From Octopus vulgaris (lineage: Eukaryota), in the NCBI GenBank assembly GCA_951406725.2, contig OX597843.1, positions 6,386,001-6,450,000 of the forward strand: a DNA stretch of 64,000 nt. The letters run 5' to 3'. Shown here piece after piece: positions 1 through 64,000 of this stretch. A program made the position numbers and the translations under genes. How positions within the stretch are numbered: position 1 is the first letter of the stretch; each line of letters begins with the position of its first letter. The notes under the pieces are model-generated. The model worked only from the letters and a program-made list of their open reading frames with translations. It was not told the origin of the DNA and did not search any database.

Positions 1-250
1 CCGAACCGCTAAGTTACGGGGGATGTAAACACACCAGCATCGGTTGTCAAGCGATGTTGGGGGGAAAAACACAGACACAAACACACACACACATATATAT
101 ATATATATACAACAGGCTTCTTTCAGTTTCCATCTACCAAATCCACTCACGAGACTAAAGTAGAAGACACTTGCCCAAGGTGCCACGCAGTGGGACTGAA
201 CCTGGAACAATGTGGTTGGTAAACAAGCTACTTACCACACAGCCACTCTG
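1..250 (-). mobile_element. SINE family A, partial
   Basis: Reverse-complement match to 17207-17615. Confidence 0.85.
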
Positions 251-762
251 TACACTTTCTGCAACTTTGCGTAGGCCTCTGAGCAGGTATTGCCATCACA
301 ACTTTCTGTCAATGCGATGATCACACGCTACACACCTTCCTTCCAAGCACTGCTGTAAAAAGTGGAAGTGAGCTAGAACGTTAAAATTTAAGAGTCCAAG
401 GTCAGAGTTTACCAAGCAGCTTTACTCTGCATGGCTTACCTTTACCTTCGTTACTATGGCAACAGTCCGGACACTGATTGGTCACACCTCATACACACAC
501 GCACAAATACAGACAGACACAAAACATACACACATTCAAACACACGCACACTTATACAGACATTGACTTACACACACATGCAAACACTAACAAACACACA
601 CTGACATACAGGCACACACACAAACATACAGGCACACACACACACAAACATACAGGCACACACATAAATACACACACATGCAAACACAAAGACACATACA
701 TACTAACACACACACACACACACACTCAACACAACAACTCCAAAATACAGCTGAATAAATAT

Positions 763-768
763 TTTATT
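763..768 (-). terminator. Candidate AATAAA poly(A) signal for the CIIC isoform
   Basis: U-rich upstream, GU-rich downstream element (ttggagttgttgtgttgagtgtg). Confidence 0.35.
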
Positions 769-999
769 TCATTAAAATCAACAAAAGAAACAAAAAAACA
801 AAAAAAAAAATAACGACTATGTTGCTATGGCAACGGCAGAAAATAGGGGCTAATGAGAAAAGCTGTTGTTGTTGTTGTTGTTAGATGGGGTCATTTTAGA
901 ATTTAATGGGATCCTCTCAGTCCTCCTTTCCCTTTTATTTCAGAAAAGGAGCGAAACAGAATGACTTTAGGGTTTCATTGGGTCCCGGATTTTTTGGTG

Positions 1000-2410
1000 G
1001 GTTAACACTTGGTGTGACTCATGCTGGGCCTGGTGTGGGTTAACATGATAGGTCATCCTTACTGGGCTTGGTATTGGTTAACAGGTAAGTTGACCCATAT
1101 TGGGCCTGGTGTGGGCTAACATATGTCGAGTCATCCATATTGGGTTTGTTGTGGGTCAACATAAATTGGAGCATCCATACTGAGTATGGTGTGAGCTAAA
1201 GATGTTATGTCATTCTTACTAGGCTAACATATGTTGGTTGACCCATACTGGGCTAACAGGTATTGCTTGATTCATTCTAGGCTGGTCTGGGCTAACATAC
1301 GTTGGGACATCCATACTGGACCTGGTGTGGGCTAATATATGTTGGATTATTCATATTGAGCCTGGTGTGGGCTAACATGTTGGGCCATCTCTTGTGGGTT
1401 TGGTGTGGACTAACACAGGTTGACCCATATTGGGCCTAGTGTCAGCTAACACATGTTGAGTTGTCCATTCTGGAGCTAATGTGGGCTAACATATGCTGGG
1501 ATAAGAATCAAATGTACTAACAGTAGCAGGATAACATGTATGTTGTCCTTTCTAAAGGTACTGGATTGAGAACATTGGGCTAACATATGTTGAATCAAGT
1601 GTACAGAGGCTGGGATAACATAATATGTTCCCTGAAAAAACACTGGACTGAAGTAACATTGTGATCTATATATAAAGGCACTGTTGTAGGGGTACAGTGT
1701 GTTCCCTGTAAAGGCACTGGTGTGGGGTAACATTGTTACCTCTGTAAGGCACTGGAGTGGGGTAACATTGCTCCCCTAGTAAAGGCACTGGTGTGAGTTA
1801 ACAGTGTTACTCCTGTAAAGGCACTGCAGTGGGGTAACATATTGTGTCCCCTGAAGGGGATAACATTGTTCCCTCTGTAAATGCACTGAAGTAAAGTAAC
1901 ATAGTATGTCCCCTGTAAAGGCACAGCTGTGGGGTAACAGTATATTTCATGTAAAGGCACTGCAATGGGATTATATACTGTGCCTTCCATAAAAGTACTT
2001 GAGTGGGGTAACATTGTTCCCTCTGTAAAGGCACAGGTGGGGTGGCAATGTATTGTGCTCCCAGTAGAGACACTAGTGTGGGGCAAAATAATTTGAGTTA
2101 ATGACATAGGTATTGGTGGGTAATATATGCACTGTGCCCCTATAAAGGCACCATTGGTGTGTAAGTAACACAAAGTGTACCCATGTAACAAAATTTACTG
2201 TCCCCTAAATCAAATGTAAAGACACTAGACTTGGGTAATAAATTGTGCCCTTTGTAGAGGCCCTGGAGTTTTAATATTTCTAGGTTAAATACACAGGCAT
2301 TGGTAGGGTAACATATTACCCCTTGAAAAGGAACATGGGCAAGGATAACATGTTGGGTCTAAAGTACTGACATTAGTGGGTTAATAATGGGTATACTGGG
2401 TTAACTGAAC
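1000..2410. repeat. Two adjoining degenerate ~40-bp minisatellite arrays
   Basis: ccatactgggcctggtgtgggctaacat units, then cctgtaaaggcactg..gtggggtaaca units. Confidence 0.8.
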
Positions 2411-2967
2411 AGAAACTGATGAGATAAGCTATGTGGAAGGGGTACACAGATTAATCAGCAGGTTGTTTGCCCTCCCACATTTGCCCTTAATGATTAGGGA
2501 TTTGACTGCTATTTCTAGCAGGTTAAACAACCATGTAGGAGACTCCCTCCTTGATTCAGGAGTGGTGGGGGGAGGACAGTGAGCATGAATGTGTGTGTTC
2601 ATCTGTTGGTAAGTAGGGGTTTGTGTGCGTAGGCCCTTTAGGGGTCTCTGTGACACAAGACAATCGAAAATCTGAGATGATCCCACTGTGTGGAGAATAA
2701 AAGGGAGCGGATGGAAGGTCTGTCGTGGGGAGAGAAAGAGAAGGGAAGGGAAGGGAAATGGGACAGGGGGAACTTTTCTGGTTTGTTGGTAGGTGAAAAC
2801 GGGGGTGGGGTGGGAACTTCTTTGGTTTGTCGGAAGGTAGCAAGACTAGGGTGGGGGAACCTCTGACCTGCACTTCTCCATAGATTTTGGCACTGAGCTT
2901 CTTGGAGATTTTAGGTATAATTATACTAATGTGTCCATCTGTTCTAATTTAATTAAATTCTGTCTTT

Positions 2968-3061
2968 GTGCAGCTGAAGATTGCTCTACATTTTAAATTG
3001 ATGTAATGAAATGATTGCATTGTTCAATTAAATGCAGTTGCATGAAATGATCGTACTGCAT
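2968..3061 (+). ncRNA. Minimal type-I hammerhead ribozyme motif (Penelope-like relic)
   Basis: gtgcag-CTGAAGA-stem II-GAAA-tgatcg-TA-ctgcat. Confidence 0.6.
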
Positions 3062-4944
3062 TACCTCTGGATATCCTTGTGGCTTACTTTGAGATATATA
3101 TATATATATATATATATACTCTTTTACTTGTTTCAGTCATGTGACTGTGGCCATGCTGGAGCATGGCATTTAATCAAGCAAATCGACCCCAGGACTTATT
3201 CTATTGGTCTCTTCTGCCGAACCGCTAAGTTACGGAGACGTAAACACACCAGCATCGGTTGTCAAGCGATGGTGGGGGGGACAAACACATATATATATAT
3301 ACACATACATATATATGACAGGTTTCTTTCAGTTTCTGTCTACCAAATCTACTCATTATCATAATTTAATGTCCATTTTCTATGCTGACATGAATGGCTT
3401 GATAGGGGGTGGTCAGCTGGAGAGCTTCCCAGGCTCCATGTCTGTTTTGGCATGGTTTCTACAACTGGGTGCCCTTCCTAACGCCAACCACTTCAGAGAG
3501 TGAACTGGTTGCTTTTTACGTGGCTTGATCACTTGCAAGGTCAGTTCTATCATGGCTTCAACAGCTTGATGCCCTTCCTAATGCCAACCACTCTACAGAG
3601 TGGGTCAGGTGCTTTTTATGTGGCACCAGCACTTGGAAGGTCTGTTCTGCTATGGTTTCTACAGTCGGATGCCCTTCCTAATGCCAACCACTTTACATAG
3701 TGGACTGGGTGCTTTTTACATGGTCTGGCACCCACGAGCCTGCAAGATTAAGAACTACATTTTTCCATGCCAGCATGGGTTAATAATCCATCCACCCACG
3801 TACCCATCCATCCACGTGAAAGGAGACATTGGGGCCAGCCACAGTCCTCTGGTTCATCAGTTCCTGTCCAACCCATACTCCTCCCATTTTTTGCTTTCTC
3901 TGGTTTCCTTACCCAATCCTTCTTCCCCATAACTCCCTCCCACTCTCTCGCCCAGATTTGGTTGACTTTTCGTATCACAAACTGAGACTCCCCTTCTAAT
4001 TTCCCTGATTCAGCCCCGTTTTTCCCAGCCAAAGAGGAGAAGTATACATCACTGCCAAACACAGTCCACCTAGCTGTAAATAGGTACGCCGTGGAGGTAC
4101 AGAGGCCCACAGGTGTGCTCAGGCCACTTGGCTGTAAATGGACACCATGCTACTCTTCTACTCGCTGCATTTTTCATTTCAATTATCCCAAGATGCACCA
4201 TTCTATCAACCTAAACAACTTCTTCTAGTATATGGTGACCTCTGACCTTGAGGTCACTATAGTAAGATGACCTCTGACCTCCAGACCATTTTCATATGTC
4301 CTAGGCGTGACTTTAAACTGCATCCGATAGTGGGGATCTGATTCAAGAATTCCAGGGTTTTGAGTAGGGTGGACCCACCCAATAGCCAGTATTGTTCCCA
4401 GGCCTACTCAGGTCCAGGGTAGGAGCACTTGTCAGGGTCCAAAGTCCACTCTATTTTTTGGGGGGTGGGGTTGATGTAGTGGTGATGTTGGGTGAGGTAA
4501 GGGGAAAGTGTTGCAGAGGCAGGATAGGTGGGTGGGGTGGTCAGGTGGATGGGGGTAGGTGAGGTGCCGGGATAGATGGGGGATGGGTGGTGGTTTCGTG
4601 CAGGTGGTGGGGAGCGCTTGGTAGACAAGGGTAGATGGAGGCATCGGGGAGGGGGAGATGGTGGTAGTGTCAGATGGTCAGGGGGGATGGGGGTGTTTGG
4701 TAGACAGGGGTGGGGGAAGATGTCGGATAGACAAGGGAACAGCTGGAAGAGAAGCGCTAAGGTAGAAGGCATGGTAGGGAGGTGGGGTTAGTTGTCTTTG
4801 ATGATCATGATGGTGATGATGATGAATCAAAATGCTAAGTCAGGGGTGGGTGGCATGGGCAGAAAGCAGAAACAACAACAGCTACTACTACTACTACAAT
4901 AGTAACAAGCTTCTGTGGCTCGTTAAAAGCGACAGAGTTTCTCG

Positions 4945-5495
4945 TTAACATATTATGCAGTGATCGACTTTTTCCGCAATTGACGGACTTTCTGCTTTGC
5001 CAGTGGCTGGTGGTACCGGTGCTGGACTGGGGGCCGGCGTAGCTGCTGTGGTTGTTGTTGGTGTCGATGGGGGTGGAGTCGGTGCGGGGACGCCGCCAGG
5101 GGACGGAGCAGCGTTGGGAGTTAAAGACGATGGAGCGTCACCGATTTCCACCGCGTCCATAACAATGCTGTCCTCCTCCATCTGCTGCTCGGGGTCGCCC
5201 TCGGCGTTGTCTATGGAGAGCAAAGCATCCTCGCCCTCCGTCGTGCAGTATTTCAGCTCAGACATTTCCGTGGCCATTTCTGCAAGCTCGATTTTTTCCT
5301 CGACACAAGCGCCCTCTCCCCGTCGCTGGGATTCCGCCACATCTCCATCACCGCCATGGGCCCTCTCCCCTTTTTCGTCTCCCTCTGATGGTACCCCGGC
5401 ATCATCACCATTATTCTTATTCGGGTCTGCGTAACCATCTTCCTCGGCATTCATCATCGTACCATGACAGCATTCTCCGATTTCGGTTCCAATCT
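4945..5495 (-). CDS. Probable alternative last exon of CLIP1: 183-aa acidic then Pro/Thr-rich tail ending DHCIIC* (CaaX-like)
   Basis: Strong U-rich acceptor (tgtattttttgtcAG) in phase 1, matching the exon L donor; non-repetitive GC-rich ORF. Assignment to CLIP1 is inference. Confidence 0.65.
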
Positions 5496-5769
5496 CTGAC
5501 AAAAAATACAAAAAAGAAACAAAAAAAACAAAAACAACAGAATTACACAGGTACCACATGAGAGATCGTCAATCAATTTGGCTCAAATGCCCCACACCCA
5601 CCTTCCATGTAAAACCAGCCATGCCCACCCCCAAAATTATTCACTTCTATTTTTCTCCCATCAGCCAGATATTGGTTTCAAATTTCGACGCAAGGCCAGC
5701 AACTTTGTGAGAGGGCAGAAGTTGATTACATCGACCCCAGTGTTACAACTGGTACTCATTTTGCTCTTT

Positions 5770-5976
5770 ACTCTTCTATTTGTTTCAGTCATTTGACTGT
5801 GGCCATGCTGGGGCACCACCTTTAGTTGAGCACATTGATCCCCAGGACTTATTCTTTGTAAGCCCAGTACTTATTCTATCGGTCTCTTCTGCCGATCTGC
5901 TAAGTGACGGGGACGTAAACATACCAGCATCAGTTGTCAAGTGATGCTAGAGGAACAAACACAGACACACAAACAT

Positions 5977-6011
<35 letters not shown>

Positions 6012-6170
6012 CGACGGGCTTCTTTCAGTTTCCGTCTACCAAATCCACTCACAAGGCTTTGGTCGGCCTGAGGCTATAGCAGAAGACACTTGCCCAAGGT
6101 GCCACGCAGTGGGACTGAACCCGGAACCATGTGGTTGGTAAGCAAGCTACTTACCACACAGCCACTCCTG
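5770..6170 (-). mobile_element. SINE family A, full-length
   Basis: Reverse-complement match to 17207-17615. Confidence 0.88.
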
Positions 6171-6585
6171 TGTCATATATATATATATATATATATATGA
6201 CATCATCATTTAGCATCTGTTTTCCATGCTGGCATGGGTTGACAGAAGTTGGCCAGCCGGCAAGATGCCCAAACTCCAATTGTCTGTTTTTGGCTCGGTT
6301 TCCATGGCTAGGTGCCCTTTCTAACACCAACCACTTTACAGAGAGTGTATTGGGTGCTTTTCACATGCCACTGGCATCAGTGCGTTTGTGCAGTATCAGC
6401 ACAAATGCATTTTATTTGGCAGCCGCCCCTGGAGAGGACACGCCTGAATGCACGGACGACAGCGATTTCATTTAGCTCGATACATCTCCTAAAGTACAGC
6501 AAATCGCCACAACTCTCGGCCCCAATGTACAAAAGAGAAAAATTCATCTTCAGACAATCCATAGACCCCGGGACAAGTTGATATC

Positions 6586-6823
6586 TATTTCTTTATTACC
6601 CACAAGGGCCTAAACACAGAGGGGACAAACAAGGACAGACATAGGTATTAAGTCGATTACATCGACCCCAGTGCGTAACTGGTACGTACTTTAATTTATC
6701 GACCCCCGAAAGGATGAAAGACAAAGTTGACCTCGGCGGAATTTGAACTCAGAACGTAACGGCAGACGAAATACCGCAAAGCATTTCGCCCGGCGTGCTA
6801 ACGACTCTGCCAGCTTGCCGCCT
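6586..6823 (-). mobile_element. SINE family B
   Basis: Reverse-complement match to 34332-34557. Confidence 0.85.
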
Positions 6824-6969
6824 TTTATCTATGGAATATCTGTGTGCTGATCGGGCCCTGTTTCTCAACCAGTATTGAACCTGTGACCCTGGGGTTTAAA
6901 AGAACCTCAACAACTAAAAAGAAAATAAGACACGGATCAACTTGGTTTCATCATCAAAATAAATTCAAC

Positions 6970-6975
6970 TTTATT
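6970..6975 (-). terminator. Candidate AATAAA poly(A) signal for the DETF isoform
   Basis: AATAAA followed by U/GU-rich sequence, just upstream of the distal exon acceptor; another AATAAA at 11829-11834. Confidence 0.35.
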
Positions 6976-7019
6976 TTTAAAAAAAAGCAAAGGAAACGGT
7001 TTCAACCAATTTGTTATAG

Positions 7020-7570
7020 CGCAAGGGTGGTGTGGTGTATGCTGCAGTGTATGTTGTAGTATGCTATGGTGTATGTTGTAGTATGCTGCAGTGTAGGTCG
7101 TAATATGCTGTGGCATAGGTTGTAATATGCTGTGGTGTAGGTTGTAATATGTTGTAGTGTACGTCGTAGCAAGCTGTAGTGTACGTCATAGTATGCTGTG
7201 GTGTATGTCATAGTATGTGATGTAGGCCATAGTATGATGTGGTGTAGGTTGTAGTATGCTATAGTGTGCTGTCCAGTGGTGGTAGTGGTGTTGGTGTGGT
7301 ACAGCTGCATGGTGCAGTGTGGTGCCTGTTGTAGTATATTGCAGTGTTGACTAATGTGGTGTGTGTTGTAGTAGGCTGTAGTATGTTGTAGTGTATGCTG
7401 TGGTAGATGCTGTAGTATTTGGTGGCATGTCCTGTTGTATGCTGTGGTAGGTGCTGTAGTATGTTGTGGTGTTGTCTGATGTGGTATGTGTTACAGTATG
7501 TTGTGGTGGTGGAGTCATCTAGTGTGGTGTATGTTGTGGCATGTGTTGTAGTATCCAATATGGTTGTGCT
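7020..7570. repeat. Degenerate ~22-bp GT-rich minisatellite
   Basis: gtagtatgctgtggtgtaggtt-like units. Confidence 0.75.
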
Positions 7571-8519
7571 GTTTTCTGTACAGAATTAAAACTATTATTA
7601 TTATTATTATTCTTACAATTTTGTTATTTACAAAAGTAGCAGAGAAGGAAAAAGATAAGAAAAAACAGGGAGGGAGAGAGAGAGAGAGAGATACAGAGGA
7701 AAGAGAGAGGGGGAACTAAGAGAGAGAGGAGAGGGGACAGAGAGAGAGAGAGGGGATAGTGATATATATATATAGAGAGAGAGAGATGGAGAGAAAGATA
7801 AATAGAGGGAGAGAGAGAGAGTAAGGAAAGAAAGGCCTTAAAAACAGATCATCAAATCCAGACCAATTTTGAAAAATGGCAGGGGGGAGGGGGCAAGGGG
7901 GGTTGATGAAGGGGTGTGGTAGGAGGGGAGCGGGAAGGGATGGGCGTCACAAAAACAGCCCCATGGCCCTTGACTGTAAGGAAACATATGAAAGGGCTTC
8001 TGTGTGTGTGTGTGGTGCAGTGGTGGAGAGTGGAGGTGGTGAATGCGATTGGAGGGGGGAGTGGTGAAGAGGGTTAGTAGACACAGAGGTGGTGGCAGCG
8101 GTGAGAGGAGAGGAGAGAGAGTGACAGAAGTGGTGGTGATGGTTGAGGCGGTGGTGGTGGCGACGGCGGTAGTAGTGGAGGTAGTAGCAGTGGTGATGGT
8201 GGTAGGGGGGGGGGTCATTGGAAATTTTAGGGAGACGAGAACGGTTCAAATGGAATGTTGTTATTTCGTTGGGATCCCAACGGCTGGACACGGGGCCAAA
8301 AGGGGGGAAAGGCTGGCAGCCCCCCTCCCCCATGCTGGTCTGGCGCTCCACCCTGCCACCACGGTTCAAATCTCAGCTGGGTCACACATAGGGGCCACAC
8401 TGCTCCCTTATTTCTCTCTGGCAGGACTCTAATGTAGTGTCACCCATGTGGTGTTGTCCGATGCGCTGTGGTGGGGTTGAGTAAAGGCTACAATTTGACG
8501 AGGTGGGCAAACCCTAGGT

Positions 8520-9160
8520 AAAAACTGCTAGAGCAGTGTTGGAAAAGTGCAGTGTAAGAGATATAACAAAGAGAGAGGTGCTGTACTGCAGCAGTGGTAA
8601 ACTAGTGTAACGGCAGTGTCAGAATAGTGCAGTAACAGCGGTAAGGAAGTGCTGTGCCAGCAGTACAGCAGTGCTTTAACAGTGGCATTGCAGTGTTAGA
8701 GGAGCGCTATGGCAGTGGAAAAACAGTATGAGTGTTTTAGCAGTGGCATTGCAGTGCTAGAGGAGCACTACACCAGTGGAAAAGCAGAAGGAGCAGTGTT
8801 TTAGCAGTGGCAGTGTTAGAGGAGTGCTATGCCAGTGGAAAAGCAGTGGAATTGCAGTGTTAGAAGAGTGCTACATCAGTGGCACAGCAGTGTTAGAGGT
8901 GTATTTTACGAGTGGCATAGCAGTGCTAGGTGTATGCTATGCTGGCGACATGGCAGTGCTTTAACAGTGTTAGGGGAGTGCAATGGCAGTGTTTTATGAG
9001 TATCGTAGCAGTGCTTTAATGGTGTTATTGCAGTGTTAGAAAAGTGCTATGCCAGTGGTACGGCAGTGTTAATGGAGTGTGATCCTAACAGAGCTACAGC
9101 AGTGTCTGAGGCTTGTCGTGCAAGTGGCGGGTGACATACACCAGAGTGTTGTATCAGTGG
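8520..9160. repeat. Degenerate gcagtg-based tandem repeat
   Basis: Recurrent gcagtgttagaggagtgct. Confidence 0.7.
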
Positions 9161-9459
9161 TGTTGGCAGACCAACTGGACAGGCCAGGTTAAACCCGGTT
9201 GGGGGGTGGGGATGAGGGGGGGGGCAGCGGAGGTGATGAAGGGAGAGAAAGACCAGGACCATTAGGGCTGGGGGTCAGGTCAACGACCACCAAAGAAGGG
9301 AAACAGGAGGGGACAGCTTACTATCAACGAGAAGAATTACTGAGGTGTTATTAAGAGGAGATATATGATAATCCATCGAAGGGATTAACTGGTGTTATTT
9401 TGGGATTTGTCTGTCTATATTCTCTTCTATGCATCTGTCTACTTATATGGTTTCCAGGG

Positions 9460-10550
9460 GCTGGATTAGTAGCAAAGCAGAGATAATGATTGTCATTAGT
9501 TGAAAAATAAGCTAATTACAACTTAATCCTAGTCATGAGAACTGGTAGGAGATTAGGGATAATCCCTGACAGAGCTAGCAGCAGATTAAGTTAATGCACA
9601 GGTAGAAACTGGATAGGGTTACATTAAGCCATGGTATGGAGTTAATCGGGAGTAGGGACCAAGCTAATTCCTGGCATGGAGCTGGCTAGGATTAGAGTTA
9701 ATCCAGGATATAGAGCGAGCAGGCGACCAAGTTGATCCACAACATGGGTTAAGGTAATCCATGACATGGAGCTAGCAAGGGATTATGTTGATCTGCAATA
9801 TGAAGCTGATTATGGATCAAGTTAATCCATTATAGGACAGGAGGATTATGTTAATCCTGATATGGAGCTAGCAGGGATTTTAAGTTAAACCACGAGATTG
9901 AGTTGATATGAAACTGATTGTGGATCAAGTTAATCCATGACATGGGACTGGCAGGAGGATTAAGTTAATCCACAATAATGGAATTGGCAAGAGGATAAAG
10001 TTAATCCACATTAATGGAGTTGGCAGGCAATTAAGTTAATCCACAATATGGAAACAAACAGGGATTAATTCATGACATGGAATTTGCAAGGGATTAAGTT
10101 AATCCCTGATATGGAATTAAGTTAATGTATGACATGGAGCTGGCTGGAGATTACATTAATCCCTGATATGGAGCAAGCAGGCGATTAAGTTAAACCACAG
10201 TGTGGAGTTAAAAGGGGATTAATTTGATCCACAGCATGAAACTGGTTGGGGTTATGCTAATCCAAGACATTGAGCTAATAGGATTAAGTTAATCCACACT
10301 ATAGAGTTAGCAATGGATGAAAATGTTGTATGATATGAAGCTGGGGTCAAATTAATTGATGACATGGAAATGGTAGGGGATTAAGTTAATCCACAATAAT
10401 GGGATTAGCAGGGAATTGATTTCATGCCCAATGATGGCATTAGCAAGGGATGAAGTTAATCCACAATAATGGATTTAGGAGGGAATTAAGTCAATCCCTG
10501 ATATGGAATTAAAAGAGGATTATGATAATCCATGATGTGGAGTTGGCTGG
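9460..10550. repeat. Degenerate ~40-bp minisatellite with palindromic core ggattaagttaatcc
   Basis: Many consecutive units. Confidence 0.8.
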
Positions 10551-11129
10551 AAGGCAGAAGGAAGCAAATGTCCTGTAGCCCCTAAATATGAGGACAGGTT
10601 ACATAACTTTGGCCCTGTCCACTGGATAGAAGGGACCAAGCTATGTAGGGGGTCATATTATGGAGGAAGACGGAACAGCGGCTAAGTTGTAAAGAAGAGG
10701 GTCTTAGGGGTTATTCCAGTTACCCCCCAAAGAAAGAATGGTGACTTACCTTAACCCTTACCAACTGGACAGACTAGGTCAAACCAGGAGGGTGGTGGTG
10801 GTGATGGTGGTGGCGGCGAGGAGGAAGATCAGGGCCTTTAGGGGCCGGTAGTCAAACTACTACCAAAGTATGGAGATAAGGGACAACTTACTTTTATCTG
10901 TGCATTCTTGAAGATAAAAATTTAGGGAAAAAACCCTAATACATATATATACATATATATAATATTAGGGAGAGAGAGAGAGAGAGTAGAGAAAGAGCTT
11001 GACATAAACAGGGGCCGAAGGAGAGTCAAGGAGAAATGACAGAAGAGAGAGAGAGAGAGAGAGAGAGAGCAAAAGAGAGTAAGTCTCTCTTTTTCTCCCC
11101 CTATATAGGCAGAGAGGGGTGAACAGAGA

Positions 11130-11561
11130 GAGGGAGAGAGAGAAACAAATAGTGAGATAGAGAGATAGGGAGATAGAAAGAAATAGATAGATGGACATAA
11201 ATGAAGAGACAGACACACAGATAGATAGACCGAGAGATAGATAGGTAGGTAGATAGATGGATAGATAGAGATAGGTAGGTAGATAGATGGATGGATGGAT
11301 AGATAGAGAGAGAAGGAGAGATAGATAGATAGAGAGAGAGAGAAGGAGAGATAGATAGATAGAGAGAGAGAGAAGGAGAGATAGATAGATAGAGAGAGAG
11401 AGAAGGAGATATATAGATAGAGAGAGAGAGAAGGAGAGATAGATAGAGAGAGAGAGAGAGAGAAGGAGAGATAGATAGATAGATATATATAGAGAGAAGG
11501 AGAGATATACAGATAGATAGAGAAGGAGAGATAGATAGATAGATAGAGAGAGAGAGGAGAG

Positions 11562-11592
<31 letters not shown>

Positions 11593-11690
11593 AGGAGAGA
11601 GAGAGAAGGAGAGATAGATAGATAGACAGACAGATAGATAGAGACACAGACAGATAAATAAACAGAGAGATAGAGAGATGAAGACAGATC
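11130..11690. repeat. AG/AGAT compound microsatellite with ~30-bp higher-order unit
   Basis: agaaggagagatagatagatagagagagag repeated. Confidence 0.9.
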
Positions 11691-11964
11691 AATAATAGAC
11701 TTCAAGAGTAAAAATGTCTCAAATAGGTTTTTTTTTTTGTTAAACCAGAAAAAAAAGAAGAAAAAATCCGTCTGATTCAGGCTCAGGAAACTGTTTGTGT
11801 TTTGTTTTTGTTTGTTTTTTCTCTTCTTTTTATTAAAATCATTTCACAAAGCAGCAAATAACAGTGGCGGCAGCAACAACTGCGGCAGTAAAGGTAGCAG
11901 CAGCAGCGGCGGCAGCAGCCGAAAGTCAATACATATATATACATATATATATACATATATATAT

Positions 11965-12012
<48 letters not shown>

Positions 12013-12612
12013 ATATATTTAGAGAAAGGGAGAAAGCGGCCATCGTTAACTTGTAGGTTCTCTATGACGATGTTATGGTGGTCATGGGTGGTGATGGTCG
12101 TGGTAGGTGACAGTGGTGGCGATAATGGTGGTGGTGGTGGTGGTAGTGTCGGCAAGTAACGATGGCCATGGGCTAAGAAAGGGGGGGTGGGGACAAGGAG
12201 ATCATCGTCGTCGTCATCATCATCATCATTGTCGTCATCGTCAACATCATTGTTATCGTCGTCCGGGGCAGTGAAGTCAACAAAACGCCGACCGACCGTC
12301 CGCGACCACGCGTCGTCGGTCATCGGCGTTGGCGGGTGCAAGTTAGTCATGGTGATGGTGGTGGTGCTGCTGCTATGGGGCTGGTGGTGGTGGTGCACAG
12401 ATGTGGTGTGCAACTGGGTTTTTTTCAAAAAAAAAAAAAATTTTTTTTTTTCTCGCAACAAAAAGTAAATAAGGGGTGAGGTGTCCTGACCATCACCCCT
12501 GCAGATGGCCCTCAAAGCACAGCAACGATATTAGCACAGGAATATATGGCAACAATGTGCAGGCACTGATGTATATATACATATATACACATATATATAT
12601 ATATAATATGCA

Positions 12613-12650
<38 letters not shown>

Positions 12651-14185
12651 CACACATACAGTGTGAAAGGTCGGCAGGTAGAGAGGGTGGGTGTGTGTCC
12701 AACCTGTATAACCACACCCACCTGAGGGCATGGCAAAGGGCGCAGCAACGAGTCTAGGGATTGGTTCATTGGTTGCAGTAGTAGTAGTAGTAGGAGGCTG
12801 GAGGAGGAGCATTGATATTGGAGCTGGAGGCGATATTATTATCATATCATTATGTCTGTGAATTGCAGAGAGGGAGGGAGGGAGGGAGGCGGCAGAAGAG
12901 AGAGAGAGAGAGGGGGGGAGTGGCTGTTGTAGTAAACAATGCACAAACTGGGAGGAGGAGGAGCAAGAATTCAAAATATATATAAAACGCCTCCGCATGA
13001 CGAAAAGTGAAGTGGGAGGAATTAAGTGTGTTCTTTGGAGGAGGAGGAGGTGGCGACTGTGTTGGAGGAGGAGGAATGAACGAACGAAAAAAAATAATTT
13101 AACAAGATCAGAGCTGATACAGCCAACAGAGTTAATTAAGTTTTGTGTTTTTATATCGGAGTTAACGAAGCTGTGATGCAGCAACATTTTAAAGACTGTT
13201 GGATGGGAGGGGGTGGGGACTTGGGGGAGGAGGGAGATGGAAAAGGAGGAGGAGCCAATGTGGCATAGGATTGGGAGGGGCAGAGAGACGGGGGGCGGGA
13301 TGAGAAATGAAAGGGAAGAAATGGGCGGGGACAAGGAATGATGAGGAGAATGACAACTGGGGGGTGGGGCAGGGTAGGAAGAGGGAGATAAAAGGAGGAG
13401 CTAAAATGGCAACAAGGGTGGGAAGGGCATGGAGGAGGTGTTGGACGAGAACTCTAAGGGAAGAAAGAGGTGTTAAGGAAGAGAGGGCCCTGCGTGTGGG
13501 GGAGGGTGGAAAAGGAATTGGGATAAGAAGGAGGGAAGGAGGGAGAGACAGGACAGAGAGGGTGTGAGAATCAAAGGGGAGAAAGGAAGCCATTTAAAGA
13601 AGGGGGCGTGGCATGGGATGTCAGGAATGAAGAGAAAGCATTATGATAGGGGGAGAGGAAGGAGTAGAAGAATAAAAAAAATTTAAAAAGTGGGAGGGGA
13701 AAACGTGATGGAGGGGGTGGTGACGATTAAAGGAAAGAAGTGGGGGGGAAGACATAGGAGCGAACTGGTGAAGGGGCGGAGTTGATAAGGAGAGGAGGAT
13801 GAGGAGAAGCTAAAGAAGCAACAGAACACGGGGCAGGGATCAAACAGGAAAAAGGGGGCAGAACAGGGGAGAGGGGAAGATATATATATATCTTCCCCCC
13901 CCCCCCCCTACATAAAGTCTGGGAGGGAAGTGTCATCTCGTTCTCGGCTATTTTACTGGGATTTCGAAACCCTTGATGGGCGGGGTGGGGAGACATTCGG
14001 CAATATGCAAAGGACAGAGAGAGAGAGGGGGGGAGGAGGGGGAGATGGAGGATAGGAGGTGCAGGAGTGGAACAAGGCAGGGGTGGGGTTGTGTGTGTGG
14101 GGGGGAGGAAACAGGGACGGAATGGAGGATGGGGTGTGGGTGGGGGGTCAGGGAGGAATGAAGGGAAATAATTTTTTTTGACGGC

Positions 14186-14232
14186 TCAAAACGTTTCGTC
14201 CACATCACAGTCGGAGGTCTGGTGTCCAAAAA
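14186..14232 (-). CDS. CLIP1: CLIP1 canonical last coding exon: (V)[14 protein letters not shown]
   Basis: tttgctttgcAG acceptor, phase 1; completes CCHC knuckle 2 and the EEY/F-type DETF terminus. Confidence 0.95.
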
Positions 14233-14300
14233 CTGCAAAGCAAACAAACAAAAGCGGTTAGATGTGTGTAGCAAAGACAAGATGAAGCAGAGGCAAGTGC

Positions 14301-14336
<36 letters not shown>

Positions 14337-14839
14337 GTAATAGTAATAATAATAATAAAGATGACAGTCTAGTCTAGTGAGGTGGTCTGCCCTCTGGCAT
14401 GTCCTGTAAACCTTCTTTAAAACTTTCCATGCTACCTGGAGGGGTTCGGACCCTCTCCTGTTGCTGTTAAGTAGATTGGGACTTTGGCTACCAGGACTGA
14501 CAAGATGAAACAGATACAAATGCTAAGTAATAATAATAATAATAATAATAATAGGAGGAGACCCCCTTCAGTCATGAATGACCTTAGGATTGCACCTAGA
14601 AAGTTACCCTCCGAGGCACCCTCTCTTTGCCACCAATGTTATCCAAGGGAAAGCGAAAGGGGCCGATACAGCTTGGCACCAGTGATGTTGCAATTCATTT
14701 CTACAGCTGAATGAATTGGAGCAACGTGAAATAAAGTATCTTGCTCAAGGACACAACACACAGCCCTGTACAGGAATTGAACTCATTACCTCATGATTGT
14801 GAGATAATGCTCTAACCACTGAGCCATGTGCCTTCAATA

Positions 14840-14870
<31 letters not shown>

Positions 14871-17800
14871 GTGGTTCTTTCAACATCCTTAAACAACCCT
14901 TATTCAGGGACCTTTTGAGCGGGATGGGTTACTCGACCAGAAGAAAATTCTAACTGAGCCCCCATCTCTGCAAGGTCATGCGCAGTTTATCCTGACATGA
15001 GATCACCATGTCGCACACATATGGTTGTGATGCATGTGTCTGGTGTACCCTTATGAGACGGGTAGTCATGATGGGTATACTGGGCTTCGTATATTTTACC
15101 CCAGTGTCACTTTGATGGCAGGCACTGCTCTCTCACTCAATAATAATAATCCCTTCTATTATAGGCACAAGGCCTGATATTTCAGGGTTGGAGATAAGTT
15201 AATTACATCGACCCCCCAGTACTTAACTGGGACTCATTTTATCAACCCAGAAAGGACGAAAGGCAAAGTTGACCTTGGCTGATTTCGAACTCAGAACGTC
15301 AAGCTGAACGAAATGCTGCTAAGCAATTTGGCTGAGGGGCTAACCATCCTACCAGCTCACTGCCTTAAATAATAATAAATAATAATAAGGGTTTCAAATT
15401 TTGCCACAAGGCCAGCAATTTCGGGGCAAAAGGGTAAGGTGCAGGAGTAGCTTGTTTACCAACCACATGGTTGCAGGTTCAGTCCCACGGCGTGGCATCT
15501 TGGGCAAGTGTCTTCTGCTATAGCCCCGGGCCGACCAATGCCTTGTGAGTGGATTTGGTAGACGGAAACTGAAAGAAGCCCATCGTATATATGTATATAT
15601 ATATATATATGTGTGTGCATGTATGTTTGTGTGTCTGTGTTTGTCCCCCTAGCATTGCTTGACAACCAATGCTGGTGTGTTTATGTCCCCGTTACTTAGC
15701 GGTTCGGCAAAAAAGACCGATAGAATAAGTACTGGGCTTACAAAAGAATAAGTCCCGGGGTCGGGTTGCTCGATGAAAGGCGGTGCTCCAGCATGGCCGC
15801 AGTCAAATGACTGAAACAAGTAAAAGAGAGTAAAAGAGAGTTGATTACATTGACCCCCCCCCATGCTCCTATATATTAAATTCAGCCTAGGAACAGACCC
15901 CTAACCTAACCCACGGAGATCTATCCCGACCCAAATCTGCCACACCCTGACCAATACCTGGGAAGACGTAACTCAAACAGTTGCCTCGCCTCCTGGCCAA
16001 ACAGAAAGGCCCGGTGTTCTGTCACCATGCAACCCCTCCTCCCTTAGCCCTTAACTCCATGCCCCCTAAAACATCAAGCAATCATCACTATAAACATGAT
16101 TATAAAAGAGCAGAAGGTCAGGTGTGATAAAAAAAAAAAGGTTGAAGGTCAACAAGACCGAAAGGTCAAAGGTTGTTTAGAGAATGACCTTGGGCAGACA
16201 ACATTGCTGGTGGTGATAGTGGTAAAGGTTGTAGTAGTTGCCGTGGTGACGATGGCTGTAGTGGTGTAGGTGGTAGTGGCACATTTGGTGGAATTGTGGT
16301 GGTGGTGGTGGTTGTGCTGTTGGTGGTTGTAGTGAGAGTAGTGGTTGTGGTGGTGGTGGTTAAGAGATGCCCCACCCTCACTAAAATGTGGACAACACAC
16401 TCAGAAGAAAGACTAACGCATACGTACAGACACATACACACACAACACAGGTAGACACATACACATCCACATTACATAAAAGATACACATGTAAATATAT
16501 ACACACACACAAACACAAATGTACACCAACATACATGTACACAGACACACACACAATAAAGGAGACACGTACACACACATTGAGACAAGTATATATCTAC
16601 GCATGTACATATATAACCACATACACACATGTACAAAGATAGACACACAGACACACACAAAGAAACATGAACACAACCACACAGGTACATATATAACCAC
16701 ACACATACCCCCCCCCAATATCATGCGTGTACACACATACACAGGTAAACATACCCCCTCCGTTCCCCCACCCTTCAGAAGAAGAAAAAAGAAAAAAGAG
16801 TAAACTGAAGGTAAAAACAAATCAAAGGAAAACCTTCTCCTCCACCTCACCTGAACTTCGCAACAGTTGATTACAGGTGTAAAAAAAAAAACAAACAAAA
16901 AATAAATAAAAACAAAAACAAAACACGTTTTAACCCTTTAGCATTTAACCTGGCCATATCCAACCCAAATATTCTGCATGGTTTATATTAAAACTGGCCG
17001 TGTCTGACTTCTCACACCTACCCTTCAATGTCATTCTAAAAATAAAACAATCCCATCATTGAAATCTCAAAGCAATAAACAGGAATTACATTTGACAGAA
17101 TACATATATATATATACATATATATATAAACGGCAGTGCATCAGCATGGCCGCAGCTCTGAGCTGAAACTTTAATTTAAAAAAATATATTTATATATATA
17201 TATATAGGCGTAGGAGTGGCTGTGTGGTAAGTAGCTTGCTTACCAACCACATGGTCCTGGGTTCAGTCCCACTGCGTGGTATCATGGGCAAGTGTCTTCT
17301 ACAAGAGCCTCGGGCCGACCAAAGCCTTGTGAGTAGATTTGGTAGACGGAAACTGAAAGAAGCCTGTCGTATATATGTGTGTATATATATATATGTGTGT
17401 GTGTGTATATGTTTGTGTGTCTGGGTTTGTCCCCCTAGCATTGCTTGACAACCGATGCTGGTGTGTTTACATCCCCGTCACTTAGCGGTTCGGCAAAAGA
17501 GACCGATAGAATAAGTACTGGGCTTACAAAAGAATAAGTCCCGGGGTCGATCTGCTCGACTAAAGGCGGTGCTCCAGCATGGCCGCAGTCAAATGACTGA
17601 AACAAGTAAAAGAGAGATATATAACACTGTGGAATTCCTGATGTAGATCCAGTGAAAATTATACCGTTACCATGGATAACATCAGGTAGCCGTAAACAGC
17701 GAATGGGCTTTAATCAACATAGTAATAGACATATAGCCAAAGTCCAGATAATTACTTACACACATCTTCATCGTCATCATTTAATGTCTGTTGTCCATGC

Positions 17801-20054
17801 TGGCATGGGTCGGACGGTTTGACCAAGGCTGGTAAGCCGAGAGGCTGCACCAGACTACAGTCTGATTTGGCAGGGTTTCTACGGCTGGAGGCCCTTCCCA
17901 TATCATCATCATCATCATTTAATGTCCGCTTTCCATGCTAGCATGGGTTGGACGGTTCAACAGGGGTCTGGGAAGCCCGAAGGCTGCACCAGGCTCCAGT
18001 CTGATCTGGTAGTGTTTCTACGGCTGGATGCCCTTCCTAACGCCAACCACTCCGTGAGTGTAGTGGGTGCTTTTTACGTGCCACCGACACAGGTGCCAGA
18101 CGAGGCTGGCGAACGGCCACGCTCAGATGGTGTTTGTTATGTGCCACCAGCACGGAGGCCAGTCAATGCGGTACTGGCTATGGCCACGTTCGGATGGTTT
18201 TCTTATGTGCCACCGGCACTGGTACCACAAAACTACAAATTCCATTGATGTTCATCGACTTTGATTTGATTTGATATATATCCCCATTAAAATTTGAACC
18301 AGCTATATCCCACCCAGATATCCTACCTATTTTATGCTCAAACTAGTCAGATCCAGCCTTTCACACCTGCCCTACAATGTCACTCAGCACTAAAGAACAG
18401 AATCACTGAAATCTCAAAGCTCTGCAATATGCAAAGGTTAACTGAAAACAACTTGAATACATAAGCATGACCCTTAACAGAATAATCCAAATGCTAAAGG
18501 GTTATACACGTTTAATTGAAGGCATTTTATGGGAAAAAAAAAGGGGGACATATAATTTATGTAGAAAGGACTTAACCTTTTGTAGGGATAGGGACTGTTT
18601 GATAACGTGTAAGAAGAGCCTAGCTTCTTGAGGCAACAAGAATGTTTTTATAATAGGGTCTTTTGGGTGATGTAGGAAGGGCCTAGCATTTTATAAAAAA
18701 AAGGGGCCATGTAATTTATATAGAAACAGTTTAACTTTCTGTATTAACAAGGCCTGAGATACATGTAAGATGGGCCTAGTATTTTATAGAAAAAGGGTCC
18801 ATATAATTTATGTATAAAGAGTTTAACTTTTGGTGGTAACAGGGACTATATGATACATGTAAGAAGGGGCTAGTTTCTTGTGGAAATGGATTTGTCGGTA
18901 ATAGGGTTCAGAGGATGATGTAGGAAGGGCCTAATATTTTATAGAAAAAAAGGGTCCGTGTAATTTATGTGGAAAGAGTCTAAACTTTCTGTAGCAACAA
19001 AAACTGTGCGATACAAGTCAGAAGGGTTTAGTGTGTGTGATAACAGGGGATGATGTGTTGCATGTAGGAAGAGCCCTAATTTCTTGTAGCATCAGGGTTT
19101 TATAAAAGGGGTCTGTGCAATGCTTGCAAGAAAGGTTTGACTTCCTGAAACAGCTGGGACATGTAACAGGGTCTAAATGATAATGTATCTAAGGGCCTAT
19201 TTTCTTCAGACAACAGGGGTGTCTGTCAGGAACTGGGAAGATGGAGGGAGAAGCACCAGCAGGAGTTGTTTGTACAAGGGCCATTTTCAATGGTCGATGA
19301 AGAAAAAAAGGGGTTACTAAACAACAACGAGGATGCATTTAGTAGTCTAGGGGGGCTACGTCATTCTAGAACGTGCTAGGAACTGGTTAACCCAACAACA
19401 ACAACAGCAACAAACAATGGTATGTTTAATAAGTTCAGTAATGATGCTAAGCACTTGGAGTGGCCGCAGGGGTTCGGGAGGTGTTGTTGGCTCTATGAAT
19501 ACCGAGAGGTGTTGAGGTTGAAACAACTGGTTCTGGATGAGGGAATGGCCAATCAAATGTTGACCCTCCAAGATTGTTAGCCCGGTTGCAGCACTTGGGA
19601 GAATTACCACGGAAAATGTTTGCTATCAGAGAGCACTGTCCCCGTTCAGGAGTTCTACTTTAATAGCATAGCAGTTAGCCCTAACAATAGCATAGCAATT
19701 AGCCCTAACAATAGCATAGCAGTTAGCCCTAACAATAGCATAGCAGTTAGCCCTAACAATAGCATAGCAATTAGCCCTAACAATAGCATAGCAATTAGCC
19801 TTAACAATAGCATAGCAGTTAGCCCTAACAATAGTATAGCAGTTAGCCCTAACAATAGCATAGCAATTAGCCCTAACAATAGCATAGCAATTAGCCCTAA
19901 CAATAGCATAGCAGTTAGCCTAACATTTAATAGGAACAAATGTTGATTCTACAAAAAAGTTAGCCCAGCTGCAGCAAACTTAACTTCCCAAGCAGTTGAT
20001 TCTATGTTATTACAGTTGCCTATCCATCTGTGCCCTGTTGGGAGAACAAGGAAG

Positions 20055-20085
<31 letters not shown>

Positions 20086-23000
20086 CTGGGATATAACTAC
20101 CGTAAATCTTCAAGTATAGTCTGCCCTTGAATATAATATGCAGGGGTTTTTTAGGGGGTTGTAATTCTGAAAAACCTAAACCTTGTGTAAAATACGCACC
20201 CCTTCTCTAACTTGAGTCAAGGAGGTCTATATAACGTCCTTGGTTTGTAAAAATATATACAGTAACGTCCTTTATTATTATTGAATATATAACATAATGC
20301 AAACGTGTATACGCAAGGGATTTTTAAGGGGCTATACCTCTGGAAAACCTAAACCTTGTGTATAATACGCACCCCTTCTCTAACTTGAGTCAAGGAGGTC
20401 TATATAACGTCCTTGGTTTGTAAAAATATATACAGTAACATCCTTTATTATTATTGTATATATAACATAATGATTTTGAAAGAAAATCTCTGTTAACCCA
20501 GAAATGAAACAAAATTTGTTAACCCTGTACCTGTGTCTAGTCATAGGTTCCAGTGTTGGGGTAACAAATTTTCTTTTGAAACTTAGAGAAAAAACATCGT
20601 CCAACATCAGGATAAATTGAGGTATGTTTTTGCAATACTGGAGTAAGAGAATATTTTTTTTCAAAACTGGGTTAACGGAGAATCAAGTTTAATCTGGGAT
20701 ACTAGAGATTTTGCTTCACTCCTGGGGTAACAAGTTTTATGAAATGAAACTTGTTATCCTACGAACAGAAATATTCCCTCACTATGATAACAAACATTTT
20801 GACTGTGCCTTTGGGGGGGGGGAAATATTTTGTAGAAACAGGGTGGGGGAACAAAACATTGTTTCAACTTTAGGGTAACAATCTGCTTAATCCAAAATTG
20901 GGGTAACTATGTTTGACCAGTGGGGTAACAAATATTGTTTTTTAACCCTGAAGAAGCAAAGATTTGATTTTAACCAGGGATAACAGATGGTGGGGTAATA
21001 CAATATGAATTTCAACCCTCAGTAAGGTAAATTTACTTGTTAGCCCAGTGGGTTAACAGGGTTGTTTCATTGGTCTTTACAATCCGGAATTTTTCATAGA
21101 AGCAACATCGGAAGGAAGAGAGAGGGACCCACAGACAGATAAGTCTGTGAGTTGGTATGCTGATTTTAGGGGACAGAGAGAGAGGGGACAGGGCATCAGA
21201 TGAGATGAGATGGAGGGTTAACGACTGAAAATATATTCACTTACCTTCCAAAAGAGGGGGAACCTTTCGGTTTGTAGGAGTGAGGGTGTGCACAGACAGA
21301 GGGGTGAGGGTGAAGCCAATTGCGCCGAGAGAAAGAGAGAGAAGGAGAACTGGCAGTAAGGTGCTGGCCACTGGTCAAACAAGGGCCGGATAATGCTTTG
21401 GTGCTGTACCAGACTGGAGATTCTCTTCCAACCAACAGGAACTGATAGCTTTCAATGCTTTCAGGGACCAAACAAAGAGCAACAGAATTGCTGCTCACTT
21501 TACATAGCTTTCAAATGTGAAAGACCTGACTGACTGATGGCACACACTGCATATATGCTCATATATAAACACTTGCATGTGCATGCATATATATACACAC
21601 ACACACACATGCATAAACACACAGTAGACATGCACACATTAGCTTCACACCTATCTCCCCTTTGCCAATCAAGCCACTAGCAACCTCCTCCTCTTCCAGT
21701 CATTTCAGCATGCGGTAACTGTCCAACTGAGATATATTTGTTTTTGTCTCTCTCCCTGTCTTTTCCTTCTGTAGAAGAGCACAAATCGATCCCAGGACTT
21801 ATTTTTTGAAAGCCTAGTACTTATTCTATCGGTCTCTTTTGCCGAACCGCTAGGTTACAGGGACGTAAACACATATACGACAAGCTTCTTTCAGCTTTTG
21901 TCTATCACATCCACTCACAAGTCTTTGGTTGGCCCAAGGCTATAGTAGAAGAATTATAATCATGAGTATAATTATAATTAGGGTTCGGCAAAATTTGCTT
22001 CACCACAAACCAAAATTTAGAAATAGCAGTTAAACTACTATTTTACTACTATAAGATATCTTAAGGTAGTAATAATTATAGAATTTTTGTATGTGTGTGT
22101 GTATATATATATATACTGTATTTTACTGTGTACAGGGAACCCTTTTTGTCAAAAATTAGGTTAAAAAAATATGGGAGTTTCTTATACATGGATAGTATTA
22201 TAATCCCTTACAAAACCTTTTCTTCAAATTTTAAGCCCCCAAAATTAGGGGGTTCCTTATACATATTAAAATACGGTATATATAGTTATGATATATTCTG
22301 TTAAGAATGTGGTAGAGTACAGTATAAAGTTCGTCCACCTTCAAATTTCAACCTGTGCTAACCAGTAGTAGTATTATACGTACTTCTAGGTTTGTGTTTG
22401 GGTATCTGTGGTGTGTGAACAGGTAATTGAAAAAATTGGAGTCAAGAAGAAGGGGTACGGTTGGACATTTAATTCAGGCCACAACACACAGAGGGGATGT
22501 TCTTCAAGCTGAGAAGATTTCAAACATACGGAGACATTATCTACACAACGCCTGAAGAAACAACTAGATCCCACAATGCAGGGAAACAGCTACATAATCA
22601 AGTACCTGCACACCTGGAGAACTACACTGTGTTGAAACGATTGTAGGGATTAAAAAAAAAATATCCAACTGTATCCCTTCTTGTTTCAATTATATGTATA
22701 TATAGCTACAATATGACTGCTTCAATAAGAAAGCACACAATATAATATTAATATTGTGTTAAGCCTGGTACACGATGATGTCTGTCTCTCTATTCTTTCC
22801 CCTGATGAAGGAGTTATTAGCGTGATGCACCCTAGTGCTTTAAACACAATAATATACCCCTGAAATGGCCATAGGGAATTTAGTAAATATGGTTTTCTTT
22901 TTTTAACTATAAGGCCTCTCTTATTTAAAAAGTAATTTTATAAGATTTTCTAAACGATGAACTTTTATTTTATTTTATTTTATTTTATATTATATATTAT

Positions 23001-26000
23001 TATATGCTTCCTATATATATATATATATTTTTATATACCTATATATTTATATATTACTTTATACTATATTTTTACGTTTTACCTTCTAGGTGTTGTAATG
23101 GTTTAAAAAAAAAAAATATTTTTCTTAATCGCTAAAGTATTAACTTTTAACCGTGATGAACTGTATTCACATCTATTCACACATTTTTTTCTCACACTTT
23201 CTTATATGCTTGTACAGATGAATTATATTCCATCTTCCGTGATGTCATAAATGTATATTCTATGATTAAATGTTCGAGATATGAAATGTTATGCGGATGA
23301 CCTTGCAGTTGTTTGTTCTATAACCTTAGTTTGATATGTCTCATTCAATTGAGCACTTCTATAGCAGTCCTATTAAACATTTTGTTCCTGATAAGAAACA
23401 ATCACTTTATTATTGATATATAGCTACACATACACATATATATGTTTGTCTCACTGTATAAAACGCATCCAGTCCACACTGCAAAGTGACTGGCAGTAGA
23501 AATGGTGTCCAGCTGTAAAAAATCTGCCTCAAATTCTACCTAAACCGATGCAAAGCAAGGAAAAACAGTCATTAAAACAAGCTGAGCAAGAAGGAAGTTG
23601 AGGCCAACGTTGGTTGTGTCAATAACATCAACAGAAATATGAAATTTTTTTTGAGTAAACCACACCACCATATCTTGTCCATCTTGACCTCAAGGAGCAG
23701 TTTTAAAGGTTCAGACCTTGTACACTGTAGCTATTATATTAAGGGATGTAGAACTTGCAATCATATCAGCTTGCCAGAGATAGCAGCTAAATCTCATTCA
23801 GATCACATCTGTTGTCTTAAAAAGAAAAGGATGGTGCTGTGTAACAATAGGATAATGTTGTCTTAGATACACTGTGCCTTAATCTAACACAGGGTCTACT
23901 TTATCAGTTGACTTTAGGCCAAACAACAAGGGGAGGAAGACATTAGATAATGTACACCAAGATAGTCTATGCCTCATTGAAATACGGGGTTGTCACTACT
24001 GGAACGTCTTTGATCATAGCTCTGCTGGTTCAGAACTGCCTCGGGCTAAACATCAAGGAAGGACACATTACATAATGTAGTCCTAGATACACTATGCCTG
24101 AATAAAAAGACGGGATGGTCACAGCTGGAACATTTTTGATCATTGGTCTGCTGCATTAGGATTGACCTTGGGCTAAACAACAATAAGGGAGAACACGTTA
24201 GATAATGTAGTCCTAGATACACTATGCCTGAATAAAAGACAGGATGGTCACAGCTGGAACATCTTTGATCATAGGTCTTTCTGGATCAGGACTGACCTGT
24301 GATTAAACAACAACAACACACACAAACAAACCAGTAGAACGTTCCAGAAGGATTCTAAATGAATTTCTTAAAAAGCAGACACGGTTTCCATAAGGACCGT
24401 CATGTAGAAGAGAGAGTAAGAGCTGAGGGAAAAGGTGCCGGCGAACCGGCGCCACAGGGTGTGGTCGGGGACGACAAGTAGGAACTTGGCCATTTTCAGT
24501 GGCCCGTCGAAGAGAAACGGCTTTGGAATCAAAGAGCTGAACAGATGGAACCAGGGTAGTGTTGTCAGAGTGGTGGAGGTGGTGGTGTTGGAAGAAAAGT
24601 GGTAGTGTTCGTGGTGGTGGTGGCGGTGGTGGTGTTGGCGTGGCGAGAACGACCTACCTTCACAGATTTCGCAGTAGGCTCTCTCCTGTTTGGGAGTGCC
24701 ATGGTACTGGGTGCACGGTGGACTGTCAGACATGGTCTGCTGCGGACAGTCCTCGGTGTCGTGTTTGTCAAATTCTTCACAGATATCACAGAAAAGTCGA
24801 AGTGTGACAAGCGGATCTTTCCTGGAAAAACAACAACAACAACAACAATTATTATCATTTCTTTCATTGGCCTCAAGGGCCTACATGCAAACAACATGAA
24901 ATGACAAAACAGGACGATACAAAGGGTTTTAAACCGTGTGGCACATAAAAGGCACCATTCGAATGTGATTGTTACCAGCGCCGCCTTACTGGCACTCGAG
25001 CCCTGTGCTAGTAGAGTGTTAAGAGCACCATCCGAGTGTAATCGTTGCCAGAGCAGCTAACTGGCCTCTGTGCCGGTGGCACGTAAAAGGCACCAGTCAA
25101 GCATGGTCGTTACCAGCATCGCCTTACTGGCACCTGTGCCGGTGGAATGTGTAAAAAGATTCGAGCAAGGTCGTTGACAGTACCGCCTGACTGGCCCCCG
25201 TGCTGGTGGCACGTAAAAAGCACCCACTACACTCTCGGAGTGGTTGGCGTTAGGAAGGGCATCCAGCTGTAGAAACTCTGCCAGATCAAGATTGGAGCCT
25301 GGTGCAGCCATCTGGTTTGCCAGCCCTCAGTCAAATCGTCCTTCAGCTGGTCAGATCCTGTCAAATCCTCCAACCCATGCCAGCATGGAAAAACAGACGT
25401 TAAATGATGATGGTATACAAATGTAAAGCCGAAGTGGTTACCTTTTGTCATTGTGGGCCTCGTCATCTTTCACGTCACCATTCACAAGGGCATCCAAACG
25501 AGACTTGAGGTTCTCGTTCTGCATGTGAAGATAGACAATCTCAGACTTCAGCAATTCAATCTGGAAAACAAGACGAGATGTTGTGATGCTCATGCCTTTA
25601 CGCCACAATAATAGCAGTTGTTATTCTTTAGACTTGGGGCATCCCTAATAGACACCCTTATGAGCATAAGAGTTTCCACGTGTGGCCATCCTGTTTTTTG
25701 AACCACATTAAGTAATGTTCTATCATTTTTTCTATATACAGAGAATTCTACACCACCATCCTAACAACTATCTGTCCCATTTTTGTTCACATACATCTAC
25801 AACACTATCCTCACAACACCCCACAACACTAAAACGCTATCCTCACAACACCCCAAACACTAAAACACTATCCTCACAACACTAAAACGCTATCCTCACA
25901 ACATCCCACCACACCACCCCACAACACTAAAACACTATCCTCACAACATCCTACCACACCACCCCACAACACTAAAAAACGCTATCCTCACAACATCCCA

Positions 26001-27203
26001 CCACACCACCCCACAACACTAAAACGCTATCCTCACAACGTCCCACAACACTAAAACGCTATCCTCACAACATCCCACAACACTAAAACGCTATCCTCAC
26101 AACATCCCACCACACCACCCCACAACACTAAAACGCTATCCTCACAACATTAAAACGCTATCCTCACAACATCCCACCACACCACCCCACAACATCCCAC
26201 CACCCCACAACATCCCACCACCCCACAACATCCCACCACCCCACAACATCCCACCACCCCACCACACAACACTAAAACGCTATCCTCACAACATCCCACA
26301 ACACCATCCTAACAACACATTTACATTTAGTATCACAGTATTGACCAGTCACCAGATGCTGTTATACACCACTGGTCACAATGCACTTCCAAGTTTGTCT
26401 TGATTGTGTCATTCTTTTCTATCTTGACTCAAACTGCTTAACTAAATCGTCTTCTCATTGGTGTTGAGGCCTTATATTTTCTTATTTCTGTGTCCTATAT
26501 AAGGTCACAGATTGTGTCGTATAGCCAGCTGGAGACAATGTCTCCTGGGGCTAAATTACAGCAACATTCGTCTTAAACAAGGACTGTCATGTTATGTTGG
26601 CAAACAATCTTTACTACAAACTACTGTTGCTGAATATCTCATCTGACATTTAAAAATAGTTATTTTCTAAGCTTTACACTACACTCTACTATGTTCTGAA
26701 TAGAATATCCCTCTGCAACACTGTAAATAAATTCCCTTCTGGGAATGACCGAGTTTAAAAGTCTGCTGGATCTCACTCTTAAGAGAATCTTACATTGCTT
26801 ATAAAATCTATTTCTGGATGGACTCATTTTAAACTCTGTTGGACTTTTGGATTTTACTCATAGGATACTGGAATATTACACATATATACCATTCTGCCTA
26901 TAAAACGGATTTCCAACTTCAATACCCATACACATCTTGCATCTATTTTCTTTCCTCCACCTCACTCTCTATTTTGTATCACATCTAAACTCTAACTACA
27001 ACTTTACTTTTCCTCTCACACCGGCCCCGATGAAGGGATATAATTAATAAATATCTTAGAAACAGCTGTAAAACCTTCTATCTATAAATGCTCTAATATC
27101 TACACAGCCTTGGTTTTTTATGTTATTACACAAAAAATTCTTATAAATATATTTATGTATATTTGCAAATGGATGCATGGCATTCAATCAAATAATAATA
27201 TAA

Positions 27204-27258
<55 letters not shown>

Positions 27259-27622
27259 ATATGTAGAAAAATACAAACTGGGACAAGAACGTAAAACATT
27301 TAGAAGACGATACAAAAAACACGGACGGGACATTCGAAGCCTTCAATCTTCAGTCAAGAACCGGATCATCCTAGCAATTTCGGCTGATTAATTTATATAT
27401 ATATATATACACACACATACATATATGAGTATAGGATGTCACCAACAGGAAACAACATAAAATACGAAAACGAATGTGTTTGATACGCAAGCAACTAGAG
27501 ACAAATGGAAGACAGGACAAGTAACATAAAGAACGACCCTTCATCAGTCGTCGGCTGTTTTGTCTACTCCTCATTTCGAGCATTCAACGACAATGCTCGA
27601 AATGAGAAGTAGATAGATTCTT

Positions 27623-27653
<31 letters not shown>

Positions 27654-30600
27654 GCATGTCAGTAGCACAGAGAAGTACTTTTCACTGCTGTGCCCAGTCC
27701 ATGTGGCTGTAACTAGGGACCACCTGCAACAACGTAATCATAAAACTCACCTCCATTACACTTTCTTCATTTTCTTTCTTCAGTTGTGAAACAGCACTGT
27801 CTGTTGATAGAGAACAAAAGCAGAGGGGTCAGTTCGGTCGCATACCCTTCCCCATCTCTATTTTCAGTGGGGTTGAGGGGGAACTTGAGGGAGATTTGGC
27901 TACTATTTTTCACAAGTTCAGAGACAACACAATTCTATATTTCTGTGATGAGGAATTTATTCTGCGAGGGATTGCTGAAAAGTTGCTGGTTTTTAAGGAT
28001 ATCACGAAAGGCCTGGTTGGAGGCACAATCTTCCAAGTTCTTTTATAGGGTTTAGAAAAACTGAAGGACCGCTGCAATAAGTGTGTGAATCTACGCGACT
28101 CTACTGCATTAACCAACATCTTGATCTACTACACTATGCCTGTCACGGGTCACAACAGAGAGAATATTTGGTTTTGTTTTTCTTAATGTTTGTTGGTTAT
28201 GAATTACTGACAAGGTTGTAGGACATTGCAATCAGCAAATTAGCCATAGAATAATCCTTTCTACTACAAACACAAAACCTGAAGTTTGGGGGAGGGGGCT
28301 AGTTGATCCCATCAACCCCCCAGGGTTTGACTGGTACTATTTTATCAACCTGGAAAGGACTGTTGTCCCATCTAGGGGGGGACAACACACTTACATTACA
28401 GAATCCAGGGAATTAGCCTTATGAGCCTAGAGCTTGGTAAGGCCCTTGAGGCATTGGCTTTAGTGGTCAAGATATTCAACTCAAGATCCTAAGATTGGGG
28501 TTTCAATTCCTGGACTGAGCAACTGATTGTGTTCTTGAGCAAAACATTTCACTTCACGTTGCTCCAGTCCAAATGAAAAAACCAGGGACAGACCAGGGTC
28601 CCATCCAGGGAGGATAATATAACCCGATAAACTGGCCCTTATCAGCTTGTGGCACAGCAAGGACCTTTGATACCCACAGCCTACCAGATACCCTCGCTCT
28701 AATATGTACCCTCTCCTATCACATACACACCCTTACTATTAGGTACCCAAAGGTAAGAGGGGGGAGCTGTTTAAAGCTGTACCATTCTAAAGACAGAGAC
28801 TTACCATCCTCAGAGGTATCAGCATCACCATTGGCTAACGAGTGGCCAGCTGGGGCATTTTTCTGAGCTAATTGCTCCTCGAGGGCCTTGACCTTCTCCA
28901 GAAGTTCCTTGTTTTCTTTCGATAGAGATTCTGTTAAAGAACTGGAGTTTTCTTTTAACCGGCTGTTTTCTTTCTGAAGTTGTTTCATCTGCAAAGAACC
29001 AAAAAAAACCATAAGAAAATTATAAACCAAAAAAACAAATAAACAGGAGCAGACGGGTGATCCCTTATGAAGATCTTAACGTTTCCAGGGGACCCAGGCA
29101 TGGCTGTGTGGTAAGAAGCTTGCTTCCCAGTGACACGGTTCTGGGTTCAGTTCCACAGCATGGCACCTTGGGCAAGGGTCTTCTACTATAGCCTCAGGCT
29201 AACCGAAGCCTTGTGAGTGGACTTGGTAGATGGAAACCGAAAGAAGCCCATCATATAGCAAGTGTCTTCTACTAAACCCTTGCGAGTGGACTTGGTAGAT
29301 GGAAACTGAAAGAAGCCCATCATATATATCGTCATCATTGCTTGATGTCCGCTTTCCCTGCTGGCATGAGCTGGACGGTTTGACATGGAACTGGCCAGCA
29401 AAGAGCTGTCCAGACTCCAACCGTCTGTTGGGGCAGGGTTTCTGTGACTGGATGCCCTTCCTTTTAAGATCTTTGTAATGTGTGTGTGTGTGTGTGGGGG
29501 ATCTCCCACCATCACTTGAAAACCAGTGTTGGTGTGTTTACATCCCTCTAACTTAGTGGTTCAGCATAAGTGACCAATAGAATAAGTACCAGGTTTTAAA
29601 ACCAAAGGAGTACTGGGGTCAATTTATTTGACCAATGTCCTTGAAGGTGGTGCCCCAGCATGGCCATAGTCAAATGACTAAAACAAATACTCTTTTGTTC
29701 TTTTACTTGTTTCAGTTATTTGACTGTGGCCATACTAGAGCACCGCCTTTAGTCAAGCAAATCGACCCCAGGACTTATTCTTTGGAAGCCTAGTACTTAT
29801 TCTACACACACACATACGATGGGTTTCTTTCAGTTTCCATCTACCAAATCCACTCATAAGGCTTTGGTCAGTCCAGAGCTACAGTAGAGACACTTGCCTA
29901 AGGTGCTGCACAGTGGGACTGAACCAGAAACCATTCGGTTACAAAACAGACTTCTCAACTACTCAGTCATCCATCAAAAAGCCCCATCATCATCATCATT
30001 GTTCGACTGTGGTCGAGACAATGGAATTTACCATGCTACGCCAGACTTCACGGTCCATCATGGCATTACGGAGGTCCTGTTGCTGGATGCCTGTATCCCT
30101 GGAGATTACATCAGGGTAGGAGAGTGTGCGCCCTCTGGTATTGCGAGTAGATGGCTTCCAGAGGAGAAGAGTAGAAATTACCTCTTTTTCAGCTCTACAA
30201 CAATGTCCAGCAAACTGGACTCTCCTACCTTTCACAAGAGATGACACAGGTGGTAGTTTCCCATATATTTGCATTTTGGTTGGATGAGGCTTCCACGAGA
30301 GATTTTGAGCTCTCGTAAGGAGGCGAGTATAGGTTCCATCCAATCACCTCTCAAGCCCCACCCAAACCATGCCAGCAGAGAAAAGCAGACACACACACAA
30401 AAAAAAAAAAACAGAAAGAAAGAAGGAAAACGGCTCCGCTGCTCTCAAAGAATCAAATGATTGCAGACCTACCTGGTTGGACTGGCTGGTCAGCTTGGAA
30501 TCTCTCTCTTGGAGAGCTCCTGATCTCAATTCCACCTGGTCAACAAGGGCTTTCTTTTCTGATTCGATTTCTTTTAACTGAGCACTGTATCTGGTGAAAT

Positions 30601-30879
30601 AAGGGAGACGCCTTAAGGATTTGCTTTTGCTCTCCTTTGGGAGGATGTGTGTGTGTGTGTGGGGGGGGTATGTGGGAATTCATGAAGTGGGGCATAGGGG
30701 TCACAGGATCTTCAGACAGCAATGGATAATATTAACTGCATATATATATATATGCACACAGACACACACAAATACATATATGTATACACATAAACACATA
30801 TACAAGCACGTATACACACGCACTCTAACATATGTATACACACACATGTACTTATATATTTATACCCATCCATCTATAC

Positions 30880-30926
<47 letters not shown>

Positions 30927-33900
30927 GGAGTAAACACATAAATGTGAAACAAGGTGGAAAAAAGAGTACTCAAATACCAGTGGTAGAGTAATATGCTTTA
31001 TTTAAGCAGCAGAAAATTCAACAAAACCTGTTACTCTGAGTTTCCCGTTGCCGTTCATCAGACAGTTTTTTCTCGCAAAAACTCTCCGATGAATGGCAAC
31101 GGGAAACTCAGAGTAACAGGTTTTGTTGAATTTTCTGCTGCTTTAAAAAAGCATATATATATATATACCCACCTAAATATATATAGATATATAATGACGA
31201 TGACATACATATACACATGTACACACATGCACAAACACACGTATGCATATATCCACACACACATAATATACATACACATACAAATATATAGCATATTGTC
31301 AACAGGTACACACTCAGTGTATTGCGGGTCGACATGATGGGCACACACTGGATGATGGACAGATCCACATTCTTTGAAAACATACATGTGAGTGTGTGTG
31401 TGTATATATATACACACACCCACACAGAGTTGTAGGCAGATAAATATACAAATACAAACATTAATGTGGGTATATATATATATATATATATATACATATA
31501 CACACACATTTCCATAGAGAATATATGCATGATAAATTATGAAGGAACATCTCCATAGAGATACTGAAAGTTAAAATGAACTTCCACACAGAGAAATGTA
31601 AAAATAAATCCACAAAGTGGAGGTTGGATGTAGCAAAATTTCCACACGGAAGACAGACGATACAAAATTAACACAGAAACATTTCCACAGGTCTGGTCAA
31701 TGACAATATATGAAAACAAAAATTTTACAAAATCTACACACTGTGGAAATACTTTGTTGTGTGTACCACCACCTTTATGGACCGACTTTCCACAGAGGTG
31801 GCGAACGCAACAATATTTACACACATAAAGCATTTCTATAGTGGGTTGGATGCAACAAAATTTCTACACACAAAACAATGCATTTTTACAGAGGTGATGA
31901 ATGATAAAAAGTTCTACACAGATTTTGGATGCAACTAAATGTACACACAGCAAAAAAAAAAAAAAAAAAATTCCACAGCAGTGTTGGATGATAGAAGTTT
32001 ACACTCAGAAAAAGTATTTCCACAGAGGAATTGGATGCAACAAAATTTGTACAAAAAGCATTTCCACAGAGGTAAAGGATGCAACAACATTTACACAAAA
32101 AGAAGGCACTTCCACAGAGGTGTTGACTGATAACATTTACAGACAGACAAAGCATTTCCACAGAAGTGGTAGGTGATAAGATTAACATAGACAGAAAGTA
32201 TTTCCACAGAGGTAGGGATGCAACAAAATTTACACACACGTAGAAAAAATATTTCCACAAAAACAGTGAAACACACACAAAGAAAGCGTTTCCGTTGAAG
32301 TGATGGATGCAACAAAGGCGACGGACAAAGACAGATTTTCCACAGTGGTAAAAATGGATGCTACCAGGTTTTTACCCACTGAGAACAATTGTCCACAGAA
32401 AGTGGTGGGTGCCAATGAGTTTGCACAATGCAAACTATATCGAAACCCAGTTCTTAAGAAAATACAGAAATGGCAAAAAAATGATGCGGAAGAATTTACA
32501 AGTTTCCACAGACAAATACCATCCGCTACAAATTTTTATATCAGAGATAGCCATTTAGCTCTGAGGTTTTCCAGAGATGGAAGGGGACTGGAAAGATGTG
32601 GTTGGGGTGTTCATGCCTTGTCAAGAAGCATCATTGTTTGATATGCTATTTGATAATCCTAAATTTTAAGAGGATAATCCTATATTTTAAATTGACAATT
32701 CTATATATTAAGCTGATAATTTGATAATTCAAACTGATAACCAACGAATGTTTCAGAATTAAAAACCATGAAAAAACCAGGATGTAATTACATGGGGTGC
32801 ACCCTGGTGACCAGTTATCGTAAGGGAGATAACAATTTCTGAATAAAAGATGCTGATATTCTATGCATTGTAGCAACAAGACTTGACTGGCCTGATGCTT
32901 TCGTGTTGTCGTGGCTGGATGCTTTCCACTGATGAATTCCAGTAAAATGAAATCACGGGATACAGCAATTCCATGCGATTGGGAAGCAAACCTTTTACCA
33001 TACCTGCACACCTGTGCTTGCATTTTATTATTTTTTGGTCACTCATTACAAAGATAGAGGTGCGTGGCTTAATGGTTAGGGGTGTTGGACACATGACTGT
33101 ACGATTGTGGTTTCAATTCCTATACTGGGCATTGCATTGTGTTCTTGAGCAAAACACTTCGTTTCATGTTGTTCCAGTTCACTCAGTTGGCAAAAATGAG
33201 TAACCCTGCGACAGACTGGCGTCCCATCCAGGGGGGGGGGTAGTATACACGGCATGGAAATTAGGAAACCAGCCCTTATGTGTTTACATGACTTGGGAAG
33301 GAACTCAACTGTTACATTGTTACATTACAAAGATCCAGAGGCAATCATGTGTGGTGCCATTTCATTCTTATTAGAACTCTTCCGCATAACGTAATGTGAG
33401 GCAAAGGAAATTAGACCAAATGGAACACTTTTATTAAAATACAAAAAAAAAAATAAATAAATAAAATTGAAAAATAAAGTATAAAAGAAATGAAGAAATA
33501 ACAACAAAAACAACAATATTAAAAAGAAATGGAGAAAACAAACCCAGGCAACAATATGATGATGCTGATGTTGTTGTTGTTAAACCAAGCTACTTAACCT
33601 TTAGCACACATAGGTGCATCATGTTGCCGTATGAGTTTTCTCCCCTGTAGCTGCAAGCACATTGTGTTACACTGAGAGGGGAGAAAACTGGTATGGTGAC
33701 ATTATGCGTCTACAGCATGCTGAAGGTTAACAACAACAACAACAACAACAATAATAGATTACGATGACCATAACAGCAGTAGAAACAACATCGTCAAGAC
33801 CCATGCTGACTGATACTAACGACGATGACCACAACACCAACAGAACTTTCAGAGAATTTCCTTACCATTTTTTTGATGTAGATTGTGATGAGGATGGTGG

Positions 33901-36406
33901 TGGTGGTGGTGGTGGTGGTCACAGGATTTGAAAATGGAGGAAAGAATGTGATGAGAGAAGGCGGTGGATGGGACATAATGAAAGAGGGAGAACAAGGGGC
34001 AAAAATACGATTGTTAATAATGTCATGGAGACGGGATGTCACAGATGAGAGAAGGTCATATATCGTTGCTATTATGCAAAAGTGTTGTAAGTCCAAAATA
34101 TTGCTTTTTTCAGAAAAGGCAAAAATAGTTTCACCGTTCCATAGCAAAACCTTTCTACTACGCTTTGACGATTTTTGATATCTTGGCATCTGAAGCAGAT
34201 GGAGATACGACAGTTTGACTAAAAGAACAGGCTGTTGCAAGCAAAAATAAATATTGAAAAAAATGCATTTGGCCAAATTTGGACACACGGCAGATTAACA
34301 TAATAGCAACGATATATATATATATATATCTGGCGAGCTGGCAGAAACGTTAGCACGCCGGGTGAAATGCTTAGCAGTATTTCGTCTGCCGCTACGTTCT
34401 GAGTTCAAATTCCGCCGAGGTCGACTTTGCCTTTCATCCTTTCGGGGTCGATAAATTAAGTACCAGTTATGCACTGGGGTCGATATAGTCGACTTAATCC
34501 GTTTGTCTGTCCTGTTTGTCCTCTCTGTGTTAGGTCCCTTGTGGGTAGTAAAGAAATATATATATATATATATATATCTGGCTGCTATTTTCAGCATGGC
34601 AGTATCTCGTAGATACCCTAAGTTATAATTCTAATAATAATTATTACCTTTTAAGGATTTTATTTCCATGCTGGCCACTTAATGAGATCGTTATTTAATT
34701 TAAATTAACGATCTTATCCTTATTTATATGAATTTAACATCTCCGCAGTAAATACAATCATCATCATCATCATCATCATCATCTTTTAGCGTCCGTTCTC
34801 CATGCTAGCATGGGTTGGACGGAATTCAACTGAAGCCTTCAGGCTTCCCAGACCCCAGTTGAACCGTCCAACCCATGCTAGCATGGAGAACGGACGCTAA
34901 AAGATGATGATGATGATGATGATGATTGTATTTACTGCGGAGATGTTTTAACCGTATTGCACATGGAATTAAGAAGCGGGCATTTTAAACTGGTCATGAT
35001 GCATACGTGCATATATATGTATGTATGTATACATTCATATATGTAAGTATTTGTATGTATTTATGTTTCTCTCTGCGTATAGTCCACTGATGAGGCAAAG
35101 CATTTCTAAATGCAAAGTCAGAAATCCAGGATCGGGATTTATGCAGTAATTTTTTACTAGTTTTATTTTGTCTTTTTGTCTTCTCTACTTGTGCTATATG
35201 AACACTTTCCTTATTGTTGGTGGTGTTTAGCCCCAGGTCAGTCCTGATCCATTACACCTATGATCACTTTGATCATGTTCCAGCTGTGAGCATCCCGTCT
35301 TTTATTCAGACAGTGTACCTCGGACTACATTATTTAATGTGTTCCCTTTGTTGTTGTTTAGCCCCAGGTCTGTCCTGATCCAATGGACCCATGATCAAAG
35401 ATGTTCCAGCTGTGACCATCCCATCTATTATCCAGACACAGAGTATCTAGGACTACATTATCTAATGTGTCCTTTTGGTTTTAGAGTCAGATCTGGCTGC
35501 TATTTCCAGCGTAGTGGTATCTCTTAGATACCCTAAATTATAATTTTAATAATAATTATTACCTTTGAAGGTTTTTTATTTCCATGCTGGCCACTTGATA
35601 AGATCGATAATTAAATTAGCAATCTTATCCTTAATTATATAAATTTAAATTTATTTCGTGGGCTGGATATGGCTGGTTTAAATGTTAATAGTTTAAGTGA
35701 AATCCTCAAGCTCCCTCTCCCCAGCAGGAGCAGACCCCTGCCCCAAAGGGATAAAAGAGAAAAGGGTCAACCTACTGTTTGTGGATGTCCTGTAGTTTCT
35801 TTTCGAATTTTTCGTCTGCAAGCTGTAAAACAGAAACAAAAGGGGAGATAAACATTGGGAACTTAGTACGGTATTATCCATGCAGTTTCAAAATAAGGTG
35901 AATAAAATCAAAATAAGCAATAAGGATATCCAGAAGTAATACAGTACGATCGTTTCATGCAACTCCATTTAATTGAACAATGCAAATATTGCATCAATTT
36001 AAATGCAGAGCAATCCTCAGCTGCACAAAGACATAGAATTTAATTAAATTAGAACAGATGGACACATTTGTGTGTGTGTGTGAGAGTGTGTATGTGTGTC
36101 AGAATGTGTGTATGAGAGTGTGTGTGTGTGTGTGAGAGAGTGCATGTGTGTGTGTGAGAGGGTATATGTACATGAGTGTGCATGAGAGAGAGAGAAAGTG
36201 TGTAGGGGAGAGAAAGTGCATATATGTGCACACGCGAAAGAGAGAGAGAGAGAGGCAGAGAGTGTGTGCATGAGAGAGAGAGAGAGTGTGTGCATGTGTT
36301 TCAGAGCAAGTGTGTTCACACAAGAGTGTGTGTGTTTATAGGTGTATGGCAGAGTGTGTGTGTGAGTGTGTTTGTGAGTGTGTGCGTATGGCAGAATGTG
36401 TGTGAG

Positions 36407-36441
<35 letters not shown>

Positions 36442-39400
36442 ACATTGTGTTTGCCTCACCTTTTGGTGATTCAGAAGTTGTTCCTTTGAAGCTGTGAGAT
36501 CTTCCTGAATCTTCTGCTTTTTACTTTCACTTTCCTCCACAGTTTGTTGCAGTTTCACTATTTCACTGTTGGCTTCGTTTCTGGAGAGAGAGAAAGAGAC
36601 AGACAGAGAGTGAGAGAGAGATAAAGACACACACACACACACACACTCATATATATTGTTAATATGGCAGGGTGACACTAAGATATATATGCATGTAAAT
36701 AATGTGCTTGAAAAGGTGCAAAAAAAAAACCCCAGTGAAAAGTGCTTAACACAAAAGCTTTCTTATTTCTTTACTGCCCACAAGGGGCTAAACACAGAGG
36801 GGACAAACAAGGACACACAAATGGATTAAGTCGATTATATCGACCTCAGTGCGTAACTGGTACTTATTTAATCGACTCAGAAAGGATGAAAGGCAAAGTC
36901 AACCTCGGTACAATAATTTGAACACAGAACGTAGCGGCAGACGAAATACCTATTTCTTTATTACCCACAATGTGGGCTAAACAGAGGGGACAAACAAGGA
37001 CAGACATAGGTATTAAGTCGATTACATCGACCCCAGTGCGTAACTGGTACTTAATTTATCGACCCGAAAGGATGAAAGGCAAAGTCGACCTAGGGGGAAT
37101 TTGAACACAGAACGTAGCAGCAGACGAAATACCACTAAGCATTTCGCCCAGAGTGCTAACATTTCTGCCATCTCACCGCCTTACGTAGATACAATATTTA
37201 CTTCTTTACTGCCCATAAGGGGCTAAACATAGAGGGTTAAAAAACAAGGACAGACAAACGGATTAAGTCAATTACATCGACCCCAGATCAGATTGGAGTC
37301 TGGTGCAGCCATCTGGTTCGCCAGTCCTCAGTCAAATTGTCCAACCCATGCTAGCATGGAAAGCGGACGTTAAACGCTGATGATGACACACAACAAAGAG
37401 AACATTAGATAATGTAGTCCTAGATACTCTATGTCTGGATAATAGATGGGATGGTCACAGCTGGAACATCTTTGATCATGGGTCCGTTGGGGCTAAACAA
37501 CAACAAAGGGGGCACATTAAATAATGTAGTCCGAGGTACACTGTCTGAATAAAAGACTGGATGCTCACAGCTGGAACATGATCAAAGTGATCATAGGTGT
37601 AATGGATCAGGACTGACCTGGGGCTAAACACCATCAACAATAAGGAAAGACACATTTGATAATTTAATCCGAGTTACATTATGCCTGAACAAAAGACAGG
37701 ATGGTCACTGTTGGAACGTCTTTGATCATAGATCTGCTACATGAGATCTGATGCAAGACACACAAAAGATTGAAGACAAAACCAATTTCAAACAAAAAGG
37801 AGAAAGCGTACAAGTTTACCAAGGAGTAAAGCAATGAAGAAATACTTACAGTTTCTCAGTTAAGGAGTTTGAGGTTTCCTCGTTGTGTAAAGATTGGGAT
37901 AAAGTTTTCTCTGAAGTGGCCAATTTTCCTTGTAATTTTTCAATCTGGAAAGACGAAAGAGCAAAGAGAGAGGCAGAAGATATTAGTTGGAGGATATCAC
38001 GTCAATGATGTAGGATGAGACGGTTGTGGGGAAATCCTGAAAAAACACCAATCGACCTCGTTCGCCAAGCCTTCAACCGACTCAATGCACGACTCTGGTC
38101 AAGATCTGAGATCCGACGCACCACCAAAGTACAGATCTACCAAGCAGTAGGGCGAACGATTCTTCTTTACGGCAGCAAGTCATGGCCGGCGAGGGTGGAA
38201 GATATTAAGTGACTAGAGTCCTTCGATCACCTCTGTCTACGCCGCATCCTTCGTGTCCGATGGCATCACTTTGTCTTTTGCGACACCAGTGCAGAATCAC
38301 CTCCCTCCGACAAGTCATCCTAACGAGACGTCTGCGTTGGCTGGGTCATGCCCTCCGTCGTCAACCAGGAGAATTTGCCCCAGTTCCCCTTCAGTAAAGA
38401 GCCGTCCTAGAATTTGGACCTGGAGATCTCCATTTCCAGCGACTTCGAGGGCCACCTCCCAGTGGTGTCGGGCGTCAACGAAGAGCCCTCCACTACAACA
38501 AGACGACCAAAGTTTTTTCTTTTTTTTTCACAAGGTCTGGGGTCTCCCATCCCTAAGCCCTAGCCCATCACCTAATCACCCTTACCCGTCTTGTTGCTTA
38601 ACAACAACAGCACTGTTAAGACAGATCCTGCTGATGGTATAAAACACTGGTTTTTCTATGCCAGCATGGGTTAGAGGAATACACATTACCGACACACTGA
38701 CATTTTTTTTTTTTTTTTACACAGCTGGATGCTCTTCCAGCTGCTAACCTTTATCTGTTCTTTCAAAAAAGAGTGTCCAGCACTGACCACTCACCTCTTT
38801 AGTCTTCTGTTCCACTGTAATGTCCAGTTGCTGCAGCTTGGCCTTCATCTCGGTCACACTGACCTGTGTCTGTCCTTGTTCTTGCTGCAGTCGGTTCTTT
38901 TCGCTCTTCAGTTCATTGTTTAGTTTCAGCATCTGGAGATGAGGAAGAGAGAAGATGATGATGATGATGAGGAAGAGAGAAGATGATGATGATGATGAGG
39001 AAGAGAGAAGATGATGATGAGGAAGAGAGAAGATGATGATGATGATGAGGAAGAGAGAAGATGATGATGATGAGGAGGAGGAGAGAAGATGATGATGATG
39101 ATGAGGAGGAGGAGACAAGATGATGATGAGGAGGAGGAGGAGGAGGAGGAGGAGAAAAGATGATGATGATGAGGAGGAGGAAGAGAGAAGATGATGATGA
39201 TGAAGAGAGAAGATGATGATGATGAGGAGGAAGAGAGACAGGGTGGTGGTGGTGAAATCGATCATTATACAATGTTATAGTAGCGTAGTGGTGGTGGTGG
39301 TAGTGTTCAGCGCTATTGGCAGTGTTTGGTGGCAGGCTCTTGTGCCGGTGGCACGTAAAAAGCACCCACTACACTCGCGGAGTGGTTGGCGTTAGGAAGG

Positions 39401-42400
39401 GCATCCAGCTGTAGAAACACTGCCAGATCAGACTGGAGCCTGGTGCAGCCATCTGGTTCGCCAGTCCTCAGACAAGCCGTCCAACCCATGCTAGCATGGA
39501 AAGCGGACGTTAAACGATGTTGATGATGATGTTTAGTGGTGGTGATGGAAATGGTAGTGTCTGTCGCTGTGATGGTGTTTGGTTGTGGTTATGGTGGTGG
39601 TGTTGTGCAGTGTTGGTGTGCTGAATGGAATGTAAGTGGTGGTGTTAGTGAAGGTGGTGGTAGTTGTACAATGGAGAAACAGGAAGCTGATATCTTTATA
39701 TATAAAAGTGAAGTTGTGTGAGTGTCTGTCTCCTCTGATTTAGATTCCTAACTACTCCCACATTTTGCGGTGCAGTTTAACCAAAAGCGGGTATCTTATA
39801 GTCGTGATTCATATTGAGCCCGTCTGGGTATTAGCGCGCGTCTACGATGAGTCTACGAATTAAAAAAAAATTTACCATAATTTTTTCTCACTTTTAATGC
39901 ATTTTTTTGCTATTATATAAGGGAAGTAACTCTCTAAAAATGTCTACGATGAGTATACGATTTAAAAAAAAATTTACCATCATTTTTTCCCATTTTTAAT
40001 GCATTTTTTTTGCAATTATATAAGGGAAGTAACTCTCTAAAAATGTCTACGATGAATCTACGATTTAAAAAAAAATTTACCATCATTTTCCCCCATTTTT
40101 AATGCATTTTTTTGCAATTATATAAGGGAAGTAACTCTCTAAAAATGTCTACGATGAGTCTACGATTTAAAAAAAAATTTACCATCATTTTTTCCCATTT
40201 TTAATGCATTTTTTTGCTGTTATATAAAGGAAGTAACTCTCTAAAAATGTATTATTAAATCTCAGAACATAAAAAGCTACAGTAACACCCCCCCCTCTGT
40301 GGTTAGCCCTATTGAGATGGCTATTATACTTTACATCTCTAAAAATGCTTATATAATTATTTCCCTTACAAACCCGAGCAATGCCGGGCGATACTGCTAG
40401 TTTTATATAAAATGGTATAATAGTGACAGATGCTATGCATGGTAGACTACCTTCGATCACAGGTCTGCTAGATGGTCATGGTGCACTCGGGGTTAAACAC
40501 CACCACTGCGGCTACAAGCATTCTATCTTACCTCTTCCCTTTCCCCTCACTGCCTTTCTCCACCTCCCTGCCACTACATCTTACCTCTTCCCCCTCCATA
40601 CAGCCGTCCCCACATCCCTTTCACTATATCTTACCTCTTCCATCTCCCCTTCAAGCCTTTGTCCTCCTCCTCCTCCCTGCCACTATATCTTACTGCTTTC
40701 TTCTCCACCTCCCTACCATTGGCTCTTAACTCTTCCCTCACCCTGTGGTCTTTCTCCACCTCCCTACCGTTATATCTTACCTTTTCCCTCTCCACCTCCA
40801 TAACCACTTTATCTTACCTCTTCCTGCAACCTTTCTCCACCTCCCTACTGTTGCTTCTTACCTCTCCCCCTACAGCCTTTCTCCACCTCCCTCTCATTTT
40901 ATCCTACCACTTTCCTCTTACTGTGACCTTTCTCCACCTCCTGTTGCTTCTTACCTCTTCTCTCTCCACCTCCCTACCATTGCTTTTTACCTCTCCCCCC
41001 ATCCCTGTAGCTTTTGCCCACCTCCCTACTATTGCATCTTACCTCTTCCCTCTCCCCTTGCAGCCTTCCTCCACCTCCCTACAGTTGCTTCTTACCTTTT
41101 TCCTCTCCCCTTACAGCCTTTCTCTACCTCCCTACCATTGTATCTTACCTCTTCCTCCACCTCCCTACCACTGTATCCTACCTCTTCCCTCTCCCCTTGC
41201 AGCCTTCCTCCACCTCCCTACAATTGCTTCTTACCTCTTCCCTCTCCGCACGGCCCTTCTCCACCTCCTTCAGGGCAGACAGCAACTGGTCGTTCACCCC
41301 CACCCCTTCGCTCTTCACAGCTTCGCTTTCCGACCTCATCCGGCTGACCTCCGCCTGGAGGCTGGTCACTTCATCCGTTGCAGCCTCCTTCTCCGTCTCC
41401 AGCCGGCGTACTTGCTTCTCCAGCCTGTCCTTTTCAAACTGCAATGACAACAGAAGACAAAACAACAGGGTCAGTATATAGGGGCTGGACAGCAACAGCA
41501 GACAGAGAGAGAGGAAGGGGGGGGAGTGAGGGGGAGGAGGGGGCATACAAACCGGACAATAGCAGATGGTCAGTAGGGAGTGGACACATGGAGTGTCATG
41601 TACTAAGCACCTGCAGGAGCACTCCGTCGGTTACGACGATGAGGGTTCCGGTTGATCCGAATCAACGGAACAGCCTGCTCGTGAAATTAACGTGTAAGTG
41701 GCTGAGCACTCCACAGACACGTGTACCCTTAACGTAGTTCTCGGGGAGATATTCAGCGTGATACAGAGAGTGACAAGGCCGGCCCTTTGAAATACAGGTA
41801 CAACAGAAACAGGAAGAAAGAGTGAGAGAAAGTTGTAGTGAAAGAGTACAGCAGGGATCACCACCATCCCCTGCCAGAGCTTCGTGGAGCTTTTAGGTGT
41901 TTTCGCTCAATAAACACTCACAACGCCCGGTCTGGGAATCGAAACCGCAATCCTACGACCGCGAATCCGCTGCCCTAACCACTGGGCCATTGTGCCTCCA
42001 CCTGTACTAGTGCCACAAATAAAATGCCAGTGTCACATACGCAGCACTGGTGCTGGGGCCACATAAAACCCCTCCAGACCACTCTGTTAAGTGGTTGGCC
42101 TTAGGAAGGGCATCCAGCTGTAGAAGCCAAAGCAGAACAGACCTTCCAAGTGCTGGTGCCACAATCCACCCAACCCACTTTGTAGAGTGGTTGGCATTAG
42201 AAACGGCATCCAGCCATAGAAACCGTGCTAAATGGAGGTTGGTGCAGCTCTCCAACCATGCCAACCTCCTGTTAAACCGTCCAGCCCAAACCAGCATGGG
42301 AAACAGACGTTAAATGGTGATGATATATAGATATGACATTGCCAAAGCCGGTGCTATGCAAAAGGCACCCCATATACTCTGTAAAGTGGTTGGCATTGTG

Positions 42401-45400
42401 AAGGGCATCCAGCCACAGGACCCATGCCAAAACAGACAACTGGAGCCTGGGGGCTGCTCTCCAGCCATGCCACCTCCTGTTAAACCTATTTCTTTATTAC
42501 CCACAAGGGGCTAAACACAGAGGGCACAAACAAGGACAGACATAGGTATTAAGTTGATTACATCGACCCCAGTGCGTAACTGGTACTTAATTTATCGACC
42601 TCGAAAGGATGAAAGGCAAAGTCAACCTCGGCGGAATTTGAACTCAGAACGTAACGGCAGACGAAATACCGCAAAGCATTTCGCCCGGCGTGCTAACGTT
42701 TCTGTCAGCTTGCCATCGAAAGGGGCCCATAATTAAAAAAAAGGGTTCGTTAGCAAAACCTAACGTTTCTGCCAGCTCGCCGCCTTCATAATATATAGAT
42801 ATGACATTGCCAAAGCCGGTGCTATGTAAAAGGCACTTCATATACTCTGTAAAGTGGTTGGCATTGTGAAGGGCATCCAGCCACAGGACCCATGCCAAAA
42901 ACAGACAACTGGAGCCTGGGGGCAGCTCCCCAGCCATGCCACCTCCTGTTAAACCTATTTCTTTATTACCCACAAGGGGCCAAACAAGGACAGACATAGG
43001 TATTAAGTCGATTACATCGACCCCAATGCGTAACTGGTACTTAATTTATCGACCTCGAAAGGATGAAAGGCAAAGTCAACCTCGGCGGAATTTGAACCCA
43101 GAACGTAATGGCAGACGAAATACCGCAAAGCATTTCGCCCGGCGTGCTAACGTTTCGGGCATCTTGCCACCTTCATAATATATAGATATGACATTGCTAA
43201 GGCCGGTGCCATGTAAAAGGCACCCCAAATACTCTGTAAAGTGGTTGGCATTGTGAAGGGCATCCAGCCACAGGACCCATGCCGAAATAGACAACTGGAG
43301 CCTGGGGGCAGCTCTCCAGCCATGCCACCTCCTGTTAAACCACCCAACCCAAAACCAGGATGGAAAACGGACATTAAATGGTGACGACAACGAAGAAGAA
43401 CCATTTGTATTAATAAACTGAGAAAGGGGTCCCAATGCCTGCCGAGGGGCCCAGGACTCACCAAAAGTGTCTCCTTCTCGCTCTTGACCTCCTCCAGTTC
43501 GTTCTTCTGCTCCTGGTGTTGGCTCCTCACCTCCTCCAACAGGCCACTCTTCTCCTCCGCCGTCCTCCTCGTCTCACCCAACTCCCCGTCCTTCTTCACT
43601 ATTAACTCCTCCATCTCCTTGCCAAACTCCTCACTCTGCTTCGTCAATTTACTCTGCAATTTCTCTAATTCACTATTCTGCAAAAAGAAGAAAAGAAAAA
43701 AAACAGCCCGAAATGATTACAAGGACGATTACAATGATGATGATGATGATAATGGTAGGGGTGGTGGTGAAGATGGTGGTTGTGGTGATCATGGTAACAA
43801 GGGTGATCGTGGTGGTGATGGTTGTGGTTGTAGTTGCAGAGATGGTGGAGGTGATGGTGGTTGTGGTGGTGGTTGTGGTGGTGGTTGTGGTGGTGGTGAT
43901 GGTGGTTGTGGTGGTAGTGATGGTGGTTGTGGTGGTGGTAGTGATGGTGGTTGTGGTGGTGGTGTTGATGGTTGTGGTGGTGATGGTGGCGGCGGTGGTG
44001 GTGATGATGGTGGTGGTGGCGATGGTGGTTGTGGTGGTGGTGATGGTGGTGGCTGTGGTGGTGATGGTGGTTGTGGTGATGGTGGTTGTGGTGATGGTGG
44101 TTGTGGTGATGGTGATTGTGGTGGTGGTGATGGTTGTGGTGGTGGTGATGGTGGTTGTGGTTGTGGTGGTGATTGTGGTGGTGGTGGTTGTGCAAAACAC
44201 CACCACAGAGGAACCGACACAGACTTCAATAACAAACAAACCCTGACAGGTGAATCCCGTCATGGTGAGGGATCACTGCATTATGTTACGACGTATCCTG
44301 AAGAATTCTTACCTTTTCTTCAAGTTCCGTTTGGAACCTGGTCTCCAATCCCTTCTGCTGGTTCGTCAAAGTCTCTCTGTCCTTATCCCTTTGCTCCTTC
44401 AACTGTTCAATTGTTTCGTTGAGTTTTCCAGTTCTTTGTGTAGAATTGGACAAGTCTGCTAGTAGTTCCTCGACCTTTCTGCAAGAGACCGAAAGAAGAA
44501 GACCGATGGTTGACGCTGAGAACGCAGAGGGAGAGACAGGAAGGAAGGAAAGAGGGGTAAATAGATAGGTAGATAGGTAGAGAGATAGACAGAGAGAAAA
44601 ACAAGAGAGAAAGTGAGGAACTGGAAGAGGCAGAACCAAGAATTTTGTCTTCGGATCAGGAACAAACCACGATGGACAATTCAACAAATTAAAATGTGGC
44701 AAATTTCAAAAAAAATTTCTTTGGTTGTGTGGTAAGTAGCTTGCTAACCAACCACATGGTTCCGGGTTCAGTCCCACTGCGTGGCATCTTAGGCAAGTGT
44801 CTTCTGCTATAGCCTAGGGCCGACCAATGCCTTGTGAGTGGATTTGGTAGACGGAAACTGAAAGAAGCCCGTCATATATATATGTATATATATATGCGTG
44901 TGTGTGTCTGTGTTTGTCCCCCTAGCATTGATTGACAACCGATGCTGGTGTGTTTATGTCCCCGTTACTTAGCGGTTCGGCAAAAGAAGACTGATAGAAT
45001 AAGTACTGGGCTTACAAAAGAATAAGTCCCGGGGCCGATTTGATCGACTAAAGGCGGTGCTCCAGCATGGCCGCAGTCAAATGACTGAAACAAGTAAAAG
45101 AGTAAAGAGTAATTCATAAACAGTTGAATTCAAAGTAAATAAACCACAATAAATTGTGGATGGTATTAGGAAGGGGTGTGGAGGTGCGTGGCTCAGTGGT
45201 TAGGGTGTCAGCATCATGATCGTAAAATTGTGGTTTCGATTCCTGGACCGGGCGACGCGTTGTGTCCTTGAGCAAAACACTTCATTTCACGTTGCTCCAG
45301 TCCACTCAGCTGGCAAAAATGAGTAACGCTGCGATGCACTGGCGTCCCGTCCCGCTGGGGAACACATACGCCATAGAAACCGGGAAACCGGGCCCATGAG

Positions 45401-48400
45401 CCTGGCTAGGCTTTAACCCTTTAGTGTTCAGATTACTCTGTCAAATGTAATATTTTTTCACTCAAAATATTTTGAATTAATCATGAATTATAGCTTTGAA
45501 GTTTCAATAATGTGATTGTTTATTTTTAGAATGTCAATGTAGGTTAGGTGTGAGAGGCCAGATATGGCCAGTTTGAATATAAAATATGTGGAATATCTGG
45601 GCCAGATATGGCCGGTTTAAACACTAAAGGGTTAAAAGGGCACATTTATTTATTATTAGGAAGGGCAGTCAGCTGGAGAAACCTTGCCGCAAAACAGGCA
45701 ATTGGAGCAGAGCGCAGCCCTCCTGCTTCCCCCCTGTCAAACCGTCCAACTCATACCAGTATAATGAATGGACATACGATGATGATGATGATGTAAAGCA
45801 GGGGTTCTCAAAGGGGGCAGTGGAAAGATCCGAGTGGTGGGGGGGCGTTGAAGAAAAGTGGAACGATAAATGGTGTGGCCAAGATAGAGTGATAGACATT
45901 AAAAAAATATATACTGTTTTTTACTTGTTTCAGTCATTCGACTGCGGCCATGCTGGAACACTGCCTTTTAGTCGAGCAAATCAACCCCCAGGACTTATTC
46001 TTTGTAAGCCTAGTACTTATTCTATCGGTCTCTTTTGCCGAACTGCTAAGTTACGGGGACGTAAACACACCAGCATCGGTTGTCAAGCGATGTTGGGGGG
46101 GGGGGGGGCAAACAGACAGACACACACACATATATATACGACGGGCTTCTTTCAGTTTCCGTCTACCAAATCCAACTTTTCGCATTTCAGAATTATAATA
46201 TAGATATACACACACACATACTGTATATGCACGTACATATATACATATACACATGTACAGACGCACTTCTTATTCCTCTCTGTCTCTCTCTCTCTCTACA
46301 CACACATGTATGTATATATGTACATATACATATATGCATTTATACAGGTACACACGCACTTCTATCTGTCTGCCTGTCTCACCCTATACGCACGCGCACA
46401 CGCACGGACGAAAGAGAGAAAGGGAGGGAGGCAAGAAGAGGAAGAGATAGAGAGAGAAAGGGAGGGAGGCAAGACAGGAGAGACAGGAGAGAGAGAAAGA
46501 TACGGACGAAAGAGAGAAAGGGAGGGAGGCAAGAATAGAAAGAGAAAGAGAGAGAGAGAGAGAAAGGGGGGAGGCAAGACAGGAGAGAGAGAAAGATACG
46601 GACGAAAGAGAGAAAGGGAGGGAGGCAAGAAAGGAGAGAGTCAAGAAGAGAGAGAGAGAAAGATACGGACGAAAGAGAGAAAGGGAGGGAGGCAAGAAGA
46701 TAGAGAGAGAAAGATACGGACGAAAGAGAGACAGGGAGGGAGGCAAGAAAGGAGAGAGTCAAGAAGAGAGAGAGACACGGACGAAAGAGAGAAAGACGAA
46801 GTAGGAGGAGCACAAGTATAAAAAGAAAAGGCCAGATAGAGTGACAGAAAGAGCAAGAAAGAGAGGATGAGAAGAGAGAGAGAGAGAGAGTGGGCAGGGG
46901 GGAGTAGAGCGGAAGTTTACATGACGTCATCGGTCGTCTGCCCAAACGCCGGTCGTTTTTAGAGACAACGAACGCTTCTTTCCCTTTTTTAAAAAAAAAA
47001 AATCATTGATTTATTTATTTTTTGACCCCTACCAACTGCTCCCCCCCCCCCAAAGGGGCCGATGCTGTCGAAGGGCTTAATCCGACTTTAGGCAATTTCT
47101 AAAAAATTCTTTTGTAATCTATACTTATTGTAATCGAAAAAAAAAAAAAAAAATTCGATGTAAATTTGGATTAATAAATAAATTATTATAATTAGACTGC
47201 GGCCATGCTGGGGCACCGCCTTGAAGAGTTTCTTAGACGAACAAATCGTCTCCAGTGCTTATTCTATCGGTTTCTTTTGCCGAACCGCTAAGTTACTCGG
47301 ACAACACACACCAGTTGTCAAGCCGTGTAGGGAAACTGACAGACAGACACACGTACACACACGATGGGCTTCTTTCAGTTTCCCTCTACCAAATCCATTC
47401 GCAAGGCTTTGAGTCGGCCCGAGGGTGCCACACAGTGGGATCGAACCTGGAACCGTGGGGTTGGGAAGCAAGCTGCTTACCACACAGCCAAGCCTGTGTA
47501 TGCAATTGTTCTACCCTTTTAAATTATAAGCTGAACTGAGAAATTTCGGTCGGACAGGGATAATAAATTTACCAGAGAGGGTCGGGAATCTGGAATTTAA
47601 AAAAAAATTGCCACACTTTAAGAAAAGGGCAATCTTTCGTCTCTAGTAGACCTTTCCGCCGATTTCCATAAAAAAATTTTTTTTTTTTACATATGGGCTT
47701 GCGGGAACTTTTGAAGTAATGAGAGCGAAAGAGACTAAGAGAAAGCGATTGTATGACGAGGGAAGTTCTTTTGAAGTTACCGAAGCATTGATGTACATGT
47801 GTGTGTGTGTGTGTGTGTTTGATGGGGTGTGGGAGACAGACAGTATGTTGTGTAAGTGAAGTGCTTCTGTTAGTGTGTGTGAAGAGACAGAGAGAGTAAT
47901 GTGTGAAAGAGAGAGATAACTGAAATTTTTTACTCGGTGTATGTGTATATGTATGTATGCATGCATGTATGTGTGTGTGTGTATGTATGCATGTATGTGT
48001 GTGTGTGTATGTATGTATATTACTTCAAAAGTTTCCGCAAGCCCATATGTAAAAAAAAAAAATTTTTTTACGGAAATCGACGGAAAGGTCTACTAGAGAC
48101 GAAAGATCGCCAATAAATTTATCAGAAAGGGTCGGGAATCTGGAATTTAAAAGAAATTTGCCACACTTTAAGACAAGATCTGAAGACAAAAGGTTCTCAC
48201 ACAATCCATCCCCCAAAATAAATAAAATAAACTGAATGAAAACAATTCAAAAACATTAAAGGCAAGGAACAAACCATAAAAAAAACGAATAAAATATATT
48301 TTTTATAGAAAAAGCAACAATTTGAATGGGGAGAAAGAGAAAGTAAGAAAGAGAGAGAGAGAAAGAGAGAGAGAAAGAGAAAGAGATAGATAGAAAGAAA

Positions 48401-51400
48401 GAGAGAGAGAGAGAGAAGTGCGAGAGGATCGCAATTTGAAGAAATCAAGGGGAGATAATTCACACAGAACATGTTGAGAATAAGTGAAGATACTCACCAA
48501 TGACAGCTGCATAGAATTATATATAATTAACGGGGTTACACAGGTTTAAACACACCAGAACAACACAGAACAATAAACAACAACAACAATAAACAATAAC
48601 TGCAATAACAAAGAGTCGGGAGTAACTTCTGCAGGGAGGAAGTTGTACGGTTTTGCTAGAAAGTGCAGCAAAATCGCTCCACTCGCTCAGATTATAGATT
48701 TATATATACGCCACAAGTACCTGTCGAAGAGGAAGGCCTATTTCTTTACTACCCACAAGGGGCTACTCACAGAGGGGAGAAACAAGGTCAGACAAACGGA
48801 TTAAGTTGATTATATCGACCCCAAATTTCGCCGAGGTCGACTTTGTCTTTCATCCTTTCGGGGTCGATAAATTAAGTACCAGTTACGCACTAGGGTCGAT
48901 GTAAACGACTTAATCCGTTTGTCTGTCCTTGTTTGTCCCCTCTGTGTTTAGCCCCTTGTGGGTAGTAAAGAAATATATATCGACCCCAGTGCGTAACTGG
49001 TACTTATTCAATCGACCACGAAAGAATGAAAGGCAAAGTCGACCTCGGCGGAATTTAAACTCAGAACGTAGCGGCAGACGAAATACCGCAAAGCATTTCG
49101 CCCGGCGTGCTTACTATTCTGCCAGCTCGCCGCCTTCGAAGAGGAAGGCCACATCGATACAGTGCATATATGGGTGTGTGTGTATGCTGTAGTCCTATAT
49201 GCAGTATGAAACGAATTTGTAGGCGCAGGTTGTGAAGCCATCTAAAAAGTACTGGGCAAACCTATGGCCATAGGGTCTGCAAGAGCAATTCTGACCCGAG
49301 ACAAGACAACATACATTATACAATATCAAGGACTCTGGACAGAATCGGGTACTTAAATGATATGCACCAGGGTGGGTTGAATTAAAACTGTAAGCACCAC
49401 CTTTAGTCGAATAAACACACTGGGTACCGAAGTACACACAGTAGAATATTCAGGTTGTGTACAAAGAGAAAACCGCCCCTACGAGTATTTAGCGCCTAGG
49501 GGCAGGTCCACAGCGCACTTTGTGTTGATCACACAGTGTTTGGTATATTTTAGGATGTCCGACGGGTCGTGGGTCGCTTTTGGTGTATTATAAGCAAATA
49601 AACACATAACAAGCATCTGTTATTCATTCATTTACATTCATGCAGACATTATGTATACACAGACATAAATATATACTATATACACATACAACTACATAAC
49701 ATATATATATACACAAAAATACATACGTACATACACAGGACAATTACCGTTCACATATCAAATATTAAAACAGTTATTAGTGAACAATTATCAACCCGAA
49801 CGAAATACTTTTTAAGCTCCCTGTTAGTACGCCAAGCTAAGTATATTGTTTAGATTAGTGGAGAAATTCGCGTATTCTTGAGCCAGGGTCCGGGGTTACA
49901 GTTCATTACCATTCTATATCGTAATTCCATGGCTATGTTCCAGTTAAACCGGTTTATGTATGTATGTATATATATATCGGTCAGTAATTCATATATCTGA
50001 AAAGAAGCTGGCTCTAAAACCGCAGTAATATTTGGGTTGTTTGTTAAGGCCGGTCAGAGAGTGACAATCGATCTCAAAACCTAGAAAGCACTTGGCAGTT
50101 GGCAATATAGGCGACTCATCCGCATCAACTGACCAGAGTCGTATGCACGGCTCAGTGGTTAGAGCGACGAGCTCACAATCATGCGGCAGTGGGTTCGATT
50201 TCCCGGACCGACGGGGCTGTGTGTTGCGTTCTTGAGCAAGACACTTTATTTCACGTTGCTCCTGGTTCACTCGTCTGAGGAAATGAGTTGCGACATCACA
50301 GGTGCCAAGCTCCATCGGCCCCTTTGCCTTTACCCTTGGACAACATCAGTAGTGTGAAGAGGGGAGGCTGGTATGCATGGTCATTCATGACCGAAGGGTC
50401 TTTATTGTTATATATATATAATCTTTTACGCAGTCACTGGATTGCGGCCATGCTGAAGCATCGCTTTGACGGGTTTCAGTCCAACAAATCGACTCAAGGA
50501 CCAAAGTATTTTTCAAGTCTCGTACTTTTACTTTCATCCCATCAGTCGCTTTTGCCAAACTGTTCAGTCACGGGGCCATAAACAAACTAACACCGCTTGT
50601 CAAGCGGTGGACACATACACAAGTGCAAGCGCGGGCTATGGGCTTCCACAGATTCTGTCTACCAAATTCTTTCACAAGGAATTCGTCGGCCTCGGGTCAC
50701 AGTGGGAGACACTTGCTCAAGGTGCCGTGCAGTGAGACTGAACCCATAACCCCGTGACTGCAAAATGATCACACAGCCATGCCAGCGACTATATATATAT
50801 ATAGGCGTAGGAGTGGCTGTGTGGTAAGTAGCTTGCTTACCACCCACATGGTTCTGGGATCAGTCCCACTGCCTGGCACCTTGGGCAAGTGTCTTCTATA
50901 GCTTTGTGAGTGGATTTGGTAGACGGAAACTTAAAGAAGCCCGTCGTATATATGTATGTGTGTGTCTGTGTTTGTCCTCCCAACATCGCTTGACAACCAA
51001 TGCTGGTGTGTTTACGTCCTCGTAACTTAGCGGTTCAGCAAAACAGACCGATAGAATAAGTACTAGGCTTACAAAGAAAAAGTCATGGGGTCGATTTGCT
51101 TGACTAAAAGGCGGTGCTCCAGCATGGCCGCAGTCAAATGACTGAAAAGAGTAAAAGATATATATATATGCATGCATGCATACATGGTAGAATAACATTT
51201 GTAGGTATATTGGCTGCTATTTCTAGCAACATAAGCGTCCACTTAGAGAGCGACCCCCTCAACAGAGCTACTGACGAAGAGGGTGTTACTCATCCTCAGA
51301 GTTGGTGGAGACGACGGTGGTGTCCCCTACTGAAGCAGTACAAAAAGAGGGTGAATGGGTGCAAGGAGGAGACAACTCTTTCTCCTCTCTCTCTCTCTCT

Positions 51401-54400
51401 CTCTCTCCCTGCCTTCCCCCACTCTCTCTATCAGACATTACCAAACAGACAGCCAGCCATACAGACACAATATAAAGGACCTTACCGTAGAGTCTTAGGA
51501 AGGATTAGCGTGATGGTGATGGTGATGATGATGATGTAAGCGTGCCATTAGCAGAGACGTTGTCGCTTAGCCCCAGGTCAGTGCTGGTGGTAATGGCCTA
51601 TGATCAAAGGCATTCCGGCCGTGGCCATCCAGTCTTTTGTTCTCGTACAGGAAACACAGAACCATTATCAATTTTACTATTATTCAATAACGTGTTGTGT
51701 TGCTTTTTCTTTTCTTTCTCTCCAAGACAGCCGAATGTGTGAATGGAGGGAGGATAATGGCTGGCTGCTATTTCTAGCAGACTTGGCGACTGTGTCGCGG
51801 CTCTTTCGTCAGCCCATGGTCACTGCGGTGGCGTGGTGTGGGGGGTGGGGTGGCGGTGGTGGTGGTGAAAGTCGTGTTGTGGTGTGGACGGCGGAGGTGG
51901 ATCAGCGTGGGTTCGTTGCGGAGGCGGCGACGCAGCGTGGCGTTGCGTTGTAGTAGAGGCGCAGTGCGGTGGTGATGGTGGTGGTAACGGTGATGATGAC
52001 GATGATGATGATGTTGCTAGTTTGATGCAGTGAACAGTTGACAGAGCAGCAACAACATCTGCTGCCGCTGCTGCACCGCGACACGACCAACTAAACTGCA
52101 TCAAGTCGACAGCGGCTGCAGCCGGCAAACTGCACCGACAGCTACTACAACATCAACAGCAGCAGTCACTCTGCTTCTGCAACACCACCACCACCACCAG
52201 CAACCGCAGCAGCAGTAGTCATACAACTGCAACACAAGCTGCAGAAACGACTGCACCTTTACAACCACCACCGCAGCAATGAAACCGATGCACACTGCTA
52301 TATGCAATGTTCTTCTGCTGCAGAAAACTGCACACTTGTTCTGTTACATAAGGCTGCAACATGGAAAACTGCAGTCGGGGCTGTGTCAGCTGTGACTGCA
52401 ACCAGCTGCACCCAAACCTGCAACAACAACGACAACAACAACAACAACAAAAGGCATCAAAGGAGTTGAGTGGTCGTTGAAATGGTTAGAAATAGCAGCT
52501 AAATCTTTGTCACTTGTCATTGTGTTGTCTTTAAGAAAGGAAGGTGATGCTGAGAAATGTGATTAATGATGTAGAAAAAAGATGTGATGGTCACGGTTGG
52601 AACACCAGTGATCAGAGATCAGCTGCATCAGGACTGACTTAAGGCTAAACAACAGGGAAGGACACATGAGATGATGTAGTCCTAGATACACTATGCCTGA
52701 ATAAAAGACAGGATGGTCACAGCTGGAACATCTTTGGATCATAGGTCTGTCTAGATCAGGACTGACCTGGGGCTAAACAACAACAAGGAAGGACACATTA
52801 GATAATGTAGTCCTAGATACACTATGCCTGAATAAAAGACAGGATGGTCACATATGGAATATCTTTGGTCATAGGTCTACTGGATGAGACTGACCTGGGG
52901 CTAAACATCAAGGAAGGACACATTAGATAATGTAGTCCTAGGTACACTATGCCTGAATAAAAGACAGGATGGTCACATATGGATCATCTTTGGTCATAGG
53001 TCTACTGGATGAGACTGACCTGGGGCTAAACATCAAGGAAGAACACATAAGATAATGTAGTCCTAGATACACTATGCCTGAATAAAAGACAGGATGGTCA
53101 CAGCTGGAACGTCTTTGATCACAGGTCTGCTGGATCAGGACTTACCCGGGGCTAAACAACAAGGAAGGACACATTATATAATGTAGTCCTAGATACACTA
53201 TGCCTGAATAAAAGACAGGATGGTCATGGTTGGAGCATCTCGAATCATAGGTTTGCTGGTTCAGGACTGATCTAGGGCTAAACAACAAGGTGAAGGACAC
53301 ATTCGATAATGTAGTCCTAGATACACTATGTCAGAATAAAAAAAAAAAAAAAACCCCAGAATGGTCACCGTTGGAACATCTTTGATCAGAGGCCAGAGAT
53401 TAGCAGTAGTAGTAGTAGTGGTGGTGGTGGTGAGGGTAGCAGTAGTAGTAACAGCAGCATTCCATTGAAAGATCGAATTGTGTAATAGAGGAACCCGGTG
53501 GGGAGGGGGGAAGGGAGTCTGATAATGTTTGTGTAGGTCAGTGTGTGTCAATAAATGGCTTGACTATGTAAAGCGTGCGACGGGTGTATGTGTATACGTA
53601 TATATATATATATATATATACGTATATGTGTGTATATTGGTGTGCGTGTATGCCAATATATATATATATATATATACTCTTACTCTTTCACTTGTTTCAG
53701 TCATTTGACTGTGGCCATGCTGAAGCACCGCCTTTAGATGAGCAAATCGACCCCCAGGACTTAATTCTTTGTAAGCCTAGTACTTATTCTATCGGGTTCT
53801 TAAGCCGAACCGCTAAGTTGCGGGGACGTAAACACACCAGCATCGGTTGTCAAGCAATGGTGTGTGTCTGTGTGTGGGGGACAAACACAGACACACACAT
53901 GCATATATATATATATACACATATATACGACGGGCTTCTTTCAGTTTCCGTCTACCAAATCCACTCACAAGGCATTGGTCGGCCCGGGGCTATAGCAGAA
54001 GACACTTACCCAAGGTATTTATATTTCTTTACTACCCACAAGGGGCTAAACATAGAGGGGACAAACAAGGACAGACAGAGGTATTAAGTCAATTACATCG
54101 ACCCCAGTGCGAAATTGGTACTTTATTTATCGACCCCGAAAGGATGAAAGGCAAAGTCGACCTCGAATGGTGTATGTGTGTGTGTGCAAGTGCGCGGCAC
54201 TCGTGTCAGTGCGAGGAGTCCATTGTGAAATAGTTAACATATCTGACATTCTTTGTAACAATAGCCTCCCCTTCCTCCCACTCCTCACTGTCTGAAGTTA
54301 TTACTCCCACTGCAACTCCCATTCAGTCGAAAGCGTGCATAGGAAGAGCGAGGGAGAGGGGAGCAAAGAAATGACGATGCTACTACGGTAGTGTTGTGTT

Positions 54401-55180
54401 TACTCTTACGTTTCCCCCCCCTACCGCCGCACTCGACTTCCATCTAACACACACACACACACACATTACACACCCACACTGAAGTACACACGCGCAGACA
54501 CATACGTGCGCAGATACACACACACACACGCTCGCGCGCGCAGACACATGCGTGCGCGGCGCAGACAAGCACTCACGTGCGCACGCACACAGACATGACA
54601 CAAACACATTGACACACACATACATACATGCAGACACACACACAAAGAGGCAGACAGTCTCTCTCTCTCTCTCTCTCTCTAACACACACCCGTCAATAGA
54701 TTCTCTCGGCTCTTCTCCCCTGCCAACCTCCTCCCTGACAATGAGCAGACCAATTGTTCCACCAACTGAGAACACCCACTCATTACACTACAAGTGGCTG
54801 AGTATTCCACAGGCAAACACATATATATATGTATGTATATACTCTTACTCTTTTACTTGTTTCAGTCAATTGACTGTGGCCATGCTGCAGCACCGACTTT
54901 AGTCGAGAAAATCGACCCCCAGGACTTATTCTTTGTAAGCCCAGTACTTATTCTATCGGTCTCTTTTGCCGAACCGCAAATTCACGGGGACGTAAACACA
55001 CCAGCATCGGTTGTCAAGCGATGCTAGGGGGACATTATAATAATTTTTGTATAAGTTTACCGATAAGGGTTCTGTTAACATACCAAACTACATGATGAGA
55101 TTATTAATTATAAACTGATTAATTAATTTTGCCCTTTATTATAATTGATAATATACATACATATAAATATAAACACACAA

Positions 55181-55214
<34 letters not shown>

Positions 55215-57383
55215 ACACAAGACATGTACATAAATACATAAACATACACATAAAAATAAACAGACACCTATGTGTGTGTGTATATATATATATATACACA
55301 CATATATATATACATACATCAATGATACATAAAATACATATAGATCAAAATTTTTGAAATAATTGAAAAAACAAACAAAAATAATGCCAACCGGAAAACA
55401 ACAACAAAAAAGACAACAAAACAATTCAAACAACGAAAACAAAACAAAACAAAACAAAAAAAAAAAAAACATTTAAAGTAATTAATAATTAACAACAGAA
55501 AGCATCATTAAAAGAAAAATCAAAATTTCAAATTTCATTTTTTTTCTCTCTCTCCAGAACAAAACCTCGTTAAATATTTTAACGAGGTTTAAATTAAAAC
55601 AAAAAAAAATAAAAATTACAATTTTTTTTTTTATTATCGGCACTTGTTGCATGTGTGTGCACCATCCGCAAACATTTACCAAGAATGCATGAGTGCACAA
55701 CACATGCACACGTGCACCAACAAGTATATATGCACATATAAATATATATATGCACCAACTGCACATATATACACAAAAAATAAGCACTTACAATTACATA
55801 TATCCACAGATGTTTATGTGCATATACGCACCAAAAGAACCAGAGTATATTTTGCATATATGCAGGCATGCACCACCTGCATATATGCAACAGAAAAAAA
55901 CTAGAGACATCGCACATATATACAGGTAAACAACACACCATGTACAGCAGAAATTAATGCATGTAAACTGCACATACAAGTGTGCATCACCTGTATATAT
56001 ATATATGTGGCAATATTTAGTGTATAAATTTTATATATGCAGGTATGCACCTCGCTGCACATATGGAGCAATATCAAGGATAGACATCACATATGTACAG
56101 CAGAAATCAGTCTGCACATTGCACAAGCCGGTGTGCATCACCTGCATATATGCAACAATATTTAGGGTACAAAAATTCATATATGCAAGCATAAATCACC
56201 TGCAAATGTACATCGGAAAAAAATATAGTTAGTCGTTTTTATTACATATACACTGGTCTATAAACACCTGTAGAAATGCAGCGATAGTTAATTAGCGTGA
56301 AGCTGTGCGTGCCCACAGGTGGTGCATTTCCTGTGTGCATGCACCTGAAGTTAGTGAAGCGCGAAGAATGCAGATCAGAACAGGTAAGCAGTGAACATTG
56401 AAGAGCTTAAAGGTGGAAAGATGCTGAAATATGCAAAAGTGCAGAGCTAAGAACCACATCGCTAAGAATATACATGCATGTGTGTCTGTATACAAATATA
56501 TATATATACATATATATATAGATATATATATATATATACATACATATGCATACATGTGTGTATACACATGTAGCCACTACATCAAAAATAGAAACAGAAA
56601 AAGAGATTAAAATGAAAAGCAAGAGATAACTAACAAAGGGAACCAAACGGAATTGAACCCCAAACTGTCCAAGAACAGAGTTTAGTAAAAGAAAAGAGGG
56701 TTTCAAAGATATTTTTTTTATCAGCTGGTGAGAAAAAGACAGAAATACACTGATAAATGCAGGGATGAGTAATTGACCCCCTTTTGGCCATAAATGACCA
56801 TGGGACCTAGGAAGTTCCCCCTCTGAAGCACAAGTCTAGATAAGTTTGTCTTCTCTCCATGCCACCGGCGTGATCCAAGGGAAAGGGCAAAGGGGCCGAT
56901 ACAGTTTGGCACCAGTGACATTGCAACTCATTTTTAGAGACGAGTGAACTGGAGCAACGTGAAATAAAGGGTCTTGCTCAAGAACACAACACGCAGCCCT
57001 TTCTACTATAGGCACAAGCCCTGAAATTTAGTGGGGAGGGGACTAGTCAATTACATTGACCCCAGTGCTCAACTGGTACTTATTTTATTAACCCTGAAAT
57101 GATGAAAGGCAAAATCCACCTCGGCTAAGCATTTTGTGGGAACGTGCTAATGATTTTGTCAGCTTGTCATCTTAACGATAATGCTCTCTACTAAAAGCAC
57201 AAGCCCTGAAATCTTGGTGGAAGGAGAGCTATTTGATTAGATCCACCCCCACTATTCACCTGGTACTTATTGACCCTGAAAGGATGAAAGTCAACCGCGG
57301 CAAGATTTGAACTCAGAACATAACTGAAAGAAATGCTGCCAGACATTTTGCCGGGCACAGAAACGACTCTGCCAGTTTGCCAT

Positions 57384-57416
<33 letters not shown>

Positions 57417-58832
57417 CCCTTCTACTAAAGGCACAAGGCCTTGAATTTGCAGGGGAAGGATTAAGTCAATTACACCGATCCCAGTGTGTAACTGGTATTT
57501 ATTTAATCGACCCCGAAAGGATGAAAGGTAAAATCAACCCTGGTGGATTTTGAACTCAGAACATAGCAGCAGATGAAATACCACTAAGCATTTTGCCTGG
57601 CCTGCTTACCATTCTGCCAGCTCATCATTTCTAATAATGATAATTTTTGTTACTATAGGAACAAGGCTTAAAGAATAATAATAATAATAATAAAGTGCCC
57701 TGATGCGGTACCAGGCAGTGGCTCTCGTGGCTTCTGATCTTAACTGAATGGAAGTGTTATCATGTACATTGTTTTGTCTTGGTATAAAAGATGGGTTTTA
57801 CAGCAAATATTCTGCTCAATACCACAGATTTGCTTTGTCAGTTGTTTGACCTTAACCAGTTGACCATGTCCCTTAGTGGCTGACGATATGAACATCTCTG
57901 ATCACGAGCAGAAGTAGTGGGGGAGCATCATAGCCATGTGCTGAGAGGAATTCTTTGGGGTTTGGATAATTCACCTCTGGAAACATGGGTGTTTTGTTCA
58001 ACAGCCTTAAACAACCCTTATTCAGGGACCTTTTGAGTGGGATGGGTTACTCGACCAGAAGAAAATTCTAACTGGGCCCCATGTACAAGGTCATGCGCTG
58101 TTTATCTTGATATGGGATCACCATGTTGCGCACATATGGTTGTGATGCACGTGCCTGGTGTACTCTTATCAGACGGGTAGTGATGATGGGTATGTTGAAC
58201 TTTGTATATTTGTACCCTAGTGTCACTAGGCACAAAGACTAATAATAATAATAATTATAAAGAAAACAATAATAAAATGATAACAATAATAAGAATTACA
58301 TAAAAAAAAATATTTAAAAAAATTAGAAATAAAAATCTGATCCCAACCTAAAAAAAATGTGAAAAACAGAAAAAAAAAGTTCTACCAGAATGTGAGGAAA
58401 TGGGGAGGTGGAAGAGGAAGGGTGAACGCCCCCCTCAGTTAATTAAGCATGCAAGTTCGTTAGAAGCGAGTTAGAAAGAGAGAAACAAAAATTTAATTAG
58501 TGACAAACGAACCAACTTAACAACTAAATCTCGAAAACGAGGATTTGTGAGTTGAGTGAGTGTAAGCAGAAATAGAAATAAATAAATAAAATTTGATAAT
58601 AATAATAATAAGAATAATAATAGTAATAATAATAAGAATAATAATAAACATAGGACCATCCGTTTGTAAAAAAAAGTATAGAAAAGAAGAAGAAGAGAGA
58701 GGTGAGAGTGAGAGTGGATGGTGTCCAATCGTGGCGAACTAACCTATCTTTATCTCGAAGCTGTTCGTTCAAGAGAGACAACTGCTGGGAGCTATCTCCT
58801 GAGTTTCTCATCAGCTCGGCGATTTGTTGCTC
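14186..58832 (-). CDS. CLIP1: CLIP-170/restin orthologue (CAP-Gly domain-containing linker protein 1), 3' portion, 14 coding exons; 5' exons lie beyond the window
   Basis: Exons join in frame with GT-AG boundaries. The peptide contains [27 protein letters not shown] (resembles CLIP1 [27 protein letters not shown] as recalled), long coiled coil, [34 protein letters not shown] and terminal DETF*. Confidence 0.95.
15440..15838 (+). mobile_element. SINE family A
   Basis: Match to family A. Confidence 0.85.
17207..17615 (+). mobile_element. tRNA-derived SINE family A, full-length (~410 bp, internal TA/TG tract)
   Basis: A box (tggctgtgtgg), B box (ggttcagtccc), tail gaaacaagtaaaagag; many copies in the window. 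Confidence 0.9.
17768..18270 (-). mobile_element. (GAT)n-tailed retroposon family C
   Basis: Motif gtggttggcgttaggaagggcatccagc plus ccatgctagcatgg and a (GAT)n tail; also near 3350-3750, 6200-6400, 42010-43390, 63855-64000. Confidence 0.8.
19447..19622 (-). CDS. Candidate additional alternative last exon (58 aa, [12 protein letters not shown]...TPAATPSA*)
   Basis: Phase-1 compatible, unique sequence, open frame; weak acceptor (gctctctgatAG). Confidence 0.25.
19662..19925. repeat. 24-bp tandem repeat, about 11 copies
   Basis: aatagcatagcaRttagccctaac. Confidence 0.95.
20130..20472. repeat. Two-copy ~174-bp tandem duplication
   Basis: 20169-20299 nearly identical to 20343-20472. Confidence 0.85.
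21245..21349 (-). CDS. Candidate 105-nt phase 1-1 cassette exon
   Basis: Consensus AG|GTAAGT donor, open frame; weak acceptor. Confidence 0.25.
22114..22278. mobile_element. TA-flanked Tc1/mariner-pogo type MITE
   Basis: About 29-bp imperfect TIRs tactgtatttt...gaaccc / gggttc...aaaatacggta. Confidence 0.65.
22797..22878 (+). ncRNA. Minimal type-I hammerhead ribozyme motif
   Basis: ttccc-CTGATGA-agg...cct-GAAA-tggcca-TA-gggaa; palindromic stem III. Confidence 0.65.
23830..24315 (+). repeat. ~120-bp satellite-like unit, about 4 copies
   Basis: ggacacattagataatgtagtcctagatacac...ggggctaaacaac. Confidence 0.85.
24658..24821 (-). CDS. CLIP1: CLIP1 exon L (164 nt, phase 2-1): zinc knuckle 1 and first half of knuckle 2
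   Basis: [54 protein letters not shown]; ttttccAG / GTAGGT. Confidence 0.96.
24935..25412 (+). mobile_element. Retroposon family C with internal tandem sub-repeats
   Basis: Match to family C; ends 30 bp from the exon K donor. Confidence 0.8.
25442..25560 (-). CDS. CLIP1: CLIP1 exon K (119 nt, phase 0-2): [29 protein letters not shown]...HNDK(R)
   Basis: tgttttccAG / GTAACC; resembles the CLIP1 IDFLNSVIVDLQRKNQDLK segment. Confidence 0.92.
25800..26315. repeat. CA-rich compound minisatellite
   Basis: cacaacactaaaacgctatcct / cacaacatcccaccacacc units. Confidence 0.9.
27751..27800 (-). CDS. CLIP1: CLIP1 exon J (50 nt, phase 1-0): (D)[16 protein letters not shown]
   Basis: ctctatcaacAG / GTGAGT; phases fit I and K. 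Confidence 0.87.
28805..28988 (-). CDS. CLIP1: CLIP1 exon I (184 nt, phase 0-1): [15 protein letters not shown]...DADTSED
   Basis: ttctttgcAG / GTAAGT. Confidence 0.92.
29095..29960. mobile_element. Two family A SINEs tail-to-tail with a nested family C fragment
   Basis: + copy about 29095-29690, - copy about 29700-29960. Confidence 0.75.
29987..30352 (-). mobile_element. 5'-truncated RTE-type LINE (RT C-terminus), (TGA)n tail, 8-bp TSD aagcccca
   Basis: DGTYTRLL...[10 protein letters not shown]...DREVWR peptide; aagcccca at 29979-29986 and 30353-30360. Confidence 0.85.
30473..30590 (-). CDS. CLIP1: CLIP1 exon H (118 nt, phase 2-0): [18 protein letters not shown]...SQSNQ
   Basis: tttcaccAG / GTAGGT. 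Confidence 0.9.
31023..31070 (-). ncRNA. Minimal type-I hammerhead motif in one arm of an inverted repeat
   Basis: aaaactgt-CTGATGA-acggcaacgg-GAAA-ctcagag-TA-acaggtttt. Confidence 0.55.
31500..32570. repeat. Degenerate ~50-bp tandem repeat
   Basis: tttccacagag...gatgcaacaaaattt recurring. Confidence 0.75.
33594..33730. mobile_element. Short TTAA-flanked hairpin MITE
   Basis: ttaacctttagca...tgctgaaggttaa with internal inverted symmetry. Confidence 0.6.
34332..34557 (+). mobile_element. tRNA-derived SINE family B (~225 bp)
   Basis: ggcgagctggcagaa head, gagttcaaattcc B box, central gactttgcctttcatcctttcggggtcgataaa (resembles the MetaSINE domain as recalled). Confidence 0.88.
35073..35146 (+). 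ncRNA. Degenerate hammerhead motif
   Basis: CTGATGA-ggc...gtca-GAAA-tccagga-TC with extended stem I; mismatches adjacent to the core. Confidence 0.45.
35776..35822 (-). CDS. CLIP1: CLIP1 exon G2 (47 nt, phase 0-2): [15 protein letters not shown](Q)
   Basis: ctgttttacAG / GTAGGT; required to reconcile the phases of G and H. Confidence 0.87.
35939..36026 (-). ncRNA. Minimal type-I hammerhead motif, sense to CLIP1, same family as 2968-3061
   Basis: gtgcag-CTGAGGA-ttgc...gcat-GAAA-cgatcg-TA-ctgtat. Confidence 0.6.
36460..36580 (-). CDS. CLIP1: CLIP1 exon G (121 nt, phase 2-0): [16 protein letters not shown]...LLNHQK
   Basis: tctctccAG / GTGAGG. Confidence 0.9.
36764..37285 (-). mobile_element. 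Three tandem or partial family B SINEs
   Basis: Repeated tatttctttactgcccacaagggg tail segments. Confidence 0.8.
37850..37944 (-). CDS. CLIP1: CLIP1 exon F (95 nt, phase 0-2): [31 protein letters not shown](L)
   Basis: ctttccAG / GTAAGT; not in the ORF track, found by reading. Confidence 0.9.
38015..38400 (+). pseudogene. Disrupted RTE/BovB-like LINE reverse transcriptase fragment
   Basis: RQAFNRL..LW...TKVQIYQA...LLYGS..W and RRLRWLGH motifs, broken by a stop and frameshift. Confidence 0.85.
38795..38932 (-). CDS. CLIP1: CLIP1 exon E (138 nt, phase 0-0): [19 protein letters not shown]...EQKTKE
   Basis: catctccAG / GTGAGT. Confidence 0.9.
38935..39240. repeat. (GAT)n-gaggaagagagaa array abutting the exon E acceptor
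   Basis: Direct reading. Confidence 0.9.
39330..39530 (+). mobile_element. Retroposon family C
   Basis: Match to family C. Confidence 0.8.
39693..40400 (+). mobile_element. Non-autonomous Helitron with internal ~102-bp tandem repeats
   Basis: A|TCTTTATATATAAA 5' end, cccgagcaatgccggg hairpin, CTAG|T 3' end. Confidence 0.85.
40525..41267 (-). repeat. ~52-bp minisatellite made of the exon D end plus donor site
   Basis: Unit gaggtggag...gagagggaagag|gtaagaagcaa. Confidence 0.9.
41235..41438 (-). CDS. CLIP1: CLIP1 exon D (204 nt, phase 0-0): [17 protein letters not shown]...GRAEREE
   Basis: cattgcAG / GTAAGA; coiled coil. Confidence 0.9.
41610..42000 (-). mobile_element. tRNA-headed SINE family E
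   Basis: tggcccagtggttagggc...ggtttcgattccc head followed by a CpG-rich body; single copy in the window. Confidence 0.65.
43462..43677 (-). CDS. CLIP1: CLIP1 exon C (216 nt, phase 0-0): [11 protein letters not shown]...SEKETLL
   Basis: ttttgcAG / GTGAGT; heptad coiled coil. Confidence 0.92.
43730..44192. repeat. GGT/GAT/TGT triplet repeat
   Basis: Direct reading. Confidence 0.95.
44313..44478 (-). CDS. CLIP1: CLIP1 exon B (166 nt, phase 2-0): [25 protein letters not shown]...ELEEK
   Basis: tctcttgcAG / GTAAGA; AG+A completes Arg with exon A. Confidence 0.92.
44722..45110 (+). mobile_element. SINE family A
   Basis: Match to family A. Confidence 0.88.
45181..45412 (+). mobile_element. tRNA-derived SINE family D
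   Basis: tggctcagtggttagg head, gtttcgattcc B box, tgtgtccttgagcaaaacac core; related copies near 28450, 33057, 50147 (+) and 14550, 56790 (-). Confidence 0.8.
45413..45635. mobile_element. TTAA-flanked (piggyBac-type) MITE
   Basis: ttaa-ccctttagtgtt...aacactaaaggg-ttaa; related pieces at 16930-17100 and 18285-18504. Confidence 0.8.
45918..46175 (-). mobile_element. SINE family A, partial
   Basis: Match to family A. Confidence 0.8.
46403..46800. repeat. Purine-rich minisatellite (acggacgaaagagagaaagggagggaggcaag)
   Basis: About 6 units. Confidence 0.88.
46908..46960. promoter_or_regulatory. ETS-like (CGGAAGT) and perfect CRE (ATGACGTCAT) motifs in a CpG-rich patch
   Basis: gcggaagtttacatgacgtcatcgg; function inferred. 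Confidence 0.4.
47195..47492 (-). mobile_element. SINE family A, diverged
   Basis: Match to family A. Confidence 0.7.
48738..49137. mobile_element. Family B SINE fragments in alternating orientation
   Basis: - / + / - fragments abutting. Confidence 0.78.
50430..51158. mobile_element. Head-to-head pair of family A SINEs
   Basis: - copy about 50430-50785, + copy 50803-51158. Confidence 0.78.
52540..53390 (+). repeat. ~120-bp satellite-like unit, about 7 copies
   Basis: Same unit as 23830-24315. Confidence 0.9.
53676..54165 (-). mobile_element. SINE family A followed by a family B fragment
   Basis: Matches to both families. Confidence 0.8.
57000..57630 (-). mobile_element. Cluster of diverged family B SINEs
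   Basis: Three matches to family B. Confidence 0.72.
57695..58230 (+). mobile_element. (AAT)n-associated interspersed repeat family F
   Basis: Shares about 270 bp with 14872-15150. Confidence 0.7.
58744..58832 (-). CDS. CLIP1: CLIP1 exon A (89 nt, phase 0-2): [29 protein letters not shown](R)
   Basis: ttttccttgaAG acceptor, GTTAGT donor; motif matches CLIP-170 coiled coil. Confidence 0.92.
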
Positions 58833-60527
58833 CTTCAAGGAAAACGAACGACGACAACGAATTTAGCAGAGAAGAAGAGAAAGGAGTAGGAGAAGTAAGA
58901 GAAGAAAAGGACGGAAGAAGAAGAGGAAAAAGTAGGAGAGGTAAGAGAAGAAAAGGACGGAAGAAGAAGAAGAAAGTGTTGAGCTACAGGACACGGGGTC
59001 AGTTTTTGTGAAGTTTTGGCGGTTTGGGGTGTTTTGCGTTTTCTTGGGGGTAGAAGTCTAAAATGTGGGTGTAAAAAAACAAATATAACAAAACCCCTTA
59101 GTAGTCTTGTTTGAAGGGGTGAAAGCAACAGATACAGGAGCACTATGAGTATTTTGTTGCTCCTTCGAGGAAACCGAATGAGATGGGATTTAGCAGAGAA
59201 GAGGAAGAAATAAGAGAAGTAAGAGAAGAAAGTGTTGAGCTACAGGAAGGACACTGGGTCAGTTTTTGTTAAGATTTAGGGTTTTTGCGTGTGTTTTCTT
59301 AATGGCAGAGGTCTAAAACGTGGGCATAAGAAGAGTGAAACGAAACCCCCTTTTGTTGCCTTGTCAGAAGGGGTAAAATCAACAGACATGGGAATACTAT
59401 AAGTTCCTTCAAATGACAAGGAATTTAGCAGAGAAGAGGAAAGAGAATAAAACGTTGAGCTACAGGATGCTGGGGTCACTTCTTCTGAAGTTAATTTTTT
59501 TTAATAGGTGGAGATCCTGTCTTCTGTGTTTTTCAGAAATTTAGAATTTGAGAGTAAAAAGTTGAAAGAAAAGGAACAGAAGATGATGGCGAGCTTCTGC
59601 TGACTCTTTTGCCACAACTTTCTCTTGCTCTTTCCTCCTGCATCTTGCAGCTCACCTGCAACAGACCGGCGTCCCGTCCAAGTGGGGAACCTATACGCCA
59701 AGGAAACCGAGAAACCAGCCCTTATGAGCCAGGCATGGCTCGAGAAGGAACAAACATGGCCCACGAAAACACTGTTGGGCAGCTGGGTGAGAAGTGTAGG
59801 GCGCAATTGGATTGTTTCTCAAAACAGATCAACTCTTGACTAACCCCGTGTTAAACTTGAGATGGCCCCACCCAAGATATAACTTGGGTTGACTGAGTAA
59901 ATAAAAGCTGGGTATGGAAGAGAGGAACAAAAGGGGACCACTTGCCACACTTCATACAAAAAGTAGGGGATAGCACCAATACCATCTGTGATGAGGTAAT
60001 AAGGGTCACTCACTCACAGCTGCACTCAAACTCAAACGCAGAGGTATTATACACAAACACATCATACATTTAACATATATACACACATGCCAGAAGTAAC
60101 CAGAACAAGGGGCTGTTTCAATTTATGGCACAAGGCCAGTAAATTTTAGAAGGGGATTTAGTCAATTACACTGACTCCAGTAGGATAAAAAGGTAAAGGA
60201 CCCCCTTCAGTCATGAATGACCAAGGAATTGCAACTAGGTAGCCACCTTTCAAGGTACAAGCCTGGTCAAGGTTGTTTATGGAATACTCTCCCCTCTCCA
60301 TGCCACAGATATTATCCAAGGGATGGGCAAAGGGGCCGATACAATTTGGCACCAGTGATGCCACAACCCAGTTCTACAGCTGAGTAAACTGCAAAAACAC
60401 GAAATGCAAGTCCTACCTCGACCTCTTTCAGTCGTTTTCTATGACATGCAAAAGAAACTTTGTGGTCTAGTCTTTCACATGCTGACCCCTACATGGCACA
60501 GAAGTCTTAGTCTTCTATTATAATTCC

Positions 60528-60760
60528 TATTTCTTTACTGCCCACAAGGGGCTACACACAAAGGGGACAAACAAGGACAGACAAAGGGATTAAGTCGATT
60601 ATATTGACTCCAGTGCATAACTGGTACTTATCTAATTGACCCCGAAAGGATGAAAGGCAAAGTCGACCTCGGCGGAATTTGAACTCAGAACGTAGCGACA
60701 GATGAAATACCGATAAGCATTTCGCCCGGCGTGCTAACGATTCTGCCAGCTTGCTGCCTT
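60528..60760 (-). mobile_element. SINE family B
   Basis: Match to family B. Confidence 0.85.
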
Positions 60761-61283
60761 ATAGCTTTGCTCAAGAAAACAACACACCGCCTGGTCCAGT
60801 AATTGAACCCACAATCTGGTGCTCCTTAGCGCAACACCCTCACCACAAGGCCAAGCGCCTTCACTAAGGGGACAGCAACAATTTAATAAAGAATAAATTC
60901 CAGGAGATCTGGGACCAAAATAAAGGGCAGAGGGAGTTGAAGAAAGAAAATAGAGAGGGTAGAAACGGGAGAGAAAGATAAAGGAGCAGAAAATGAAGAA
61001 AAGATATGAAACTGAAGATCAGGATTGGATGAGAGGGTGGAGGGGCAGGCGTTTGCCCGATTCAAAACAAAAGAAAATAATAAATAAATGAATAAATAAA
61101 ATAAAATAAATCATCTCCCTGCCCCCCTTGGGTGTTCTCTACCCTCCTGGAGAAATAAACAAAATGAAATTGAATTGCAGAAATATGATAATGACGACAG
61201 ACAACAGCCAAGACGAGGGTGGGCAGCAGAAGAGGAAGAAGAAGGCTTCAGGGGTCTCACAGACAGGACAGGTTGTGTGAGTG

Positions 61284-61341
<58 letters not shown>

Positions 61342-61483
61342 CTTCTGTGCATGACCATGTATATGTGTGTGTAGTAAATGAATTTACATGAACGAAATTA
61401 GAGTACTCAATACGAGTGTAGAGTGAAACCCAGGTCAATCCCACCAACCCATACCAACATAGACAACAGATGTTAAATGATGA

Positions 61484-61527
<44 letters not shown>

Positions 61528-62429
61528 TCAGCAAAAACAATTAAGATCCAAGTGAGTTCCAATGAATTCGCATGAATGCGGTACTTAACTTTGATGCACC
61601 AGAAATCTTTATGGTATTAACCCTAAAATAATGAGGGGTGATTATAACCAAGAAAAGCAACAAGAATGGATTAGTCTAATCCATTCTTGTTGCTTTTTTC
61701 TTGGTTATATATATATATATATATATATAAAGTTATAAATAAGGAAAGAAATATACAATGATAAAAATTTATTCAACCAGAAGAAATTCTTATTGAACGA
61801 CAATTGTTTCGTAGCTTAATAAAATTTCCTCTATTCATTTTCTCTTGTATCGTACTATATATTCTATGTTTTGTAGGTTGATACACCAGAGTTTCTTTTA
61901 TGGGTACTACTGGATCAGTTGAATCCGTAAGTTGTATGCGTTTCTCTCAGATATGGTGGGGTGGGGCCTTGCAGGTGAGTGTGACAATTATATGAGGTCT
62001 GATCTAACAGGGTTGAGAGGTCAATGCACATGTGTATGTAGGGGCAGAGGTTTGAAAAGACGACGGGGAAGAGACAGAGAGAGGGAGGGAGGCAGAGCAG
62101 AGAGATGCAATCGGGTTATATTCACTCGACTTTCAATCCGGTTTCAACCAGCTGCACCGAGAGCAGATGAGATGGTCACAGAAAGAGAGGATTGTTGGTT
62201 AGTTTTGGATGCAGTGAAATGACAACGTCGGAACACGTGAGATGAGAGGGTTAAGTTTCAAGACCACACTAAACCTTACACATCAGGTGATGGCGGGGCA
62301 GGCAAAGATGCGAGATGCGAAAGGGGTTGAGGGAGATAAGATAATGAACATACCCTAGTGGGGGACTTTAATCTTCGTTTGGGACGGGGTAGAAAGTTTT
62401 TTTGTTGTTTTTTTTCTCATTCCAGTTAC

Positions 62430-62790
62430 ATCTGCCATACATTAACATGCATTAAATCTGTCATAAATTAACATACATTAAACTTCTTCATACATTAACA
62501 TGTTAAACTCGCCATACAATTAACATATGTTAATTTGGTCATACATAAACACGTGTTAAACCTGACATACATTAACCACTCTGTCACATCAGCAGATGTT
62601 AAATGTGTCATACATGAGTATGTTAGGTCTACCATACATTAGCATACATTAAACCAGGAATACATTAGCATACATTAAATCACACAAATTAACATTATAA
62701 ATCTACTTTAATATATGCTAAATCTGCCATACATTAACATACATTAAGCCTGCTATACATTAACATAAATTAAACCTTGCACACATTAAC
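62430..62790. repeat. Degenerate ~28-bp minisatellite
   Basis: catacattaacatacattaaa units. Confidence 0.8.
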
Positions 62791-62997
62791 ACACACACAC
62801 AAAACAGAGACCAGAGTTTACACATACACACACAAACCCCATTCCTTACACACGCATACATGTGCAAACCTCATAGAAACCTAACTCTCTCACACACACA
62901 CACACACGCTCATGCACACACTCCATAGGCAATAGCTCACATACATACATTCCAATAAACACTCATACAAACACATGTACACACATACAGAGCAAAG

Positions 62998-63028
<31 letters not shown>

Positions 63029-63091
63029 GCATTCCCTTACACAGACATGCATGCTCGCACACACACAAGCTCACAAATACATGCACACAAG

Positions 63092-63127
<36 letters not shown>

Positions 63128-64000
63128 TACAACCTCACACATGCACAGACACACAAGCAATCACATGATCTCTCTCACACACAAGCTCACAAATGCACAC
63201 ACACGCACACACTCACACAAGCCCTCTCTCACACACTCACACACATACAGAAACTCACACGTGCATGCATGCACATACACTAAAGATATACGAAAGCTTA
63301 TCATGCACAAACCCTCCTTCTCACACATACACACACACACACACACACTAAGCAGAGACCAGAGCTGACGCATGCACACACAAACCCCACTTCACATACA
63401 CACACACACACACACATGATACATACATAGATCTATAGCTAAATGTAAATCAAGTCTCACCATGCACACTTCTAACTACTGAGGAGGAGGCTACAAGAAA
63501 GGTAAAAAGCCTTAGAGAAGGGTTAAGGATGGAAGGAAGATGATGGAGGGGAGGGGACAGGGAGCTAAAGATGAGAAAAGCATCCTCATCCCTATTGTAT
63601 TTCAGTGTGTGTGTGTTTGAGTGAGTGTGTGTGTGTGTGTGTGAATTGTGACTCAGGGTTTCTCCTTGAATATAACACTCCTGCAAACAACAACAACAAA
63701 AATTGTTGCCTGAAGGACTGTGTCATGCAAATTACTCCGAGTAGAGACAAATACACTCTACAATATATATTGAGCACTCTGTTCTTGCTTGCTAAACCCC
63801 AAAAACATTTTCTACATAACCACATATATAATATATATATTATACTCTCACTTATCATCATTGTTTAACTTCTGCTTTCCATGCTAGCATGGGTTGGACG
63901 ATTTTGACTGAGGGCTGGCGAGCCAGATGGCTGCACCAGGCTCCAATCTGATCTGGCAGAGTTTCATCAGCTGGATGCCCTTCCTAATGCCAACCAATCC

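Follow-up and report, generated by a model that had tools for sequence, protein, structure and literature searches.

A distal alternative last exon of octopus CLIP1 probably exchanges the second zinc knuckle and ETF end for a predicted disordered, likely farnesylated CaaX tail

The 64,000 nucleotides of Octopus vulgaris DNA analysed here (the window) carry the 3′ half of one CLIP-170/CLIP1 gene on the minus strand. In this gene, a distal alternative last exon would probably exchange knuckle 2 and the ETF end for a predicted disordered, likely farnesylated CaaX tail, tethering a tip-binding protein to membranes. The CaaX-ended isoform is real, conserved and apparently undescribed. No description of a CaaX-ended CLIP-170 was found in the literature searched, which mostly excluded subscription papers and supplements, and mollusc prenylome or isoform tables could mention one. 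The first-pass annotation knew of no description of the arrangement; this held for the literature searched, but the isoform sequence is already in RefSeq as unremarked models, named 'isoform X1-X4' without comment.

One knuckle exon and two terminal exons

The RefSeq protein P0004 of O. sinensis matched the window in 12 exons with 92–100% identity (tblastn). At least 10 exons of the upstream coiled-coil part of the same CLIP1 gene are spread over 25441..58832 (minus strand; 92–100% identity), and the window exons of this region correspond to residues 648–1163 of P0004. The Pfam coiled-coil matches were all below cutoff, and the character of the long central coiled coil was read from composition. 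A CAP-Gly exon with 98% identity to P0008 lies on the same strand about 58 kb past the window end (G000:C30:6507777-6508388, minus strand), and P0003, the O. sinensis CaaX isoform, contains two stretches of PF01302, corresponding to two N-terminal CAP-Gly domains. The gene is thus the same as CLIP-170/CLIP1 (restin; fly CLIP-190): it has two CAP-Gly domains, the coiled coil and knuckle 1, and its canonical last exon is intact.

Exon L (24821..24658, minus strand) encodes zinc knuckle 1, a linker and, of knuckle 2, the C-x2-C half, and ends at a phase-1 GT donor. Its 3′ end reads ...RAYCEICE plus one G (donor TGAAG/GTAGGTC), it matches PDB chain 3e2u_E of CLIP1, and it is present in one copy only; the genome has a single knuckle locus. 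Knuckle 1 (CCHC) scored above the PF16641 cutoff at residues 1169–1186 of P0003. The phase of exon L, which both isoforms share, is accepted by two terminal exons, one proximal and canonical, the other distal and CaaX-encoding.

The proximal canonical last exon (14232..14186, minus strand; 15 protein letters) encodes the latter half of zinc knuckle 2 together with the ETF end. Its sequence is intact, with an acceptor of its own and a CTAAC that resembles a branch site. It sits between exon L and the distal exon, which lies 8.7 kb farther downstream. Contigs covered positions 6960–8000, and depth was 0 in the bin 6855–6959 in all four runs, just past a minus-strand AATAAA. We infer from this stop near the AATAAA at 6975–6970 that the canonical isoform has a 3′ UTR of about 7.2 kb (6955..14185, minus strand), which would link the covered stretch to the canonical exon. 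Another AATAAA, at 11834, may mark a proximal poly(A) site. Very high-copy interspersed repeats occur at 5700–6330 and 6540–6850 (summed contig depth >100,000), and similar copies sit in many introns of the window.

The coding part of the distal exon (5495..4945, minus strand) comprises 183 codons and a stop, is acidic and then Pro/Thr-rich, and reads in frame behind exon L as E-IGTEIGECCH...KVDHCIIC-stop, the CaaX box CIIC being translated from 4959..4948. Upstream is a strong splice acceptor with a long U-rich tract and CAG (5545..5496, minus strand), recognized in the sequence and by contig ends; downstream begins the 3′ UTR of the CaaX isoform (4944..4860, minus strand), which contigs continue to about 4617 by length. 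The exon is present in a single copy in the genome and is 93.5% identical to the tail of O. sinensis P0004. Among 28 acceptor-like in-frame matches of at least 30 codons between exon L and the window start, only 5495–4945 has a Cxxx end. Read-through of the exon L donor in this genome gives a 96-aa tail that ends in VSAF without a CaaX box, and was thus rejected as the source of the CaaX end. The CaaX isoform does not show the knuckle 2 pattern (C-x2-C-x4-H-x4-C plus ETF/ETY), with Thr at the His position; PF16641 (CLIP1_ZNF) gave one stretch in all five CaaX isoforms and two stretches in both canonical ones. These data bear out three readings of the first-pass annotation: the in-frame, phase-1 join of exon L (YCEICE plus G) to a strong acceptor, on which the sequence and the RefSeq models X1–X4 of O. 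sinensis agree; the acidic, then Pro/Thr-rich tail ending in CIIC and a stop; and an alternative last exon of CLIP1 that removes knuckle 2 and DETF, as seen in the exon structure and PF16641 counts.

Use of the distal exon and purifying selection

The O. sinensis RefSeq isoforms X1–X4 (e.g. XP_036370729.1) all carry YCEICE/EIGTEIGECC...CIIC, exactly the join predicted for the window. Their RefSeq cluster has six members, namely four CaaX-ended proteins and two N-terminal fragments, with no canonical end. The cluster thus shows CaaX ends only for octopus, and we infer use of the canonical exon from its intact sequence and the coverage up to the AATAAA at 6975. The O. sinensis models of this cluster lack the DETF end though the exon is intact in the window genome, and the annotation may miss the textbook isoform.

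Sequence words of the distal exon were present in 20 of the 24 listed sequencing runs, none of which is on record as RNA. The contigs of four runs (X1, X2, X5 and X13), whose RNA status was guessed, were compared over 4860–8000, and those of all four covered the distal exon. Record 27 of run X5 is a minus-strand contig of 4243 nt, only the last 109 nt of which match, with 0 mismatches, up to 5497, the point expected from a join to the terminal AG of exon L (...GAAG). The 4136 nt upstream agree, by length only, with a coding sequence of 3652 nt and a further 484 nt. Record 27 is consistent with an exon L–5495 junction, not proof of it. In runs X2 and X5 depth was 0 at 5548, and coverage was thus lost at the acceptor.

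The remaining two runs bear on a different explanation, in which the CaaX exon would be mainly an independent transcript with an intronic promoter, encoding a small acidic prenylated protein, and the join to CLIP1 would be minor or a modelling artefact. The sole contig of run X13 at the acceptor continues unspliced to 5650 (depth 23), in run X1 an unspliced contig is present as a minor component (6.6 of 37.9), and record 4 of that run extends to 5782; in addition, the exon has early Met codons (MMN), and the Logan proteins of Pomacea and Littorina, which may be DNA contigs, start just upstream of the tail without a knuckle. However, the acceptor is strong and in the right phase, coverage stops there in runs X2 and X5, record 27 continues 4.1 kb into other sequence, and database models in nine species place the tail directly after YCxxCE. 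We regard an independent transcript as improbable, and consider it highly likely that the distal exon is used as a last exon of CLIP1.

Between organism B (run X13) and the window, the distal exon shows 10 synonymous changes on 128 sites and 9 non-synonymous ones on 418 sites, giving a pN/pS of 0.28 (Fisher p = 0.005); the ratio was calculated from 19 listed coding substitutions, 27 of the 29 differences of the organism B contig being visible. The exonic indels of organism B, of −3 and +6, both keep the frame, and a +1 lies in the intron. The distal CaaX exon is under purifying selection.

Conservation and origin of the tail

When the tail by itself was the query, O. sinensis was the sole organism matched (one match among 8000 candidates scored), nothing was found among 1.84 billion representative sequences, no Pfam family matched the octopus tail, and residues 1160–1399 of P0003 yielded nothing usable in the ESM Atlas. 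Conservation surfaced only with the upstream knuckle exon as query. Models X1–X7 of Pomacea canaliculata diverge from the canonical protein at the position where octopus does (YCEICE/YFIDP...) and have a 407-aa acidic tail that ends in ERPESCTVS. The profile built from octopus and Pomacea gave 1127 CLIP knuckle matches, of which the best 120 were classified as canonical (76), canonical with read-through (8), short tails (22), tails of at least 150 aa (12) or unparsed (2). Among these best 120 of 1127, a Cxxx end was present in 12 of 12 long tails and in 1 of 22 short tails, the latter being an artefact of a knuckle Cys, while Cys makes up 1.3% of the residues in tails. The short tails begin with G or S in 21 of 22 cases, as donor read-through would give. 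One unparsed protein, from Batillaria, ends in SCVVS.

The conserved terminal CaaX that the first-pass annotation had named as a check in other cephalopod and mollusc CLIP loci was found, among profile matches and cluster members, in 10 species of four classes (Cephalopoda, Gastropoda, Bivalvia and Polyplacophora), the class having been checked for 4 of the 10 species. The tails are acidic and 182–748 aa long, and they share an end of the form [DE]-S/H-C-x-[IV]-[SC] or close to it: KVDHCIIC in O. sinensis, RPESCTVS in Pomacea, RPESCVIS in Littorina, RPESCVVS in Batillaria, KTDSCVVS in Haliotis cracherodii, H. rufescens, H. rubra and Gigantopelta, NRDSCKIS in Mytilus californianus and PERECVIS in the chiton Liolophura. 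The X of CaaX is S in nine of the 10 species and C in the other. In seven mollusc tails the Cys at −4 is invariant and is preceded by [DE]-S in five, and all seven tails plotted for disorder fall on the disordered side of a composition-based charge–hydropathy plot; Asp and Glu make up 16–30% of the tails. Alignable tail bodies were limited to the Haliotis species and to the pair Pomacea and Littorina, and across lineages only the end is common; homology between lineages thus rests on position and the last eight residues. The end of the M. californianus tail (P0157) consists of repeats of about 28 residues (GQVSEHH.EE.K...DDNRD), and the final repeat continues into the CaaX box.

The lack of constraint on the tail body between lineages would suit a reading in which the sole purpose of the isoform is the loss of knuckle 2 and the ETF end, leaving a CLIP-115-like, dynactin-blind protein whose terminal Cys is unlipidated or irrelevant. 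Vertebrates obtain a knuckle-less CLIP from the paralogue CLIP-115/CLIP2, which lacks the C-terminal metal-binding motifs (PMC2172020), and the octopus genome has one knuckle locus. CLIP-115 is without both knuckles, whereas in molluscs the isoform retains knuckle 1 and has the CaaX box in addition. The Cys at −4 and an X of S or C are the sole features kept in every long tail, which a simple truncation would not conserve, and deletion as the only role is thus disfavoured and seems very improbable.

Both endings are annotated in Liolophura (canonical model X5) and Gigantopelta (canonical model X8). The tail begins with G-K in Liolophura (P0088) and S-E in Gigantopelta (P0089), as read-through of GTAAG and GTGAG donors would, so that their gene structure may differ; these two may reach the CaaX box through an extension of exon L or a later donor instead of splicing. 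Among the models listed, only canonical ends were present in seven mollusc species, namely H. asinina, two Biomphalaria, Physella, Lymnaea, Elysia and Solemya. All heterobranch models listed (Biomphalaria, Physella, Lymnaea and Elysia) are canonical, which could reflect loss of the CaaX exon there or a gap in annotation. Loss in H. asinina, heterobranchs and Solemya was not accepted, because annotation depends on the tissues sampled and absence was therefore not taken as loss; three other Haliotis have the tail. Among the best 120 of 1127 matches, the proteins from vertebrates, hemichordates, annelids and arthropods had no such tail; their ends are canonical, apart from a few shorter models that stop before the knuckles. 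Judging from these sequences, the CaaX tail at the CLIP1 end is probably ancestral to molluscs. Motif-only conservation of this kind escapes similarity search: the tail matches nothing beyond Octopus, yet its last residues are kept in four classes.

The start of the octopus tail bears a gap-free likeness to the canonical exon (EIGTEIGEC and VFGHQTSDC, with Thr at the His position), which the first-pass annotation had pointed out and read as suggesting an old duplicate of the last exon. The likeness itself was reproduced: 13 of the first 26 nucleotides match the canonical exon (binomial p = 0.005), and 0 of 174 other in-frame offsets reach 13 matches in a post hoc test. The octopus 9-mer also scored in the top 0.2% of the protein background, an approximate value since the canonical set of eight held one mis-framed sequence. 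However, seven non-octopus tails scored at 3–44% of the background (approximate scores with the same canonical set), the best being Mytilus at 3%, and none of the seven clearly resembles the canonical exon. With its support coming from octopus, descent of the distal exon from an old duplicate of the canonical one appears doubtful. Selection for zinc ligands may be an alternative cause of the likeness at the tail start. A [C/H]-x-H motif lies at tail positions 9–13 in octopus, chiton, Pomacea and Littorina, not in Haliotis; it reads CCH, HTH, HTH or CPH among P0009, P0060, P0088 and octopus, 9–13 residues after C-x2-C, and in octopus occupies 5474..5466 (minus strand). The caenogastropod motif FIDP.A..KH.HSK, kept in Pomacea, Littorina and Batillaria, resembles a C2H2-type finger. 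In several lineages, the tail [C/H]-x-H may thus form a different zinc site with the C-x2-C of exon L.

Predicted function of the CaaX isoform

Compared with canonical CLIP-170, the CaaX isoform is missing both the ETF end and the His-x4-Cys part of knuckle 2, and has instead an acidic CaaX tail of 180–750 aa. We propose that the cell would join exon L either to the proximal canonical exon, with its poly(A) site, or to the distal CaaX one, and that, in the second case, farnesyltransferase (FTase) would very probably modify the CaaX Cys. FTase would be the modifying enzyme because every species has S or C as X. The CaaX rule (Cys at −4, aliphatic a2 and an X fit for FTase) holds for CIIC in octopus and for CTVS, CVVS, CVIS and CKIS in its relatives, the positive residue at a1 of CKIS being tolerated by FTase. 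The FTase substrate motif consists of CaaX plus a flexible hydrophilic linker of about 11 residues (PMC1175975), and the residues before the octopus Cys, SPSIAEKVDH, are flexible and hydrophilic as judged by eye. The octopus tetrapeptide is identical to the yeast Ras1 box, which is named as farnesylated in the available text of one source (PMC6517510). Judged by these motifs, it is highly likely that the CaaX isoform is prenylated.

In CLIP-170, the terminal ETF contributes to partner binding. Knuckle 2 binds p150Glued and LIS1, as the first-pass annotation had stated and PMC2172020 agrees, and knuckle 1 binds the protein's own N-terminus (PMC2172020). Since both CAP-Gly domains and knuckle 1 are kept, the isoform would remain able to follow tips and to inhibit itself by folding back, yet the absence of knuckle 2 and the ETF end would abolish recruitment of p150Glued (dynactin) and LIS1; we hold this combination to be quite likely.

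Where the lipid would place the protein is a further matter. A single farnesyl is a weak membrane anchor, and Ras-type plasma-membrane targeting employs a second signal, either a polybasic patch or an adjacent palmitoylated Cys. No clear polybasic second signal was found before the CaaX box, where net charge ranges from −5 to +3 across tails (octopus, −1); over the last 25 or so residues most species have a neutral or acidic sequence, and a KGKK stretch occurs in the chiton only. Nor was a conserved second Cys found beside the CaaX box, the nearest upstream Cys in octopus being 96 residues away. Since the polybasic signal is mostly absent, a protein and not a membrane may be what the lipid binds, and the isoform, though real and farnesylated, would then use it as a handle for a protein partner or as a sorting signal. 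The conserved residues before the Cys ([DE]-S-C in 5/7) would suit a binding pocket, and, in the available text of PMC4384735, CENP-E, CENP-F and Spindly are farnesylated and Spindly needs its lipid for RZZ binding. However, CaaX proteins go by default to ER and Golgi membranes, as stated in the accessible part of PMC8357416, and a tail length that varies as much as 182–748 aa suits a spacer better than a docking module. CLIP-170 is, furthermore, a parallel dimer and would carry two lipids. A protein handle instead of a membrane anchor is thus possible but unlikely. Membrane tethering by the CaaX isoform seems reasonably likely on the features of its sequence, and two farnesyls on the long flexible tails of the dimer, acting as spacers, may well let the protein hold on to endomembranes or the cortex by avidity, with no need of a polybasic patch, a step that we hold with rather less assurance than prenylation.

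Several known proteins share parts of this design. CLIPR-59/CLIP3 has ankyrin repeats and is without the long coiled coil and the knuckles. It is likewise a CAP-Gly protein, and a C-terminal lipid holds it on the TGN, plasma membrane and rafts, but it is encoded by a separate gene and bears double palmitoylation instead of a CaaX box, according to the available text of PMC2797139. The mollusc isoform is likely CLIPR-59-like in outcome and OAS1 p46/p42-like in its switch, and a member of neither group. Gain of a CaaX box by splicing has parallels in ZAP-L/ZAP-S, lamin A/C and K-Ras4A/4B. In OAS1, 3′ alternative splicing likewise adds a CaaX box and endomembrane targeting to one isoform (p46, versus p42); the protein is unrelated, however, p46 is geranylgeranylated (CTIL), and the CLIP1 switch also removes a motor-adaptor site (OAS1 as described in the accessible part of PMC8357416). 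Spindly, CENP-E and CENP-F, coiled-coil proteins of microtubules or the dynein pathway, have farnesylated C-termini; the part of PMC4384735 available does not describe their CaaX as a splice option, and the lipid of Spindly binds RZZ (PMC4384735). In contrast to Spindly, farnesylation in mollusc CLIP1 would replace dynactin recruitment, not enable it.

We give about even chances to the full proposal, in which, since before the mollusc classes split, a 3′ splice choice would have toggled CLIP-170 between a loader of dynactin/LIS1 and a farnesyl-anchored tether that joins microtubule ends to membranes via a long disordered spacer. The CLIP-170 C-terminus has been treated as a fixed dynactin/LIS1 hub, and a splice-swapped prenylation signal would be an adaptor-free link from plus end to membrane. 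If the proposal is true, the protein would act as a 'cytoplasmic linker' that anchors itself and that could be employed in particular tissues, e.g. in neurons. The isoform would provide a ready-made natural construct to probe membrane-anchored tip tracking in squid, octopus and mussels, animals used in studies of axons and transport.

Follow-up and report, generated by a model that had tools for sequence, protein, structure and literature searches.

The DNA analysed here is a stretch of 64,000 nucleotides from the Octopus vulgaris contig OX597843.1, called the window below. Its minus strand carries the 3' half of the CLIP1/CLIP-170 gene. The zinc knuckle of CLIP1 (Pfam PF16641) is detected within the window at 24371-24880. 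Protein P0002 holds two PF01302 matches as well as PF16641; the CAP-Gly exons lie outside the window. In a protein search, one window exon was 100% identical to its match in the RefSeq CLIP1 cluster of O. sinensis, and tblastn with isoform X1 found the exons in normal gene order, including those named F, G, G2 and H here. The O. sinensis protein XP_036370725.1, a CLIP1 with CAP-Gly domains, coiled coil and zinc knuckle, matches the window exons nearly letter for letter. A literature search on octopus CLIP-170, judged by titles and the openings of abstracts, found nothing on the gene. Four exons matter for what follows.

37850..37944, minus strand: exon F, which would supply the donor if G and G2 were skipped; the right arm described below is 201 nt away.
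36460..36580, minus strand: exon G, 121 nt, phase 2 to 0.
35776..35822, minus strand: exon G2, 47 nt, phase 0 to 2, spanned by one spliced-type contig in sequencing run X9.
30473..30590, minus strand: exon H, whose acceptor would be joined to F in a skip, with the left arm 4.6 kb away.

Exon H has an additional acceptor 6 nt inside (30584), which fits RefSeq isoform X2. Both G and G2 agree, exon by exon, with the RefSeq protein of O. sinensis. Together they measure 168 nt, which is 56 amino acids or exactly 8 heptads, and skipping both keeps the frame.

The introns on either side of these two exons contain the following repeats.

35205..35475, plus strand: left arm, in the downstream intron, two units of a family of about 126 bp, lying within an older host repeat.
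37402..37649, minus strand: right arm, in the upstream intron, two units with a 16-nt deletion, the likely donor of the left arm.
37650..37770, minus strand: an older, third unit that continues the right array in the same register as the right arm, without a counterpart on the left side.
35150..35204, plus strand: 5' part of the host repeat that the left arm splits, matching the sequence upstream of the empty site at 4 of 6 loci.
35476..35650, plus strand: 3' part of the host repeat, on the far side of the insertion.
36764..37180, unstranded: abundant dispersed-repeat copies, which we take to be SINE-like; with 34331-34560 they make up another, older inverted pair that also surrounds G and G2.
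34331..34560, unstranded: partner in that older pair, 11.5% divergent, with a predicted pairing of -355 kcal/mol.
34736..34947, unstranded: a near-perfect fold-back hairpin in the same intron as the left arm, 260 nt away from it; it is recent.

An earlier reading, made from the letters alone, had described the arms as near-identical inverted copies that share private variants and bracket exactly G and G2, 168 nt in all, with the frame preserved. The exon edges agree with the RefSeq protein, and the copies are indeed inverted and nearly identical. In a global alignment they differ by 6 mismatches and one 16-nt gap over 248 aligned nucleotides, the gap being sequence absent from the right arm. 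The longest exact match is 75 nt and sits just where the sequence-only reading had placed it, at 35221-35295 and 37559-37633. That reading gave the unit length as 120 bp; it measures about 126 bp. Homology between the arms spans the entire left arm and halts at the left-arm edges, stopping at 35468 on that arm.

The identity of the arms exceeds chance. Their first units are 0.9% apart, and among 224 full units the nearest one at another locus is 8.8-9.8% away. In unit 1 the arms share 8 columns seen in none of the other 222 full units, and unit 2 has 2 further columns private to both arms. A private 33-mer, with at most one mismatch allowed, has exactly two occurrences in the 2.8-Gb genome, one in each arm; its reversed control has none. 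In a genome search the best match to an arm was its partner, at 92% including the gap, and the next was at 87% among the best 40 of 1351 candidates scored. The sequence-only reading had allowed that the variants might be those of a subfamily common genome-wide. A common young subfamily is excluded as their source by the unit divergences together with the 33-mer count of two, both in the arms.

The family itself is satellite-like and is found as short tandem arrays, 55 of them with 283 units. The survey covered the window, 33 stretches chosen for holding the family, 27 other stretches of the same contig and 20 from other contigs. The family was present in all 33 chosen stretches, in 2 of the 27 and in none of the 20. 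Among the 55 arrays, starts and ends fall at variable points within the unit, as is expected for pieces copied out of existing arrays. The octopus satellite literature names no family of about 126 bp, going by the titles among the matches listed. An Rfam search over 30000-39000 gave 19 matches, all under the gathering score.

The older host repeat, to which both flanks belong, is interrupted by the left arm, an insertion of 271 nt. Other copies of that repeat continue into the outer flank of the left arm, for about 50 nt at 4 of 6 loci (two of these four being one place) and for only about 20 nt at the remaining two. A 28-mer of the empty site has 580 exact copies in the genome, and empty-site sequence also turns up as loose ends in three sequencing runs, among the matches listed. 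Compared with the empty site, the filled one lacks 7 nt and bears no target-site duplication. Inspection by eye showed no clear junction microhomology at either end. No joint across the left arm appeared among 15 of 137 joints, its flanks being high-copy repeats.

An insertion read against its empty site, and a unique donor nearby, are what mark a local templated inverted insertion, and both are found here. Probably, then, the left arm is a copy of two units of the right array, placed in inverted orientation 1.9 kb away during the repair of a break, and the RNA duplex predicted from it is accidental. We infer the direction of copying, from right to left, because the left arm begins mid-linker, where the same letters on the right continue into the older third unit.

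The events would have begun with a DNA break within the older host repeat at the left site. Into this break, two units of the right array would then have been copied backwards, from 1.9 kb off, by a template switch or by synthesis-dependent insertion. After that, each arm would have diverged by about 1.2%, and the right arm would have lost 16 nt. At about 1.2% for each arm, compared with about 9% for the closest other unit in the sample, the copying would have come late in the life of the array.

A different account starts from two older, independent arrays, made alike by non-allelic gene conversion acting over the 1.9-kb spacer. Every array of the family is an insertion, so the empty site alone is no proof of copying from the neighbour, and both arms finish in a few degenerate-linker letters that differ. 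The conversion tract would however have to span the whole left arm, edge to edge. Control loci speak against it as well: in all three places where inverted arrays of the family are neighbours (L031, L032 and L050, about 0.3, 2.4 and 7 kb apart) there is no homogenisation, and the partner array is no closer than copies elsewhere. We consider conversion unlikely.

An assembly or polishing artefact is highly improbable: the region is repeat-dense and the chromosome small, but 6 substitutions and a 16-nt deletion separate the arms, the left-arm junctions are clean within the host repeat, and the private unit recurs in three independent DNA-type runs under three organism labels, which attests the unit variant rather than the two arms. 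A transposon with MITE or fold-back ends that carried the exons was also considered and rejected, as the outer flanks are unrelated, the 33-mer is private and the exons stand in normal gene order.

How often such pairs arise was gauged in 80 stretches of about 10 kb (799.5 kb in total), 33 of them picked for holding the family, with arms of at least 100 nt and a spacer of at least 200 nt. Inverted pairs with at most 3% divergence occur in 2 of the 80 stretches, with at most 4% in 4, and with at most 5% in 9. Private pairs, whose members are clearly closer to each other than to any other sampled copy, are uncommon, occurring in four stretches (L039, L040, L044 and L100). Three of these adjoin (TA)n runs and probably have another origin than the arms. 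One private pair encloses a 296-aa frame that has no Pfam match and may resemble Penelope-like elements. In this sample, which was partly chosen, private inverted pairs thus recur at about one in 200 kb, most of them probably of other origin.

Contigs with the private unit, at only 2 other letters, are present in the DNA-type runs X2, X4 and X6, which carry the organism labels A, B and C respectively. The X4 contig is left-arm-like at two sites and lacks the 16-nt deletion. From this it follows that the variants, and perhaps the arm pair too, predate the division into these organism labels; the arm pair may be older than a species split. Reading the X4 letter at 35321 as the ancestral state, with copying after A and B separated, was rejected, since the family majority at that position is a third letter. 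The run mapping, at 90% likeness, was crowded by repeats and took in 24 of 1304 loose ends and 32 of 21102 pieces.

Insertion of satellite arrays has been described before. In Drosophila, satellite arrays enter older repeats via proposed repair pathways (bioRxiv 10.1101/846238). The Rsp-like and 1.688 arrays there are likewise short, have variable ends, sit in one chromosomal region and lie inside an older repeat. Their junctions have 4-7 bp of microhomology and their donors are distant, whereas the octopus junctions have none that is clear and the likely donor is 1.9 kb away and inverted.

The two flanking introns hold one arm each, inverted to one another, and the duplex is predicted to be very stable, at -463 kcal/mol in the transcript sense, in support of the sequence-only reading. 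Competing partners of the arms are predicted at -346 to -355 kcal/mol. Distances from the arms to the F donor and to the splice sites they enclose range from 201 to 822 nt. In the splice sites themselves, the acceptors have 16-17 pyrimidines in 18 and the donors are ordinary GT; by pyrimidine count and donor letters, those of G and G2 resemble the sites of neighbouring exons.

Frame preservation alone is not unusual: of the 17 one- or two-exon units between exon B and exon I, 8 keep the frame, and in 2 of those the length is a multiple of 7 amino acids. In the window, a flanking inverted pair surrounds 2 of 23 one- or two-exon units, where the edges of the last three exons are approximate, which affects frame labels and leaves the pair count as it is. 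The other of the two units frameshifts. G plus G2 is the sole in-frame unit of the gene in the window with flanking inverted pairs, and it carries three.

Judged by anatomy only, the arms are an exon-flanking inverted repeat of the TBXT/Alu kind, and a sharper one than is usual. PMC10901737 provides the closest parallels. In mouse Tbxt, a 220-bp reverse copy placed in an intron flanking exon 6 leads to skipping and shorter tails. TBXT AluSx1-AluY and the mouse alleles insRCS and insRCS2 have, as here, an inverted pair of 220-300 nt in the flanking introns, hundreds of nucleotides off, with an in-frame skip. In insRCS2, moreover, a reverse copy of the sequence of one intron was put in the other, which is again the octopus arrangement. 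For TBXT/Tbxt, an isoform with the exon skipped was demonstrated, and so was its need for the arms, whereas the octopus arms are known from sequence and prediction; they are also satellite-like, enclose two exons and belong to a cephalopod.

Genome-wide, inverted Alu pairs make repeat-derived intronic duplexes that straddle exons, as is predicted here (PMC13019944 and PMC13019027). In PMC13019944, removal of one Alu reduced skipping in 7 of 8 reporters, the drop ranging from about 1 to more than 40 PSI points. Exons with weak acceptors are reported to be the most prone to skipping by inverted Alus (PMC13019027). Alu pairs are independent retrotransposon insertions; the octopus arms are a private, near-identical pair, one likely copied from the other.

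The arms may give some in-frame skipping. A stronger version of this holds that the duplex makes at least 5% of CLIP-170 mRNA in some tissue skip G and G2, with ADAR editing likely opposing it. This is a claim about consequence and is compatible with a local-copy origin. In its favour are the stability of the predicted duplex and the short distance to the splice sites, a skip that keeps both frame and heptad register, and analogues tested in PMC10901737 and PMC13019944. CLIP1 isoforms are also numerous in other animals, with an oyster isoform numbered X29.

The transcript evidence runs the other way. G and G2 are both kept in all four full-length O. sinensis RefSeq isoforms, the other 2 members of the CLIP1 cluster ending short of this region; RefSeq models, like assembled contigs, do lose rare isoforms. 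The skip isoform was not seen in three protein searches, in which no other octopus cluster surfaced, and none of 3759 candidates passed as a shorter protein over the G and G2 region. The gene name was not found in the part of the supplementary files of PMC9699675 that was available. The acceptors are pyrimidine-rich, against the weak ones reported as most prone, and 4.6 kb separate the H acceptor from the left arm. The length of the segment stays within -11 to +20 amino acids in 20 distant orthologues, but these were chosen from at least 150 listed for near-full-length matches, a choice that favours kept length.

Run X9, guessed to be RNA, has depths of 0, 2.59, 12.2 and 3.34 across the bins at G2. 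These fit one contig that consists of exactly G2 plus the AG common to the end of exon G. It is probable that X9 shows G2 spliced in; linear and circular RNA fit alike, and a minor skip is still compatible. G2 is uncovered in the X4 and X6 contigs, which carries no weight either way.

On balance, working loop-out at this level is a possibility that we lean against. The skip cassette proposed by the sequence-only reading stands in that the frame is kept and exactly 8 heptads would be lost, and falls short in that every full-length RefSeq isoform includes both exons. Its larger idea, an RNA-structure switch for coiled-coil length, is not borne out: beside the four isoforms there are the probable splicing in of G2 in X9, ordinary splice sites and arms that look like the product of repair.

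The same arms might drive back-splicing of G and G2 into a 168-nt circle of some abundance. Reverse-complementary introns flanking the exons are reportedly involved in circRNA biogenesis (the work of Ivanov et al. in 2015), with ADAR expected to oppose this. Those systems share the complementary flanking introns with the octopus case, which is one of sequence only, in an animal where circRNAs are reported to be scarce. Here the back-splice sites lie 308 and 822 nt from the reverse-complementary flanks. As had been claimed earlier, the circle has one stop-free frame and no Met; in fact no frame has one. The back-splice joint was not seen in a mapped stretch that spans G2 only. In O. vulgaris, circRNAs are reported to be low overall, with 296 kept (PMC9699675). 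Such a circle seems quite unlikely.

The most specific outcome would be that the repair accident made a CLIP-170 isoform shorter by 8 heptads, its share set by ADAR editing and varying with tissue or temperature. This we regard as very unlikely. On the reading we favour, local copying during break repair would have left behind an RNA duplex by accident, one that is predicted to loop out two exons which most of the mRNA probably still contains. The pair would be tolerated in that any skipping keeps the frame and drops 8 whole heptads. Low-level skipping is a plausible by-product, and selection for skipping would not be needed to explain the observations.

The locus offers a clean, datable example of an exon-flanking inverted repeat that arose by local copying, probably, and not by two transposon insertions. 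The predicted junctions are sharp. If skipping is absent despite a near-perfect duplex of 250 bp, the locus would be an instructive negative example of how such duplexes are tolerated in octopus pre-mRNA. Should skipping prove real and be connected with editing, there would be a link between the high ADAR activity of coleoids and the splicing of a microtubule plus-end protein. If the share of a shorter isoform were indeed set by editing, this would be a natural version, in a cephalopod, of the reverse-copy experiment in Tbxt. Local inverted copying would then be a transposon-free route to new splice isoforms.

The two arms, near-identical inverted copies that flank CLIP1 exons G and G2, are built from units of a satellite-like array family of about 126 bp. 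In the genome searched, arrays of this family lie at about 2-7.3 Mb of contig C30, which holds the window, and at about 13.7-14.6 Mb of C28, and the best matches listed are all on these two contigs. None of 20 stretches taken from other contigs contains the family, which appears to be concentrated on small contigs. Among the titles of the matches listed from the octopus satellite literature, no paper naming it was found.

One private change common to both arms is a short palindrome, at window 35258-35277. It resembles a backward self-copy of some 10 nt of the unit, such as a micro template switch predating the duplication of the arms would leave. Other inverted structures are found in the window and in control stretches of about 10 kb each:

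Window 34736-34947: almost perfect fold-back, about 87-105 nt per arm, core without mismatches.
Window 30991-31156: hairpin, with arms of 80 nt that are 94% complementary and enclose a 6-nt loop.
L039:1795-3235: private near-identical inverted pair, enclosing a 296-aa frame.
L040:2087-2585: private near-identical inverted pair.
L100:4246-6387: private near-identical inverted pair.
L044:4244-8823: private near-identical inverted pair.

The host repeat has a second copy at 34576-34737, which the fold-back truncates; the fold-back is likely another recent template-switch scar. The hairpin arm is a repeat that is present at other loci too, and its Rfam match falls under the threshold. Three of the four private pairs adjoin (TA)n runs; the frame inside the L039 pair has no Pfam match.

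The host repeat itself, the older repeat split by the left arm, is perhaps a palindromic or fold-back element. This is suggested by its 28-mer, which on contigs C1 and C2 frequently occurs in close outward-facing minus/plus pairs, for example at C1:198658422-198658494.

The CLIP1 gene has two acceptors for one exon and two candidate last exons:

Exon H, window 30584 and 30590, minus strand: a pair of acceptors, 6 nt apart.
Window about 14186-14232, minus strand: near candidate last exon, by which the second zinc knuckle is completed and closes in the usual acidic-Phe end.
Window 4948-5496, minus strand: far candidate last exon.

The inner acceptor fits RefSeq isoform X2, which has 2 residues fewer. 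All four RefSeq models use the far last exon, which in place of the zinc-knuckle completion encodes a long acidic, proline-rich tail. Given that four proteins from the orthologue comparison (P0007, from oyster, P0014, P0029 and P0030) depart from the usual CLIP1 end at the same residue, the two last exons may represent a conserved alternative C-terminus.
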